Source: an uncultured Flavobacteriaceae bacterium
GTDB taxonomy: Bacteria; Bacteroidota; Bacteroidia; Flavobacteriales; Flavobacteriaceae
Assembly (NCBI GenBank): GCA_947494695.1
Contig: CANLWB010000018.1
Location: 5,265 to 69,264, forward strand
Length of the DNA stretch: 64,000 nucleotides
Direction: 5' to 3'
Under the pieces are notes generated by a model. It saw only the letters and a list, made by a program, of their open reading frames with translations, made no database searches and was not told the origin of the DNA. A program made the translations under genes and the position numbers. Shown here one piece after another: positions 1 through 64,000 of the stretch. Each line of letters starts with the position of its first letter. The stretch's first letter is position 1.

Positions 1-288
1 ATTCAATATGTAGGAGTAGATGTTAGTGAGACACTATCAAAATTCACAGAGGAAAAATTGGAAAAAGTATTTAATCGCTATGAGTTTCTAATCAGTGCTA
101 CGGTACATTTTAAAAAAGATGAAAGTCAACATGAAACCGGTAAAATTTGTAATATAGAGTTGAGTTTACCCGGACCTCGAATTTTTGCAACTTCAAACGA
201 GCGTAATTTTGAAGTATCAGTTAGGGAAACCATTTCAGATTTGGAGCGTCAGCTGCAAAAACGCAAAGAGGTATATAAGACCTACTAA
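1..288 (+). CDS. hpf: ribosome hibernation promoting factor / RaiA family protein, 5' end cut by the window edge
   Basis: Frame 1 is open from nt 1 (IQYVGVDVSETLSKFTEEKL...) and runs into the 58..288 ORF. Length and sequence pattern are typical of short HPF/YfiA proteins. Confidence 0.7.
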   Translation: MQYVGVDVSETLSKFTEEKLEKVFNRYEFLISATVHFKKDESQHETGKICNIELSLPGPRIFATSNERNFEVSVRETISDLERQLQKRKEVYKTY

Positions 289-312
289 CTTTAAAATTTA
301 TAATTTATAATT

Positions 313-672
313 TTGAACATAGAAGCTTATAGGTTGTACTGCTTATCTAAAAAAGGAGTAACAGAATCTATCCCCTTTCCTAGTTTACCAAACGTCCTTG
401 TTTTTAAAGTAAAAGGTAAAATGTTTACAGCGACAGATATTGAGACTTTTAAGAGTTTTAGTATTAAATGTGTGCCAGAAACCATTGAAGAACTTAGAGA
501 TCAATATGATGCTCTCGAAGAACCTTCCTATTTTAGTAAAAAACACTGGAGCCGGGTTCAAATGGATGGTTCCATTTCCGATAAAGTTTTATACGAGTGG
601 TTAGATGTGTCTTATAATCTGGTGGTTGCCAAACTTACCAAGAAAGAGCGGTTGGAATTAGAAAATTTATAA
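313..672 (+). CDS. MmcQ/YjbR family DNA-binding protein
   Basis: 119 aa with a TTG start. The N-terminal pattern (NIEAYRLYCLSKKGVTESIPF ... VFKVKGKMF) and the size fit the YjbR fold family. Confidence 0.6.
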   Translation: MNIEAYRLYCLSKKGVTESIPFPSLPNVLVFKVKGKMFTATDIETFKSFSIKCVPETIEELRDQYDALEEPSYFSKKHWSRVQMDGSISDKVLYEWLDVSYNLVVAKLTKKERLELENL

Positions 673-862
673 CAATAAAACCCATTTGCATTTTGATGAA
701 ACCCTGTTACTCTGCATAACGTTAAGTAATTCGGGGCATTTATTTGTTAAACTATAATGATATGAGCAAGTTTCCTAAAGATATGTTGTAATCTGCCAAA
801 GATCATGTGATCGTTCTAATTTTAAATTGGTACTCCCTAAGAACCTTTTCTAAAATAAATAG

Positions 863-1393
863 ATGGATCAAAACAAGGCAAAAAAGTTAACTACTAATGA
901 GTTTGAAAATATTTTCAATGATCTCTATGATTCACTATGTCTTTATGTCAATAGGTATATCAACGATTTAAGCCTTTCTGAAGATATTGTGCAGAATGTC
1001 TTCATAAAAGTATGGGAAGACCAAGTTGCCTTTCTCGATAAAGATAAGATGGCTGGCTTTTTCTATACTGCTGTGAAAAATAAAGCTCTCGATTTTTTAA
1101 GAAGTAAATACGCCAAAGATGTTAAGGCTTATGTTTTAGAGGATTTAGAAACGCTGCAAACCGAACATTATTTTTTGTCCGAAGTGATTATGATAGAGGC
1201 ATCAGAGGTTATAGAAAACGCTATCAAATCACTTCCAAATAAATGTGCTGAGGTTATAAGATTGAGCCTTGAAAGTCATACAAACAAAGAAATAGCCGAA
1301 GCCATGAATATATCGGTTTATACCGTTAAAGAGTATAAGAAAATTGCCTATAAAAAGCTTCGAAAAATTTTAGCCCACTTAAAAATTATATAA
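863..1393 (+). CDS. ECF-type RNA polymerase sigma-70 family factor, copy 1 (no adjacent anti-sigma)
   Basis: 176 aa with a region 2 pattern (DIVQNVFIKVWE) and a region 4 HTH (NKEIAEAMNISVYTVKEYKKIAYKKLR). Paralog of 1894..2454. Confidence 0.85.
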   Translation: MDQNKAKKLTTNEFENIFNDLYDSLCLYVNRYINDLSLSEDIVQNVFIKVWEDQVAFLDKDKMAGFFYTAVKNKALDFLRSKYAKDVKAYVLEDLETLQTEHYFLSEVIMIEASEVIENAIKSLPNKCAEVIRLSLESHTNKEIAEAMNISVYTVKEYKKIAYKKLRKILAHLKII

Positions 1394-1893
1394 AACTTTT
1401 TAATTTTTTACCCCTCTCTTTCTTTTCCTTTACGTTATAGTTATATATGGTTGTATAAAATTATACATAGTTGTATGCAATTGTTTAGAGGGATATTGGT
1501 GTATAACCCTCATTTTAAAGTGAAAATAATGTTGTCAACACACTCTAACTTCAGTTGATGATCTTAACTAAAGTCTTGCCCTTTAAGTGCAAGATGCTAT
1601 TGCAGAATTTTGTGTTTTGACCAAAAAGGTTAAAACTTATACTCAAATAAATTGGGTATAAAACCAGTGAAGCTTGTGCTGCGTACTGTGGTTGTACTCA
1701 GCATAAACTAAAGCCGAAATCTATTTTATGCTTTTTTATGAGACGAGCTGGTTTCGAGATTTTTTTGTTGTTTCGGAAGAATAGATCATCGTATGATCAA
1801 GTTTTTGAAAGCATATAATACCCCAAAAATACTAGTGACCGTTCTTATTTATTTGTGGAAGTTTTCCTTAATAATCTTATTTATAGCGAATAG

Positions 1894-2454
1894 ATGGATC
1901 AAAACAAAACACACGAGTTAACTCTAAAGAAGTTAGAGAAAATTTTCAAAAGTCAATATGATCAACTATGCATTTTTGCTTATAAGTATGTTAATGATAT
2001 GGATCGCTGTAAGGATCTTGTTCAGGATGTCTTTGTAAACGTATTGGAGAGCAAGGTTTGTTTCGAAAGTGAAGACAAAATTGAAGGCTATTTTTATAGA
2101 GCGGTAAAGAATAAGTGTATAGATTTTAAGAGAAGTAAATATGATAAAGATGTTGAGGTATACTCTTCAGAAGATTTTGAAACTCTGCGAACCGAAAATT
2201 ACCTTTTATCGGAAGCTTTTACGACAGAAATATCCAATGCATATGAACGCCAACAAAAATCATCAAATTTTGTTGAGCGCGCATTAAGATCACTACCAAC
2301 TAAATGTGCTGAAGTTATGAAGTTAAGTATTGAAGATTACTCAAATAAAGAAATAGCGGACGACATGAATATATCTCTCAATACAGTCAAGGATCATAAG
2401 AAAGTGGCATATAAAAAACTTCGAAAAACATTAAGCTATTTAAGATTTAAATAA
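1894..2454 (+). CDS. ECF-type RNA polymerase sigma-70 family factor, copy 2 (upstream of FecR)
   Basis: 186 aa with the same MDQNK start and the same region 2/4 blocks as copy 1, plus a roughly 10-aa insertion before region 4. Followed by a FecR-like gene. Confidence 0.85.
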   Translation: MDQNKTHELTLKKLEKIFKSQYDQLCIFAYKYVNDMDRCKDLVQDVFVNVLESKVCFESEDKIEGYFYRAVKNKCIDFKRSKYDKDVEVYSSEDFETLRTENYLLSEAFTTEISNAYERQQKSSNFVERALRSLPTKCAEVMKLSIEDYSNKEIADDMNISLNTVKDHKKVAYKKLRKTLSYLRFK

Positions 2455-2521
2455 ATTTTTTTAAAACTTTTACCCCTCTCTTTCTTTTTTCTTACGTCAT
2501 TATTATACAAGACCGTTAATT

Positions 2522-3706
2522 ATGGATAATTTAGATAACATTAAATCACTTTCGGAGAAGATTGCTGCTTCATTATTAAAAGGAGAGACTCCCGTTGATT
2601 TAGAGAAAATAGATGCTCTTACAGAAGAAGATAAAAAACGGATAATTTTTAATGTTACCAATAGACAAAAAAGAGAAGAACGTTTACAACTTAAAAAGAA
2701 ATTAAATAAACAAAAAGCCTGGAAAGCAATAACGGCTAATGAAAAACCAGTCTACACCATACAAAAAACGTACAAGTATGTTGCAATTGCAGCATCTATA
2801 ACCATTTTACTCAGTGTTACATTGCTTTTAAATAAGAATGATCAATTGCAAATTAATACAGCAATTATAGCCGAGAATAATATTGAAATAGGCACGGATA
2901 AAGCAATTTTAACCTTAGAGGACGGTTCTGAAGTGCATTTAAAAAATGGTCAGGTGTATCAATTGCATAATGTTACCAGTAATGGTAAAGAAATCATATA
3001 CCCATCATACAAACAGGCAAATCATACAGGAGAAAAAACAAAAGAAGTTGCTTATAATATAATAACGGTTCCTCGTGGGGGACAATTTCAAGTCAAATTA
3101 TCAGACGGTACTAAAGTTTGGTTAAATTCTGAGTCTCAACTAAAATACCCTGTAACGTTTAATGGCTTAGAAACGAGGCGTGTGGAGCTTGTATATGGAG
3201 AAGGTTATTTTGACGTATCATCCAGTAAACATCATAACAACACGACCTTTAATGTGTCCAACAAATTTCAGGAAATAGAAGTTTTAGGAACCGAGTTTAA
3301 TATCAAGGCCTATAAGGATGAGTCAAACATTTGTACCACTTTAGTAGAAGGTAAAGTGGCCGTTAGCTACCAGGGTAAAAAACAAGCTCTTAAGCCTGAC
3401 GAACAATTAAGTCTTAATACCCAAAATAATAACGTAAACATAACGACAGTTGACAATGCAAATAAAGAAGTTTCCTGGAAAGAAGGGGAGTTTAGTTTTC
3501 GAAACAAAAGCTTAAAGGAGATCATGAAGGTGCTTTCTCGTTGGTATGATATGGAAGTGATATTTGAAAATGAAGATGTTAAGGACGAAACGTTTATGGG
3601 ATCATTTAAAAAAAGCTTTTCGATAGAAGATGCCTTGTCGTTAATTAAGAGCACGAATAGCATTAAAGAATATCATATAAAAGATAAGACATTAACGATT
3701 AGGTAG
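2522..3706 (+). CDS. FecR family anti-sigma factor / transmembrane sensor
   Basis: 394 aa with one central TM segment (YKYVAIAASITILLSVTLLL). It has a FecR-type periplasmic domain (TVPRGGQFQVKLSDGTKVWLNSESQLKYP) and a C-terminal DUF4974-like block (SLKEIMKVLSRWYDMEV). Position is between the ECF sigma and a SusC with an STN domain. Confidence 0.85.
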   Translation: MDNLDNIKSLSEKIAASLLKGETPVDLEKIDALTEEDKKRIIFNVTNRQKREERLQLKKKLNKQKAWKAITANEKPVYTIQKTYKYVAIAASITILLSVTLLLNKNDQLQINTAIIAENNIEIGTDKAILTLEDGSEVHLKNGQVYQLHNVTSNGKEIIYPSYKQANHTGEKTKEVAYNIITVPRGGQFQVKLSDGTKVWLNSESQLKYPVTFNGLETRRVELVYGEGYFDVSSSKHHNNTTFNVSNKFQEIEVLGTEFNIKAYKDESNICTTLVEGKVAVSYQGKKQALKPDEQLSLNTQNNNVNITTVDNANKEVSWKEGEFSFRNKSLKEIMKVLSRWYDMEVIFENEDVKDETFMGSFKKSFSIEDALSLIKSTNSIKEYHIKDKTLTIR

Positions 3707-3814
3707 AAGGTTATATGACCGAATCGAGAGCAATATTTATTAGAATGAGCTGATATCTGGTACAGATTAAACAAAAAAATTAAACTTTAAACTAACGATA
3801 AAATAGCCCTTACC

Positions 3815-4288
3815 ATGAAAACAAACATAACTTTATTCGCATTGTTAGATTTAAATGTGAATCCCGCCGATGACAGAGATGATATCCCAGAAGCAATTGA
3901 TGATATCATCATAACCTTATCAAGCGGTTCTGGAGTAGAATTATCCCCAGTAGGTTCAAAAGGAGATGATGCCCCAAATCTTATCTCCGTTGACCAAAAT
4001 CATATTGATACCGTTTCCTTTACTGTAAAGGCATCTGCGATTGAATTTGATTATGTACCTAGCAATTCTTTGCAAATTAGTTCTAATGATAAGGATCCAG
4101 AAGAGGAAGGCTATTTGTTGCATGTAAAAGAGGTCGCTGGTTCAAAATTTGTACGAATATATAATGACCTAAGACAAATGGTGTTGCAAAGTAAACATAA
4201 AAGTATTCATGCAAGCCATTTAAAAAAAGGATTGTACTTTTTTAAGGACTTACGATTTAGTAGAGTACAGAAACTAAAAAAAATATAG
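3815..4288 (+). CDS. hypothetical protein with a degenerate T9SS C-terminal-domain-like tail
   Basis: 157-aa ORF. The C-terminus (VRIYNDLRQMVLQS...LKKGLYFFKDLRFSRVQKLKKI) resembles a T9SS sorting-domain pattern. The N-terminal signal peptide is weak and coding status is uncertain. Confidence 0.4.
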   Translation: MKTNITLFALLDLNVNPADDRDDIPEAIDDIIITLSSGSGVELSPVGSKGDDAPNLISVDQNHIDTVSFTVKASAIEFDYVPSNSLQISSNDKDPEEEGYLLHVKEVAGSKFVRIYNDLRQMVLQSKHKSIHASHLKKGLYFFKDLRFSRVQKLKKI

Positions 4289-4581
4289 AAGAAGAACAGA
4301 TAGGTATAAAACCCTTCCAATGAATAACGGAGTTAATAGTACGTCAAAAGAATGATCCGGTAGATTGTTTCGATGAACTAACAGATAACGTTTGAGAGAT
4401 ATTAAAACAGATAAAAACAAACAAAAAATAGAGCAATTCAAAAAAGGAATAAGGATGAATTTGGGTTTATTAAGTAAGAGAGATTAACAAATCTAAATCA
4501 TCTTTTCTTTTTTGATGTTACGAAAAATCAACTGAGTTTTTAAATGAAATAAAATAAACCAAATTTAAAAATATATAAGGA

Positions 4582-4630
4582 GGAATATAGTTTACGCCAA
4601 TTGGGTGTAAAACTACATTCCCCCTTTTTT
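4582..4630 (+). terminator. intrinsic-terminator-like hairpin about 100 nt upstream of susC
   Basis: GGAATATAGTTT ... AAACTACATTCC forms a 12-bp stem with one mismatch, followed by CCCTTTTTTGG. Confidence 0.5.
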
Positions 4631-4735
4631 GGTATGTAGTATTTAGTTAAGACGTTTAACAAATTCATTTCGTACATATTGATAAAAAATTATTAACCCA
4701 TGTTTTTATTTAGTTAAAACACGCTCAAATTTATT

Positions 4736-7700
4736 ATGAACATATTTAAACTGTTGTTTTGTATCGCTTTGTTCAGTCTTGCGCCAATGTATTCATACGC
4801 TCAAAATGGTATGGTGATCATAGATTCAACCGTGGAGATAACCGTTAATGAAGTATTCGATATTATAGATACGAAAACAGATTATTCATTCATCTATAAA
4901 AACAATTTGTTCAAGGACCTTCCTAAAATAAAGCTTGAGAAGGGCGCTATCAGTATTAAGAATTTATTAGAAATGAGTGTTCCTGCCCAGGATTTTAAGG
5001 TCGTTGTCGTAGAGAATAATAAAAGTATTTTCGTTACTAAGAAAAAGAGACGCGGCAAGCTCAACATGCGGAGGCTTTATGGTGTTATATTAGATGAGGC
5101 CGGTCGGGCAATTCCAGACGTTGCCGTTTTAATTAAAGGCACAAACAAAGGCGTTGTTACCGATTTGGAAGGAGAGTATACCATCAAGGTGACGGACCCT
5201 GAAACCGTTTTAGAATTTTCATCATTAGGGTTTAAAACTCAGGAGATCATTGTTGGTAATCAAAGTCATATTAATGTATCCCTTAAAGAAGATATTGATA
5301 AATTAGATGCCGTAGAAATCGTGGGACACTACTATAAAAGATCGCAACGGGAGAACCCAGGAAATGTATATAAGATAGGAGCTAACACCATACAGAAACA
5401 ACCTGTGTCTAATCCTTTGGCAGCCATGAATGGTCATATTCCAGGTGTTAATATTGTTCAAAACACCGGACTTCCAGGTAGCGGTTTTCAGATTGAGATA
5501 CGTGGTCGAAACTTTATCAACGCAGATACCGATCCATTATATATCATAGACGGTGTCCCTTATAGTTCTGAATCATTATCATTTCCACTTGTAAATCCCA
5601 TTTTACCTGAAGAAAGCCCATTAGGTTTGATTAACCCCTTTAATATTGAAAGTATTGAAGTCCTTAAAGATGCCGATGCCACAGCTATTTATGGTTCTCG
5701 TGGGGCCAATGGGGTGGTTCTCATTACGACCAAAAGAGGCGAAGCCGGGAAAACCCGAATTAAAGTTAATGTTACAACTGGCTTGGCAAGTGTGCCGCGT
5801 TTTATAGATCTATTAAATACAGAACAATATTTAGACGTACGAAAGGAAGCATTTACGAACGATGGTTTTACGCTTGCAACGGTTAATCCTGGCATACGAG
5901 GTGCCATGCCAGATATATTTGAATGGGATCAAAATCGTTATACAGACTGGCAGAAGACACTTATAGGAGGTACAGCTTACCGAAACACAGGACAATTGTC
6001 TTTTTCGGGAGGTAGTAAACAAACACAGTTTTTGTTAAGTGGTAGCTATCAAAATGAGACCACAGTGTTTCCTGGAAACTCAAGATATGGTATGGCTTCC
6101 ATACAAAGTAATATCAACCACCAATCCTCAGATAAGCGTTTTCAGGTAAATGTCTTAACGAACTATATTTTTGACGACAATCGTCTTCCGCTTGGCGAAC
6201 TTACGACAGAAGCTTATAAGCTTCCACCAAATGCCCCGGCACTCTACGATGCCCAGGGTGATTTGAACTGGGATGGATGGACTCCAACCATAGTGGATAA
6301 CCCTTTGGGGATGCTAGAAGGTGAATATCGGGTAAAGAATAAAAACCTCATGTTAAGCACGGTGATTTCTTATAATCTTTTACCTGCTTTAGAATTTAGA
6401 GCCAATTTAGGGTATACAGATTACCGAAAGACGGAGCATAAAGCTTCTCTGCATACAAGGTTTAATCCGGTTTATGGATTCACAAGTGCTACAGGGTCGT
6501 CTATTGTTACGAATAATGCTTCGCGCCAATCCTGGAATGTAGAACCACAGGTTAAATGGGAAATAGACTGGGGTAAAGCAAACTTTAATGTCCTGGTAGG
6601 GACCACATTTCAGCAACGCCAAACATACCGCGTTAGTATATCGGGAGAAGGTTTTCAAAATAACGGTCAAATTCTGGATGTTTTTGCAGCCGATAAAATT
6701 GTAGATGGGTTAGATCAGGAAACCAAATATAATTACCATGCCATATTTGGGAGACTAAATTTTAAGTGGGCAGGAAAATATATTATAAACCTCACAAGGC
6801 AACGAGATGGTTCGAGTCGCTTTGGACCAGGTAATCAGTTTGGTGATTTTGGAGCTGTTGGGCTCGCATGGATTTTTTCAGAAGAAAATGTCCTGAAAGA
6901 TTATCACTTTTTAAGCTATGGAAAGCTTCGCACCAGTTATGGAGTAACTGGTAGTGATAATATAGGGGATTACGAATTTTATAACACCTATGAAGCTCCA
7001 AAAGATGTAAACTATATTGGGGCTATACTCTTGCCAGACAAGTTATTCAATCCAACCTTAAGGTGGGAAGAAACCAAAAAGTTTGAAGTAGGGCTGGATT
7101 TAGGCTTTTTAAACGATCGTGTGCTACTTACAACGTCATGGTATCGCAACCGTTCTTCGAACCAGTTGTTGGGGATTCCTCTACCACGAACCACAGGTTT
7201 TAGAACCATAAATTCTAACTTTGATGCTATAGTGGAAAATTCAGGTTTTGAAATAGATTTCCGGTCAGTAAATATTAAAAATTCTCGTTTTAAATGGACC
7301 TCGATATTTAATATTTCAGTACCTAAAAATAAGCTGGTAAAATTTGATGGGTTGGAACACTCAACGTTCGCAAATCAGTATGTTGTAGGGCAGCCTTTAA
7401 ACATCGAAAAGTTGTACCATACAACCGGTGTTAATCGTGAAACGGGTGTTTATCAGTTTGAAGATTATAACGACGATGGTATTATAGATCCTTCTGCAGT
7501 CTCAAAAGATCGTCAATGGATCGAGAGTACAGATCCAAAATTTCATGGAGGGCTAAACAATATATTTAGTTACAAAACTTTGAGTTTGGAGGTCTTTTTA
7601 CAGTTTAAAAAACAAAGAGGGACAGATGTTTTTCGCAGTGCAAAACACCCAGGTGGTTTTTCAAATCAACATGTGTCAGCATTAAATCGTTGGCAAAAGG

Positions 7701-8014
7701 AAGGGGATATTGCTTCAGCACAGCGTTATGTTACAGGTCGAAGTACTGAAGGGGTAGAAGCAGCCATGACCTATGCTAATTACAGCAACAGCAGTTCACG
7801 ATATACAGATACCTCCTTTATCCGGTTAAGAAATGTCTCTTTAAGTTATGCCATTCCTAAAGCGGCACTTTCCGGAATGGATGCTAGTATCTATCTTCAG
7901 GGACAGAACCTCTTAACCATTACAAAATCCCTAAAGGCAGACCCAGAGCAAGTAAGTGACACGACACTTCCTATATTAAGGTACTTTACACTAGGTTTAG
8001 AACTAAGTTTTTAA
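4736..8014 (+). CDS. SusC/RagA family TonB-linked outer membrane protein with N-terminal STN signalling domain
   Basis: 1092 aa with a signal peptide and an STN-like N-terminal extension. It has a carboxypeptidase-regulatory-like domain (GVILDEAGRAIPDVAVLIKGTNKGVVTDLEGEY), a plug (IESIEVLKDADATAIYGSRGANGVVLITTKRG) and a C-terminal beta-barrel ending in F. Confidence 0.9.
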   Translation: MNIFKLLFCIALFSLAPMYSYAQNGMVIIDSTVEITVNEVFDIIDTKTDYSFIYKNNLFKDLPKIKLEKGAISIKNLLEMSVPAQDFKVVVVENNKSIFVTKKKRRGKLNMRRLYGVILDEAGRAIPDVAVLIKGTNKGVVTDLEGEYTIKVTDPETVLEFSSLGFKTQEIIVGNQSHINVSLKEDIDKLDAVEIVGHYYKRSQRENPGNVYKIGANTIQKQPVSNPLAAMNGHIPGVNIVQNTGLPGSGFQIEIRGRNFINADTDPLYIIDGVPYSSESLSFPLVNPILPEESPLGLINPFNIESIEVLKDADATAIYGSRGANGVVLITTKRGEAGKTRIKVNVTTGLASVPRFIDLLNTEQYLDVRKEAFTNDGFTLATVNPGIRGAMPDIFEWDQNRYTDWQKTLIGGTAYRNTGQLSFSGGSKQTQFLLSGSYQNETTVFPGNSRYGMASIQSNINHQSSDKRFQVNVLTNYIFDDNRLPLGELTTEAYKLPPNAPALYDAQGDLNWDGWTPTIVDNPLGMLEGEYRVKNKNLMLSTVISYNLLPALEFRANLGYTDYRKTEHKASLHTRFNPVYGFTSATGSSIVTNNASRQSWNVEPQVKWEIDWGKANFNVLVGTTFQQRQTYRVSISGEGFQNNGQILDVFAADKIVDGLDQETKYNYHAIFGRLNFKWAGKYIINLTRQRDGSSRFGPGNQFGDFGAVGLAWIFSEENVLKDYHFLSYGKLRTSYGVTGSDNIGDYEFYNTYEAPKDVNYIGAILLPDKLFNPTLRWEETKKFEVGLDLGFLNDRVLLTTSWYRNRSSNQLLGIPLPRTTGFRTINSNFDAIVENSGFEIDFRSVNIKNSRFKWTSIFNISVPKNKLVKFDGLEHSTFANQYVVGQPLNIEKLYHTTGVNRETGVYQFEDYNDDGIIDPSAVSKDRQWIESTDPKFHGGLNNIFSYKTLSLEVFLQFKKQRGTDVFRSAKHPGGFSNQHVSALNRWQKEGDIASAQRYVTGRSTEGVEAAMTYANYSNSSSRYTDTSFIRLRNVSLSYAIPKAALSGMDASIYLQGQNLLTITKSLKADPEQVSDTTLPILRYFTLGLELSF

Positions 8015-8031
8015 TAAACAAAACAGAGATT

Positions 8032-9459
8032 ATGAGATTTAAATATAAAGAAAGAACACAATATCGATGGGGTTTTATAGTCATATTTCGAAAGTGTTAT
8101 CTATTATACTTAACAATGTTAATGGGGTGTTTAACAGCTTGTTCAGATTTTGTAGAAGTGGACCTACCAAAAAATCAATTATCTGCCCCGTCTGTTTTTG
8201 AAGACCCCTCAATAGCAGAATCAGCGATTCATGGTGTTTATTATCAAATGCGAACCAGTGGATTAGTGTCTGGTAAAGGTTTGAACGTCCCTATGGGTTT
8301 ATATACCGATGAGTTGGATTATTATAGATTTGATAGGGGAGAACCGCTGGAGAATTATAAAAACCATACCGTACGTGCAGACAATCTTCTTGTAGAAGGT
8401 TTTTGGAATGATACCTACTCCCAAATTTATACGGTTAATTCCATTATATCAGGTGTTGAAAGTTCGGTGAGTTTAACTTTAGAGGAGAGGCGTCAGTTTA
8501 AAGGAGAGGCCTTGTTTGTAAGGGCATATCTGCACCTATTGCTTGTAGAGCTCTTTGGAGACATTCCTTATATTACCGTGACAGATTATACAGTCAACCG
8601 AGATGTACTCCGTATGCCCAAAGTTTTGGTCTACAGCAATATTATAACAGATTTAAATTTAGCTATAGACTTGTTGCCAGAAAGCGATTTTAGTGGCGAG
8701 CGTGTTCGTCCCTATACTGCAGTGGCGGAAGCCGTGCTTGCCCGGGCTTATTTATATACCGAGCAATGGACTCTGGCTGAAGCCATGGCAAATAGAGTTA
8801 TTGTTAAATTTGGAGCATTAGAATCGGATTTAAGCAAGGTTTTTCTAAAAGAGGCTTCCGGAACGATCTGGCAATTTAAACCGAATGAAGAAGGCGATAA
8901 TACAAGTGAAGGAGCAAGGTTTATATTTACAACCACACCTCCATTTGATATAGCTGTTAGTGATTTGTTACTTGATGCATTCGAATCTGACGATTTGCGC
9001 CAATCTTCATGGCTAAAAGAAGTTCGCAATACTACAGGTACAGAAACCTGGTATCATGCTTTCAAATATAAAGAACAAGACAATACGGAGAATTCCGTTG
9101 AATATTCGATACAGTTACGTTTGGCAGAGCAATACTTAATTCGTGCTGAATCGCGTGCACATCAGGGAGATGTGTCGGGAGCACAAGCCGATATCAATGC
9201 AGTTAGAAACCGGGCGGGCCTAAGCAATACATTGGCCAATACATTAAACGAGTTACTAGATGCCATTTTACAAGAGCGTCGTGTTGAATTGTTCACAGAA
9301 CAAGGGCACCGCTGGTTCGATTTAAAGCGTATGGGAAAAGCTGCCGAAGTATTGAGGGAGATTAAACCCAATTGGAAAGATACTCACATTCTGTTACCCA
9401 TCCCGGATGAAGAATTAACACTTAATCCAAATTTATTACCACAGAATGATGGGTATTAA
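8032..9459 (+). CDS. SusD/RagB family nutrient-binding outer membrane lipoprotein
   Basis: Starts 18 nt after susC and has a lipobox (LTAC). The SusD C-terminal signature is present (ERRVELFTEQGHRWFDLKRMG). Confidence 0.85.
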   Translation: MRFKYKERTQYRWGFIVIFRKCYLLYLTMLMGCLTACSDFVEVDLPKNQLSAPSVFEDPSIAESAIHGVYYQMRTSGLVSGKGLNVPMGLYTDELDYYRFDRGEPLENYKNHTVRADNLLVEGFWNDTYSQIYTVNSIISGVESSVSLTLEERRQFKGEALFVRAYLHLLLVELFGDIPYITVTDYTVNRDVLRMPKVLVYSNIITDLNLAIDLLPESDFSGERVRPYTAVAEAVLARAYLYTEQWTLAEAMANRVIVKFGALESDLSKVFLKEASGTIWQFKPNEEGDNTSEGARFIFTTTPPFDIAVSDLLLDAFESDDLRQSSWLKEVRNTTGTETWYHAFKYKEQDNTENSVEYSIQLRLAEQYLIRAESRAHQGDVSGAQADINAVRNRAGLSNTLANTLNELLDAILQERRVELFTEQGHRWFDLKRMGKAAEVLREIKPNWKDTHILLPIPDEELTLNPNLLPQNDGY

Positions 9460-9547
9460 AAGACTGGCTAATAAGGGGAACTCTTAGTGATATGTTCTCC
9501 GCTCGATTGTTTTTAATCCCAGGTCTGGATAAACGATATTATGTAAA

Positions 9548-10693
9548 TCAATTTGTACTGGTCTGTGCCGTGGAATTAGTGTCAATATCGTCGGAAGAGC
9601 TGTCAGTATTCTTTTTTGAATTGGGTAATGGGCTTTTAAATCGATTTGTGTCGAGTTGGTAAGTCACTATATAATTGCCTATAAGACCAATGAATTTATC
9701 CTCGAGTACCCGAAACGATCGTAGTTTGTCTTTTTTAATACCGTAAATATAAAAGCTAAATTCATACGTGTTTTTCTTGAGGTTGTATACATCAATAATA
9801 GAAGCCCGTTCCCATATGTGAACAGGTTCGTTTTTTCCTATCAGTTGAGAGTTTACAAAAAGATGGTCACCATAGGTTGCCGTTGCTTTATTTACAATAA
9901 GAGGAGGCGCAGCCATTTTTAGCTCATTTTTGGATGCTATGGTTCCTACTTCTATTTGAGCATGGCTTATGGTGTCTATGGTTTTTCCAAGATGGCTTAA
10001 TTGAAGATTAGTATCGGCAACAATAAATTGGTTGCGATAATAGTAGGTATAGACCATTTTCTGTAATTGGTGATTATATTGTAGGGTGCCGTCGGTATCA
10101 AAAATACCGTCGACTTGTTTTGTCAACAGGTCGTGGGAGAGGTCTATCTTACCTGATCCAGAAAGGCTTATTTTACCTAGAATATTTTCTCGGGTTTCAC
10201 CACTAACACCTCTAATAGCCAAATTCACAGAATCTATGGGTTCAACCATCGAAAAATAGGAGGGTTTATTCATTACAGAATGTGCTTTCCAATCACCTAT
10301 TTTACCTCTAAAAATATAAGGCATAGTACCGTCCATAAGAAAGAAGTAAGGCGGGATAACCCGGAGCTTCATGGATTTATAAGGGAGGCTGTCTTGATCT
10401 AAAGCTAAACGAATGGTTTCCTGGTTTTGAAGTGCCGTATCTAAAGTAATCATATGAAAAGGAGCGACATTATTTCCTAAATAGATTTTTCCCTGGTCGG
10501 CTCCGGCAATATAATAAGAATTGTAAGCTAGATCTAACTCTTTAGCTTTAATGGCAGGGTGACCGGCAAATCGACGTGTAAAACCATTGTCTTTGTGAAC
10601 TTTATGTTCAGAAAGAGCAAACAATAAAAACATGAGGCCAATACCACTTACCAGGCAGATAAAAAGGGAAATATATGTTTTCTTGCGTATCAT
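9548..10693 (-). CDS. N-terminally membrane-anchored hypothetical protein (beta-rich, family not recognised)
   Basis: 381 aa with one N-terminal TM (YISLFICLVSGIGLMFLLFAL) and a low-complexity Ser/Asp/Thr tail. Its start overlaps the stop of the upstream MauE/DoxX gene by 4 nt. Confidence 0.6.
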   Translation of the reverse strand: MIRKKTYISLFICLVSGIGLMFLLFALSEHKVHKDNGFTRRFAGHPAIKAKELDLAYNSYYIAGADQGKIYLGNNVAPFHMITLDTALQNQETIRLALDQDSLPYKSMKLRVIPPYFFLMDGTMPYIFRGKIGDWKAHSVMNKPSYFSMVEPIDSVNLAIRGVSGETRENILGKISLSGSGKIDLSHDLLTKQVDGIFDTDGTLQYNHQLQKMVYTYYYRNQFIVADTNLQLSHLGKTIDTISHAQIEVGTIASKNELKMAAPPLIVNKATATYGDHLFVNSQLIGKNEPVHIWERASIIDVYNLKKNTYEFSFYIYGIKKDKLRSFRVLEDKFIGLIGNYIVTYQLDTNRFKSPLPNSKKNTDSSSDDIDTNSTAQTSTN

Positions 10694-11145
10694 ATGGCTG
10701 TATGTTTTAAAGTGTCATCGTTTTTTTTCGGACTTAAGATCAGAACCCCAATAAAGGCAAGAACAACAAAAATGACATTAAATATTAAATGCTCGGTCCA
10801 ACTCAATTTTTCTAAAACCCCTCCACAGGAACAGGGAACAAAATCACTAAAATTCAAAATGATAAAAATATAAGAAGTAAACATAACCATGAGGGTAAAA
10901 GCAGCATATAATGCCGATAATCTAAATTGAGTAATAACCAACATTAATGAAATTAGAATCTCAATAGCAGGTACAATCCAGACCACCCAATTGGTATAAG
11001 CCGTAAGAACGGGAGACTGTCCTACTTGAATTTTAAATTCGTCAAAAACTAAAAACTTACTTACAGCTGCATATACAAACAAGAGTATAAACAACAAACA
11101 AATAAGCTCTAAGACAATATTTTTATACTTTAGGTAGGGTTTCAT
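10690..11145 (-). CDS. MauE/DoxX family redox-associated membrane protein
   Basis: 151 aa with four predicted TM helices and a PCSCGG motif after helix 3, typical of MauE-like proteins. Confidence 0.65.
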   Translation of the reverse strand: MKPYLKYKNIVLELICLLFILLFVYAAVSKFLVFDEFKIQVGQSPVLTAYTNWVVWIVPAIEILISLMLVITQFRLSALYAAFTLMVMFTSYIFIILNFSDFVPCSCGGVLEKLSWTEHLIFNVIFVVLAFIGVLILSPKKNDDTLKHTAI

Positions 11146-11473
11146 AACATTTATAATGAAGATAACTTATTGACGATATAAAATTCGAGTATAAAGTTTG
11201 TTTTCGATGATGTAACAACTCATAGAATTACAAATGGACTTTCCTATTCTTTCTTTTAAAAGAAAACTAAATACCATGACATAGAGGTGTTAATATAATC
11301 TCGAAACTTATGTAAGTGTTCATAATACTTTCTAATACCACATTTTTTAGTGTTATGTCGAAAGCTTTTTTTATTGAAAACATATTGATTTTCAATACGA
11401 TGCCAATATATCAAAACATATAAGTTTTATTGTTTGAGAACCATTTTAATATTAGAAGCTGTGTATACCTTAT

Positions 11474-11512
11474 ACAAAACAAACAAAAGAGGTCGCTTTT
11501 ACAACAACCTCT
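11474..11512 (-). terminator. intrinsic terminator downstream of the small 4-Cys protein gene
   Basis: On the minus strand this reads AGAGGT-N13-ACCTCT followed by TTTTGTTTGTTTTG. Confidence 0.5.
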
Positions 11513-11527
11513 ATGATTATTTATGGA

Positions 11528-11812
11528 TTATAACTGTTGTCTGTATTCGTCCACGCACAGAATCCCCGAACGTCTTGTGAATATAGTATAATCTGTTCCA
11601 AAAAAATCCATAGTACAATTTGGACCCCAGTTAAGCTTATCGCAACCATAAGGTAAACTTACCACTACGATATCACAATATTCAGGGGGTAATCGTTGAA
11701 TATAGATGTCATCTGATATATCATTTGTTGCAGGTTTAAAAGCAAAAGAAGCTACAATGGCTAGTGCAAAAACAAAGGAAGATAAAACTGTTTTTAATGA
11801 TTGACGTTTCAT
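11528..11812 (-). CDS. small secreted cysteine-containing protein (Sec signal peptide, 4 Cys in the mature part)
   Basis: 94 aa with signal peptide MKRQSLKTVLSSFVFALAIVASFA. The mature region has Cys in EYCD, YGCD, PNCT and ILCV. The gene has its own terminator. Confidence 0.6.
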   Translation of the reverse strand: MKRQSLKTVLSSFVFALAIVASFAFKPATNDISDDIYIQRLPPEYCDIVVVSLPYGCDKLNWGPNCTMDFFGTDYTIFTRRSGILCVDEYRQQL

Positions 11813-12756
11813 AATATAAATATTTAAAAATTAAAAATTAGTGACCTACTCGTTTTTACAGGTTTTCGGTCTTACTCCTGACTGTACAGTATATCGTTGT
11901 TTAGAACGTATTATTTGTTAGTCCAGTTCAGAGGCAGTTTTTGAAGCGCAAAATGATTTTTAAAACAATTTCTGTTTATATTGAGGCTAATAAATCTTGT
12001 TAAATTTATCTTGAGTACTGGAAGTATTTTGACTCTTCTTAGACTTCCCTACAAAAGTTAAATAACTTGAATTTTATAACATCAATGGAGATTACGGTTT
12101 TGATATCAGAATACAATCTGATCCGGTTAGCTTGTTTATTTAAATATGTTCACCCCAAAAATCCATATTAGTTTACGCAAAACTAGAAGAAAAAACTTAC
12201 CTTAAAAGGATCAAAACTTGTCTGAGAGGGATTAAGTGTTTGAAAAAACGGGTTTTGATGACAAAGTTACCAAAAAGCTCATATATTTTATCATTAAGTG
12301 CGGTAGATTTAGGTTTAACTTTCAGGTTTTTAGTGATTTATGTGTTGTGTGGTTGAGGGGGGAGAAATTCGAGTTTTAGACTCTAATAGCCCTTTTGTTT
12401 TAGTCAAAAGTTTGAAAATCAAATTCAAACGGATGGTTCTGGATTTAAAAAGATGTATTGGCACGGGATAGAAATGTCTATTCCAAGAGGAGATACATCG
12501 TTCTCTTTTCCACCAATATATACATCGTTTAACATGATGTTTATAAAGGTATTACACCATTTTAACTTTATTTCGGAGCTAAATACTCTTTTCCATATAC
12601 CTATAAGTACGATGACTGGACGCATGTAAAACTAGTAGTTTTAAACCTGAAAAAAGGAAAAAATACACTTTTAATGGCCGTATCAGAAGATTTTGGAGGC
12701 TGGTTAATTCCCGGACGATTTAAAGATAAAACCGGGCTCAAGATTGACTAAATATG

Positions 12757-13230
12757 TTACCTGTGATGATAGGGCTCATTTCTTAAAATGGTAAAGCCTC
12801 TATAGAGTTGTTCAATTATAAATATACGTACCATCTGATGGGAAAATGTCATTTTAGATAAGGATATTTTCCCATGGGCCTTACTATAAACATCCTGAGA
12901 AAACCCATATGGGCCGCCAATAACGAGCACCAACTGTTTAATTCCCGAATTCATATGTTTCTGTAAATAACCAGAGAAACCAACAGAATCCATTTGTTTA
13001 CCGTTTTCATCTAATAAAACCAAAATATCGGTCGGACTAAGTTTTCCCAAAATGAGTTCACCCTCCTTCTGCTTTTGCTGAGCTTCGCTTAAGTGTTTTA
13101 CCTTTTTAAGGTCCGGAATGATTTCCATCGAAAATTTAATGTAGAAGCCGAGACGTTTCGTATAATCATCTATGAGAGACTGAATATTTTTATTATCAGT
13201 TTTACCAATAGTAAGAAGTTTTATAGTCAT
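12757..13230 (-). CDS. rlmH: 23S rRNA (pseudouridine1915-N3)-methyltransferase
   Basis: 157 aa, SPOUT family. The pattern LVIGGPYGFSQDVYSKA ... LSKMTFSHQMVRIFIIEQLYRGFTI is characteristic of RlmH. Confidence 0.9.
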   Translation of the reverse strand: MTIKLLTIGKTDNKNIQSLIDDYTKRLGFYIKFSMEIIPDLKKVKHLSEAQQKQKEGELILGKLSPTDILVLLDENGKQMDSVGFSGYLQKHMNSGIKQLVLVIGGPYGFSQDVYSKAHGKISLSKMTFSHQMVRIFIIEQLYRGFTILRNEPYHHR

Positions 13231-13330
13231 AATGGCAAAATTACTACTTCGTACTTAAGAAAAGTATATTCTAGTTGGAAAAAAATAAAAATTTCGCAAA
13301 TGTAAAATTTAATTTAGTGAATCAATTTAT

Positions 13331-13338
13331 TATTTTTG
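13331..13338 (+). promoter_or_regulatory. candidate Bacteroidota -7 box (TATTTTTG) for nadC
   Basis: Matches TAnnTTTG 20 nt upstream of the nadC ATG. No clear -33 TTTG was seen. Confidence 0.3.
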
Positions 13339-13357
13339 TTGCAAACTGACTACATTT

Positions 13358-14218
13358 ATGATAACACAAGAACAATTCGATAGCGAGGTAAAGGCTATAA
13401 TAGCAAACGCCATACGCGAAGATGTTGGAGATGGAGACCATAGCTCATTAGCATGCATTCCTGAAAATGCCAAAGGTAAGGCAAAAATTATGGTTAAAGA
13501 TAAAGGCGTTATTGGAGGTGTTAACTTTGCGAAGAAGGTATTTGCCTATGTGGATAAAAACCTGAAATTAGATGTTAGAATTGATGATGGAGCCCAGGTA
13601 AAATACGGTGATATTGTCATGTACATTGAAGGACCATCACAATCCATTTTAAAAGCAGAACGAACCGTATTGAACGCCATGCAGCGTATGAGTGCCATTG
13701 CAACAAAAACACGGATGTTTGTGAATCTTTTAAAAGGAACGAATACCCGAATTCTTGATACCAGAAAAACAACTCCCGGAATACGAGTTTTAGAAAAGTG
13801 GGCCGTTGTCCTTGGAGGGGGAGAAAATCATCGTTTTGCATTATACGATATGATTATGCTTAAAGATAATCACATCGATTTTGCCGGAGGTATTACAAAG
13901 GCTATCGAAATGACTAAAATCTATCTTAGAGAGACCGGAAAAGATTTAAAGATTATGGTAGAAGCCAGAAATTTAATGGAGGTTGAAGAAATCTTAAAGA
14001 GTGAAGGCGTTTATAGAATTTTACTTGATAATTTTGATTATGAAGATACCAGAAAGGCCGTAACACTAATTGGAGATAAATGTCTTATTGAATCTTCTGG
14101 AAATATAAATGAAACAACCATAAGACATTATGCCGAGTGTGGTGTGAATTATATTTCCTGTGGAGCCATAACGCATTCTGTTCATAACATGGATTTAAGT
14201 CTAAAAGCTATTAAATAG
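13358..14218 (+). CDS. nadC: nicotinate-nucleotide diphosphorylase (carboxylating)
   Basis: 286 aa with conserved blocks ERTVLN, LDTRKTTPG and MLKDNH typical of quinolinate phosphoribosyltransferase. Confidence 0.92.
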   Translation: MITQEQFDSEVKAIIANAIREDVGDGDHSSLACIPENAKGKAKIMVKDKGVIGGVNFAKKVFAYVDKNLKLDVRIDDGAQVKYGDIVMYIEGPSQSILKAERTVLNAMQRMSAIATKTRMFVNLLKGTNTRILDTRKTTPGIRVLEKWAVVLGGGENHRFALYDMIMLKDNHIDFAGGITKAIEMTKIYLRETGKDLKIMVEARNLMEVEEILKSEGVYRILLDNFDYEDTRKAVTLIGDKCLIESSGNINETTIRHYAECGVNYISCGAITHSVHNMDLSLKAIK

Positions 14219-14281
14219 TTTTAAGATTTTATTAAATTAGTTGAGGTTTTTGTAATAAACTTAGACTTGTAAATTGTATTA

Positions 14282-15220
14282 ATGACTAAACCCATAGAAG
14301 ACAAACTAGAAAAGATACCTGTAATAAATGTCTTCATACGAGTGTTTAAGAAATTAAAATTACCAGGTCTCGAAGGGCTGTCATTCTACGATTTATTAGA
14401 ACTTTATATTACAGGTATTGTAAGAGGAGCCTTAACAACCCGTGCCAGCGCCATTGCATTTAGCTTTTTTATGGCATTGTTCCCGTTTTTATTATTTGTC
14501 TTAATCATTATTCCATACATTCCAATAGATGATTTTAAAGTTGAATTTTTAACGTTCTTAGAGTCTTTTTTACCACCTAATACCTCCGATTTTTTCTTTG
14601 AAAATATATTTGAAAATATAGATCAAAATCAACGAGGTGGCCTATTATCCTCAGTTTTTGTACTGTCAATAATGTTAATGGCGAATGGAGTGAATGCGGT
14701 GTTTTCGGGTTTCGAGAATTCATATCATCAGCAGTTAACCCGCAATTTTTTTAAACAGTACCTATACGCTTTAGGAATTGCATTAATTTTGGCAATTTTA
14801 CTTATTCTTACTATAGCCGTGTTGGGGTATTTTCAAATCTATGTAGTGCAGGAATTATTTGAGGTTATTGAGAGTCGAGGATACGAACTAAAAAGCCAAG
14901 TGTTGTGGACAGATTTTGCGAAATATGCTTTCTTTATTCTCATGGTATATTTGGCCACGGCAACATTGTATTACTTCGGAACCATGGAAGGGAGGCATTC
15001 TAAGTTCTTTTCAATTGGAGCTTTATTCACAACCTTACTCATTATGGTGTCATCGTACTTGTTTGGTGTTTATATTGAGAACTTCGGACAGTACAATAAA
15101 CTTTATGGTTCTATTGGAGCACTATTAATACTACTTTTTTATCTGTGGCTTAATGCCAATATATTGTTGTTAGGGCATGAATTAAATACCTCTTTAAATA
15201 AACTACGTAAACGATGCTAA
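14282..15220 (+). CDS. YihY/virulence factor BrkB family membrane protein
   Basis: 312 aa, polytopic membrane protein. The N-terminal block (TRASAIAFSFFMALFPFLLF) and the C-terminal LYGSIGALLILLFYLWL block are typical of the family. Confidence 0.8.
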   Translation: MTKPIEDKLEKIPVINVFIRVFKKLKLPGLEGLSFYDLLELYITGIVRGALTTRASAIAFSFFMALFPFLLFVLIIIPYIPIDDFKVEFLTFLESFLPPNTSDFFFENIFENIDQNQRGGLLSSVFVLSIMLMANGVNAVFSGFENSYHQQLTRNFFKQYLYALGIALILAILLILTIAVLGYFQIYVVQELFEVIESRGYELKSQVLWTDFAKYAFFILMVYLATATLYYFGTMEGRHSKFFSIGALFTTLLIMVSSYLFGVYIENFGQYNKLYGSIGALLILLFYLWLNANILLLGHELNTSLNKLRKRC

Positions 15221-15642
15221 TGTTAAAAAGAGTCACACTATTATGTTGTTGTTTTGTTTGTTTCAATGCGTTTTCTCAAGGTATCTTCGGAACATGGAAA
15301 ACGATTGACGACGAAACGAATGAGGCTAAATCTATAGTCGAGATTTATGAAGAAAACGGAAAAACATTTGGTAAAATAGTAGAGATATTAAATCCAGAAA
15401 AGAAGGATGCCTTATGCACGAAGTGTGAAGGCTCCGATAAAGACAAACCTGTTTTAGGATTTGTTCTCATTAAGAATATGAGTCCTGATGGGAAATATTA
15501 TAAAGGAGGGACCATATTTGATCCCGAAAAAGGAAAAAAATATGATTGTCGGTTAATGCTAACCGATAACCCGGATGTATTGCAAGTAAGAGGGTATATT
15601 GCATTTTTTTATGCCACTCAATATTGGCAACGTGTTAACTAA
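15214..15642 (+). CDS. DUF2147 domain-containing secreted protein
   Basis: 142 aa with a signal peptide. The G-WKTIDDETNE...G-I-DP--GK-Y-C pattern matches DUF2147. Confidence 0.75.
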   Translation: MLMLKRVTLLCCCFVCFNAFSQGIFGTWKTIDDETNEAKSIVEIYEENGKTFGKIVEILNPEKKDALCTKCEGSDKDKPVLGFVLIKNMSPDGKYYKGGTIFDPEKGKKYDCRLMLTDNPDVLQVRGYIAFFYATQYWQRVN

Positions 15643-15663
15643 TAACCAAACCAGCTATTTTCT

Positions 15664-18117
15664 TTGAGTTTCTTTATCGATGTTATAATTCCGGTTCCAC
15701 TTAAAAAGCTATTTACTTATAGTATTACGGCTTCAGAATCCGATTTTTTAAACCCCGGAATGCGTGTTGCTGTACCTTTTGGAAAATCAAAGATTTACAC
15801 AGGAATTGTATTTAGAGTTCATAACCAACCACCAGTGGCTTACGAAGCCAAAAGTATTCAGCAGATTTTAGATGATGCTCCAGTTGTAAACGAAAAACAA
15901 TTGCAACTATGGAAGTGGATCGCGAATTACTACATGTGTACTATGGGAGATGTTATGAGAGCTGCCTTACCAAATGCGCTTATTCTAGAAAGTGAAACCG
16001 TTATTTTAAGAAATACTGTGAAGGTCGTTGATGATACGTCATTAAAGGATGATGAATTTCTGGTTTATGAGGCGCTGCATCATCAATCTTCATTAAAAGT
16101 TCATGATATTTCTAACATTCTTGATAAAAAGAATGTATTGCCGGTTATCAAGAGATTAATAGAAAAGGAGGTCATTCATGTAGAAGAGGAAATTTACGAA
16201 AAGTATAAACCAAGATTGGTGCGTTATGTAAAACTACATACCAATTTTACTACTGAAGGAGCGCTTCAAGAATTGTTGGAAGCACTAAGTCGAGCACCCA
16301 AACAACGGCAGGTATTAATGACGTTGTTTTCTATTTCTGCAACAACAAAAAAACCAGTAAAAGTTTCAGATTTATCAAAAGAAAGTGATGCTTCAACCGC
16401 TATAATTAAGTCTCTAATAGAAAAAGAGATTCTGGAAGAATACCACATTCAAACAGACCGGGTTCAATATTCGGGAGACGATAATGAAGCCACTAAGCTA
16501 CTTAATGAATACCAGGAAGTTGCACTTACAGAAATAAAAGAATCTTTCAATAAACATGTTGTGACGCTGCTTCATGGCGTTACGTCCTCAGGTAAGACCG
16601 AGGTTTATGTAAAATTAATTGAAGATGCCTTAAATAGGGGAGAGCAAGTCCTGTATTTGCTTCCGGAAATAGCCTTAACTGCACAGTTAATAACGCGATT
16701 GCAAAATTATTTCGGAGAACAGGTCGCGGTTTTTCACTCAAAGTATTCTTCGCATGAGCGCGTTGAGGTTTGGAATCATGTGTTAAACGATACAGCAAAA
16801 GGAAAAGTAATTTTAGGAGCACGATCTTGTATCTTTTTACCTTTTAAAAATTTAGGACTTATTATTGTAGATGAAGAGCATGAACAATCCTTTAAACAAT
16901 TTGACCCCGCACCACGTTATCATGCGCGGGATACCTCTGTTGTACTTGCTAATATCCATAAGGCAAAAGTACTTATGGGCTCAGCGACTCCGAGTTTAGA
17001 AAGTTATTTTAATGCAACGCAGAACAAATATGGTTTTGTTGAAATTACCAAGCGTTATAATAATGTCTTAATGCCAGATATTGAATTAATTGACATTAAG
17101 GATAAGTTTAAAAGAAAGCTAATGAAAGGGCATTTTAGTGATAGACTTATCGAAGAAATGACCGAAACGTTGCAAGAAGGCCATCAAATTATACTGTTTC
17201 AAAACCGACGCGGCTTTTCACCTATAGTAGAGTGTAATACTTGCGGTCATGCACCACAATGTCCCAATTGCGATGTGAGTTTAACATATCATCAATATAG
17301 AAACCAGTTGCGCTGTCATTATTGTGGCTATCAATCGGCTATGGCAACCGAATGCATGGCTTGTGGGAGCTCAGAATTAGATACCAAAGGTTTTGGTACC
17401 GAACAAATTGAAACCGAGGTAAAATTACTATTTCCCGACTATAAAGTAGCGCGAATGGATCTGGATACGACACGAGGAAAATATGGTTACGAAAAGATTA
17501 TTACTGCATTAGAACAACAGGAAATAGATATTTTAGTCGGTACTCAGATGCTTACCAAAGGGTTAGATTTTAGAAATGTGAAATTAGTGGGAATTATGAA
17601 TGCAGACAACATGCTTAATTTCCCCGATTTTAGAGCACACGAACGCAGTTTTCAGCTCATGTTGCAGGTTTCGGGTAGAGCAGGGCGTACCGATAAAAGA
17701 GGTAAGGTGTTAATACAAACCTATAACCCCTATCATAATATTTTACAGCAGGTGTCTACTCATGATTATATGGGAATGTTTAACGAGCAGATGAACGATC
17801 GTTATAACTTTAAGTATCCGCCAGTCTATAAACAGATAAAGATCACTCTAAAGCATAAAGATTATAATAAAGTAGATGCAGCCTCCATTTGGTTGGCCAA
17901 ATCCTTAAGGCAGGTTTTTAAAGAGCATGTTTTGGGGCCTGAGTTTCCTCCAATTTCCAGGATAAGAAATCAGTTTCACAAAAATATTTTAGTAAAGATT
18001 CCAAAGAAACAGTCTTTAGCAAAAACAAAAGAAGCTATTATTAAAGTAAATAACAGCTTCTCCAGTATAAAAGATTTTCGGTCGGTTAAAATAATTTTAA
18101 ATGTCGATAACTTTTAG
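15664..18117 (+). CDS. priA: primosomal protein N' (replication restart helicase)
   Basis: 817 aa with a TTG start. It has Walker A (GVTSSGKT), DEEH and a Cys-rich zinc-binding insertion (CNTCGHAPQCPNCDVSLTYH...CHYCGY). Confidence 0.92.
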   Translation: MSFFIDVIIPVPLKKLFTYSITASESDFLNPGMRVAVPFGKSKIYTGIVFRVHNQPPVAYEAKSIQQILDDAPVVNEKQLQLWKWIANYYMCTMGDVMRAALPNALILESETVILRNTVKVVDDTSLKDDEFLVYEALHHQSSLKVHDISNILDKKNVLPVIKRLIEKEVIHVEEEIYEKYKPRLVRYVKLHTNFTTEGALQELLEALSRAPKQRQVLMTLFSISATTKKPVKVSDLSKESDASTAIIKSLIEKEILEEYHIQTDRVQYSGDDNEATKLLNEYQEVALTEIKESFNKHVVTLLHGVTSSGKTEVYVKLIEDALNRGEQVLYLLPEIALTAQLITRLQNYFGEQVAVFHSKYSSHERVEVWNHVLNDTAKGKVILGARSCIFLPFKNLGLIIVDEEHEQSFKQFDPAPRYHARDTSVVLANIHKAKVLMGSATPSLESYFNATQNKYGFVEITKRYNNVLMPDIELIDIKDKFKRKLMKGHFSDRLIEEMTETLQEGHQIILFQNRRGFSPIVECNTCGHAPQCPNCDVSLTYHQYRNQLRCHYCGYQSAMATECMACGSSELDTKGFGTEQIETEVKLLFPDYKVARMDLDTTRGKYGYEKIITALEQQEIDILVGTQMLTKGLDFRNVKLVGIMNADNMLNFPDFRAHERSFQLMLQVSGRAGRTDKRGKVLIQTYNPYHNILQQVSTHDYMGMFNEQMNDRYNFKYPPVYKQIKITLKHKDYNKVDAASIWLAKSLRQVFKEHVLGPEFPPISRIRNQFHKNILVKIPKKQSLAKTKEAIIKVNNSFSSIKDFRSVKIILNVDNF

Positions 18118-18163
18118 TTTAAATTTAGCTAATGTTGGTTAATTTTGGCTAGTTAGTTGGTTT

Positions 18164-18859
18164 TTAAATATTGTTTAACGCGTCAACTAATTGCGTCTTT
18201 TTGTTTCTACTTAAAGGAATCTCGTAAGCGCCAACTTCAACATTTTTACTATTAAACCTGTCAATCTTATCGAGATTTACAATATAAGACTTGTGAATTC
18301 TTAAAAACTTACCTTCTGGTAGTTCAGCTTCAAAAGACTTCATTGTAGATAATACCACTAAGCTGGTTTCTTCTGTAACAAGTTTTACATAATCACCAAG
18401 AGCTTCAATCCATTTAATGTCCTTAATATAAACTTTACGTTTTTTAAGGTTACTCTTTACAAAAATATGTTCCCCTTCTTCTTCGTTAAAGTCTAAAGTC
18501 AATCTATGTTGCTCTAAAGCTTTGTCAACAGAAGTATTGAAACGTTCTCTTGTAATTGGCTTATGCAGGTAATCGGTTGCATCGTAATTAAATGCTTTAA
18601 AAGCATATTCCGTTTTACCCGTTACAAAAATAATTTGTGGTTTATTATTTAATACGTCCAAAAGTTCAAACCCATTTAACACTGGCATTTCAATGTCTAA
18701 AAAGATTAAGTCCACTTGATGGGTATTTAAACCATTTTTCGTTTCTAAGGCACTACTATACTCTGCTATTAAGTTAAGCGATGGATGATTCTCTACTAAC
18801 TTAACTATCGAGAGACGCTGTATTGCCGAATCGTCTACTACTACACAATTTAATGTCAT
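18164..18859 (-). CDS. LytR/AlgR (LytTR) family response regulator, no adjacent kinase
   Basis: 231 aa with a receiver domain (DLIFLDIEMP) and a C-terminal LytTR DNA-binding domain (FLRIHKSYIVNLDKI). Confidence 0.85.
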   Translation of the reverse strand: MTLNCVVVDDSAIQRLSIVKLVENHPSLNLIAEYSSALETKNGLNTHQVDLIFLDIEMPVLNGFELLDVLNNKPQIIFVTGKTEYAFKAFNYDATDYLHKPITRERFNTSVDKALEQHRLTLDFNEEEGEHIFVKSNLKKRKVYIKDIKWIEALGDYVKLVTEETSLVVLSTMKSFEAELPEGKFLRIHKSYIVNLDKIDRFNSKNVEVGAYEIPLSRNKKTQLVDALNNI

Positions 18860-19005
18860 AACATTTTATATTATTTCGGTTAAGATATCGACAATAGTAC
18901 AAAAAATTCGGCTAAAAACCAAAAATCATCGTTAAACCGCTTGTTTTAACAAAATTTTAACATTTATTTTTTGTGAATATAATGCGTAAATAATAGTTGT
19001 TTTAT

Positions 19006-19036
19006 ATGTATATATTGACTATTTTTGCAGCCAATT
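19006..19036 (+). promoter_or_regulatory. candidate Bacteroidota promoter for rpsF-rpsR-rplI
   Basis: TATTTTTG (TAnnTTTG -7 box) lies at 19029-19036, with TTG at 19006-19008 about 20 nt upstream. The site is 24 nt before the rpsF ATG. Confidence 0.35.
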
Positions 19037-19059
19037 TTTAACAATAAAAATAGATTTTT

Positions 19060-19398
19060 ATGAATCATTATGAAACTGTTTTCATCTTAAATCCCGTTTT
19101 ATCTGAAGATCAGATAAAGGAAACAGTAAAGAAATACGAAGATTTTCTTGTTTCTAACGGAGCTAAGATGGTAGCTAAAGAAGATTGGGGCCTTAAAAAA
19201 TTGGCATACCCAATACAAAACAAGAAAAGTGGTTTCTATCACTTGTTTGAGTACACTGTACCAGGAGAAGCAATTACTGCTTTAGAATTGGAGTTTAGAA
19301 GAGACGAGCGTTTTATGCGTTACTTAACTGTAAAACTAGATAAACACGCTGTGTCTTGGGCTGAAAGAAGAAGAGAAAAACTTAAACAAAAAGCTTAA
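19060..19398 (+). CDS. rpsF: 30S ribosomal protein S6
   Basis: 112 aa. [16 protein letters not shown] is a canonical S6 N-terminus, and the gene heads the conserved rpsF-rpsR-rplI order. Confidence 0.95.
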
Positions 19399-19400
19399 TT

Positions 19401-19697
19401 ATGTCATCGATAGAACAACAATCAAAAGGAAAAAAAGACGGAGAAATTAGATATTTAACGCCGTTAAATATTGAGACAAACAAACAAAAGAAGTACTGTC
19501 GTTTTAAAAAGTCTGGGATTAAATATATAGATTATAAAGACCCGGATTTCTTATTAAAGTTTGTTAATGAGCAAGGTAAAATTTTACCAAGACGTTTAAC
19601 AGGAACATCGTTAAAATACCAAAGAAAAGTATCTGTAGCTGTTAAGAGAGCACGCCATTTGGCATTAATGCCTTACGTAGCAGATTTATTAAAATAA
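19401..19697 (+). CDS. rpsR: 30S ribosomal protein S18
   Basis: 98 aa with the YIDYKD ... LTGT--K-QR block. Confidence 0.95.
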
Positions 19698-19710
19698 AAT
19701 ACCAATAACA

Positions 19711-20157
19711 ATGGAACTTATATTAAAACAAGACGTTGAAAATTTAGGATTTAAAGACGATATTGTAACAGTTAAGAACGGTTATGGTAGAAATTTTTTA
19801 ATTCCTCAAGGACAGGCTATTCTAGCGACAATTTCAGCTAAGAAAGTATTAGCAGAGAACTTAAAGCAAAGAGCTTTTAAAGAAAAGAAGATCGTTGATG
19901 ATGCTAATAAAATAGCAGAAGCTTTAAAGGCTTTAGAAATTAAGATAGCAGCAAAAGTTGGTACCGGAGACAAGTTATTTGGATCTGTAAACAATATTAA
20001 TGTTGCTGAAGCTTTAGAGAAAGAAGGTCATACTATCGATAAAAAATTCATTACTGTGACTACTGTAAAACGTACAGGGAAATACAATGCTGTGGTACGT
20101 TTACATAGAGAAGTTACTGTTGATCTACCTTTCGAAGTTATTGCACAAGCAAAGTAA
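19711..20157 (+). CDS. rplI: 50S ribosomal protein L9
   Basis: 148 aa. The N-terminus MELILKQDVENLGFKDDIVTVKNGYGRNFLIPQG is canonical. Confidence 0.95.
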   Translation: MELILKQDVENLGFKDDIVTVKNGYGRNFLIPQGQAILATISAKKVLAENLKQRAFKEKKIVDDANKIAEALKALEIKIAAKVGTGDKLFGSVNNINVAEALEKEGHTIDKKFITVTTVKRTGKYNAVVRLHREVTVDLPFEVIAQAK

Positions 20158-20197
20158 GCGGATAACAAAAAGTTAACAAAAACTTTTAAATAATATA

Positions 20198-20226
20198 AAG
20201 CCATTCTAACGAATGGCTTTTTTTGT
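20198..20226 (+). terminator. intrinsic terminator after rplI
   Basis: AAAGCCATTC-TAAC-GAATGGCTTT followed by a T-run. Confidence 0.7.
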
Positions 20227-20294
20227 TTACTTTTGTCCATTATAGTGTTATGCGCGCATAACAGACAAGCGACTAACTTAAAAACAATATTCAA

Positions 20295-23200
20295 ATGAAG
20301 AAAACTACGCTCGCAATTTTTTTCTTATTTTTCGGGTGCCTTGCATTTTCGCAAGTTACAACATCAAACATTAAAGGTCTGGTATCAGACCAAAGCTCAC
20401 AATCACTTCCAGGCGCAAATGTATTAGCTATTCATACACCTACAGGAACAAGGTATGGGGCAGCTACAAATTTTGACGGAAGATTTAACTTATTAAATTT
20501 AAGAGTAGGAGGACCTTATACCGTCACGATTAGTTTCGTTGGTTATAAAGATCAAACATTTAACGATGTCTTTTTAACATTAGGTAAAACAACAAATCTA
20601 GATGTTGTTTTAGTTACAGATAGTGAAGAATTGGACGTCGTTGTTATTCAGGGTAGCGGAGGAACCGGTACATTTGGTAGTGACCGAACAGGTGCTGAAA
20701 CCAGTGTTGGTAGAAGAGAATTAACAAGATTGCCTACCATTTCAAGGTCTCAGTCCGACTTTACCAGGTTGGAACCTACAGCCAGTGGGGGATCGTTTGG
20801 AGGAAGAAACGACCAGTTTAACAACTTTTCCCTTGATGGAGCCATTTTTAACAATCCGTTTGGACTGGATGCGGCAACACCTGGTGGACAAACCAATGCA
20901 CAGCCTATTTCGTTAGATGCTATTGAGCAAATTCAAGTGACTACAGCTCCATACGATGTAACCCAGTCCGGATTTACAGGAGCCTCTGTAAACGCTGTAA
21001 CGAAAAGTGGAACCAATGAATTTCATGGAACAGTTTATGGTTTCTATAGAGATGAATCGATGACCGGTAAGAAAATTAAAGGTCAGGACGTAACCCGACC
21101 AGACTTAAATCAAACACAATACGGTGTGAGTATTGGAGGACCGATTGTTAAAAATAAATTGTTCTTTTTTGTAAATTTAGAAAGTGACGATAGAGATGAC
21201 TTAGGGAGTAACGGATGGGTTCCAAATACAGGTTCAGGAGCAGTAAATGAATCGAGGGTTACAGAGACAGACTTAATTGCTGTTCAAAATGCCTTGGCAA
21301 CTTTAGGCTATAATACCGGTGCCTATAAAGGCTTTACTTATGCCTCAAAATCAACTAAAGGAATCGTTAAATTAGACTGGAATATCAACCAAAATAACCG
21401 TTTGGCAGTTATTTACAATTGGTTAGAAGCGTCAAAAGAAAAGCCTGCTCACCCAACAGCTCTTGGGTTTAGAGGACCAAATGCGGCAACACTACAATTT
21501 GAAAATACAGGTTACGAGATTAATAATAACTTAAAATCTGTTCAAATAGAGTTAAATTCAACGCTATCTGATAAAGCAACGAATAAACTACAGGTTGGTT
21601 ATACACATTTTGACGATTTTAGAAACCCATTATCGGCCCCGGCCCCAACCATTACCATATTAGAAGGAGGCTCCAATTACATTATTGCAGGTCATGAGCC
21701 ATTTTCAATTCATAACAGACTGGATCAAAAAGTATTTCAGTTTACAGATAATTTAAACTTCTTTACAGGAGATCATACGATCACTATTGGAACCTCTTTT
21801 GAGAAATTTCAATTTGATAATTCTTTTAACCTTGGTGTATACGGAGGTAGAGGTGTGTTCTTCCCATCTTACGGAAGTGTGGCAGATTTACTAGCTGATG
21901 CTGGAGCAGGAGGTGGATTGGAGACCATGTTAAACGAAGCAACTGCCGCCCATGCAGCTCTTGAAGCAGCCGGAGAAGGAAATGCTGGAGGTTGGGCACT
22001 TGCCGAAACAAATGTTGGACAATTGTCTTTTTATGTGCAGGATGAGTGGAATGTAACCGATAATTTAAAATTAACATACGGTCTGCGTTTCGATAAGCCA
22101 TTATTCTTCAACTCAGCAGAGAAAGCACAGGATGTTATAGATGTTGCCTGTTGTTATTCTCCAACAATGCAACTTTTTAATCCTAATACTAATAGTACAA
22201 CAACTTTAGACAATACTAAAATGCCAAACAACGATTGGTTAATTTCTCCAAGAGTTGGGTTTAATTACGATGTACATGGAGATCAAACATTACAAATTCG
22301 TGGTGGATCAGGATTATTTACAGGCCGTTTTCCATTTGTATGGTTAGGTAATCAAATTGGAAATCCGAACGGGTTCTTCTGGCAAGCCGTTGATCCCGAT
22401 TATAAATTTCCTCAAGTTTGGAGAACGAACTTAGGAGCAGATAAGAAATTAGAAAACGGATTAATTTTAACAGCCGATGTATCTTATACCAAAGATATTA
22501 ATGGAGCTCACGTACAAAATTGGGGATTAACATCTCCTTCCGGAACATTATCCGGAGTGGATAACAGACCATATTATACAGATGCAAATAGATTAAACTT
22601 CTTTGGAGTAGGAGGAGGACCGTTTGTATTTAGTAATTCAGACAAAGGACGTATCTGGAACGCTTCTGTTAAAGCACAAAAAACTTTTGAAAATGGGTTA
22701 TATGCGATGTTAGCGTATAACTATTTAAATTCTAAAGATGTTAACTCGATTGAAGCCGAAATTACTGGGGATGCTTTCGCATTTAACCCGGCTTTAGGAA
22801 ATGTAAATGACGATGTGCTGTCGCATTCAAGATATGGAGATACGCACCGCTTTATTGGTGTAGCCAGTAAAAAATGGACGTATGGAAATGATAAATGGGG
22901 AACGACCATTTCTACATTTTTTGAGTACGCTCAAGGAGGTCGATTTAATTATACGTATGGTGGTGACTTAAATGGAGACGGATCATCTTTAAATGATTTG
23001 ATTTACATACCAACCGCTGCCGATATTGGTAATATGCAATTCGCTAATGCTGGAGATGCTTCAGCGCTTGAAGCTTATATCCAACAAGACGATTATTTAA
23101 ATGACAGACGTGGACAATACGCAGAGCGCTATGGCGCTTTAGCACCGTGGAGAGGACGTTGGGATATCAAGTTTTTACAGGATTTTAATATTAATGTAGG

Positions 23201-23474
23201 AAACGATAAAACCAACACGATTCAATTAAGTGTCGATATTTTGAATTTTAGTAATTTTCTAAATTCAGATTGGGGGGTTATTCAACAACCTAATAATGTT
23301 CAACCTATTGGGGTGACTTTCCCAGATGCCGATCCGGATCCAGAAGTTTATGTTGCAGATCGTACGCAAGCACCTACTTATTCTTTTAATGCGAATCAAA
23401 CGGATACATTTGGATTTGATTCCAGTTTAGCATCACGTTGGCAAATGCAGGTCGGATTACGTTATATTTTCTAG
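20295..23474 (+). CDS. TonB-dependent receptor with carboxypeptidase-regulatory-like N-domain (Oar-like, no SusD partner)
   Basis: 1059 aa with a signal peptide and a CarbopepD_reg-like block (GLVSDQSSQSLPGANVLAIHTPTGTRYGAATNFDGRF). A plug region follows, and the barrel ends in ...GLRYIF. Confidence 0.85.
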   Translation: MKKTTLAIFFLFFGCLAFSQVTTSNIKGLVSDQSSQSLPGANVLAIHTPTGTRYGAATNFDGRFNLLNLRVGGPYTVTISFVGYKDQTFNDVFLTLGKTTNLDVVLVTDSEELDVVVIQGSGGTGTFGSDRTGAETSVGRRELTRLPTISRSQSDFTRLEPTASGGSFGGRNDQFNNFSLDGAIFNNPFGLDAATPGGQTNAQPISLDAIEQIQVTTAPYDVTQSGFTGASVNAVTKSGTNEFHGTVYGFYRDESMTGKKIKGQDVTRPDLNQTQYGVSIGGPIVKNKLFFFVNLESDDRDDLGSNGWVPNTGSGAVNESRVTETDLIAVQNALATLGYNTGAYKGFTYASKSTKGIVKLDWNINQNNRLAVIYNWLEASKEKPAHPTALGFRGPNAATLQFENTGYEINNNLKSVQIELNSTLSDKATNKLQVGYTHFDDFRNPLSAPAPTITILEGGSNYIIAGHEPFSIHNRLDQKVFQFTDNLNFFTGDHTITIGTSFEKFQFDNSFNLGVYGGRGVFFPSYGSVADLLADAGAGGGLETMLNEATAAHAALEAAGEGNAGGWALAETNVGQLSFYVQDEWNVTDNLKLTYGLRFDKPLFFNSAEKAQDVIDVACCYSPTMQLFNPNTNSTTTLDNTKMPNNDWLISPRVGFNYDVHGDQTLQIRGGSGLFTGRFPFVWLGNQIGNPNGFFWQAVDPDYKFPQVWRTNLGADKKLENGLILTADVSYTKDINGAHVQNWGLTSPSGTLSGVDNRPYYTDANRLNFFGVGGGPFVFSNSDKGRIWNASVKAQKTFENGLYAMLAYNYLNSKDVNSIEAEITGDAFAFNPALGNVNDDVLSHSRYGDTHRFIGVASKKWTYGNDKWGTTISTFFEYAQGGRFNYTYGGDLNGDGSSLNDLIYIPTAADIGNMQFANAGDASALEAYIQQDDYLNDRRGQYAERYGALAPWRGRWDIKFLQDFNINVGNDKTNTIQLSVDILNFSNFLNSDWGVIQQPNNVQPIGVTFPDADPDPEVYVADRTQAPTYSFNANQTDTFGFDSSLASRWQMQVGLRYIF

Positions 23475-23501
23475 AATTCTATCATTAAATATATTAAATT
23501 T

Positions 23502-23528
23502 GCGCTCCTAATTTTAGGAGCGCTTTTT
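23502..23528 (+). terminator. intrinsic terminator after the TonB-dependent receptor
   Basis: GCGCTCCTAATTTTAGGAGCGC followed by TTTTT. Confidence 0.75.
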
Positions 23529-23537
23529 AGTGAAACC

Positions 23538-23760
23538 CAGATTTTAGTTCGTTTTAAAACGAACTAAAATCTGCCGGTTGAACTAATCCCGCCTTTGGCG
23601 GGATTTCATAATTAAAACGAACCTTGTTTAAGTGTTCGAAATGTCACTTTGTGTCATGCTGTTTAGTGTGATACCAACCTGTCCGGTTGGCAGGTATCGA
23701 GAAGTTTTTTTGTCGAATATTTATTGGCCTGCGTGCAGCAGACAGGTTTTCGATACAATC
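23538..23760. repeat. cluster of REP-like palindromic elements
   Basis: There is a perfect 36-nt palindrome at 23538-23573 (CAGATTTTAGTTCGTTTTAAAACGAACTAAAATCTG). Further hairpins are AATCCCGCC-TTTG-GCGGGATT (23585-23605), CGAAC..GTTCG (23618-23638), GATACC..GGTATC (23670-23698) and CCTG..CAGG. Confidence 0.7.
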
Positions 23761-23867
23761 CCAATAGAAAACGGGAGCTCTCTAATTGACATATATTTTC
23801 TTAAACAAGATTCATCTTAATTGATACAATCTCGTTAAAAAGCGAAACCCTATAAATTGAATTTTAA

Positions 23868-24335
23868 ATGAAGTACGCAAGACTTACTAAGGAACAGTTT
23901 GAAGAGTTACACCAGGAGTTTATAAACTTCCTGGCAACACAATCTATTACGGCAGATGAATGGGCCAATCTAAAAGTTAATAAGCCAGAGCTGGCAGAAA
24001 CAGAACTGGATGTTTTTAGTGATTTAATTTGGGAAGGTGTGCTGAATACAGCCGAATATCTGGAGCATATTTCATCGCAACATATGTATTTGTTTAAGTT
24101 GGATGAGACGAATATGAAGGCCATAGTCGTGAATCTAAAAAATGACGTTGATATTACAACAACAGAAGGATACAATTGGTTACGGGAGAATTTAATGGAT
24201 GAGAATGTAGAGTTTTTCCAGGCCGATAAAGACTATTCCGATGATAAGAATTTAGATAAATTTCAAATGATCGAACAAGGAGCTGTGATTACCAAAGGTG
24301 ATTTGTTTAAGTATTTTGATACGTTGATAAATTAA
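23868..24335 (+). CDS. conserved hypothetical cytoplasmic protein
   Basis: 155-aa ORF with coding-like composition and an acidic, helical N-terminus (MKYARLTKEQFEELHQEFINFLA). No family is confidently recognised. Confidence 0.55.
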   Translation: MKYARLTKEQFEELHQEFINFLATQSITADEWANLKVNKPELAETELDVFSDLIWEGVLNTAEYLEHISSQHMYLFKLDETNMKAIVVNLKNDVDITTTEGYNWLRENLMDENVEFFQADKDYSDDKNLDKFQMIEQGAVITKGDLFKYFDTLIN

Positions 24336-24661
24336 CGAGAGTTTCTATGTTAAATTAGTATTCAATGAACAGTTGGAATTTGGTATTTGGAATTTAAAAG
24401 AGCGTGAGCAGTGAAGTGTATTTAGCATGCACGCCTCGTTTGCCCTAAATGGCCATTAATCTAACATAACCCAATAACTCATAATCAATAACTCAATAAC
24501 AACCACTATATTTTCTATAGAAAAAGCGAGTTAAGACGATTGCATTATATATTTTTGTCATTCCGAACTTGATGCGGAATTCACTTTTGAAAAACTAATA
24601 ATTATTAAAAAGATTCCCACTGGAGTGCCCCTCGAGTGGAGTCTGAAGATAGGCACTAAAG

Positions 24662-26032
24662 ATGGCTCAAAAACCAGGAATACCAAAAGGAACCAGAGAC
24701 TTTAATCCAGAACAGGTAGCAAAGCGTAATTATATTTTTAATACAATTCGCCGTACGTTTGAGACTTTTGGGTTTCAACCTATTGAAACACCAAGTTTTG
24801 AGAATTCCAGTACGTTAATGGGGAAATATGGGGAAGAAGGAGATCGTTTGATTTTTAAAATCTTAAACTCCGGGGATTATTTGTCAAAGGCAAACAAGGA
24901 AGCATACGAAGCCAAAAATTCAAATAAACTAACATCAAGTATTTCAGAAAAAGCCCTGCGTTACGATTTAACCGTGCCATTTGCGCGTTATGTCGTGCAG
25001 CACCAAAATGACATTGAGTTCCCTTTTAAACGCTATCAAATACAACCGGTTTGGAGAGCAGATAGGCCGCAAAAAGGACGTTTTAGAGAGTTTTATCAGT
25101 GTGATGCCGATGTGGTAGGATCTCAATCTTTGTGGCAGGAAGTTGAATTCATTCAGCTATACGATAGGGTCTTTTCAGATTTAAAGTTAGATGGCGTTAC
25201 TATTAAGATTAATAACCGTAAAATACTTTCAGGTATTGCAGAAGTTATTGGAGCGTCAGATAAATTGATAGATTTCACTGTTGCACTGGATAAGTTGGAT
25301 AAAATAGGAGTGGAAAAAGTGAAAGAGGAGATGCTGGCCAAAGGTATTTCAGAAGATGGTATTGCTAAACTTCAACCCTTATTCACTTTAACAGGAGGTT
25401 TCCAGTCACAAATGGATCGTTTAAAAGGTATTTTAAGCACTTCTGAAGAAGGACAAAAAGGTATTGAAGAATTAGAATTTATTAATACAGCCATTTCAGA
25501 ATTAGGATTGTCCACAGCAACACTACAGTTAGATGTTACCTTGGCTCGTGGCCTTAATTATTATACCGGAGCTATTTTTGAGGTTGCTGCACCAGAGGGT
25601 GTGAAGATGGGATCTATTTGTGGAGGAGGGCGCTATGATGACCTAACAGGTATTTTTGGACTTAAAAACGTGAGTGGTGTTGGGATTAGTTTCGGACTAG
25701 ATAGAATTTACCTGGTATTAGAGGAGTTAGACTTATTTCCAGAAACGGTAAACAAAAAAGTGAAAGTCCTTTTTATAAATTTTGGAGATAAAGAAGCTTT
25801 GTTCAGCCTAAAAGCGATTAATGCTCTTCGTACACAAGGCGTGAATTCTGAATTATATCCAGACACGGCAAAAATGAAAAAGCAAATGAATCATGCGAAT
25901 AAGCGTGAGATTCCTTTTGTGGTGTTAGTGGGGGAAGAGGAAATAGCTTCGAAGACATATACCTTAAAGAATATGACTTCAGGGGAGCAGCAAAACGTGT
26001 CTTTAGAAGCCTTAATAGACCTTGTGAAATAA
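24662..26032 (+). CDS. hisS: histidine--tRNA ligase
   Basis: 456 aa. It has class II motifs ([36 protein letters not shown]) and a C-terminal anticodon-binding domain. Confidence 0.95.
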
Positions 26033-26371
26033 AGTGCAAAGTTGGTTCAAGACGCTCGTGTGGTCGAATTACAATTATATTAAGACGTAAGTGACCAGCT
26101 CAAAATATCTTCATTACTAACATTTTTTAGTGTACAACCTATAACTGGTGTATGCGTTTCCATGTATCGTCTTGTTTTTGTTTAATCTTGTAGTTTGGGT
26201 ATCAAAGCAATAGATTTGAACCCAATTAAATTGCAAAAAAAATGATGTAATCCTCCTCACTGTTTTCAGGGTATTCGCTTTTCACGGTATACAGTGAGAA
26301 AAAATAGTAGACGGGGATATATTTTTGGTGTATTAAAATAATGAATTATTAAATCTTAAAAAATACACACT

Positions 26372-26782
26372 ATGGGATTAGCTGAAAAAAGAATTGTTAA
26401 AGCATATCAAGAAGGTACATATAAAACATTGGTAGATGAAATAAACGCTTTAGGAGGATACGATTTAGAATTCGAAGTTAATTGGGATAGTCTTTCTAAC
26501 AATACATATTCACATATTTGGGAAAATACATTTTCTCAGATTTATTTTACACCCATCATTAATGCTTTTAAAGAAATTACTGCAGATGACATGGGTAAAG
26601 AAGCACTTCAGGAATCTCTCAAGAAAATAGTTATTAAGGATGATAACGATAATTTTTCTCCTTCAAGTGCATATAGTTTTGAAGACAATACATTAATAAT
26701 CGATCACTCCAGTTATTCTAATGCCGATAATGTTGATGAGCGTTCTACATTTCTTACTGAATTTTTAGAATCAAAATTGTAG
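26372..26782 (+). CDS. hypothetical protein
   Basis: 136-aa ORF with no signal peptide and no recognised motif. Confidence 0.45.
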   Translation: MGLAEKRIVKAYQEGTYKTLVDEINALGGYDLEFEVNWDSLSNNTYSHIWENTFSQIYFTPIINAFKEITADDMGKEALQESLKKIVIKDDNDNFSPSSAYSFEDNTLIIDHSSYSNADNVDERSTFLTEFLESKL

Positions 26783-26792
26783 AAAATACAGA

Positions 26793-27470
26793 TTGATGTA
26801 CAATGAATTAAAAAGAGTTCCTGGTTATAGTAAACAGGAGCTTTTGTTATACATTCTGGAACAAAACGAGTCCATAGCTATAAAAATTATAACTAATTCC
26901 GGGCATGAACATCGAGGAAATGTGTTGCATCTACATGAGCTAAAGCACGAAGGCGATATTTTAATGTTACAACTTATCGATTTTGATAAGAAAACAACTA
27001 ATAATGTTTTACACATTTCAATGGATAAACTAGAATCCATCGAATTTCTGGAAGATCATGACGTTCTTAAGGTTTTATCAAGGGGGACTTTTTTTAAACA
27101 AAAGGAGTACGAGGTTTCAGGAAAACTGCAGGTTAAGAAAGCCTTACAAAAATTTTCAGATGCCATTTTTGAGACCACAGATGTACAGGTAGGTGTTCCA
27201 AATGTTACATTTCCAACCGATGGAAAACAATTAAACAGAATGTTGCAACTTACAGAATTGTTACAACGGGTTATGCTAGAAATATTAAAGGAAGAAGATG
27301 CTCGTATTAGCTGGAAATCTAATTATAGTAATATAGCTTTTATTGAAAGTGATAAGTTAAAGGTCATTAAAAATAATGACACTATGGAAATACATTTCGC
27401 TTTTACAAACTTAGAGCTTCCGGAAATACCTATAGAGGAAGTAACTACAGAAATACTAGGTGTTTTATAG
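26793..27470 (+). CDS. hypothetical protein
   Basis: 225-aa ORF starting 10 nt after the previous ORF. No signal peptide and no recognised motif. Confidence 0.45.
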   Translation: MMYNELKRVPGYSKQELLLYILEQNESIAIKIITNSGHEHRGNVLHLHELKHEGDILMLQLIDFDKKTTNNVLHISMDKLESIEFLEDHDVLKVLSRGTFFKQKEYEVSGKLQVKKALQKFSDAIFETTDVQVGVPNVTFPTDGKQLNRMLQLTELLQRVMLEILKEEDARISWKSNYSNIAFIESDKLKVIKNNDTMEIHFAFTNLELPEIPIEEVTTEILGVL

Positions 27471-27621
27471 ATGTTTAGAGATCCGTTGTGCATAAAGGGG
27501 TTAAGCTGGTATTTTCAATGTCAACTTGAATAATTTCGATAAGTAGGGATCGCTCGAATTTGACAGAATTTTATCAAAATGCACAACGGGTTTATAAATA
27601 GTAATATCATGCTGTAAAACA

Positions 27622-27651
27622 AAAGAGCCCTAAACTCGTTTAGGGCTCTTT
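27622..27651 (-). terminator. hairpin terminator between convergent genes (better T-tract on the minus strand)
   Basis: AAAGAGCCCTAAA-CTCG-TTTAGGGCTCTTT. On the minus strand it is followed by TTGTTTT. Confidence 0.65.
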
Positions 27652-27721
27652 CAAATATAGTTAAGTAACAAAATAGATTAATATTTTAAGTGACTAACTC
27701 AAATAATTAACTTAACTATAC

Positions 27722-30700
27722 TTATTTAATCAACACTTTTTTTGTAATAGTTCCGAATTCGGTTTCAATTTTCAAAATATAATTTCCTGTTTTAATCTGA
27801 TTCGCATTATAGACTAAATATGTTTTATTGGTTTTGATGTCAAACTTAAATAGGGACTGCCCCAGTGTATTTAACATTTCAACAGACTCTATTAATTTGG
27901 AGACGGGGTTATTAATAACAATGCTATTCTTTTCATTGGAATAATAGGCTTCAATAGGTTTGTCATTAATATCGCTAACAGCTAAAGTCTGCGCCTTAGA
28001 AAAAGCGAGCTCAAAACGTCCGAAATACACTCCAGGAGCAAGCGAGATATTGTAATCTGATTGGTTTAGGTCGTGATAAATGTTTAATTCTTTATCATGT
28101 AAGTAGATTTCAAAATTGTCGGGAGTATGTTCGAGTGCGTCTATGCTGATGCTATTAAGTCCGTCTTTATCCGTATGCATACCAAGGGGAATGATGGTGC
28201 TTTCATTGATGTCATTAATTCCCTGTATGGTGTATTTTTCGTCGTTAATAAGCCAGTACATATCATCGATCTGGGTGTCTATATATTTAGAATCGTAACC
28301 CCAATCGTAATTAGGCGAAGCATTTTCGTCGACCGTAATTAATAGCTGCCTGCGAATGTTGCTTACAGAATTAAAGCCAATTCTAAGCTTCATGCGGGTA
28401 TCCCCTTGATTATTTATTTTTCCTTTTTTAGACGGTTTTACAAATAATGAATTGCTGCCATCTTCTACTTGGAAGACGCGTTGTCCGTTATTGAACTTTA
28501 CCGTTCCACCATGTTCTGCAGAAACAAAGAAGCCCTGTGCCACCGGAATGTATCGTCCTGGAATTTTGGTAGGTGTGCCTTCTGTTGATACATCGGGGTG
28601 ATGCGTTCCAAAAGACGCTGCTGGTACACCTCCTGCAAGTGAATAAGATGCATAGCCTCCCTGGTATTCTCGCAAAATATGAGAACCACCTCCCCAGTGT
28701 TCCCAAAAGTATAACGATCCGGTAGTAGACCCCGTGCCCGAGATTGTAGCTCCATTATCCAGTATAAACTGTATAGCATCTATGGCTGAAGGGTAAGGGT
28801 TACCCACCAGATAGTCATTTCCAGTACTAATAGTAAGGTCGATATCACCATTATTAGGTTTACCTCGTAAACCATAATTTTGAAGTGTACTAATAGTGCC
28901 CGTTCCTGGGCCTTTCATGGTAAACCCTTCACCAGCAAGTAGTGTGCCCGTACTGCGCACATGCTGCCATTGGGAGTAATTGGCTTCCCGATTACTAAAC
29001 TTCCAAATCCAATAGTCTGCAATGCCTAGAGGAGACGGGCTACCGTTGTATCCAGAGGTTAAAAAGGTGACATTTGTAAAAATATCGGTCACTTTATAAC
29101 TATTGTTATTCGTGGTTGTATTGGATATTCCAACGGGGGACGCCCAGTAATTGTAAGTATAAGTATCTGCCGTTCCTTGTTGGTCTTTTTCAAGCGTTCC
29201 CGAACTTGTAACATCAAGCATGCTATCTTCAGTTTGAATTAGCTGTGAATCTCCTTCAAGATCAATATTTCCGTCTAATTTTAAATACCAGGTATTAAAT
29301 AATCCAGAATCCCCAGTAACCTGTAGGGAACTTCCGTTGTCTATAAATAGCCCAACTGTTGTTAAACTGGTGTTTATTTGTAGGTCGCCTTTTACCTGGA
29401 TAATACCACAGTTTGGTGCCGAACTGCTAATATCCCATAGACTTCCCTGCTCCCAATTGCTTGAATCGGTCCAGCTTCCGCTGCAAGATGAAGTCGTAAT
29501 ATAGGGCATAGGAGCGGTTTGTATTTCAATTAATTTAGAATTGTAAATTCTAGCTCCAGAGCCAGTATCTATGGTAGGCGTTGTTAAGTCATCAATAACG
29601 TTGTCTTTATAAGTGTCAAGTCTGTAGTACCGTTCTAAATTAGACCAGTTAAGCGGTGTAACTGTTAAAGGATCTACAAAATCGGTTATATCCAGAGGGA
29701 TAATAGTTCCCCGAGCAATCCCACTGTTATCTTCAATTTCCTGGTGAATCATTTTGTGAAGCTCGTTTTCAGTTAAGGCCTTACTAAATACCCTTACCTC
29801 GTCGATACAGCCATGAAAATAATTACTGTTCGTATCAGGTTGTCGACCTATGGTAAAGCTGGAACTATCCGAATTTAGGGTTCCAGAAATTGAAACGCTA
29901 GCGCTTAATGTTCCGTTTATATGTAGTTTAAAAATACTATTGGCATCGCTATAGCTTGTGGCAACATGTATCCATCGATTGGTAGTTAGTGGTGTGCCAT
30001 TAGTTATGGTGTTTCCGCCTGCAAATGCCGTAATGCTTTTATCGGCGTTGAGACGCATGTAAAACTCATCCTGTCCAACAACAACCTGAACACCAGAGGA
30101 AGAAGGATCAATTTTAATCCAGGCCATCAATGTCGTTTCTCCCCAACCGTCTATAACTGAGCCTTCGGAGGCATAATCGTTTCTGCCATCAAAGTATAGT
30201 TGAAGCTTTCTATCGAGATCTCTTGGGGAACCAAAAATACCATCATCTGTATCAAATAGGTCAAGAATACCATCACCTTCAGCATCATTTGTATCGTCTA
30301 TGATGCCATCATTATCACCATCTAAATCGGCATATAGGGTATGTGAAATATCGAAGGTTGAACCATCGGAAGTCACATCTATATAATCCGGAATATTATC
30401 ACCGTCAGTATCCCGTACATAATGTTCCCAACCAGAGCCTGTAGCTCCCTGGTTAGAATTACCATAGGCAGTTGCAAATGTTACACCTTCATGGAAATCG
30501 TATATATCTAAAATCCCATCGGTGAAAAACTCAGAAGTACCATCAGAATCGATATCCGTTTCTCTTACTGTATCCGTGTCTGTTCCGTCCCCGACGCCAT
30601 CCCCATTAATATCACCATCCCCATTTTGATAGTTTGTATCTGCGATGTTCGTGGCCCCAGATTCATCCACATCAAAAATGGTGTCGTTATCGGAATCCAG

Positions 30701-32596
30701 ATCGAGGTAATTGGGCACCCCATCACCATCGGAGTCCAAAACAACATGTCCTTCACTAAGATCGTGCATACCGTTATGATTGGCATCTACCCAGGATCCG
30801 CTGTTAGTAAGGGTTGCATTGCCATCACTAAGGTTACCCAATCCAATTTCCACAACCTCAGGAATACCATCATTATCAGAGTCCAAATCAAAAACATCGG
30901 CAACACCATCGCTATCCGTATCGCAAAGTGTTTGTGAAATAACGATATCATCTATAGCGAGATCGTTACCAGCACCTCCAACTTCATTATTAATAAAAAA
31001 CACATTAAATTCACTAACACTAAATGTTAGGTTGGCCGTAAACTGATGCCAACTGGCTGCTGGGTCTCCATTCACAGAAGGTGGTATATCGCCAGTAGTT
31101 ATTGAAGCTAAAAGGTTATTATTAATATCTCTAAACTCCACTAAAATATCTGGTCTCAGCCTGGTAGCAATTCCAGGTGCTGTTGTAGTGTCTAAGTTCA
31201 GAACCCAAAAGCTATAGGTTATCGGGACGTTTGGTAATGCCCCAACAATATTTGCGGTATAAAAGGTTCCCGGGTCGTAAGATGCATTAAACATAGCCAT
31301 TCTCCCGTTGGTATCTCCCGAAGTGTGATCTTCTCCGGTATACCAATAGTTATCCGCCCAACTGGCAACCTCTTCATTAGGTGTGTCATTTATTCCATCT
31401 CCATCTCCAGCCTTATAGTATACCACATATTCTCCATCACTTAAGTTATCATTATCTAGACTAGGGCATTCGGTTGCGCTCGTACCTACAGTTCCGTCCT
31501 CATAACAATAGGTCGTTATGGCATCATATGTTGTATTAATGGTTGTTCTGGTTCCTTCTCCAAATGTTTCATTTAAGAATTTGTAATTCGCTGTTGGGGC
31601 AATTGAAGAAAGGGCACAGGTGTTTTCTTCATCAGAATCCGGAATGCCGTCATTATCATCATCAATATCAATATTATCTAAAATTCCATCCCCATCGCTA
31701 TCAAAAAAGTTTTGTTCTGAACGCGCTTCAATATCAAATTGAAATGACCCTTCATCTGAATCATTATTAGTAATCGTTACCGTTGTCGTTTTGGTACCTA
31801 AAGTTGCCGGATTAAATTGTATGGTGAATGTTGTACTTCCTGTTGAAGGAAGGACGGGAGAGCTGAAAAACGGTGCAATTAATGAAAAATCGGTTGTATT
31901 TGACAGGTTAATACTTGAAATGCTTAGGTTAGTACCACCTTTATTATATATCGTATAGGTTCTTGAAACCATAGTACCTGAATTCGAAGTGCCAAGTGAC
32001 GTGTGATCTGATATGGATGGCGTGGTATCTCCATTGGAAATGGAGCGATTATTACCTTCTACATCAATCTCTGGAGCAGAAACTTTTATAAGAACATCAT
32101 CAAAGTAACTGTACTCCCAATTGGCATCAGCCGTGCTTGTAAATCTAAATTGAGAACTCGAAGAGAGTCCACTAATAAGTGTTTGGTAAAACGTATAAAC
32201 ACGATTATTGGATACGAAATCAGTACCTAAAAGGTAGGTTTTGAGTGTTGACCAGTTTGATCCGTCATAATATTCAATTGAAAACCCTTCCCCAGTGTCA
32301 ATACCGTTGCCTATAAAAGAAAATGAAACATCTATAGAACTATATGCCGATACATCTAAAATAGGGGAGGTCGTATAGTTTTGCGAGGTGTCATTATCTT
32401 TAGAGTAGATAGATTGTGATCCGCTGGCAGCATATACGCTGTTGGTATTGAGTCCGGAATCTGATCCTCCATCGCTCCAACCTTGTAGTCCACTTTCAAA
32501 ATCATAAGACGCTATGGTCTGTGATATGGCGTTAAAAGGGGTGTACAGGTTAAATGCCAATAGTAGTATTGAATATCTTAAAACGATATTTTTCAT
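27722..32596 (-). CDS. giant multidomain T9SS-sorted surface protein
   Basis: 1624 aa with a signal peptide. The N-terminus is MAM-like (IASYDFESGLQGWSDGG...). Next come a choice-of-anchor-D/HYDIN-like Ig domain and many DxDxDGxxDxxD calcium-binding repeats. A jelly-roll domain ends in GNDLAIDDIVI, followed by a LamG module (TLMAWIKID...WIHVATSY...FHGCIDEVRVFSKALTENEL). A conserved module of roughly 550 aa follows, and the T9SS-type C-terminus is ...TGNYILKIETEFGTITKKVLIK. Confidence 0.8.
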   Translation of the reverse strand: MKNIVLRYSILLLAFNLYTPFNAISQTIASYDFESGLQGWSDGGSDSGLNTNSVYAASGSQSIYSKDNDTSQNYTTSPILDVSAYSSIDVSFSFIGNGIDTGEGFSIEYYDGSNWSTLKTYLLGTDFVSNNRVYTFYQTLISGLSSSSQFRFTSTADANWEYSYFDDVLIKVSAPEIDVEGNNRSISNGDTTPSISDHTSLGTSNSGTMVSRTYTIYNKGGTNLSISSINLSNTTDFSLIAPFFSSPVLPSTGSTTFTIQFNPATLGTKTTTVTITNNDSDEGSFQFDIEARSEQNFFDSDGDGILDNIDIDDDNDGIPDSDEENTCALSSIAPTANYKFLNETFGEGTRTTINTTYDAITTYCYEDGTVGTSATECPSLDNDNLSDGEYVVYYKAGDGDGINDTPNEEVASWADNYWYTGEDHTSGDTNGRMAMFNASYDPGTFYTANIVGALPNVPITYSFWVLNLDTTTAPGIATRLRPDILVEFRDINNNLLASITTGDIPPSVNGDPAASWHQFTANLTFSVSEFNVFFINNEVGGAGNDLAIDDIVISQTLCDTDSDGVADVFDLDSDNDGIPEVVEIGLGNLSDGNATLTNSGSWVDANHNGMHDLSEGHVVLDSDGDGVPNYLDLDSDNDTIFDVDESGATNIADTNYQNGDGDINGDGVGDGTDTDTVRETDIDSDGTSEFFTDGILDIYDFHEGVTFATAYGNSNQGATGSGWEHYVRDTDGDNIPDYIDVTSDGSTFDISHTLYADLDGDNDGIIDDTNDAEGDGILDLFDTDDGIFGSPRDLDRKLQLYFDGRNDYASEGSVIDGWGETTLMAWIKIDPSSSGVQVVVGQDEFYMRLNADKSITAFAGGNTITNGTPLTTNRWIHVATSYSDANSIFKLHINGTLSASVSISGTLNSDSSSFTIGRQPDTNSNYFHGCIDEVRVFSKALTENELHKMIHQEIEDNSGIARGTIIPLDITDFVDPLTVTPLNWSNLERYYRLDTYKDNVIDDLTTPTIDTGSGARIYNSKLIEIQTAPMPYITTSSCSGSWTDSSNWEQGSLWDISSSAPNCGIIQVKGDLQINTSLTTVGLFIDNGSSLQVTGDSGLFNTWYLKLDGNIDLEGDSQLIQTEDSMLDVTSSGTLEKDQQGTADTYTYNYWASPVGISNTTTNNNSYKVTDIFTNVTFLTSGYNGSPSPLGIADYWIWKFSNREANYSQWQHVRSTGTLLAGEGFTMKGPGTGTISTLQNYGLRGKPNNGDIDLTISTGNDYLVGNPYPSAIDAIQFILDNGATISGTGSTTGSLYFWEHWGGGSHILREYQGGYASYSLAGGVPAASFGTHHPDVSTEGTPTKIPGRYIPVAQGFFVSAEHGGTVKFNNGQRVFQVEDGSNSLFVKPSKKGKINNQGDTRMKLRIGFNSVSNIRRQLLITVDENASPNYDWGYDSKYIDTQIDDMYWLINDEKYTIQGINDINESTIIPLGMHTDKDGLNSISIDALEHTPDNFEIYLHDKELNIYHDLNQSDYNISLAPGVYFGRFELAFSKAQTLAVSDINDKPIEAYYSNEKNSIVINNPVSKLIESVEMLNTLGQSLFKFDIKTNKTYLVYNANQIKTGNYILKIETEFGTITKKVLIK

Positions 32597-32746
32597 AAAT
32601 AGGTCGGTTTAGCTTGGGGTTAAATATTTGTTGTTTAATATTTTACAAGGCAAATATACATTTTATTTTTATAAAAACACGACAAAGTGTTCGAAAAGTC
32701 CGATAAAGTGATTTTCCGATTGTAAGTTGTAGGTTATCCATGACGT

Positions 32747-32780
32747 AAAAAAGCCTGAATAAATCAATATTCAGGCTTTT
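32747..32780 (-). terminator. intrinsic terminator after the 1726-aa gene
   Basis: AGCCTGAAT-N8-ATTCAGGCT is flanked by A/T runs. On the minus strand it is followed by TTTTTT. Confidence 0.65.
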
Positions 32781-32804
32781 TCATTCAAAATAAGATGTTA
32801 GAAA

Positions 32805-35800
32805 CTAACGTATGAAGATCTTTTTCGAAAACGTTCGATGTTTGGAATTTATAGTAACAATATAAATTCCCGGATTCATCTGCTTTAAATCGTTTTCAAT
32901 CTGATTTTTATTTGTATTAACATGCTGGTTTAACACGTTTTGCCCCAGAGCTGTATAGACTTCAATAGATGTGATATCTAATGAACTGGGATTGTGAATG
33001 ACCAGACTTTGTTTTTCTTTAGAATGAAAAACTTGTAGTTTATGGTCTTCGGTGGTATTGTTGTTAGAAAGTACCACATCAGAGAAAGAAATCTCAAATC
33101 TATCATTATATGTGCCGTATTCCAAATACACCGAATAATCTTCTGTTTTAAGATCGTGATATAGGTTTAATTCCTTATCGTATAAAACAATATTTAAATT
33201 TTGGTCTATATTTTCGAGACCATCGATTTTAATTTTGGCAAAGCCGTCTTTATCAATTTTAATACCTAAGGGCAGGCGTTGGTCTTCATTAAAATTATTT
33301 ACGGCCTGAATAACCATAAACTTGTCATCATTTATCCAATACATGTCTTCCTTGTTCTTTCCAATTAATGGAGCATCGTAACCTATGTTAAATGCATTGG
33401 AAGCATTTTCGTCTATGCCAACTAATAACTGACGATGATAACCGTCTGGTGAATCAAACATTATCCGTATTTTTTGTCTGGTATCAATATTTGTATGTGT
33501 TGTTTTGCCAGTCTTTTGCCCTGGTTTTATAAAAATTGATGAGGCTGAACCTTCTTTTTGAAAGACACGCTGACTATTTTTAAACGAAATGGTTCCACCA
33601 GTGTCTGAAATCACCCAAAAACCTTGACCTATAGGCACATATTGTCCGGGAGTCTTAGTTCCAGGATCATTGTTCGCATTGATTCTGACATCATTGTTAA
33701 TAGCAACTGTACCTCCCAATAGATTGTAGGTTGCATAGCCCCCTTGATAATCGGCCAGATAGTGGCTATTCACTGCAAAGTGCTCCCAAAAATATATGGC
33801 GCCATTAATAATGTTACTGCCTGCTCTACCCGCACCATCACTCACGTTATCTAAAATAAACTCGTTAGCGTCTAGCGCAGAGGGGTAAGGATTTCCTACG
33901 AAGTAATCATTTCCAGAACCAAGGGTTAGGGTAATATCTCCGTTATTGGGTTTGCCATCAAAAACATAATTTTGAGTGGACGAATAAGAACTTCCAGAGG
34001 TTTCCACACCTTTCATGGTGAATCCTTCACCGGCATTAAGAAGCCCAGTGCTTCTTACATGTTGCCATTGTGAATAATCATCACTTGTACGATTATCAAA
34101 TTTCCAAATCCAATGATCGGCTATGCTAATATCGTTACCTGAAATGCTACCATCATACGTTGATGTTAAAAATGTTATATTGGATGGAGTTGCTGAGACT
34201 GTTCCATTTTTCAAGATATTATCACTAAGTCTGTAACTGTTGTTATTGGTGGTGGTGTTACTTACTCCCACAGGCGATGACCAATAATTATATGTATAAA
34301 GGTCTTTAGTACCTTGCTGATCACGTTCCAAAGTTCCGGCACTGGTTACATCTAAATCACTGTCTGTGGTTTGTATAAACTGTGATTCACCTTCCAAATC
34401 AATTTTACCGTCTAACTCCACATAATGTGATACGGTAAGACTGTAACCCGTACTTGTTCCTGTGTCACCACTAATTTCAAGTTCTCCACCACTATTCACG
34501 ATTAATCCCAGCACGGTGCGATTGCCATTTCTGGACGCTGGAATAAGGGATGTATCGGCGTTATCCATAGTGACAGTATGATCGATCTGAACAATATTGT
34601 AATCAATAGTTTCCTGCGCTACCAAATAGGAGTCTACTCCAGGAAGGTATTGTACATCTCCGTTTTCCCAGGTTGTGGAAGTGTCCCAATCGCCATTCTG
34701 TGTGGTTTTATAAGGGAGTGGAGCCGTTTGTTCATCTAGATCGTCATAACGTATCATGGAGGCATCGTTTCCGCTATTGGATTCGTCCTTTACACTTCCA
34801 AACACCATGGTACTCATGGGGTAGTAGGCGATTAGATTATTCCAGGGGATCGTGTTTATATCATTTTTGGTGATGGCAGTTGGCAAAACGGTACCATCTG
34901 CAAAGGAGGCATTATTCTGGATTTCCTGATTCATAATATACCGAATCTGGTCTGCAGATAGCGCGACATTCCAAACACGAACTTCATCGACACTTCCTCT
35001 CATTTTCTGCTGTCTTTTAATATGATGCGCGGCTCCAATTAAGAAGTGAGAATCTGATGGTGCCTCTATGGGATCCAGCGTATCATCGCTATCCTCTAAG
35101 TAGCCATCAATATATAAACTCACCATATTGGTTCCAGAATCGTATGTTGCTGCTATGTGATGCCATTCATTTTCGGGTATGGTTGCCGATGTTTGCATCA
35201 CGTTATTAGAACTGTCATTGGGATCTCTCCATACCATTCTAAACTGACTGGTAGAATTTATTCTAAAGGCATAGCCATGTGTATAGGTTTCGCCTGGAGG
35301 ACCAGGATCTTCATGAAAATAATTTCTTTTTGAGACAATATCAAATTTATTTTCTCCTACATCGCGTTTTACCCAGGCGCTAATGGTAAAATCTGTATTG
35401 TCCAAATCATTTACATCGCCGGCATCCAAATAGGTGTCGGTTGTTGTATAATTACCAAAATAGGCACTTCGAGATCCTATGGCAACTTCGGGTGTAGAAC
35501 CAAAGGTGATGTATTTGGTACCTTCAAAGTAAAAATCAACTTCTAAATCACCACTAACAAGGTCCATAGTGGCCGATGTGACATTGGTGGTAAAAGCGGC
35601 GTCATCTGCAACGATCATCACGTACTCTTCTCCGCCTGCATTGGTTCCGGATACCATAGATTCCGGAATAGAAAGTTTGACAGTTGGAACAGAGTCTGTA
35701 ACTACCATTTTCCATTTCCTGGTGATGGGTGTTACACTTACGCTACTGGTTACCGAAGTACCCGCACTAAAATCTTTAGTAATATCTGTGGCCGAGGTCG

Positions 35801-37952
35801 TCAAGCCATTATCATGACCCCACATTAAAAATGTTTTATCGGCCATGAAATTATTGGAATTACCGCTGTTTGTTGTTGTTATATCCTTTATACCAACGGT
35901 GATATCATCTGTGGTATTTATGGATTTGGATTGCTTTTGATTTAATCCTGAAATATTGTCCTTACCAATACCTGAAACATTGTAATTGTAACCAATATTA
36001 TCAGATTGATCCCAAATAACACGAGCATCGGAATCAACATAATCCTGAGATGTGCCATTGGTTCCTAATGTAACGCCATATTTAATGGCCAGGTAGGACT
36101 CTATCTTGTCTCTTTCTGCATTCGTTATAGATCCCGTATATACAATAACTTCGGCAATACCACCATCCCATCGTTTTAAATCGTTTGTAGGATGTCCTCC
36201 AATATTGGCAATTGGGTTTGTTGGTGCATAGGTATTTGTAGATGCTGTTCCAATGGAGGTACCGTTAACAAAGAGTTCGGAATTACTACCAGAATACACA
36301 TCATAATTGGAAATTATATTTGCGCCATTAGCAATTGTGGTGGTTGATACAACGCCAGAATTTGCCGCATCAAACATTCTCGCTCTGAATGTAGGCGTAT
36401 TGTCTTCAAATTCTATGATGATATTATCACCTCCGTTTAGGTTTAGTATTTGTTTTTGGGTGCCACTTTGTCCTTCACCAACAGTAAATATGGTCATATC
36501 TGAATTAGAGGAAATGATAGAAGTTGGTAAGAAGTCATCGCCATCAAAATCAATTACAGGGTTAAAATTTAGACCATCTTCATCAAAGACTGGTTGATTG
36601 CCTAAAGTGGCCTGAGTGGCGTCATTATTATTATTGGTAATGTCAAGCCAGTTTAGTACTGGGTCTGTATTTTCAGCACTATCCCCGGCCGCTTCTTCAA
36701 CTCCGGAATCTGCCTTAAGCCATAATTCGAGATTAGTGGTGATTCCTCCTGGTGCTGGGTTATAATTGAAATCTACAATTTGAAGGTTAGTGCCCACGGT
36801 TGAGGTTCCACTTCCCGCACGATGCACCCAATGTTCCGCCTGGATCAATGAGTTTAATTTGTAGTTTCTCCATCCTCTACCGTATCCGGCGCCGGTACCA
36901 CTGTGATAGGTGGAACCAACAATCATAGATTGGTTTAAATCGGTAAGACCCGCAGAGGTAATGTCATGGGTGACAGACGCAGCAGTAGAAGTGTCAGTAA
37001 ATCTGGTCACTCCAATTTCAGGATTACTTAATACATGAACGAAATGACGGTTTGTACCGTCTGAATCGTGTGAACCGTCAAATGTCCAGTCTACAGTTCT
37101 GTTATCACTTCCGGGATCGGTCATCGGCCAATTATCAGCGTTGGCATCATTAGTACCACCAGTAGCAGTATCTCCTCGATGATGACTAAATATAATTGCA
37201 TTAGCCCAATCACTCACATCGGTGGACGTACCAGTACTGCCATCGGATCGGTCTTTTAAGGTAATGCTACCCGTGTCGTCGGCTGTTTCTCCGGAGTCTC
37301 CATGAAGTACAGTCCAGTTAGCTCCTGTAAACTCAACAAGGGTTATGTAAACTCGAACATTCGGACTATTGGTACCTCCTTTTTCGACTCTTAAATTGGT
37401 TCCAGAAGTTAAATATGCAATAGCGGTTGCCGAATCGGCATCATCAGTACCTGAATCATTCATGATACCTGTAATGAATGGAATACAGTTATCTTTATTG
37501 GTAATCCCCGAAATGGTTTGATCTACGGTGTAAGTTCCTCCATTAAGGTCTATAGCGAACCGGTTTCGTACTATAAATTCGTTAGCCCCTCCAGACACGC
37601 CCGTATATTCCCAAATAGAGGTGTTAAATCTCGTATTTTCGCTTTGAGATCCCGATTCTCTGTAATACGTTAGGGTTCCTGGAGCTGTTAATTGTCGACC
37701 TCCGGCCATATCATCTCCTTCTCGTGCGGCAGACTGTCCATTAGCTCCCCCATGCGTTTTTCTGTTATTATTTGCTAATTCAATGGCACTATTAAGAGAG
37801 GATACAGCAGTAAAACTGGTATTTGCACCTCCAGAGTTGCCAATGTCGTCTTCTATATGTTGGACATTAAAATCTTGCGCGTTGATGTTTGCGTAAGAAC
37901 ATAAAAATCCTATTACGAGGATAAACTTCGAAAGTGTTAGAGTTGTTTTCAT
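32805..37952 (-). CDS. giant T9SS-sorted surface protein with two LamG-like modules, paralog of 27722..32596 over its C-terminal third
   Basis: The ORF is open to 37985, but the Met at 37952 gives a canonical signal peptide (MKTTLTLSKFILVIGFLCSYANINAQ). Two LamG-like modules are present (GGIAEVIVYTGSITNAERDKIESYLAIKYG; FTISAWVKRD...WHHIAATYDS...GSVDEVRVWNVALSADQI). The same C-terminal module as its neighbour follows. The T9SS tail is ...PGIYIVTINSKHRTFSKKIFIR. Confidence 0.8.
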   Translation of the reverse strand: MKTTLTLSKFILVIGFLCSYANINAQDFNVQHIEDDIGNSGGANTSFTAVSSLNSAIELANNNRKTHGGANGQSAAREGDDMAGGRQLTAPGTLTYYRESGSQSENTRFNTSIWEYTGVSGGANEFIVRNRFAIDLNGGTYTVDQTISGITNKDNCIPFITGIMNDSGTDDADSATAIAYLTSGTNLRVEKGGTNSPNVRVYITLVEFTGANWTVLHGDSGETADDTGSITLKDRSDGSTGTSTDVSDWANAIIFSHHRGDTATGGTNDANADNWPMTDPGSDNRTVDWTFDGSHDSDGTNRHFVHVLSNPEIGVTRFTDTSTAASVTHDITSAGLTDLNQSMIVGSTYHSGTGAGYGRGWRNYKLNSLIQAEHWVHRAGSGTSTVGTNLQIVDFNYNPAPGGITTNLELWLKADSGVEEAAGDSAENTDPVLNWLDITNNNNDATQATLGNQPVFDEDGLNFNPVIDFDGDDFLPTSIISSNSDMTIFTVGEGQSGTQKQILNLNGGDNIIIEFEDNTPTFRARMFDAANSGVVSTTTIANGANIISNYDVYSGSNSELFVNGTSIGTASTNTYAPTNPIANIGGHPTNDLKRWDGGIAEVIVYTGSITNAERDKIESYLAIKYGVTLGTNGTSQDYVDSDARVIWDQSDNIGYNYNVSGIGKDNISGLNQKQSKSINTTDDITVGIKDITTTNSGNSNNFMADKTFLMWGHDNGLTTSATDITKDFSAGTSVTSSVSVTPITRKWKMVVTDSVPTVKLSIPESMVSGTNAGGEEYVMIVADDAAFTTNVTSATMDLVSGDLEVDFYFEGTKYITFGSTPEVAIGSRSAYFGNYTTTDTYLDAGDVNDLDNTDFTISAWVKRDVGENKFDIVSKRNYFHEDPGPPGETYTHGYAFRINSTSQFRMVWRDPNDSSNNVMQTSATIPENEWHHIAATYDSGTNMVSLYIDGYLEDSDDTLDPIEAPSDSHFLIGAAHHIKRQQKMRGSVDEVRVWNVALSADQIRYIMNQEIQNNASFADGTVLPTAITKNDINTIPWNNLIAYYPMSTMVFGSVKDESNSGNDASMIRYDDLDEQTAPLPYKTTQNGDWDTSTTWENGDVQYLPGVDSYLVAQETIDYNIVQIDHTVTMDNADTSLIPASRNGNRTVLGLIVNSGGELEISGDTGTSTGYSLTVSHYVELDGKIDLEGESQFIQTTDSDLDVTSAGTLERDQQGTKDLYTYNYWSSPVGVSNTTTNNNSYRLSDNILKNGTVSATPSNITFLTSTYDGSISGNDISIADHWIWKFDNRTSDDYSQWQHVRSTGLLNAGEGFTMKGVETSGSSYSSTQNYVFDGKPNNGDITLTLGSGNDYFVGNPYPSALDANEFILDNVSDGAGRAGSNIINGAIYFWEHFAVNSHYLADYQGGYATYNLLGGTVAINNDVRINANNDPGTKTPGQYVPIGQGFWVISDTGGTISFKNSQRVFQKEGSASSIFIKPGQKTGKTTHTNIDTRQKIRIMFDSPDGYHRQLLVGIDENASNAFNIGYDAPLIGKNKEDMYWINDDKFMVIQAVNNFNEDQRLPLGIKIDKDGFAKIKIDGLENIDQNLNIVLYDKELNLYHDLKTEDYSVYLEYGTYNDRFEISFSDVVLSNNNTTEDHKLQVFHSKEKQSLVIHNPSSLDITSIEVYTALGQNVLNQHVNTNKNQIENDLKQMNPGIYIVTINSKHRTFSKKIFIR

Positions 37953-38430
37953 AAGTGGTTGGAATTTTAGTCTGGGACTAAACATTTCGAAGTCAATATA
38001 CTACAAAATTCTATAAAGTGCAAAAAAATGCCGCTAAGTGTAATACGTAAAAAGTGTCATATTTGCGTTGTTTTTTTCTTTAACCCCTTATAATCAGTGG
38101 TTTGGTTGAGTTTATGTTTTTGTAGTATTTGTATTATTTTTTGTAGTATTTTATGTTTGAATTTTTGATGAATAATAAGATAAAATAAGAATTTGAATTT
38201 ACCTTATGAGGACTTTTGTAAACTCAATTTTGATTGGTTTTCACAATGACAGTTATGATTTTATCTCGACTTTTTTCTTGAGAAGCGTTGAAAAATGTAT
38301 TGTTATATGCCTTAAGCAGAGGCAAATTGATTGCAAAAAGTAGGGTAATTTTTATAAATAATGTTGGAATATTCGTATTGTATTGAAAAAAACACTAAAT
38401 TGTTAAGCTACTAACCAATTCTTTTTAAAC

Positions 38431-41400
38431 ATGAAAACAATTAAGAGTTTGTGTTTATTGCTATTTATTTTATTTTCTAATTTTCTCTCTTCTCAAGCAC
38501 CAAATGTCGTTGTTATTATTGCCGACGATATGGGGTGGTCTCAAGTTAGTACAGGGCTAACTAATTTAAATAATCCAAGTGATTTTTATGAAACACCAAC
38601 GCTGGAAACTCTGGCGTCAGAAGGTATAGCATTTCCCTATGCCTATGTTAATGGAGCCAATTGCGCACCTACTCGTGCGGCTCTATTGAGTGGTCAGTAC
38701 GCTTCGAGGTCCACGAACAACATTTTTAATGTTTATGATTTAAACCGAGGAAATACGGCTTCTAATTCAACGTTAATTGGACCAGATATGGGATTGGCGT
38801 CCAATAATAACATTGATGAGATTCCGTCAAGTGCGATTACCATAGCAGAGACTATGAAAACAGCAGGTTATGTCACCGCTCATTTAGGTAAGTATCATGT
38901 TGGTGAAAATGAGGCTTCGAATACGTCTAACAATGCGCCAACCGATCAAGGGTTCGATTATAACTATGGAGGAGGAACTTCGGGGGCTCCCGGTAGTTAT
39001 TTCGCTTCGACCAGTTCACCCTATACCTTTAGCGGTAATATAGGTCCGGAGTTAGATGCTTATGCTGCTCCATATACAGCAGCAGAGTCTTTAATGCTTG
39101 CAGGTGATAATTCATTGGATGGCACCGCGAAGCACGTTACTGATGCCATGGCAGATGCCGCTATCGATTTTATGGAAACAGAAAAAAACAATCCGTTTTT
39201 TGTTCATTTTAGTAACTATGCAATTCATGGTCCATTTAATCCAAGCGATGCACGACCCGATTTACGTGATAAATACAATGCAAAAGCTATAAGTAACCCT
39301 AGTTCTATGGGGCATGACAGAAAGCCTGGTCAGGCAGCATTAGCAGAAGGCATGGATCAAACTATAGGGCGGTTAATAGACTATTTAAAAACGACGGCCG
39401 ATCCAAGAAACCCGGGGAGTATGTTATCTGAAAATACACTTGTATATTTTATTTCGGACAATGGAGGTGCCGTGCATAGTGATGATGCTGGGCCTTTACG
39501 AGGTATGAAAGGTGAATATTATGAAGGTGGTATAAGATCGGTTACCATGGCGTGGTCTGAAGCGACCTGGTTAGCCAATAAAGGCACGGTAAATAATACA
39601 CCCATAATAGCGTTCGACTTATATCCAACACTGGTTGAAATGGCTGGAGGGGCCTTACCTGGAGGTGGTTACGATATTGATGGCGCTAGCCAATGGCAAA
39701 TGCTAACCAATGGAACGAGTATGACTAGAGCGTCTATTTATTGGCACTTTCCAGGGTATCTTATTGATTCGAATAGAGACCAAAGACCGGTGTCAATAAT
39801 AAGAAAGGGCGATTATAAGCTCATTTATAACTACGAAACAGAATCTTACGAGCTATATGATTTAATAAATGATATTAGTGAGACTACGAATTTATTATCA
39901 GGGAGCCCAGATCAGGCGACCTTAATAACTGGTAATGATATGAGTACTGATTTACGTAATCACCTCATTAATGTATCGGCTCCACTTCCAACGTATAGAA
40001 GTGATGGAACGACCGTCGATTTACCTTATATCATTAGTACCAGTGGTAATCCGAATTCGACAGATGGCTGTCAGGCTATAAGCGGATATGATGCGTATTG
40101 GGATTTTGATACGGCCAGTGATGCCAATGATGCTTCGGGGAATGGTAATGATCCGAATCCAATAAATGGCACGTTAACTTATGATGCAGTAGATTTTAAA
40201 GAAGGTGATCAATCTGTTGTTTTTGATGGAACGGTAGATATTAATTATAGCTCTGCTACATTCATGTCACCGGCCACATCAACGAGAACCGTTTCAGCTT
40301 GGATTAAACCAACGGGGTTAACCGGTATTCAGGAAATTTTTGATGAAGGTGGTAATACCGTTGGAATGGCCATACGTTTAAATGGGGCTAATTTAGAATC
40401 TATAATACGAGATTCAACGACTACAGCTGATAGTTTATCGGCGACATTTCCAAATGATGGCGATTGGCATCACATAGCGTTGGTCTATGATGGCGCTAAT
40501 ACAAGTCATAAACTATTTATAGATGGTGTTATCGTTGCTTCCAGTAATGTTGCACCTGCTTCGCTGGCTTCCCATAATACGACAGGTGGCGGTATAGGAG
40601 GAGTGATTGGTAGCTGGGATAGTTTTGGTATTGCAGCAGATAGCTATTTTACAGGTAAAATGGATGCCTTTGCGGTATACGATTCCGTATTGAGCGATAC
40701 GCAGATATATGACGCCGCCTGTGTTGCCTTAACAAATTCTACGGCAGGTTGCCAACCAGCCACAGGTTTTGAGGCCTTTTGGGATTTTGATGTGGTGAGT
40801 GACGCTAATGATGCTTCTGGAAATGGACATGATCCCAACCCTATGAATGGCACGTTAACTTATGATACCGTAGATTTTATGGAAGGCGATCAATCGGCAG
40901 ATTTTGATGGTACGGTTGATATTCAATATAGTAATGGCGCTTTTTTAACAGCGGCATTAACAACAAGAAGTTATGCTGTCTGGATAAAACCCACCGCATT
41001 GTCCGGAATCCAGGAAATCATGGATGAAGGTGGCGGAAATCAAGGGCTTGCTGTCAGACTTAATGGGAGTAATCTAGAGGCTATTATTAGAAGTGGGACG
41101 ACTAATTCTACACAAATAAGTGCTGCATACCCTAATGACGGTGCTTGGCATCATTTAGCTTTCGTGTATGATGGTGGTGTTACAAGTATGAAGCTTTATA
41201 TTGACGGTGTTGAGGTCGCATCAGATGGCAGTGCCTTAAGTTCTGTTGCTGACCACACTGGAATTGGAGGTATTGGAGGTGTTATAGGAGGTAAAGATGC
41301 TTTTGATAATACATCTGATAGTTATTTCATTGGAAAAATGGATGCTTATGCCGTTTATAGCAATGCGCTTACACTTGCAGAGGTTGAAGAGTCTGCATGT

Positions 41401-42831
41401 ATCAGTGGGCAAGTTGTCGCCAATGCGGGACCAGATGTTTCCATTTGTGATGGAGATTCAACAACTTTAACGGCTTCAGGTGGTACCACGTACTTATGGA
41501 GTACGGGAGAAACAACGGCCAGTATCAATGTGAGTCCGTTGGCCACAACGACTTATACTGTTACTGCGTTTGATGGTTTAGAATCTGACGACGACGATGT
41601 GGTTGTAACCGTGAATCCTTATCCAACAGCTAATGCAGGGGCAGATGTAACTATTTGTGATGGAGACTCTACCACATTAACAGCAACAGGAGGTGGAACC
41701 TATTTATGGAGTACGGGAGAAACGACGGCCAGTATCAATGTGAGTCCTTCGGCTACGACAACTTATACGGTAACCGTAACGCTTAATGGTTGTAGTGCTG
41801 CTGATGATGTTATTGTGACAGTAGATCCTTCTCCAGCAGCAGATGCGGGCCCGGATGTTACTATAGATGAAGGTACGTCTACAACACTAACAGCAAGTGG
41901 AGGCGTTACGTATTTATGGAGTACTGGAGAAACCACAGCCAGTATTGTAGTCAGTCCAACCCTTACAACCACATATACGGTTACAGTTACACAAAATGGT
42001 TGTAGTTCTGATGATGATGTTATTGTAACAGTTACCCCTATTGGTGGTTGTACCTATTCTGTGATAAATACGGAAGGTTTTGAAACCGGTTGGGGTATTT
42101 GGAATGATGGAGGTTCAGATGCGTTTAGAGATGCGACGGCAGCTTATGCGACTACTGGAAGTTATAGCATGCGCCTTAGAGACAATACATCAACATCGGT
42201 AGGGACTACAGATGATTTAGACTTAACGTCTTATGATGAGATTAGAGTGGATTTTGGGTATTATTGCAGAAGTATGGATAATAGTAATGAAGATTTTTGG
42301 TTACAGATATCTACAGATGGTGGAGGAAACTATACAACTGTAGAAGAATGGAACAGGGATGATGAATTTGTAAACGATCAATTTTATACCGATTCTGTTG
42401 TCATTTTAGGACCTTTTACTACAACTACCAGAGTTCGATTTAGAGCGGATGCATCTGGAAATTCGGACTGGGTTTATATCGATGACATTGTTATTAATGG
42501 ATGTAGTTCATCTGGAGGAGGGGCTAAAATTGTTCCTAAGAAGCAATCCATTGAAGTTGTTGATATCGAAGACGAAATGCTTAGTCAGAAAGACTTTGAA
42601 GTCAAAATTTATCCTAATCCGTTTAAGGAGGAATTTGCAATTAAGGTGCATGCCAACTATACGAGATCCAATGTAAAGGTTTTCAATATGCTTGGACAGT
42701 TACTACTGGATGAGGTGTATTGGAAAGAAAACCTGATTCGTATACCAACGTCAAACTTAGAAAGTGGTAAGTATCTTATTCATTTAGATGTAGATGGAAA
42801 AACCATTTATAAAAGCGTGGTTAAAGATTAG
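38431..42831 (+). CDS. Cys-type sulfatase fused to 2 LamG modules, 3 x 70-aa Ig-like repeats, a MAM-like domain and a T9SS C-terminal domain
   Basis: 1466 aa with a signal peptide. The sulfatase N-domain has VVVIIADDMGW and the formylglycine motif C-A-P-T-R (Cys codon at 38662-38664). Two LamG modules follow (SAWIKPTGLTGIQEIFDEGG...DGDWHHIALVYDG...FTGKMDAFAVYDSVLS). Next are three ANAGPDV-ICDGDSTTLTA-GG-TYLWSTGETTASI repeats and a MAM-like domain (GFETGWGIWNDGGSDA...WVYIDDIVINGC). The tail contains KIYPNPF...GKYLIHLDVDGKTIYKSVVKD. Confidence 0.85.
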   Translation: MKTIKSLCLLLFILFSNFLSSQAPNVVVIIADDMGWSQVSTGLTNLNNPSDFYETPTLETLASEGIAFPYAYVNGANCAPTRAALLSGQYASRSTNNIFNVYDLNRGNTASNSTLIGPDMGLASNNNIDEIPSSAITIAETMKTAGYVTAHLGKYHVGENEASNTSNNAPTDQGFDYNYGGGTSGAPGSYFASTSSPYTFSGNIGPELDAYAAPYTAAESLMLAGDNSLDGTAKHVTDAMADAAIDFMETEKNNPFFVHFSNYAIHGPFNPSDARPDLRDKYNAKAISNPSSMGHDRKPGQAALAEGMDQTIGRLIDYLKTTADPRNPGSMLSENTLVYFISDNGGAVHSDDAGPLRGMKGEYYEGGIRSVTMAWSEATWLANKGTVNNTPIIAFDLYPTLVEMAGGALPGGGYDIDGASQWQMLTNGTSMTRASIYWHFPGYLIDSNRDQRPVSIIRKGDYKLIYNYETESYELYDLINDISETTNLLSGSPDQATLITGNDMSTDLRNHLINVSAPLPTYRSDGTTVDLPYIISTSGNPNSTDGCQAISGYDAYWDFDTASDANDASGNGNDPNPINGTLTYDAVDFKEGDQSVVFDGTVDINYSSATFMSPATSTRTVSAWIKPTGLTGIQEIFDEGGNTVGMAIRLNGANLESIIRDSTTTADSLSATFPNDGDWHHIALVYDGANTSHKLFIDGVIVASSNVAPASLASHNTTGGGIGGVIGSWDSFGIAADSYFTGKMDAFAVYDSVLSDTQIYDAACVALTNSTAGCQPATGFEAFWDFDVVSDANDASGNGHDPNPMNGTLTYDTVDFMEGDQSADFDGTVDIQYSNGAFLTAALTTRSYAVWIKPTALSGIQEIMDEGGGNQGLAVRLNGSNLEAIIRSGTTNSTQISAAYPNDGAWHHLAFVYDGGVTSMKLYIDGVEVASDGSALSSVADHTGIGGIGGVIGGKDAFDNTSDSYFIGKMDAYAVYSNALTLAEVEESACISGQVVANAGPDVSICDGDSTTLTASGGTTYLWSTGETTASINVSPLATTTYTVTAFDGLESDDDDVVVTVNPYPTANAGADVTICDGDSTTLTATGGGTYLWSTGETTASINVSPSATTTYTVTVTLNGCSAADDVIVTVDPSPAADAGPDVTIDEGTSTTLTASGGVTYLWSTGETTASIVVSPTLTTTYTVTVTQNGCSSDDDVIVTVTPIGGCTYSVINTEGFETGWGIWNDGGSDAFRDATAAYATTGSYSMRLRDNTSTSVGTTDDLDLTSYDEIRVDFGYYCRSMDNSNEDFWLQISTDGGGNYTTVEEWNRDDEFVNDQFYTDSVVILGPFTTTTRVRFRADASGNSDWVYIDDIVINGCSSSGGGAKIVPKKQSIEVVDIEDEMLSQKDFEVKIYPNPFKEEFAIKVHANYTRSNVKVFNMLGQLLLDEVYWKENLIRIPTSNLESGKYLIHLDVDGKTIYKSVVKD
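41419..42048 (+). repeat. 3 x 210-bp in-frame tandem repeat inside the sulfatase-1 gene
   Basis: Repeat units start at 41419, 41629 and 41839. Long near-identical stretches occur, for example TATTTATGGAGTACGGGAGAAACGACGGCCAGTATCAATGTGAGTCC. Confidence 0.85.
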
Positions 42832-42857
42832 GAAAAAGAAAATTAATACATTTTAAA

Positions 42858-42889
42858 AGAGAAGGGCTAAAACCCTTCTCTTTTATTTT
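42858..42889 (+). terminator. intrinsic terminator after sulfatase-1
   Basis: AGAGAAGGG-CTAAAA-CCCTTCTCT followed by TTTATTTT. Confidence 0.7.
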
Positions 42890-43003
42890 AAAACAATTTT
42901 TTCTTACTTTAATGTTGAAATTTCGTAAAAAATCGATTAAATGGTTTTTTTGTTCGACAAAATGCATTATGTTTGTGTTGATAATGAATTAATAACCGTA
43001 CTA

Positions 43004-46000
43004 ATGTTTATGAGAGTATTAACAATTCGTTTTTTAGTTTTATTTACTTTTTTGGTTGGTGGAGTGCATGCGCAATCTCCTAATATTATTGTTATTATAG
43101 CAGATGATATGGGGTGGTCGCAAGTCAGTACCGGATTAACAAACCTTAATAATTCCAGTGATTTTTTTGAAACTCCGGTTCTTGAAACATTAGCAAGTGA
43201 AGGTATTGCTTTTCCATATGGATACGTCAATGGATCAAATTGTGCGCCTACCAGGGCGGCACTTCTAAGCGGACAGTATGCATCGCGCCCAACAAACAAT
43301 ATTTTTGCAGTGGATAATTTGAATAGAGGAGGGAATTCAACATTATTGGTAGGCCCAGACAACGGCCTGCCTAATGGTAAAGATGAACTTCCTAAGGAGG
43401 CCGTTACTTTGGCTGAAACCATGCAAACTGCAGGATATAAAACCGTGCATTTAGGGAAATATCATGTGGGAGAAGATGAGGCTACGAACGTTTCAGATAA
43501 TGCTGCTACAGATCAGGGATTCGATATAAATTTTGGAGGAGGCACCAAGGGAAATCCGGGTAATTATTTCGCTTCAAACAGCGGCGCTCCATATACATTT
43601 GGAGCCAGCATTGGTCCTGAGCTGGACGCTTATGCAGAGCCATATACAGCAGCAGAATCCCTATTGTTGGCGGGAGATAATTCACTAGAAGGCACAGCAA
43701 AACATGTTACAGATGCTATGGCAGACGCCGCTATGGACTTTATCGATGATAATATTAACAGCCCATTTTTTATGCATTTTAGCAATTTTGCAATACATGG
43801 TCCCTTTAATCCAAGTGATGCCAGACCAGATTTAAGAGCTAAATATAATGCTAAAGCTATTAGCAATCCCAGTGCTATGGGACATGATAGAAAACCCGGA
43901 CAAGCAGCACTGGCTGAGGGGATGGATCAAACTATTGGTCGATTAATAACCTATTTAAAAACAACGAATGATCCAAGAAATCCAGGCAAAATGCTATCTG
44001 AAAATACCCTGGTTTATTTTATATCCGATAATGGAGGAGCCGTGCATAGTGATGATGCTGGTCCATTAAGAGGTATGAAAGGAGAATGGTACGAAGGCGG
44101 TATCAGGTCTGTTAGCATCGTGTGGTCTGAAGCATCATGGCTAGCCAATAAAGAAACTGTGAATACAACACCTATAATAGGGTTTGACATCTATCCAACA
44201 TGCGTTGAAGCGGCCGGAGGAACCTTGCCGGGAGGAGGTTATGAGATTGATGGTGCAAGTCATTGGCAAATGTTAACCAATGGAACACCTCTAACCAGAT
44301 CGGCACTATATTGGCATTATCCCGGATACCTTATAGATTCTAACAGAGATGCCAGACCAGTATCCATTATTAGAAAAGGAGATTACAAATTAATATATAA
44401 CTATGAGACCGAGTCGTACGAGTTGTATGATCTTATTAACGATATAGGTGAAGCAACTAATTTATTGGGAGGGAGTCCGGATTCGGCTACTTTAATAATT
44501 GGTAACGACATGAGTACAGATTTACGAAATCATCTCGTCAATATATCGGCACCGTTACCAACATATAGATCAAATGGAGAAACCGTGTCTTTGCCTTATA
44601 TTATAAGTACGTCTGGAGGTGAACCAAATTCAACAGATGGATGTCAGGCTGTTAGTGGATATGAAGCGTATTGGGATTTCGATTCTGTAAGCGATGCCAA
44701 TGATGCCTCTGGCAACGGAAACGACCCAAATCCTGTAAATGGCACATTGAGCTATGACAGTTTAGATTTTAAAGAAGGCGATCAGTCCGTGGTATTCGAT
44801 GGCAGCGTGGATATAAATTATAGTAGTGCGACCTTTATGTCTCTGGCGATATCGGAGCGTTCGGTATCGGCATGGGTAAAGCCAACGGCATTAACAGGTA
44901 TACAGGATATATATGATGAAGGGGGAAATACGGTAGGTATTGCTATGCGATTAAATGGTTCCAATCTGGAATCTATTGTAAGAGAATCAACAACAATAAC
45001 AGATAACATAAGTGCTGGTTTTCCGTCGGATGGAGATTGGCATCACGTAGCGATGGTTTACGATGGTGCTAATACTAGCCACAAGCTTTATATCGATGGC
45101 CTTGAAGTCGCTTCAAGCAATTCAGCTCCAGCTTCGATCGGTTCCCATAATACTACCGGAGGAGGTATAGGTGGGGTTATTGGTAGTTGGGATAGCTTTG
45201 CCAACGACTCAGACGGTTATTTTATTGGAAAAATGGATGGATTTGCAGTGTATGAAACTGTTTTATCGGCCTCTCAGGTACTTGAAGCTGTTTGTATTGC
45301 AAATTCAGTAGAGGGTTGTCAACCGACAAGCGGCTATGAGGCATTCTGGGATTTTGATCTCGCAAGTGATACCAATGATGCTTCTGGAAATGCTCATAAC
45401 CCCACATTAACGCCTTCTGGGGCAATAACCTTTGATGCTGTAGATTTTAAGGAAGGTGATCGTTCTGTAATTTTTAATGGAACAGAAGCTATTCAATACG
45501 CAACTAATTCTACATCACCTGATAGTTTTATGAATATTATCACGAATTCCAGAAGTGTTATGGCATGGATTAAACCAACAGCTTTAACAGGAATTCAGAA
45601 TATTTTTGATGAAGGTGGACAGAATAGAGGTATAGCCATTAGGTTAAATAATACTAATTTAGAGGCTGTTGTAAGAGAAACCTCAAGTGTGGCAGATCAG
45701 ATAAGTGCCTCATTTCCAAATGATGGGGATTGGCATCATATAGCTTTTATATATAATGCTGCAAGTTCCGTTCAAAAGTTGTATATTAACGGCGCAGAAG
45801 TTGCAACCAGTGGTAGTGCACCGGCATCGGTAATCAGCCACTATAGTTATGGGGGAATTGGGGGAAAATTAAGCGGAAACGATAGTTTTCAGAATTCATC
45901 AGATGCATATTTTACAGGAAAAATGGATGCTTTTGTAGTATATGATGACCTGGTGTTATCTCCAACTCAAATAACAAATTCTGCGTGCTCAGGAACCTTA

Positions 46001-46255
46001 GGAATAAAAGATGCAGATATCCATAAAATATCTGTGTTTCCTAATCCGTTTGAAGATCATTTAAAGGTTAAAATCAATGGAGATGCGAACCACGTTGATG
46101 TAACATTATTTGATATATTGGGAAGACAAATATTAACTCAAAAATATAATAAACGCATATTAAATATTTCATTAGAGAATTTAGATAGGGGTAAATATCT
46201 ACTGCAAGTTAAAGCAAACAAAGAGCTTAGGATATTTAAAGTTTTTAAAAAATAG
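43004..46255 (+). CDS. Cys-type sulfatase fused to 2 LamG modules and a T9SS C-terminal domain (tandem paralog of 38431..42831)
   Basis: The ORF is open from 42941, but the Met at 43004 or 43010 gives a signal peptide (MFMRVLTIRFLVLFTFLVGGVHAQ). It has the same IIVIIADDMGW and C-A-P-T-R motifs, and the N-terminal roughly 540 aa are near-colinear with sulfatase-1. Two LamG modules follow. The tail is VFPNPFEDHLKV...GKYLLQVKANKELRIFKVFKK. Confidence 0.85.
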   Translation: MFMRVLTIRFLVLFTFLVGGVHAQSPNIIVIIADDMGWSQVSTGLTNLNNSSDFFETPVLETLASEGIAFPYGYVNGSNCAPTRAALLSGQYASRPTNNIFAVDNLNRGGNSTLLVGPDNGLPNGKDELPKEAVTLAETMQTAGYKTVHLGKYHVGEDEATNVSDNAATDQGFDINFGGGTKGNPGNYFASNSGAPYTFGASIGPELDAYAEPYTAAESLLLAGDNSLEGTAKHVTDAMADAAMDFIDDNINSPFFMHFSNFAIHGPFNPSDARPDLRAKYNAKAISNPSAMGHDRKPGQAALAEGMDQTIGRLITYLKTTNDPRNPGKMLSENTLVYFISDNGGAVHSDDAGPLRGMKGEWYEGGIRSVSIVWSEASWLANKETVNTTPIIGFDIYPTCVEAAGGTLPGGGYEIDGASHWQMLTNGTPLTRSALYWHYPGYLIDSNRDARPVSIIRKGDYKLIYNYETESYELYDLINDIGEATNLLGGSPDSATLIIGNDMSTDLRNHLVNISAPLPTYRSNGETVSLPYIISTSGGEPNSTDGCQAVSGYEAYWDFDSVSDANDASGNGNDPNPVNGTLSYDSLDFKEGDQSVVFDGSVDINYSSATFMSLAISERSVSAWVKPTALTGIQDIYDEGGNTVGIAMRLNGSNLESIVRESTTITDNISAGFPSDGDWHHVAMVYDGANTSHKLYIDGLEVASSNSAPASIGSHNTTGGGIGGVIGSWDSFANDSDGYFIGKMDGFAVYETVLSASQVLEAVCIANSVEGCQPTSGYEAFWDFDLASDTNDASGNAHNPTLTPSGAITFDAVDFKEGDRSVIFNGTEAIQYATNSTSPDSFMNIITNSRSVMAWIKPTALTGIQNIFDEGGQNRGIAIRLNNTNLEAVVRETSSVADQISASFPNDGDWHHIAFIYNAASSVQKLYINGAEVATSGSAPASVISHYSYGGIGGKLSGNDSFQNSSDAYFTGKMDAFVVYDDLVLSPTQITNSACSGTLGIKDADIHKISVFPNPFEDHLKVKINGDANHVDVTLFDILGRQILTQKYNKRILNISLENLDRGKYLLQVKANKELRIFKVFKK

Positions 46256-46298
46256 TTTGAAGTTTGCCTGAGAATTGCAAATTAATTTAATGAAAGTA

Positions 46299-46330
46299 GA
46301 AGAGAGGCTGGGAAGCCTCTCTTTGTTTTT
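46299..46330 (+). terminator. intrinsic terminator after sulfatase-2
   Basis: AGAGAGGCT-GGGA-AGCCTCTCT followed by TTGTTTTT. Confidence 0.7.
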
Positions 46331-46416
46331 GTGGTCGGGTGAAAGTGTTTTTATTTTGATAGACTTGTAGTCAAGAAGTGATTCTTTTAATCTCAACCTG
46401 TTGCCAAGATTTGGTT

Positions 46417-46872
46417 TTATTTTGTTGCGATATAAATGTCTACTTCTGCGTTTTCTCCACTCTGCGAATTTTTTCCATAAACTTCAAAATCTGCGGTGTA
46501 TTTTCGGTTCAATGCCTTGTCGTTTTTCCAAATCTCCTGCCATGTTTCAAATACAGCGTTAGGCATTGGTCCTTTAGCGATAAATTTTTGATGTCCTCCA
46601 CCTTGAAATTCACGTCCAATTAGCCCAGTAGGGATGTTGTCTAGGGAGGTTACGCTTAGTCCGATTACGCAGGTATATTTTCCCGTATAATCCGATTCAT
46701 AATCTGTATAAATGGAATAAATGTTATCATTTTGTTTATTTTCAATTTTACCCAAAATATTTTCGGCATAAAATTGTTCCCAAAGCTTGCTTAAATCTTT
46801 GGCCGCTTTTCCGTTTTCGTTTGTGGTTTCTGTCGAGATTCCAATTATTTTAAAAGGTTCAATGTGTTGCAT
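46417..46872 (-). CDS. GyrI-like / AraC effector-binding domain small-molecule-binding protein
   Basis: 151 aa. The N-terminus (FKIIGISTETTNENGKAAKDLSKLWEQF) and C-terminus (DFEVYG) patterns are typical of GyrI-like (Cass2-type) proteins. Confidence 0.7.
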   Translation of the reverse strand: MQHIEPFKIIGISTETTNENGKAAKDLSKLWEQFYAENILGKIENKQNDNIYSIYTDYESDYTGKYTCVIGLSVTSLDNIPTGLIGREFQGGGHQKFIAKGPMPNAVFETWQEIWKNDKALNRKYTADFEVYGKNSQSGENAEVDIYIATK

Positions 46873-47475
46873 GTATAATCATTTCAGTTTATATGTCTTT
46901 CAAAGGTAATTGTTTTGAAAGATAATGTCCTAATAGAATATAGGTGCTCGGAGCTACCTGATTAATTATTAGGAAGCTAATGTCCTAAGTTTTTATATCC
47001 GTTATGAATCGTTTCTAATGTTTTCAAACTTGTGCCGTAATGTTTTGAAGATAACCAGAAATATAATGCCATACCATTACGGTTTGAATCCAATTTGAAA
47101 CATGTTATAGTCGCTCATGCGAAATTGGGTTACTGTGCTTCTGTTTAATCAATTCTGAATAAAATGGGGTGTTGTTTTTTATAGGAGAAAGTCGTCTTAT
47201 GAGCGTTTTATAATGTATTGACGATTAATACAAAGTCTAATAGTTATTGGTTATTGGTAAGGGAATGCCCGATATGTGATTTCTCAACTCTAAATTGTTA
47301 ATAAGAATGTGAAAAACCTTTCCGCATTTTTTTCAAAACAAAGGAATAAAATCTCAATTTTACATATCGTTAGTTTAGACCCATTCTAAACAATTTTCGC
47401 TAATCTCAGTTTCAAACAAATTAAATTTTTTCGGTGCTATTCCTGGCATTGTGGATCAATTGTAAAGTATTACAT

Positions 47476-48750
47476 ATGGAAATAACGCATATTATAAAAC
47501 GAGATTTTACTACAAAAACATTTAATTTAAGTAAGATCACTAATGCTATTTTAAAGGCAATGACGGCTTCGAACGAGGGAAGTTTGGGGGATGCTCAAAA
47601 CATTTCAGAAAAAGTTTATGTGTCATTATTGAAACAAAAAGAATTCGATGACCATTATATCCCGACTGTAGAATTGGTTCAGGATATGGTTGAAAAGGCC
47701 TTAATGGAGCATAGCTTTTTTGAAGTCGCTAAGGCTTATATCTTGTATCGTAATGAACAAGCCCAAAAGCGAAAATCGAGCATTTTTGAGAAGCGTATTA
47801 ACCTGAAGCCTTATGAATACCCTCAGCTTTATGAATATGTACCCGCGATTAGACATTCTTATTGGATTCATACTGAATTTAACTTTACGAGCGACATCCA
47901 GGATTTTAAAACACGTCTAACCGATACGGAACAAAATGCCATTAAAAATACAATGTTGGCTATTTCTCAAATCGAGGTTGCAGTTAAGACGTTTTGGGGT
48001 GACATTTATCAAAGGCTGCCAAAGCCTGAAATTGGTTCGGTAGGGGCTACATTTGCAGAAAGTGAAGTGCGACATCATGATGCCTATTCTCACCTATTGG
48101 AAATTTTAGGGTTAAATAGTGAATTTAAAAACCTTAAGAAGAATCCTGTTATTATGAGACGCGTTCAGTACCTGGAAACGGCTCTCAAAAATGCAAAAAG
48201 CGAGGATGATAAGCAATATACAGAGTCTATTTTGTTATTCTCTCTGTTTATAGAACATGTATCCCTGTTCTCCCAATTCTTAATTATTATGGCCTTCAAC
48301 AAGCATAAAAATATGCTTAAAGGGATATCTAATGTTGTTGAAGCGACCTCTAAGGAAGAACAAATTCATGGTGATTTTGGTATCGATGTTATCAAAATAA
48401 TTAAAGAAGAACACCCGGACTGGTTTGATGAGGCCTATCATGTGATGATACAGGATATGTGTAAAGAAGCCTTCATTGCAGAAAGCGAAATTATAGACTG
48501 GATATTTGAAAAAGGAGAATTGGATGTCTTACCTAAGAAGGTAGTTAACGAGTTTATCAAACACAGATTTAATAACTCCTTAGAAAGTATAGGGATACCT
48601 AAAGTATTTGAGGTAGACCAAAACGAACTTGCAAAAACAGAATGGTTTGATGATGAAATTATAGGAACGAAACACGGGGATTTCTTCGTAAAACGTTCAA
48701 TCAATTATAGCAAAAGAACACAAAGTATAACCAGTGACGACTTATTTTAA
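47476..48750 (+). CDS. nrdB: class I ribonucleotide reductase beta subunit with N-terminal ATP-cone
   Basis: The ORF is open from a GTG at 47434, but the ATG at 47476 starts a canonical ATP-cone (ITHIIKRDFTTKTFNLSKI...VELVQDMVEKAL...AKAYILYRNEQ). A ferritin-like R2 core follows with ESEVRHHDAY and EEQIHGDFG (ExxH) metal-ligand blocks. Confidence 0.85.
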   Translation: MEITHIIKRDFTTKTFNLSKITNAILKAMTASNEGSLGDAQNISEKVYVSLLKQKEFDDHYIPTVELVQDMVEKALMEHSFFEVAKAYILYRNEQAQKRKSSIFEKRINLKPYEYPQLYEYVPAIRHSYWIHTEFNFTSDIQDFKTRLTDTEQNAIKNTMLAISQIEVAVKTFWGDIYQRLPKPEIGSVGATFAESEVRHHDAYSHLLEILGLNSEFKNLKKNPVIMRRVQYLETALKNAKSEDDKQYTESILLFSLFIEHVSLFSQFLIIMAFNKHKNMLKGISNVVEATSKEEQIHGDFGIDVIKIIKEEHPDWFDEAYHVMIQDMCKEAFIAESEIIDWIFEKGELDVLPKKVVNEFIKHRFNNSLESIGIPKVFEVDQNELAKTEWFDDEIIGTKHGDFFVKRSINYSKRTQSITSDDLF

Positions 48751-48754
48751 ATAG

Positions 48755-50551
48755 ATGAACCACAGAGAACAAAACACAACCCTGAACACGACACAAAAGC
48801 AAACAACATCGCAAGATACGCCCTATTTGAAGGCAAGAAAGGAGACCCTTGATAAGCTAAACACAAAAAAAGATGGTGGTTTCGAATGGTTAACCGAGAA
48901 CAGTAGAACGTTTTTGGCTGCTGGTTACCTGTCTGAAGGTATATCTGCGGAACAGCGGATTATGGAAATTGCAGAACGGGCAGAACAGATCTTACAAATT
49001 CCGGGGTATGCGGATAAGTTTTATAATCATATGTCTGAAGGGTATTTTTCTTTAGCTTCACCGGTGTGGTCAAACTTTGGAAAAGAAAGAGGACTCCCAA
49101 TAAGTTGTTTTGGCTCTCACGTTGATGATGATATGGGGAATATATTATATACCCAATCTGAAGTCGGTATGATGTCTAAATTAGGAGGAGGGACTTCTGG
49201 ATACTTTGGAAAAATAAGACATCGAGGGGCGCCTGTAAAAAATAACGGAGAAGCTTCTGGAGCGGTACATATTATGCAACTTTTCGAATCTATGGTGGAT
49301 GTTGTGAGCCAGGGCTCGGTAAGACGCGGACGGTTCTCTCCGTATCTGCCAATCGATCACCCGGATATATTAGAATTTTTAGAAATTGGAACCGAGGGGA
49401 ACCCGATACAGGAACTTACACACGGTGTTACAGTGTCCAGTAAATGGATGCAGGAGATGGTAGATGGTGATGTGGAAAAACGTACGGTATGGGCCAAAGT
49501 ATTACAGCGCAGGGGAGAAATGGGGTATCCTTATATCTTTTTTGAGGATAATGCCAATAATGGTGCAGCCGATGTTTATAAAGATAAAAATCTACCCATT
49601 TATGCGAGTAACCTATGTACAGAAATTATGCTGCCTTCTAATCATGATTGGTCGTTTGTTTGTGTCCTTTCTTCGGTTAACTTACTCCATTATGATAAAT
49701 GGAAAGACACCGATGCCGTTGAAACCATGGTGTATTTTTTAGATGCCGTGATTACCGAATTTATAGAAAAACTAGAAACTTACAGAGATTCTTCTAACCG
49801 CGAAGACCGACAAACGTTTCTATTTATGGAACGTGCCTACAATTTTGCAAAAGAAAATAGAGCCTTAGGTTTAGGGGTTTTGGGTTGGCATTCGTTATTA
49901 CAATCTAAAATGCTACCTTTTAATAGTCAGGAAGCCTATAATTTGAATAGTGAGATTTTCAAGAACATTCAAACAAAATCCTATAAGGCCTCCGAAGCGT
50001 TGGCAGACAAGTTTGGTGAACCCGAAGTTCTTAAGGGGTATGGCAGACGTAATGCGACTTTAAATGCGGTTGCCCCGACAACATCTTCTGCTTTTATTTT
50101 AGGGCAGGTATCTCAGGGAATTGAACCCATATGGTCTAATATTTATGTAAAAGATATTGCAAAAATAAAGACGACTATAAAAAATAAGTACCTAGAAGAT
50201 TTACTTGAAGAAAAAGGACAAAATACAACCGAGGTATGGCGTAGTATTCGAGACCATGACGGGTCTGTACAGCATCTGGACTTTTTAACAGAACTAGAGC
50301 GAGATGTCTTTAAAACCTATTCTGAAATCGATCAGCTAGATATCGTGTATCAGGCAGCCAACAGGCAAAATCATATTGACCAGGGACAATCTGTAAATAT
50401 CATTGTGCACCCAGATATGCCTGTTAAGGATATTAATAAGATACATGTAACGGCCTGGCAATTAGGGCTGAAATCTTTGTATTATCAGCACAGTATGAAT
50501 GCTGCTCAAAAGTTTAAGCAAAAGAAGGAATGTGCGAGTTGTGAGGCTTAG
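48755..50551 (+). CDS. nrdA: class I ribonucleotide reductase alpha subunit, short form without ATP-cone
   Basis: 598 aa with catalytic blocks (SCFG, NLCTEI) and the C-terminal redox pair CASCEA. There is no N-terminal ATP-cone. It starts 4 nt after nrdB. Confidence 0.88.
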   Translation: MNHREQNTTLNTTQKQTTSQDTPYLKARKETLDKLNTKKDGGFEWLTENSRTFLAAGYLSEGISAEQRIMEIAERAEQILQIPGYADKFYNHMSEGYFSLASPVWSNFGKERGLPISCFGSHVDDDMGNILYTQSEVGMMSKLGGGTSGYFGKIRHRGAPVKNNGEASGAVHIMQLFESMVDVVSQGSVRRGRFSPYLPIDHPDILEFLEIGTEGNPIQELTHGVTVSSKWMQEMVDGDVEKRTVWAKVLQRRGEMGYPYIFFEDNANNGAADVYKDKNLPIYASNLCTEIMLPSNHDWSFVCVLSSVNLLHYDKWKDTDAVETMVYFLDAVITEFIEKLETYRDSSNREDRQTFLFMERAYNFAKENRALGLGVLGWHSLLQSKMLPFNSQEAYNLNSEIFKNIQTKSYKASEALADKFGEPEVLKGYGRRNATLNAVAPTTSSAFILGQVSQGIEPIWSNIYVKDIAKIKTTIKNKYLEDLLEEKGQNTTEVWRSIRDHDGSVQHLDFLTELERDVFKTYSEIDQLDIVYQAANRQNHIDQGQSVNIIVHPDMPVKDINKIHVTAWQLGLKSLYYQHSMNAAQKFKQKKECASCEA

Positions 50552-50634
50552 TTTTGGGTTTCTAAATTAAAATAACATGAACCTTGTTTAAGGTTTTGAA
50601 GTGCTACTTCGAGCTTGGCTCTATTAATAGACTT

Positions 50635-50687
50635 ACAACCATAAAAATAGCGAGATTATTGAATAATCTCGCTATTTTTATGGTTGT
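50635..50687. repeat. 53-bp perfect palindrome downstream of nrdA
   Basis: The 26-nt arm ACAACCATAAAAATAGCGAGATTATT is followed by G and then the exact reverse complement of the arm. Confidence 0.85.
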
Positions 50688-50902
50688 AGTCCATGGTCTT
50701 ATCGTAATTTGATTTATTAAATTAATAAAGGAAAAGAGAAACCCTAAATACGACCTTATTCTATAACTATAATTTGGGGTTACCTGAACTTTTAGAACCT
50801 TTAATGCTCTTTTAGTTCCAAAGAGATTCCTATTGGGACATTTCCGAATGACTCATTATGGGATACAGTGAAAGGGGGCTTGGGGTAATGATAGCGGTTT
50901 GT

Positions 50903-50939
50903 TTCAAACAAAAAACCCAAGATATAAATCCTGGGTTTT
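50903..50939 (-). terminator. intrinsic terminator downstream of the tRNA 3' fragment
   Basis: The minus strand reads AAAACCCAGG-ATTTATATC-TTGGGTTTT followed by TTGTTTG. Confidence 0.6.
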
Positions 50940-50945
50940 CCTTCG

Positions 50946-50988
50946 TAGCGAGAACGAGATTTGAACTCGTGACCTCCGGGTTATGAAT
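50946..50988 (-). pseudogene. 3' half of a tRNA-Met(CAU) gene (anticodon loop to discriminator base), probable att site of the adjacent integrative element
   Basis: The minus strand reads TTCATAA-CCCGG-AGGTC-ACGAG-TTCAAAT-CTCGT-TCTCGCT-A. These segments are the anticodon loop, 3' anticodon stem, variable loop, T-arm, 3' acceptor strand and discriminator. Neither the complementary 5' anticodon stem (CCGGG) nor the 5' acceptor strand (AGCGAGA) is present upstream. Confidence 0.75.
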
Positions 50989-51160
50989 TTAGAACGTTAT
51001 ATATCATTTTAATATAAATACCATTAAAATCAATTAGTTATCATACTCTTAATTTTGTTTGATATCAAATAAACCCAAATAATATCAAAGAATGTTTTAG
51101 CTATGTTTTAGCAGAGATTAATTATTAAGAATCGTATATTTATTTAGTTACCAAATATTT

Positions 51161-52363
51161 ATGTCATCAATAAGCCCATTTTTAGACAAGAGACCTAACT
51201 CAAAAAAATTGCATCCTATAACTATAAGAATAATAAAGGATAGAAAACCTTCATACATATATTTAGGGCAAGCTGTTAAATTGAATCAATGGGATTCTAA
51301 AAATCGTCGTGTAAAGAATTCTCACCCTGATTATTTAGAAATAAACCAACTCATAATTTCCAAATTGTCTAAAGCAAATAAAAGCTTACTAAATGCTGAA
51401 ATCAAGGAAGAAAATTTATCATCCAAAAGTATAAAGCGAAAAATGATTTCGAAGGAAGAGGGGGATTTCTTTAATATTTCTAAACTTTACTTAAGGAGTA
51501 TTGAAGATAGAAAACAATTTCATCAATATGATATAGCATATCATCGTATTAAAGTTTTTAAAGTGTATGTAAAAAAAGATAAACTTTATTTTAATGAATT
51601 GACTGTAGATCTTTTAAAACTTTTTGAAAATTATTTACTAAATAAAAGAAATCTAAAACCTAGAACCGTAGCAAATTATATGATAACTGTTCGTACTATT
51701 TTTAACTTGGCTATATCTAAATTCGAGACTAATATTCAATTTTATCCATTCGGAAAGGGGAAATACCAAATTCGATTTCCAGAAACAAGAAAGATAGGTT
51801 TGAATATAGATGAAGTTATGATTTTAGAGATTATAAAAGGAATTACAGTGGCACAACAGTATGCTTTAAATGCTTGGTTAATTAGTTTCTATTTTGCAGG
51901 AATAAGAGTTAGCGATGTTCTTAAATTAAAATGGATAGATTTTTTAGATAATAGATTAAACTATAGAATGGGAAAGAATAGTAAATTAGTTTCACTTAAA
52001 GTTCCTGGGGAAGTTGTGAGTATTCTAAAAGGACTTGAAAGTAATGAGGATTCAATATATTTATTTAAAGAATTGGAAGGCGTCAATTTAAATGATAATA
52101 AACGATTACGAACTAGAATAAAGACAGCAACAAGGAATTTTAATAGAAGGTTAGAAATAGTAGCTGCAAAAGCAGGTATTGATAAAAAGCTAAGTATGCA
52201 TATTGCAAGACATAGTTTTGGTAATATTTCTGGTGATAAAATCCCAATACAAATACTTCAAAAACTATACAGACATTCTTCCGTGACAACTACAATTTTA
52301 TATCAGTCGAATTTTGTGAAAAAGGATACAGATGAGGCATTAGAAAAAGTTATTAATTTCTGA
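51161..52363 (+). CDS. int: site-specific tyrosine recombinase / integrase (Bacteroidota type with N-terminal arm-binding domain)
   Basis: 400 aa. The C-terminal catalytic region has ARHSFG ... LYRHSSVTTTILY (R/H/R/Y pattern). It sits about 175 bp from the tRNA fragment. Confidence 0.88.
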   Translation: MSSISPFLDKRPNSKKLHPITIRIIKDRKPSYIYLGQAVKLNQWDSKNRRVKNSHPDYLEINQLIISKLSKANKSLLNAEIKEENLSSKSIKRKMISKEEGDFFNISKLYLRSIEDRKQFHQYDIAYHRIKVFKVYVKKDKLYFNELTVDLLKLFENYLLNKRNLKPRTVANYMITVRTIFNLAISKFETNIQFYPFGKGKYQIRFPETRKIGLNIDEVMILEIIKGITVAQQYALNAWLISFYFAGIRVSDVLKLKWIDFLDNRLNYRMGKNSKLVSLKVPGEVVSILKGLESNEDSIYLFKELEGVNLNDNKRLRTRIKTATRNFNRRLEIVAAKAGIDKKLSMHIARHSFGNISGDKIPIQILQKLYRHSSVTTTILYQSNFVKKDTDEALEKVINF

Positions 52364-52651
52364 GTTCTATTAATACGTTTTCTAAAAGGTTCAAGAGAAG
52401 AAGAATTATCTAAAGTTTTGTTAACCACTGATAATAAATGTGTTATGTTGTTTATTTATTGATATACGCACCTACTTGTAATTAATTGAAATACAGCAAT
52501 ATACGTGTGCTGTTTTTAATTGGATATCTTTTAGAATTAAGTTTCAAACTTAAAATCAGCCTATTTCTTAATCGAAAAATAGAAAATTTCAAGGCCCTCA
52601 TGATTTTTTTAGATTTAAGAGTAAGTTTTGAATGCTATATCCACTCAGTAC

Positions 52652-52880
52652 GGTTCTGTCGCATCTAATGAGAATAAACTAATCATTTATATTTAGGATC
52701 GCATAGTTTCCCAAAAACAATTATTCTCCATGCAGTGTATTTAAAATTCAGATTCGGACCAAGTTATAGGGATATTGAAGAACAGATGTCCATTTGAGGT
52801 ATTAAAGTAGACCATTTTAGTTTCATAATCGTTAAATTTAAAGGATGATTTTTATTGGCTTTTAGAGATGTGACAGAACT
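52652..52880 (+). mobile_element. internally deleted IS6-family insertion sequence remnant (about 229 bp, both terminal inverted repeats retained)
   Basis: The left end is GGTTCTGTCGCATCT (52652). The right end is AGAGATGTGACAGAACT (ending at 52880), whose reverse complement is AGTTCTGTCACATCTCT. Both resemble the IS6/IS257-type end GGTTCTGTTGCAAAG. The internal frame reads IILHAVYLKFRFGPSYRDIEEQMSI*GIKVDH, which resembles an IS6 transposase N-terminus with an in-frame stop. Confidence 0.7.
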
Positions 52881-53000
52881 AGAATTATTGAGGATAGAAA
52901 CCTTCATATATTTGTAAGAGGACAGACCATTAAATTAAACCAATAGAATGTTAAAAATTGTCGTGTGAAAAATTCTCATCTAGGTTATTTAGAAATATAA
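52881..53000 (+). pseudogene. fragment of a second integrase gene (N-terminal arm-binding region), truncated by the IS6 remnant
   Basis: The translation RIIEDRNLHIFVRGQTIKLNQ*NVKNCRVKNSHLGYLEI* aligns with integrase residues RIIKDRKPSYIYLGQAVKLNQWDSKNRRVKNSHPDYLEIN. Nucleotide similarity to about 51228-51345 is visible. Confidence 0.75.
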
Positions 53001-53821
53001 TATCCTTCTAATACAAGTTTTAATCCATCTAGGATAAAATTTATTATCGATATTTGGTATGTGTTAGTTAATTATTTTTGTTTTAAACTTTGTTTGTATA
53101 CTCTCGTTTTTATTTGGATTTTCGAGAAATAAATTGTAATTGATATTCAATCGTTTAAGGATGTCTTTTTCTTAATGATATATTATGGAAAGCCAGTAAC
53201 AAACTTTTATTTCACTTCATAATGATGAAACTCGCTTTTGTAGTATTGTTCTATTTAATTCTTAGTAAGACTATGTGATTGAAGAAGCGAAGCTTTATAA
53301 TCAGGTATATTTTTGCAAATCAAAAACCCTATCTAAATAATTTACACCTGTTATTTTACTTTCTCTTACAGTTAAATTTGATGTGGAATTCAAATTAATC
53401 AGACGAAATAATCATTCTAATTTTATTAAAACTCCTTTACTATTTGTTTAACTTAATGTGTGTTTTTACTTTTTTTTGACTCATTTATTCTTTTAGTTTT
53501 CATGGTAATTAATTGTGTATTGACAAGTTTGATGATAACTCTGCCCTCTTCTTTTTATATATACCAAATTTATAAATTTTTGAGATTTTTTTCCTTTAAA
53601 AAACTATTAAACAATGGTCTGATAGATAGAAAAACCTTTGTATAAATCATATATTTTTATTCACTTGAAAAGCTATAATGAGCAATTACAGGCATTATAC
53701 ATATATCTAGGAAGCCAGCATGGTAACAGATAAAGAGCTGATTTTCCAAAACCCATATTATTCCTTAGGGTTACTAATGTTATAAGTTCGAATGAAATAA
53801 TAAATAAACCAATTAAAAGAT

Positions 53822-54961
53822 GTGAAAAAAATTAAGTTTGGAATTTTAATTTTCTTATCCGTTATACTTTTGATGGAAATAACATTAAGATTAATAGCCT
53901 ATAACCAATTAAGAAAGCACAAAGCAATTAACTATACAAAAGATATTGATCTGGGATATACATATACACCTGGATCGGAAGATTATTTTATAAATGCAGC
54001 ATTTAAAAATAAGTATAAAATTAATAGTTCTGGATTTAATTGGGACGAATTTAAAGTAAAGAAATCACCTGGAATATTTAGAGTGCTTTTATTAGGAAGT
54101 TCTAATGATTCAGGTATTTATTCTGATGGTTCTAATAGTTATGCTAGACTATTGCAAAGAAAATTTCAAGAAAATGGAGATAAAATAGAAATAATGAATT
54201 TTTCGGTTGATGGGATGTATAGAACAATAAGAGAATTAAACTTTGCTTATAAATGTGCTGTAAAGTATAATCCTGATTTAATCTTAATTAATGCACACAT
54301 GCCAATTGTTGATGTTCCTAAGTTCATGATAACATATAAAGGCGTTAAAATTGTATCTCAGAATTACGATGAACCTTTGAAAGATACTCAGTGTTTTATT
54401 GACAACGTAATAGACAACCCTCCTTTGATATCATATATTTATGATATATCATATATGTTTAGAAGTGTCTGTAAATTTTGTAGAGATAGACCAGGTCACC
54501 CAGTAACAAAATTTTTTGAAAAAAGTATATTAAAAAATAAGCGTATTATTAGAATTATTTCAGGAAGAAATATAATGAATGGTAGAATCGAAGAAAGTTT
54601 AATTAAAAAGTATGATGAAAGAGAATCTTTAGATATTTATTTGAAGACTGCTGATTCTTTAGCAAAATTAAAAACGAAACTTGTTTTATTTAATAAGTAT
54701 TTTTCCCATAATAATAGTATAAAACTTAAACCTTATTTTAAAAATTATTTAGGTTTGAATTTAGAATATAACCCTGAACATAATTATGGAAAGCTAGATG
54801 GGCATTTTTCTCAAAAAGGACATAAGGCTATAGCTAAATTATTTTATGAAAAATTTTTCACTGAAAAATTAATACCTCAAAATTACTTTTCAAATAAAAC
54901 CAAAGACCAAATGAAACTTCTTTTAGAAAAAAAGACAACTAAAGACTATAGAAATTGGTGA
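53822..54961 (+). CDS. N-terminally membrane-anchored SGNH/GDSL-like hydrolase or acyltransferase (DltD/AlgX-like architecture)
   Basis: 379 aa with a GTG start and one N-terminal TM. Block I is like FRVLLLGSSNDSG and the C-terminal block is like LDGHFSQKGHKAIA (D-x-x-H). Confidence 0.55.
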   Translation: MKKIKFGILIFLSVILLMEITLRLIAYNQLRKHKAINYTKDIDLGYTYTPGSEDYFINAAFKNKYKINSSGFNWDEFKVKKSPGIFRVLLLGSSNDSGIYSDGSNSYARLLQRKFQENGDKIEIMNFSVDGMYRTIRELNFAYKCAVKYNPDLILINAHMPIVDVPKFMITYKGVKIVSQNYDEPLKDTQCFIDNVIDNPPLISYIYDISYMFRSVCKFCRDRPGHPVTKFFEKSILKNKRIIRIISGRNIMNGRIEESLIKKYDERESLDIYLKTADSLAKLKTKLVLFNKYFSHNNSIKLKPYFKNYLGLNLEYNPEHNYGKLDGHFSQKGHKAIAKLFYEKFFTEKLIPQNYFSNKTKDQMKLLLEKKTTKDYRNW

Positions 54962-55406
54962 AAACTATTTAAATCATTGAAAAAATCCCATCTCCAACAG
55001 AATATTTTATATTAAATGAGGTTATAGAATTAGATGAAAATTTTCTTGTAAAGATTCATATTCTTTTGATTTAGATTCTCTAGAAATAGTATTATACTCT
55101 TTAGAAGTTATGACATAGGTCAAGTTCTAAACTTCTGAATGATCTTTATAGAAGGAGGCATTGCCTAACACGCTTTTTCATTGAACAGTGTACTTTCAAG
55201 AGTAGTGATTTTATGAGTATCACCCATGTTTCTGCTAAATATATTTTTTAATAAATTTCCTACAGTATTAAATTTTAACATAGACTTTAACATAAAATCA
55301 TCCTTGAAAATTTTATTTATGAAAGATTATTTTTATACTTGTTGTGAGGCTTTAATGCTAATTAGTGTTGTGACTCAAATGGCGGAGCTATGTTTTAAAT
55401 GCATAG

Positions 55407-55426
55407 TCTCTCTCTCTCTCTCTCTC
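55407..55426. repeat. (TC)10 dinucleotide microsatellite about 80 nt upstream of the UpxY-like gene
   Basis: The sequence reads TCTCTCTCTCTCTCTCTCTC directly. Confidence 0.95.
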
Positions 55427-55504
55427 TTCTTTTTTCGTCAACGAGATTTATAAATTAATTGAATCTAGAAAATTTACTTATTGTACCATTTAAATTAGTT
55501 TACT

Positions 55505-56026
55505 GTGAATAAGCCCCCCCCAAAAAAATTTAGAGTAGGTTGGTATGTATTATATACTAAATCTAATTATGAAAAAAAAGTTTATACTTTATTGAAAAAT
55601 CGATTTGATGTTTTTCTGCCTATGTCCAAAATAGAGAAACAGTGGAGCGATAGAAAAAAAACTCTAGAAAAACCATTATTTAAGTCATATATTTTTATTC
55701 ATTTAGAAAATGAGAAAGACAGAATAGATGTTTTGAAGGCAGAAGGAGTATATAATTATGTAAGTATAAAAGGAAAACCAGGCATGGTTACAAGTAAAGA
55801 AATAAATATAATAAAACTTTTTATTGGCGAATTATCAGATGTTCAATTGGTTCCTTTTGAAATTTGTATTGGTCAAAAGAAAAGAATTAATTTTGGACCC
55901 TTTTCTGGTTATGATTGTTATATTATTGACTATGATGGTAAAGAAAAAGTTATAGTTCGCATAGATTCCTTAAAAAGTTGTATTAGCGCTGAGATAAATA
56001 AAGCACATTTAGCTGAACTTTGTTAA
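55505..56026 (+). CDS. UpxY family (NusG-like) transcription antiterminator
   Basis: 173 aa with an NGN domain (WYVLYTKSNYEKKVYTLL ... EKQWSDRKKTLEKPLFKSYIFIH) and a KOW-like C-terminus. The only start candidate is a GTG. Confidence 0.85.
   Translation: MNKPPPKKFRVGWYVLYTKSNYEKKVYTLLKNRFDVFLPMSKIEKQWSDRKKTLEKPLFKSYIFIHLENEKDRIDVLKAEGVYNYVSIKGKPGMVTSKEINIIKLFIGELSDVQLVPFEICIGQKKRINFGPFSGYDCYIIDYDGKEKVIVRIDSLKSCISAEINKAHLAELC
55514..55528 (+). repeat. C8 followed by A7 homopolymer tract in codons 4-8 of the UpxY-like ORF
   Basis: The sequence is GTG AAT AAG CCC CCC CCA AAA AAA TTT. A run of eight C is conspicuous in this AT-rich region. Confidence 0.95.
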
Positions 56027-56094
56027 ATAAAGTGATTTTGTCTGCCTTAAAAAAGCAATAATGATTAATAGATTATATTCTAAATAGAATAAAA

Positions 56095-58527
56095 ATGATA
56101 TCAAATTATCTTAAAACCTCTTTTCGTAATCTTAAAAAAAGATTACCATTTACTTTGGTTAATATTATAGGACTCAGTATAGGTCTGTCTTGTTTTTTAC
56201 TTTTAATTGCTTATACTAATTATGAAGAAAAGTATGATGGTTTTCAAGAGAATAAAGGACAATTGTATAGAGTGATTTTTGAAAGATATCAGGGAGAAGA
56301 ACTAAAATCGGCATCTCCAGCAGTAATGCCACCGCTTGGTTATAAAATTAAAGAAGAAATATCAGAAGTAAAGCAAGTGTCCCGATTTTCAAATGGTTCG
56401 GGTATTGTGAAAAATGAGCATATTACAGCTAAAGAAGGAAAGCTTTTTTATGCAGACTCAGATTTTTTTTACATGTTTTCTTTTCCTCTGATATTAGGAA
56501 ATCCAGATACAGTATTAAAGAATCCAAATTCAATTGTTTTAACAGAGTCAACAGCCTCTAAATATTTCGGAAAACAGGAAGCAATAGGAAAAGAGTTAGA
56601 AGTTGCCAATAAATTTGGGACAACAAAGTATAATGTAACAGGAATAGTGAAAAATCTTCCTTTAAATACAAGTTTTAATTTTGATTTTTTATGCTCTTTT
56701 AATTCTATTCATAGGGGTGAAAAGTGGTTTGAAAACAATTGGATGTGGTGGTCGTTTCAAACTTTTGTGTCTATTTCAAACAATACTGATTTAGAAAGTG
56801 TTAAAAGACAATTTCCAGCTTTTATTGAAAAATACAAAACAAACCCAATGGAAGCAAATATTACTTGGAAGTTTAATTTTCAGCCTATCCAAGATATACA
56901 TTTAAAATCAGATTTCAGAGGAGAATCTATAAGAAGAGACACTAAAGCAAGAACATTAAATTTACTTAAAATTATAGCTTTATTGATTTTATTAATTTCA
57001 TGGGTGAATTATATTAACTTATCAACTGCAAGTTCTACAGAAAGAGCTAAAGAAATTGGAATACGTAAGTCTATTGGAGCCTATAGAAATCAAATTTCAA
57101 AACAATTTTTAATAGAAGCTAGTTTGGTAAATAGTATCGCAGCAATTCTTGCCATAGTTATCGTTTTCTTGACAATAAAACCTTTTAGTAATCTTTTAGG
57201 GTTGAATTACAGTATAGAAATTTTAATGCAACCCACTTTCTGGATGTATTTGTTACCAATAATTATTATTGGAATTATAGTTTCAGGAGGATATCCTGCA
57301 TTTGTATTGGCATCTTTTAAGTCCATAGATGTATTAAAAACACGAATGGTAAGCACCCCAAGTAGTACTTTGCTTAGAAAAATCCTTGTAGGCGTTCAAT
57401 TTGTAATTTCAATTTTGCTGATAACTTGTACATGTATCATGATTCATCAGAACAACTTTATGAAAAATAGAGATTTAGGAGTGGATATCAATGATTTAAT
57501 TGTTATAAAGAAACCTCAACTTATAAAAAAAGAAATGTATGAATCACGTCTCAATAGTTTCATAAAAGAGTTGGAAAATGCAACAAAAGTAAAATATACT
57601 TCTGCTAGTTTTGGATTGCCTTCGGTTGGTAGTTGGAGCTTGGCTGTGTGGAAAAGTTCGGAAGATTCAGAAAATCAGCAAGTTCATACTATAAATGGGG
57701 TAGATGCTAATTATATTCCAGCTTATAATCTTAAGTTGCTTGCAGGGCGCAATTTTGAAGAAAATAGAATATCCGATAAAAATGCTGTTATTGTTTCAAA
57801 AAAATCATTAAAAACACTTGGTTTAGATAAACCAAATGATGCTATTGATGTAACATTAAAAATAGAAACCTTTGAAGATAATAGGCTTTTTAATATAATA
57901 GGCGTTATTGATGATTATCATCATAATTCATTACATACACAAATAGAAGAAATGATTCTTATTCCCAACACGGGGTTGTTTAGTTCTCCAAGATATTTTT
58001 CTTTGAAGTTAGATACTAGTAAATTATTAAAAAATACAATAAAGGAATCAAATACAATTTATAAAAAATTTTTCCCTGATGATATTTTTGAATATTTTAT
58101 ATTGAAAGATGAATTTCAATTACAATATGAAGAGGAAGACAGGAATCAAAGTGTATTTACGATTTTTTCGTTTTTGGCAATTTTTCTAGCTTGTATTGGA
58201 ATTTTAGGGCTCTCATCATTTATTGCCTTTCTGAAGACACCAGGGATTGCTATTCGTAAGGTATTTGGAGCAGATAAATCAACTATACTTTGGGTGTTAT
58301 CTAAAGAGTTTTTGTATGTTTTAATTGGAGCAAGTTGTGTGGCAATTCCAATTGTTATTTATTTTATGAAAGATTGGTTAGCAGGTTTTCCTTATCGAAT
58401 AGAAATTAGTTTTTGGCACTTTGCTATAGCTATTCTTTCAATATTCTTAATAACCTTTATAATTATAGTATTTAATTTATATAAATCTCTAAGAAGAAAG
58501 CCTATAGAAACGTTGAGAGCAGAATAA
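56095..58527 (+). CDS. MacB-type ABC transporter permease (two FtsX domains, MacB periplasmic core domains)
   Basis: 810 aa. The N-terminus (FRNLKKRLPFTLVNIIGLSIGLSCFLLLIAY) is typical of Bacteroidota FtsX-family permeases. Two 4-TM FtsX modules are separated by large extracytoplasmic domains. Confidence 0.85.
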   Translation: MISNYLKTSFRNLKKRLPFTLVNIIGLSIGLSCFLLLIAYTNYEEKYDGFQENKGQLYRVIFERYQGEELKSASPAVMPPLGYKIKEEISEVKQVSRFSNGSGIVKNEHITAKEGKLFYADSDFFYMFSFPLILGNPDTVLKNPNSIVLTESTASKYFGKQEAIGKELEVANKFGTTKYNVTGIVKNLPLNTSFNFDFLCSFNSIHRGEKWFENNWMWWSFQTFVSISNNTDLESVKRQFPAFIEKYKTNPMEANITWKFNFQPIQDIHLKSDFRGESIRRDTKARTLNLLKIIALLILLISWVNYINLSTASSTERAKEIGIRKSIGAYRNQISKQFLIEASLVNSIAAILAIVIVFLTIKPFSNLLGLNYSIEILMQPTFWMYLLPIIIIGIIVSGGYPAFVLASFKSIDVLKTRMVSTPSSTLLRKILVGVQFVISILLITCTCIMIHQNNFMKNRDLGVDINDLIVIKKPQLIKKEMYESRLNSFIKELENATKVKYTSASFGLPSVGSWSLAVWKSSEDSENQQVHTINGVDANYIPAYNLKLLAGRNFEENRISDKNAVIVSKKSLKTLGLDKPNDAIDVTLKIETFEDNRLFNIIGVIDDYHHNSLHTQIEEMILIPNTGLFSSPRYFSLKLDTSKLLKNTIKESNTIYKKFFPDDIFEYFILKDEFQLQYEEEDRNQSVFTIFSFLAIFLACIGILGLSSFIAFLKTPGIAIRKVFGADKSTILWVLSKEFLYVLIGASCVAIPIVIYFMKDWLAGFPYRIEISFWHFAIAILSIFLITFIIIVFNLYKSLRRKPIETLRAE

Positions 58528-58599
58528 GTAATTTTATGTAAATTATTATACACTCTTTTATAGAAAACAAATATGATAAGTAGTATTAAAATATGAGCT

Positions 58600-59283
58600 A
58601 TGATAAAAATAGAAAACCTTTCGAAAGTATTCAGGTCAGTAGATATGGAAACAACTGCAATTAATAATTTAACTTTAGAAGTAAATGCTGGTAGTTTTAT
58701 TGCTATTATGGGCCCTTCAGGATGTGGGAAATCTACTTTACTTAATATCCTTGGATTGCTTGACAATCCAAGTTCAGGAACTTACAATTTTGGTAGTCAG
58801 GAAGTATCTAAGTTTACAGAAAAACAATTGACGACTTTGCGTAAAGGAGGAGTTGGGTTTATTTTTCAAAATTTTAATTTGATAGACGAATTAACCGTTT
58901 TTGAAAATGTAGCATTGCCTTTAGAATATCTTAAAGTTTCAAAAAGTGATAGAAAAAAACGAGTAGATGATGTATTAAAACGTATTGGGATTGATCATAG
59001 AGCGGATCATTTTCCTCGGCAGTTATCTGGTGGGCAACAACAAAGAGTTGCTGTTGCACGAGCAATTGCATTCAAACCTAAATTTATTTTGGCAGATGAG
59101 CCTACAGGTAATTTAGATTCCAAAAATGGCAGAGAAGTTATGGAGTTACTTTCTGAATTGAATAAAGAAGGAGTGACTATTATTATGGTAACTCACTCTA
59201 AAAGAGATGCTAAGTATGCCAACAGAAAGATATTTTTGCATGATGGTCAAATAGTAGAAAAATTAATTGAGGAAGATGTTTAA
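58600..59283 (+). CDS. ABC transporter ATP-binding protein (MacB/LolD-like)
   Basis: 227 aa with Walker [10 protein letters not shown], signature LSGGQQQR and Walker [12 protein letters not shown]. Confidence 0.9.
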
Positions 59284-59379
59284 AAGAATCTCAATTTTAT
59301 AATAAATGATAGCGTTATAGAAGCTTACCATGAAGAGGGAATATGTGTTAAATCAGATTTCTATTCTATATTTGGAGTT

Positions 59380-60168
59380 TTGACCGTTCCTGAAATTAAG
59401 AAAACAGGAATGGATAGGCCTTTATTGGTATTAGTCCCAGCAGTAAGTGGTACTAGAATTGGACCTCAAAGAATATTTGTTGAAATTGCTAGAGAAGCTG
59501 CTGAACTTGGATATTTTAGTTTTAGAATGGATATGAATCGTGCAGGTGATTCACTTGAAGATTCTGAAGTAATTATAAATACTTCAGAAAATCCATTAAC
59601 CTCATGGTATAGTAATTATTTGGATGAAGTCACTGATTTTTTTAGTAAAGAACCTTATGTCTTTAAGAGTTATTTATTATTAAGCATTTCATTAGGATGC
59701 GAACCAATTTTAAGATATGCAATAAAGAAGTCTTATGATTCGGTGATATTTCTTTCTCCAACCTATTTAGATTATGTGAATATCACTAATGTTAATAAAA
59801 AAAATCTAAAAGCCTATTTGTATAAAATTTTTAAGAAACAGACCTGGGTGAAATTACTGCACTTTGATTTGAATTGGAAAAAAATAGTTAGAAATGTAAT
59901 CCCTAAAAAGCAGGCAATTAAAAAAGAAACACCCTCTCAATTGATTGTTAATGGACCTATTGAAGTATACAGTATCTATGGTGAATTAGATAAAGAATTT
60001 ACAGATTCAAATAACTATTGGAATAAATTGGTAGATGAAGGGGGGCTATCTTCGTTTACCTATAAGATGATTAAAGGCTCAGACCATAATTTTTTTGGAT
60101 ATCAGTTTAAAAAAGATGTTAAGTCTATTCTAAAAGAGTGGCTATTTGGATTTGAATGGAGAAATTAA
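59380..60168 (+). CDS. alpha/beta-fold protein resembling exosortase-A-system-associated hydrolase 1 (start uncertain)
   Basis: The block GPQRIFVEIAREAAELGYFSFRMDMNRAGDS resembles, from memory, the hydr1_PEP-type N-terminal block. No canonical GxSxG is present (SISLGCE at the expected elbow). The same frame stays open and looks coding back to 59284, with no ATG, GTG or TTG upstream of 59380. Confidence 0.55.
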   Translation: MTVPEIKKTGMDRPLLVLVPAVSGTRIGPQRIFVEIAREAAELGYFSFRMDMNRAGDSLEDSEVIINTSENPLTSWYSNYLDEVTDFFSKEPYVFKSYLLLSISLGCEPILRYAIKKSYDSVIFLSPTYLDYVNITNVNKKNLKAYLYKIFKKQTWVKLLHFDLNWKKIVRNVIPKKQAIKKETPSQLIVNGPIEVYSIYGELDKEFTDSNNYWNKLVDEGGLSSFTYKMIKGSDHNFFGYQFKKDVKSILKEWLFGFEWRN

Positions 60169-60947
60169 TTTTTAAAACTTTTGAGAATCCTAAAAGGGAA
60201 ACGAATATCTGTTTACATATTCACTACCCTATACAATCAAACGAGAAAGCATTTCTTTTTTTGAACCCATTGTTTGATGAGAAAAAACGATCACAAAAAT
60301 TTCAAACGAATACTGCTCGCGCCTTAGCTGATATAGGTTATACAGTAGTTCGATTTGATTATTATGGAACGGGAGATAGCTATGGAGATTTGAAAGAATT
60401 AACTATAAGCACTTGTTTAGAAAGTAGTAAACAAATTTTGGAGTTCATTCATACTGAGTTCGGAATTAATAGTGTTTCAATTTTAGGGATACGGTTTGGA
60501 GCAAGTTTAGCATTAGAATTAGCATCAAAATGCAACGAGATAGGAGGTGTTTTTTTGATAGATCCTATTGCTTTAGGAAAAAGATATCTTACAGAGCTTC
60601 GATTACGTAGAAAGGCTTTTTTTATGGTGAATAACATGAAAAATACAGACGATAAAGTAATTATCAATGGAAAAAAATATGAAGATCATCAAGGGTATTT
60701 AATAAGTGTTTCATTAACTGAAGAATTGGAGAACTTAAATATATTTCAAAATAAACTAAGTGAAAAAAGTGTTTTTCTCTTTTCGTTAGATGTGTTGAAT
60801 TATAAAAAATTATTAAAACTAAAAGAGGATTTGAATGCATCCAATAACAAAATTAAATTAATAAAAGACAAGACACCATCATTTTGGGATACTATGGAAA
60901 TGATAAAAACTGAATCACTGACATCTGAAATTTTGAAATATGTTTAA
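60156..60947 (+). CDS. alpha/beta-fold protein resembling exosortase-A-system-associated hydrolase 2
   Basis: 263 aa, overlapping the previous gene by 13 nt. The block FLFLNPLFDEKKRSQKFQTNTARALADIGYTVVRFDYYGTGDSYGD resembles, from memory, the hydr2_PEP pattern. The nucleophile elbow reads GIRFG, with Arg where Ser is expected. Confidence 0.55.
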   Translation: MEKLIFKTFENPKRETNICLHIHYPIQSNEKAFLFLNPLFDEKKRSQKFQTNTARALADIGYTVVRFDYYGTGDSYGDLKELTISTCLESSKQILEFIHTEFGINSVSILGIRFGASLALELASKCNEIGGVFLIDPIALGKRYLTELRLRRKAFFMVNNMKNTDDKVIINGKKYEDHQGYLISVSLTEELENLNIFQNKLSEKSVFLFSLDVLNYKKLLKLKEDLNASNNKIKLIKDKTPSFWDTMEMIKTESLTSEILKYV

Positions 60948-61254
60948 TCTTTTTAAAAAGAAAATAAAAAAGAAAAGTGAAAAGAATACTGTTTTTGTAG
61001 TTTCTACTTTAGATACTGTAAAAAGGCTAATTTCTGATGTCATTGAAGATATAGATCAAAATACGATTCAACCAGAAGTTGAATTAGAAAATTTAGGTTT
61101 AGACTCTATAAAATTTCTGAATATTTTGCTGGCCTTCGAAAATGTATTAGAAATAGATTTAGAATATATGGTTGAAAAAATAGACCTTTCAACTATACAG
61201 ACCGTTCAGGATATTGTTAATCTTATTGAAGAACTTAGAATAAGTAAAGTTTAG
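60940..61254 (+). CDS. acyl/peptidyl carrier protein
   Basis: 104 aa, overlapping the previous gene by 8 nt. It has a phosphopantetheine-attachment-like motif (LENLGLDSIKFLNILLAFE) and a four-helix-sized acidic protein body. Confidence 0.7.
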   Translation: MFNLFKKKIKKKSEKNTVFVVSTLDTVKRLISDVIEDIDQNTIQPEVELENLGLDSIKFLNILLAFENVLEIDLEYMVEKIDLSTIQTVQDIVNLIEELRISKV

Positions 61255-61638
61255 ACGAGATATCATATTTATAAAAACTAAAGAACAATTTAAAATCTAT
61301 TATTTTTTGATGATAATTAAACTATCGAAAGCATGTTTGTCTTCTTTTCTGTAGATGCATATAAGTTCATTAAAGGTATTGGACGCTTTATTTAAGAAAT
61401 AATAAAGTTGGTATTAATTATTTTTCTTAAAGGAGACTAAATACTCCAAGTGTAGATAACTAAAATCAATATAATAGGTATATTGTATTACTTTTATAAA
61501 AATAATAATTTATTACTAAAATAGTTTTGATTTTACTAAGAACGAATTATTTTTGGGTGTGATGTCTAAGTTGTAGGATTTAATTATTGAAAGCATGAAT
61601 AACGAAGCTCAATATTGTAAAAAAACAAAATATAACGA

Positions 61639-62760
61639 ATGAAAATTTACCTAAACTTATTTTACTTATTAGCAGTTTTGCTATTTACTTTCCCGCGTAT
61701 AACAAGCGCGCAAATCATTTCTAAAGAACCTAAGGATTTGTTCATCACAGGGAATGAATCGATAATATTTACTTCCAAAATAAATAACAAAGAATATAAG
61801 ATATTTGTACAGTTACCTAAAAACTATCAAACTAATTCAAAACAAAAATATCCTGTTTTTTATACTCTTGATGGTCAAGATACATTTGCAATGGTGTCTT
61901 CAATCTATAATAGTATTAGGTTTGATGGTTATGTTCCTGGAATCATTATCATTGGAATTTCTTATGGAGGAGAAAAATCTAGTTTTGGCTCATTAAGAAT
62001 ATCAGATCTCACACCTACACTACTTGATGATTATGCAAATTCAGGTGGAGCTCCAGAATTTCAGAAAGTGTTAAGTGATGAACTAATACCAATGGTTGAT
62101 TCTCTTTATAGAACAGATAAAACAAACCGAGCATTAGCTGGGACTTCTTTTGGAGGATTGTTTACTCATTATACTCTTTTTACACAGCCTAAGTTGTTTA
62201 ATGGTTATATAATAACTAACCCAAGTTTTGGATGGGGTGATAATTATGTTTATAAACTTGAAGAGAGTTTTGCAGAAAGTAATTTGAGTATAAATGCAAA
62301 AGTAATGTTTGTAAGTGGTGAGTATGATATGGTATCAGATGTAACTAAGATGGTTAATCAGATAAAAAAACATCAATATAAAAACCTAGCACTTAATTTC
62401 GAGGTATTAAAAGAAATGGGGCATTCGGGAAGTGATGCTGAATCATTTTCGCACGGATTTAATTTTATTTATAAGAGACCAATTGTGATACTGCCTGAAA
62501 TAGAATTAATGAAATACCTCGGAACATACAAATCACCAGAAGGAGAGATTGTTGATATCATTATTAAGGATGGAGAGTTAATGCTGACAAATGATAATGG
62601 TATTAGTGGGACTATGATTCATGCTTTAAGCAATTCCGATTTTACTTTTAACGGAAAATATTTTGACTTTCATTTCATTAAAAATAAAGATGGAAATATA
62701 AATGGTTTCTTTCTACAGTATAGTTTAAAAGGCTCATTTACTGCTGAAAAAATTAAATAA
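61639..62760 (+). CDS. secreted esterase, alpha/beta hydrolase (putative-esterase / IroE-like family)
   Basis: 373 aa with a signal peptide. It has the YPVFYTLDGQ block and the nucleophile elbow GTSFGG, with His in MGHSG. An extra C-terminal beta domain is present. Confidence 0.7.
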   Translation: MKIYLNLFYLLAVLLFTFPRITSAQIISKEPKDLFITGNESIIFTSKINNKEYKIFVQLPKNYQTNSKQKYPVFYTLDGQDTFAMVSSIYNSIRFDGYVPGIIIIGISYGGEKSSFGSLRISDLTPTLLDDYANSGGAPEFQKVLSDELIPMVDSLYRTDKTNRALAGTSFGGLFTHYTLFTQPKLFNGYIITNPSFGWGDNYVYKLEESFAESNLSINAKVMFVSGEYDMVSDVTKMVNQIKKHQYKNLALNFEVLKEMGHSGSDAESFSHGFNFIYKRPIVILPEIELMKYLGTYKSPEGEIVDIIIKDGELMLTNDNGISGTMIHALSNSDFTFNGKYFDFHFIKNKDGNINGFFLQYSLKGSFTAEKIK

Positions 62761-63191
62761 GTAAAAGTAATAAGTTGTATTCACGACTTGATTAGTTTTA
62801 GTATTATAAGTAAATTTTCTAGGAAATAGATACCAATAACTTTTTTGGAATACTATATAAACAATAAAAAAACAGATTTACTATTAGGGAATATTTTGAA
62901 AATATTTCTTTTTTTAAGAATAGAATAAGAAAGAACATAAACTTTCTATTTGTACAATTTGCTATCAATAGTGAAGTATGTACAGATACAATTCAACTGG
63001 AAATATTGTTAGAAAATTTGATATCTGATTTTACAAGGTTTTTTTGAACATTTTATTGCTTTTGAAGATGTTTTAGAGGTATAGGTTTGGAAAATGTAAT
63101 CGAAGAAATAGCTCTTTCTATAAACAGTTTAAATTCAAAATATTATTAAGCTTGTAAATCAACTGAAAGCAAATTATATCAAGTAGGTTTT

Positions 63192-64000
63192 ATGAGAAAT
63201 CATTTATATATAAAATACCAAGAACTAAAAAAAAACACCTCTAATAAAGTAATATACTTTGAACAAAATGAGAGAATAGAAAAGGATTTTGCTTCTTTTT
63301 CTGATGATATTGATAAGGATATAAAGATATTAAAGGCGTTAGAGGAGCAAAAGAAAGGAATAAAACGAGTTGGTATATTGGGAACTACGTCATACAGATG
63401 GATGACTTTAGATCATGCTTGCATAAAAGGGGGGTATAAATCTGCAGGACTTCCTGAGACTTTGAATATAGAAGCTCTCGATAAAATCATCAAAGATCTT
63501 AATATTGATTTAGTGTTAGTTGATTTTAAGTTGAAAGAGAAATATGAGAAACTTGACTGTATTCATATTTATTATTTCAATTGTACGAAGTTGGTAGTTA
63601 ATGATATTGAGGCAATTAATGTTCAGAAACAAATAATCTCAGAAGAAAATCTGATCCAAGAAGACTATAGTATTGTTTTTTCGTCGGGTACGTCTGAAAA
63701 TATTAAATATATCAATAGGAGGTTCTTTGAATTCAAAAAACAAAAAACATCATTTTTAAAAAAAGTAAAGGAGTATTGGTGGTTTAGAGGGTCGATTTGG
63801 TATATCATTAAAAATAAAAGTAAAAATAAATTAATTATTTATCTTCCCTTTTCTCATCCTATGCAAAGATGGTTTGTTCAGATAGCTATTAATAATAAAT
63901 TAGATATTGTATTATCAGACCCTAAGAATTGTATCAAACATATTATGATTGAAAAACCCAACATTATGGTGTCAATTCCTCCTATATATGATGCCATGGC
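63192..64000 (+). CDS. AMP-dependent synthetase/ligase-like protein, 3' end beyond the window
   Basis: This ORF is not in the supplied track because it has no stop. I translated 63192 to the window end by hand and found no stop codon. Its blocks are like those of long-chain acyl-CoA ligases: ILGTTSYRWMTLDHACIKGGYKSAGLP, then SIVFSSGTSENIKYI at the position of TSGTTGxPKG, then IIYLPFSHPMQRW. Confidence 0.6.
   Translation, partial: MRNHLYIKYQELKKNTSNKVIYFEQNERIEKDFASFSDDIDKDIKILKALEEQKKGIKRVGILGTTSYRWMTLDHACIKGGYKSAGLPETLNIEALDKIIKDLNIDLVLVDFKLKEKYEKLDCIHIYYFNCTKLVVNDIEAINVQKQIISEENLIQEDYSIVFSSGTSENIKYINRRFFEFKKQKTSFLKKVKEYWWFRGSIWYIIKNKSKNKLIIYLPFSHPMQRWFVQIAINNKLDIVLSDPKNCIKHIMIEKPNIMVSIPPIYDAM

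Follow-up and report, generated by a model that had tools for sequence, protein, structure and literature searches.

We consider it rather likely that the segment from 55.4 to 64.0 kb of the DNA analysed here (the window: 64,000 nucleotides from an uncultured Flavobacteriaceae bacterium), probably together with the upstream gene orf379, constitutes the 5' portion of an uncharacterised Flavobacterium NRPS operon gained by horizontal transfer, the product of which is probably a fatty-acylated peptide. Because the window ends inside the ligase gene, the NRPS itself is placed by synteny with related loci. Two features of the cluster are notable: a capsule-type antiterminator appears to head and drive an orphan NRPS operon, and there is a pair of unstudied alpha/beta-fold proteins, one of which is catalytically dead. 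An earlier note on this DNA had described a co-directional, tightly packed gene string; all of its ORFs were found where it placed them, with exact overlaps of 13 nucleotides between the two alpha/beta-fold genes (hydr1L and hydr2L) and 8 nucleotides between hydr2L and the carrier protein gene. The T9SS context that it noted is borne out by T9SS cargo proteins (Por_Secre_tail) upstream of the string.

The synteny is extensive. In blastn comparisons, window positions 55529-61348 (5.8 kb) are collinear with positions 5410-11207 of the F. daejeonense locus (L007) at 78% DNA identity, and 63009-64000 match 10929-11908 of that locus at 73%. The F. daejeonense order continues with the ligase, an Amidohydro_2 protein and an NRPS that runs past the end of the locus and can be read for more than 2,300 codons. 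F. undicola continues likewise (an NRPS of 2761 aa with the architecture FAAL-T-C-A-T-C-A...), as do Snuella (four NRPS genes), a Flavipsychrobacter MAG, Puia and two loci of one Bacteroidales MAG, and also L088 and L089 (NRPSs of 4827 and 4274 aa). Amidohydro_2 follows the ligase in all nine related loci that show the ligase, and an NRPS comes next except in one at a contig end. These NRPS genes begin with a fatty-acyl-AMP-ligase (FAAL) domain in a FAAL-T loading module, and several of the NRPSs terminate in a C domain. Within Bacteroidota, the hydr1L/hydr2L pair and the genes for the ligase, ACP and Amidohydro_2 show strict co-conservation. Among the 80 best genome loci, hydr1 lies beside hydr2 in 68, NRPS modules are found at most 10 kb away in 40, and XrtA EPS markers are present in 16; the markers and the modules never occur together, with the Bacteroidota loci falling on the NRPS side. 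The self-contained cassette of the earlier note is thus not what the related Bacteroidota loci display, as they continue into multimodular NRPS genes. A characterised pathway (flexirubin, aryl polyene) as the downstream part is rejected, since what lies downstream is, by synteny, an orphan NRPS cluster.

The first operon gene (55505..56026; + strand, as are all the operon genes below) encodes a UpxY-family NusG paralog, a processive antiterminator, which matches PF02357 and exceeds the cutoff of NF033644 (126 bits against 100), confirming the earlier identification. Orthologs with 68-69% identity are likewise the first gene in L001, L002 and L007. In the leader, which also contains a (TC)10 microsatellite, an ops-like element ATGGCGGAGCTAT with the core GCG-N-AGC lies 126 nt 5' of the upxY start (55379..55391, + strand). 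The three orthologous clusters that were fetched (F. undicola, F. daejeonense and Snuella) each contain the sequence GTGGCGSAGCTAT exactly once, 112-189 nt 5' of upxY, in leaders that are otherwise unalignable. The core architecture is shared with opsA CCGCGTAGCGCA and opsE CTGCGAAGCATA of B. fragilis, and UpxY is otherwise a hallmark of capsule operons (PMC11685472). We regard the element as a candidate site at which the polymerase pauses and UpxY is recruited. As in the Bacteroides capsular polysaccharide operons, the long operon opens with the gene for a specialised NusG paralog, which presumably serves that same operon; however, the cargo here is an NRPS operon rather than a capsule locus, upxY is not followed by a UpxZ-like gene, and a search 5' of the ops-like site for a conserved RNA pause hairpin gave none. 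In having a secondary-metabolite cluster as cargo the system resembles LoaP of the Bacillus velezensis polyketide clusters, but the window protein belongs to the UpxY family and scores only 50.9 bits against the LoaP cutoff of 125.

Next in the string are an 810-aa permease of the type VII ABC exporter class (56095..58527), whose two MacB_PCD and two FtsX stretches agree with the MacB-type two-FtsX exporter recognised earlier, and its partner ABC ATPase (58600..59283). The permease has a 78% identical ortholog in the same position in F. daejeonense and the ATPase an 85% identical one in that locus. F. undicola shows a clean deletion of the exporter that left a 3' remnant of the ATPase gene behind, which argues that the exporter is ancestral to the operon. 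The closest known counterparts are MacB-type exporters tied to peptide clusters, an example being the darobactin exporter DarB/DarD, which likewise couples a duplicated MacB_PCD/FtsX permease to a separate ATPase inside a peptide biosynthetic operon. The DarD model is the best match of the window ATPase; however, the window proteins do not reach the equivalog cutoffs (154 against 700, and 280.6 against 375 bits for the ATPase), and the window operon has no membrane-fusion or outer-membrane partner.

The pair follows. For hydr1L (262 aa), TIGR03100 (hydr1_PEP) is the sole NCBIfam match (38.6 bits against a cutoff of 168, E 7e-10), and for hydr2L (263 aa; 60156..60947) TIGR03101 (hydr2_PEP) is the best (101 bits against 202.75, E 7e-29). 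Both are far below cutoff and are therefore remote relatives rather than members of these families; the homology proposed earlier stands to that extent. Scores below cutoff were one half of what the note said would refute it; the other half, matches to generic hydrolases only, does not apply, since their matches are not limited to these. Alignments show Ser, acid and His all present in hydr1L (elbow S-I-S-x-G-C, GE.D and GSDHxFFG), making it the predicted catalytic partner; hydr1 proteins have Cys or Ser plus His, with Ser in the Bacteroidota proteins and Cys in those relatives that were aligned from XrtA loci and from NRPS-terminal loci. In hydr2L the nucleophile is replaced by Arg113 (G-I-R-F-G-A), the His position is occupied by F-W244 and the acid is unconserved. 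Arg was found at the nucleophile position in all 85 hydr2 relatives examined, and in a PDB profile alignment GLSMGG of TTL lipase faces GiRlGA of hydr2L. Judged by these residues, hydr2L is a catalytically dead pseudo-hydrolase. The predicted models have pLDDT values of 74 (hydr1L, an alpha/beta-hydrolase fold) and 94 (hydr2L, TM 0.76 to 7q4j).

The start of hydr1L is unusual: the gene spans 59287..60168 with its conserved N-terminus, but the first 27 codons of this, although in frame, contain no ATG, GTG or TTG, and the only canonical starts are 59380 (TTG; ORF 59380-60168) and 59410 (ATG). F. daejeonense likewise has no canonical start at the conserved N-terminus, and over 22 start-less codons about 7 of the 13 codon differences between the two are synonymous, suggesting that this stretch is translated.

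In four distant relatives hydr2 is fused directly behind the last NRPS carrier domain, as C-A-T-hydr2 by Pfam in L046 and L055 and as equal-size ORFs ending in hydr2 in L023 and L063; in L046, L055 and L063 the hydr1 gene comes directly after the fusion. This location, the alpha/beta-hydrolase fold and the Ser or Cys plus His of hydr1 recall the NRPS release and transfer enzymes (PF00975 type I/II thioesterases, SyrC/CmaE-type aminoacyl transferases and the fungal trans-acting DcsB and GrgF), and the last two are among the fold matches (TM 0.65-0.69). The pair differs from them in being a two-component unit in which Ser, Asp and His have gone from the carrier-proximal hydr2, in the absence of any PF00975 match, and in that the solved structures nearest to it are lipases of the Hydrolase_4 type and feruloyl esterases. 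Nor was a PF00975-type thioesterase found in the Bacteroidota-type NRPS loci as far as these are visible; their NRPS genes run past the locus ends, and a terminal thioesterase domain may lie further on.

A free-standing 104-aa acyl/peptidyl carrier protein (60940..61254; PF00550, 27.9 bits; LGLDSIKF) has orthologs directly 3' of hydr2L in seven loci (L001, L002, L007, L009, L012, L088 and L089). The ANL-superfamily adenylating ligase (63192..64000; PF00501), of which the first 269 codons precede the window end, has a variant P-loop (SSGTSxNIK) and is 69-70% identical to full-length orthologs of 548-551 aa that retain motifs A5, A7, A8 and A10. Between the two genes, a 1.66-kb insert (61349-63008) holds a secreted esterase with a signal peptide (61639..62760; PF00756, 77 bits; DUF3471; GTSFGG), flanked on both sides by duplicated operon sequence. 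The left copy of this ~280-bp duplication is formed by a 5' fragment of the ligase gene (61255..61348), and the longer blastn match extends about 108 nt into the F. daejeonense ligase gene. On the right, direct repeats, alignment and blastn identify the 3' part of a second, decayed ACP copy (63009..63191), with stop codons and a lost Ser motif, which directly adjoins the start of the ligase gene, the position held by the intact ACP in relatives. No esterase homolog was found in 90 loci. Although present as the earlier note described, the esterase is by this arrangement a lineage-specific passenger and later insertion that did not belong to the ancestral string.

At the level of sequence, transcription starts 5' of the ops-like site and upxY is the operon's own first gene; we propose that UpxY would load on RNA polymerase at that site and confer termination resistance across more than 20 kb. 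The stand-alone ligase would adenylate a carboxylic acid and load it on the 104-aa carrier protein, and the Amidohydro_2 enzyme just past the window may modify that unit. hydr1L and hydr2L would together form a unit of two proteins that works on thioesters bound to carriers, with hydr2L as a non-catalytic carrier-binding partner and hydr1L accepting the acyl or peptidyl group and passing it to water or another acceptor, thereby filling the transfer or release role held elsewhere by a thioesterase domain. By synteny, a FAAL-primed multimodular NRPS would lie beyond the window end, and the MacB-type pump, by homology part of the ancestral operon, may export the product or protect the producer.

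The fusions at the end of the assembly line bear directly on another possible, though improbable, account, in which an unusual acyl or amino-acyl unit is assembled by ligase, ACP and Amidohydro_2 and then moved by hydr1L/hydr2L off the free ACP onto a carrier domain of the NRPS in the manner of SyrC/CmaE, with no release of the final product. The C-A-T-hydr2 order places the pair at the end rather than the start, the NRPS has its own FAAL-T loading module, and the Bacteroidota hydr1L carries Ser. Thioester-to-thioester transferases, CmaE and SyrC among them, typically have a Cys nucleophile, and the presence of one in the hydr1 relatives aligned from other loci favors such a shuttle, as do the strict co-conservation of the supply genes with the pair and the terminal C domains, which could take a carrier-bound unit.

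The proposal of the earlier note, a free-standing divergent exosortase-A-type cassette without an NRPS that would serve to acylate a surface polysaccharide or to produce a small acylated molecule, appears decidedly unlikely to us. The window does share with the XrtA/PEP-CTERM cassette (TIGR03100, TIGR03101, ACP, the ligase_PEP_1 TIGR03098 and the dCO2ase_PEP1 TIGR03099) adjacent hydr1 and hydr2 homologs near an AMP-forming ligase and a small carrier protein, as well as, in the relatives examined, the Arg of hydr2. The NCBIfam matches of the pair, the capsule association of UpxY, a Bac_transf priming glycosyltransferase 1 kb 5' of upxY in F. daejeonense, and the glycosyltransferases, MurJ-like flippase and SGNH-like orf379 family accompanying the pair in L059/L089 also speak for it. 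However, all four curated models fail: the pair has low scores; the ligase is unrelated to TIGR03098, as this model is neither among the 6 NCBIfam matches of the window fragment nor among the 25 best of the full-length F. daejeonense ortholog; and the expected PLP decarboxylase was not found in the window or the related loci, where Amidohydro_2 stands in its place. Moreover, the gene order is reversed (hydr1, then hydr2), hydr1L has Ser for the Cys of the aligned relatives, and the surroundings are an NRPS operon that includes UpxY and a MacB pump, not an XrtA EPS locus, with NRPS and XrtA mutually exclusive across the 80 loci. The note had seen no exosortase in the window, and indeed no XrtA-type marker was found there or in any Bacteroidota-type locus. 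The Rhodanobacteraceae pair lies in XrtA EPS loci, and in the two of these that were inspected the scanned ORFs include neither a carrier protein nor a ligase, a point against the role that we propose for the pair. The note's broader guess, an acylated small molecule made and exported or acylation of a surface polymer, is compatible with the data.

Very unlikely, in our assessment, is that the window copy is a decaying, non-functional cluster. The insertion with its decayed ACP and ligase fragments, together with the lack of a canonical hydr1L start, implies that the operon might be impaired, and the leader microsatellite points the same way; but the visible ORFs are intact, 60-85% identical to orthologs and free of frameshifts, terminator prediction for the + strand gave no intrinsic terminator over the length of the insert, and the start-less N-terminus is shared with F. 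daejeonense and shows signs of translation.

The tRNA-integrated island claimed earlier is supported by low GC and an adjoining integrase; however, ARAGORN and Rfam found no intact tRNA in the window. There is instead a tRNA-like 3' fragment (50941..50988, - strand), read directly from the sequence, with part of the anticodon arm, the variable loop, the T-arm ACGAG-TTCAAAT-CTCGT (aligning to positions 45-66 of a 76-nt tRNA) and the acceptor 3' strand. A terminator hairpin follows it (~50905-50935). At the fragment GC falls sharply from 0.37 to 0.25, and 170 nt after it comes a tyrosine recombinase/integrase (51161..52363, + strand; Arm-DNA-bind_5, Phage_int_SAM_5 and Phage_integrase). The fragment is a probable att remnant marking the left island edge. 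Further in, orf379 (53822..54961, + strand) encodes an N-terminal membrane anchor and an SGNH-like domain (FRxxxxGSS ... DGH) of a family present in neither Pfam nor NCBIfam. It is absent in the closest relatives (L001, L007 and L086) and has homologs in four unrelated pair-containing loci (L059, L011, L089 and L090); by this distribution it is a recurrent accessory gene of clusters with the alpha/beta pair.

The ORF list for the window reproduced exactly the gene string, with its coordinates and overlaps, that the earlier note had read from 55505-64000. The string opens with a UpxY-like protein (55505-56026; 126 bits against NF033644, cutoff 100), which is followed by an 810-aa permease (56095-58527) with two MacB_PCD and two FtsX stretches in a library scan, an ABC ATPase (58600-59283), the 262-aa alpha/beta-fold protein hydr1L (59380-60168), the 263-aa alpha/beta-fold protein hydr2L (60156-60947, with a 13-nt overlap with the hydr1L gene) and a 104-aa carrier protein (60940-61254; PF00550, motif LGLDSI, 8-nt overlap with the hydr2L gene). 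Beyond these lie a 373-aa signal-peptide esterase (61639-62760; PF00756) and an AMP-binding ORF (PF00501), the ligase, which begins at 63192 and runs off the window end at 64000. The MacB periplasmic core, the FtsX domains and the ABC ATPase of a MacB-type exporter are all encoded in the window, while the ORFs between 51 and 64 kb yielded neither a membrane-fusion protein nor a TolC-like gene.

The window stops at 64000 within the ligase, and the downstream content was judged from related loci. Collinearity with Flavobacterium daejeonense DSM 17708 extends over window 55529-61348, where the DNA is 78% identical, and over 63009-64000 (73%); the gene order in that species is UpxY, MacB permease (78% amino acid identity), ATPase (85%), hydr1L, hydr2L, ACP, ligase, Amidohydro_2 and an NRPS of which more than 2,300 codons are visible before it continues beyond the locus end. 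The same cluster is present in F. undicola, with a 2761-aa NRPS of the architecture FAAL (AMP-binding + DIP2-like)-T-C-A-T-C-A..., where FAAL is a fatty-acyl-AMP-ligase domain priming the NRPS. Further along, Snuella sedimenti encodes four NRPS genes, and a Flavipsychrobacter MAG three NRPS genes together with a glycosyltransferase, a GNAT and a PPTase. The core of ACP, ligase, Amidohydro_2 and FAAL-NRPS is common to Puia, a Bacteroidales MAG (two loci, one ending with its contig inside Amidohydro_2) and two further metagenomic loci with NRPSs of 4827 and 4274 aa. In all, condensation, adenylation and thiolation modules are reported for nine related loci, counting the one that is cut inside Amidohydro_2. 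As the related loci continue from the ligase into Amidohydro_2 and NRPS genes, the gene string probably forms the front end of an NRPS operon. Judged by sequence comparison, this operon would be an orphan one, primed by a FAAL, with an ancestral MacB-type pump and predicted UpxY/ops-type control. In F. undicola the exporter has been cleanly deleted: an ATPase 3' remnant persists between upxY and hydr1L (8900-9143 of that locus), which indicates that this species lost the pump by a clean deletion corresponding to window 56163-59050.

Other pathways were weighed for the string. Neither flexirubin nor aryl polyene nor capsule O-acylation fits, since the related loci show NRPS modules directly downstream and not the genes of those pathways. 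A siderophore system, with a Fes-like PF00756 esterase, an exporter and an NRPS, was set aside because the esterase proves to be a window-specific insertion lacking a homolog in any related locus. In the window copy REARRANGEMENTS is seen: a segment of the F. daejeonense locus (10929-11207) that spans the 3' end of the ACP gene and the opening 108 nt of the ligase gene has two matches in the window. This ~280 bp of ancestral ACP-ligase junction is duplicated on both flanks of a 1.66-kb insert carrying the secreted PF00756/DUF3471 esterase. The left copy retains an intact ACP with a ligase 5' stub (61255-61348), and the right copy an ACP remnant (63009-63191) that has decayed, showing stops and no Ser motif, next to the intact ligase. 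Given the duplication-flanked insert and the lack of an esterase homolog in any of 90 loci, we consider the esterase a passenger rather than a member of the cassette.

We then compared the string with the cassette found in exosortase A (XrtA)/PEP-CTERM loci, of which the earlier note had taken it to be a divergent version. The proposed homology of the two alpha/beta-fold proteins to hydr1_PEP and hydr2_PEP stands as kinship: TIGR03100 is the sole NCBIfam match of the 262-aa protein (38.6 bits, residues 21-59 only, cutoff 168.45) and TIGR03101 the top match of the 263-aa protein (101.2 bits across its whole length, E 6.6e-29, cutoff 202.75). It does not extend to membership, as both fall below the curated cutoffs. 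The ligase does not resemble TIGR03098, which is absent among the six matches of the window fragment and the best 25 of the 548-aa F. daejeonense ortholog; among the latter the top matches are of the MenE/FadD type, at ~80 bits. No PLP-dependent decarboxylase (TIGR03099) occurs in the window or, as far as their genes were called, in the related loci, where Amidohydro_2 (PF04909) is what comes after the ligase. Likewise, no exosortase-type marker was found in the window or the related NRPS loci described here, and the Bacteroidota-type loci have none of the XrtA markers for chain length, tyrosine kinase or export. Hence, by every curated measure the cassette lies outside the XrtA-type members, though the kinship is real. 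The pair inside an XrtA exopolysaccharide locus of Dyella itself scores under the TIGR cutoffs, at 88.6 and 81.2 bits. Since no ligase or ACP is found among the scanned ORFs of that locus, the tie of the pair to carrier proteins is not universal. A literature search on hydr1_PEP, hydr2_PEP, TIGR03100, TIGR03101 and exosortase with hydrolase 1/2 returned no functional study, the sole mention of TIGR03100 found being speculation only.

The wider hydr1 and hydr2 families throw more light on the pair. In hydr2L the motifs R66-F-D-Y-Y-G-T-G-D-S75 and G-I-R113-F-G are present, and an alignment of 29 hydr2 relatives has an invariant G-x-R-x-G (R113) in place of the G-x-S-x-G of alpha/beta-hydrolases; correspondingly, a profile alignment with the TTL lipase (7q4h) sets GLSMGG opposite GiRlGA. 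F-W244 stands where the His would be, and conservation is lacking at the acid position; the predicted structure of hydr2L is nonetheless a confident alpha/beta-hydrolase fold (pLDDT 94, TM 0.76 to 7q4j). Arg occupies the nucleophile-elbow position in 85/85 hydr2 loci, which were picked by the separate motif RFDYYGTGD and not by the Arg. Because Arg replaces Ser throughout and the His and acid positions are lost, hydr2 is a conserved pseudo-hydrolase. Its partner hydr1L keeps S-I-S-x-G-C, GE.D and GSDHxFFG, and in the alignment hydr1 relatives from other contexts show G-x-C-x-G and D-H, i.e., a Cys nucleophile. As type II thioesterases neither protein qualifies: PF00975 matches neither hydr1L, with its S-x-S-x-G, nor hydr2L, with its G-x-R-x-G. 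Sequence and fold searches of the PDB recovered no more than generic lipases (Hydrolase_4) and feruloyl esterases for the two, and nothing useful for the ligase and the Amidohydro_2 protein.

To place the pair in its genomic contexts we used the best 80 genome loci; hydr2 relatives as a whole were found at no fewer than, that is at least, 584 loci among the species-representative genomes scanned. A hydr1 gene stands beside hydr2 in 68 of the 80, as it does in the window. NRPS modules lie within 10 kb in 40/80 and XrtA-type exopolysaccharide markers in 16/80, these last coming from Rhodanobacteraceae and similar proteobacterial lineages; no locus (0/80) has both, and 24/80 have neither, including 15 whose locus is under 12 kb long. 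The hydrolase 1/hydrolase 2 pair of exosortase A loci belongs to a broad family, with about half of the nearest relatives at or in NRPS lines. Four loci (L023, L046, L055 and L063) carry ORFs of 1358-1402 aa that end in hydr2; the order C-A-T-hydr2 was confirmed by Pfam in L046 and L055, and a hydr1 gene directly follows the hydr2-ending ORF in L046, L055 and L063. As far as the Bacteroidota-type NRPS loci can be seen, they contain no PF00975 thioesterase. We infer, conjecturally, that the two proteins could form one unit for transfer or release, in which hydr2 docks close to the carrier and hydr1 does the catalysis; the main rival to such a unit is that the pair shuttles a precursor rather than transferring or releasing the product. 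The pair might, on the former reading, represent a thioesterase-independent release or transfer of NRPS products, and the conserved loss of the triad in one partner offers a testable idea for a long-unexplained pair.

A more specific, and in our estimate improbable, form of the transfer/release reading is that hydr1 and hydr2 constitute an unrecognised two-protein off-loading machine, with hydr2 on the carrier and hydr1 moving the chain to an acceptor other than water. Here the dead hydr2, with Arg for the nucleophile, would dock on the terminal carrier domain, to which it would sometimes be fused, and the Cys/Ser-His hydr1 would shift the acyl or peptidyl chain to, for example, a sugar or lipid-linked glycan. 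If true, this would account for the pair being shared by exopolysaccharide loci of the XrtA type and the ends of NRPS/PKS lines, for its company of glycosyltransferases, MurJ-like flippases and SGNH-like membrane proteins, and for a capsule-type UpxY/ops switch driving it in flavobacteria; such a cluster would make a peptide-glycoconjugate attached to the surface and not a free antibiotic.

A further gene that keeps company with the pair is the unannotated orf379 (53822-54961), whose product combines SGNH-like motifs (GSS ... DGH) with a membrane anchor at its N-terminus and falls in no library family. Its family, of ~350-380 aa, has homologs in four unrelated pair-containing clusters (L059 15961-17046; L011 19403-20479; L089 15042-16091, minus strand; L090 17398-18438), recurring in NRPS, PKS and glycosyltransferase clusters that bear the hydr1/hydr2 pair; it is probably an accessory gene. 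Two of these clusters, from Aquimarina pacifica (L059, 9923-19648) and L089 (8569-18366), combine the pair and NRPS with GT1 and GT4 glycosyltransferases, and also encode a MurJ-like flippase, a PPTase and the orf379 family, with an ABC-2 transporter in L059 only. This company hints that some products of the lines with the pair are glycosylated or surface-linked.

The UpxY-like protein is the first gene in four orthologous clusters, and their leaders (window, F. daejeonense, F. undicola and Snuella) share only one alignable element. It reads ATGGCGGAGCTAT in the window (55379-55391) and GTGGCGSAGCTAT in F. daejeonense (5268-5280 of its locus), F. undicola (8149-8161) and Snuella (231-243). The 13-mer, [A/G]TGGCG[G/C]AGCTAT, occurs once per locus, 112-189 nt upstream of upxY. 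The element resembles the ops of E. coli RfaH, GGCGGTAGnnTG. Its core GCG-N-AGC has the architecture seen in opsA (CCGCGTAGCGCA) and opsE (CTGCGAAGCATA) of Bacteroides fragilis, which are non-template hairpin sites recruiting UpxY proteins to paused RNA polymerase (PMC11685472). This ops-like element is a candidate UpxY recruitment site for an NRPS operon. No conserved RNA pause hairpin was found upstream of the site, the z-scores not being significant. UpxZ is not present as the second gene, a position held by the MacB-type permease in the window and F. daejeonense and by hydr1L in F. undicola and Snuella. In place of a polysaccharide operon, the cargo, as seen in the relatives, is NRPS genes. 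A UpxY-family factor heading an NRPS operon would be the functional analogue of LoaP; together with the ops-like site it would carry the Bacteroides capsule-operon mechanism into secondary metabolism, in parallel to LoaP in Bacillus. We found no paper describing UpxY combined with NRPS. Separately, the window copy alone has a (TC)10 dinucleotide microsatellite (55407-55427) between the ops-like element and the upxY start, which could act as a slipped-strand length switch.

The cluster itself is not surprising, as Flavobacterium often carries orphan NRPS clusters: 29 genus-specific NRPS families were described among 2,680 genomes surveyed, with most clusters sharing <60% of genes with known ones (PMC10734526). 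What draws interest instead is the antiterminator and the conserved pairing of a dead with a live alpha/beta-fold protein.

The hydr1L gene has a peculiar start. Its conserved N-terminal 27 codons follow in frame right after the ATPase stop (window 59284-59380; 9131-9273 of the F. daejeonense locus), and no ATG, GTG or TTG precedes the conserved N-terminus in either genome. The 22 start-less codons compared show 13 differences, ~7 of them synonymous. This dominance of synonymous differences suggests that the stretch may be translated, via a non-canonical start (ATA or ATT) or termination-reinitiation. The source genome annotation starts hydr1L at 59410 (252 aa).

Directly after the ribonucleotide reductase genes, at 51 kb, the GC content drops from ~0.37-0.40 to ~0.25-0.30. 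At the exact break, on the minus strand (50905-50988), lies a 48-nt tRNA-like 3' fragment with a terminator, and 170 nt from the fragment a tyrosine integrase. The fragment may derive from a CAU-anticodon tRNA or be a tmRNA-like end. The window contains no intact tRNA, and an intact copy, if any, must lie beyond it; the island is seen at its left border only, the right border falling outside the window. In F. daejeonense the cluster has another location, with a Bac_transf gene 1 kb upstream of it; PRTRC, SSB and DUF932 genes, a set typical of mobile elements, are its neighbours in the Flavipsychrobacter MAG, and IS elements in L088. Evidently, the cluster is mobile. Just past the ribonucleotide reductase genes, a perfect long palindrome (50633-50689) gave only microRNA-model matches, by chance, and is probably a bidirectional terminator. 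Elsewhere, window 27722-46255 encodes four secreted proteins of very large size (1104-1726 aa) that carry Laminin_G_3 domains; T9SS C-terminal sorting domains are found in three of them and N-terminal sulfatase domains in two. All four are core-genome neighbours, unrelated to the island.
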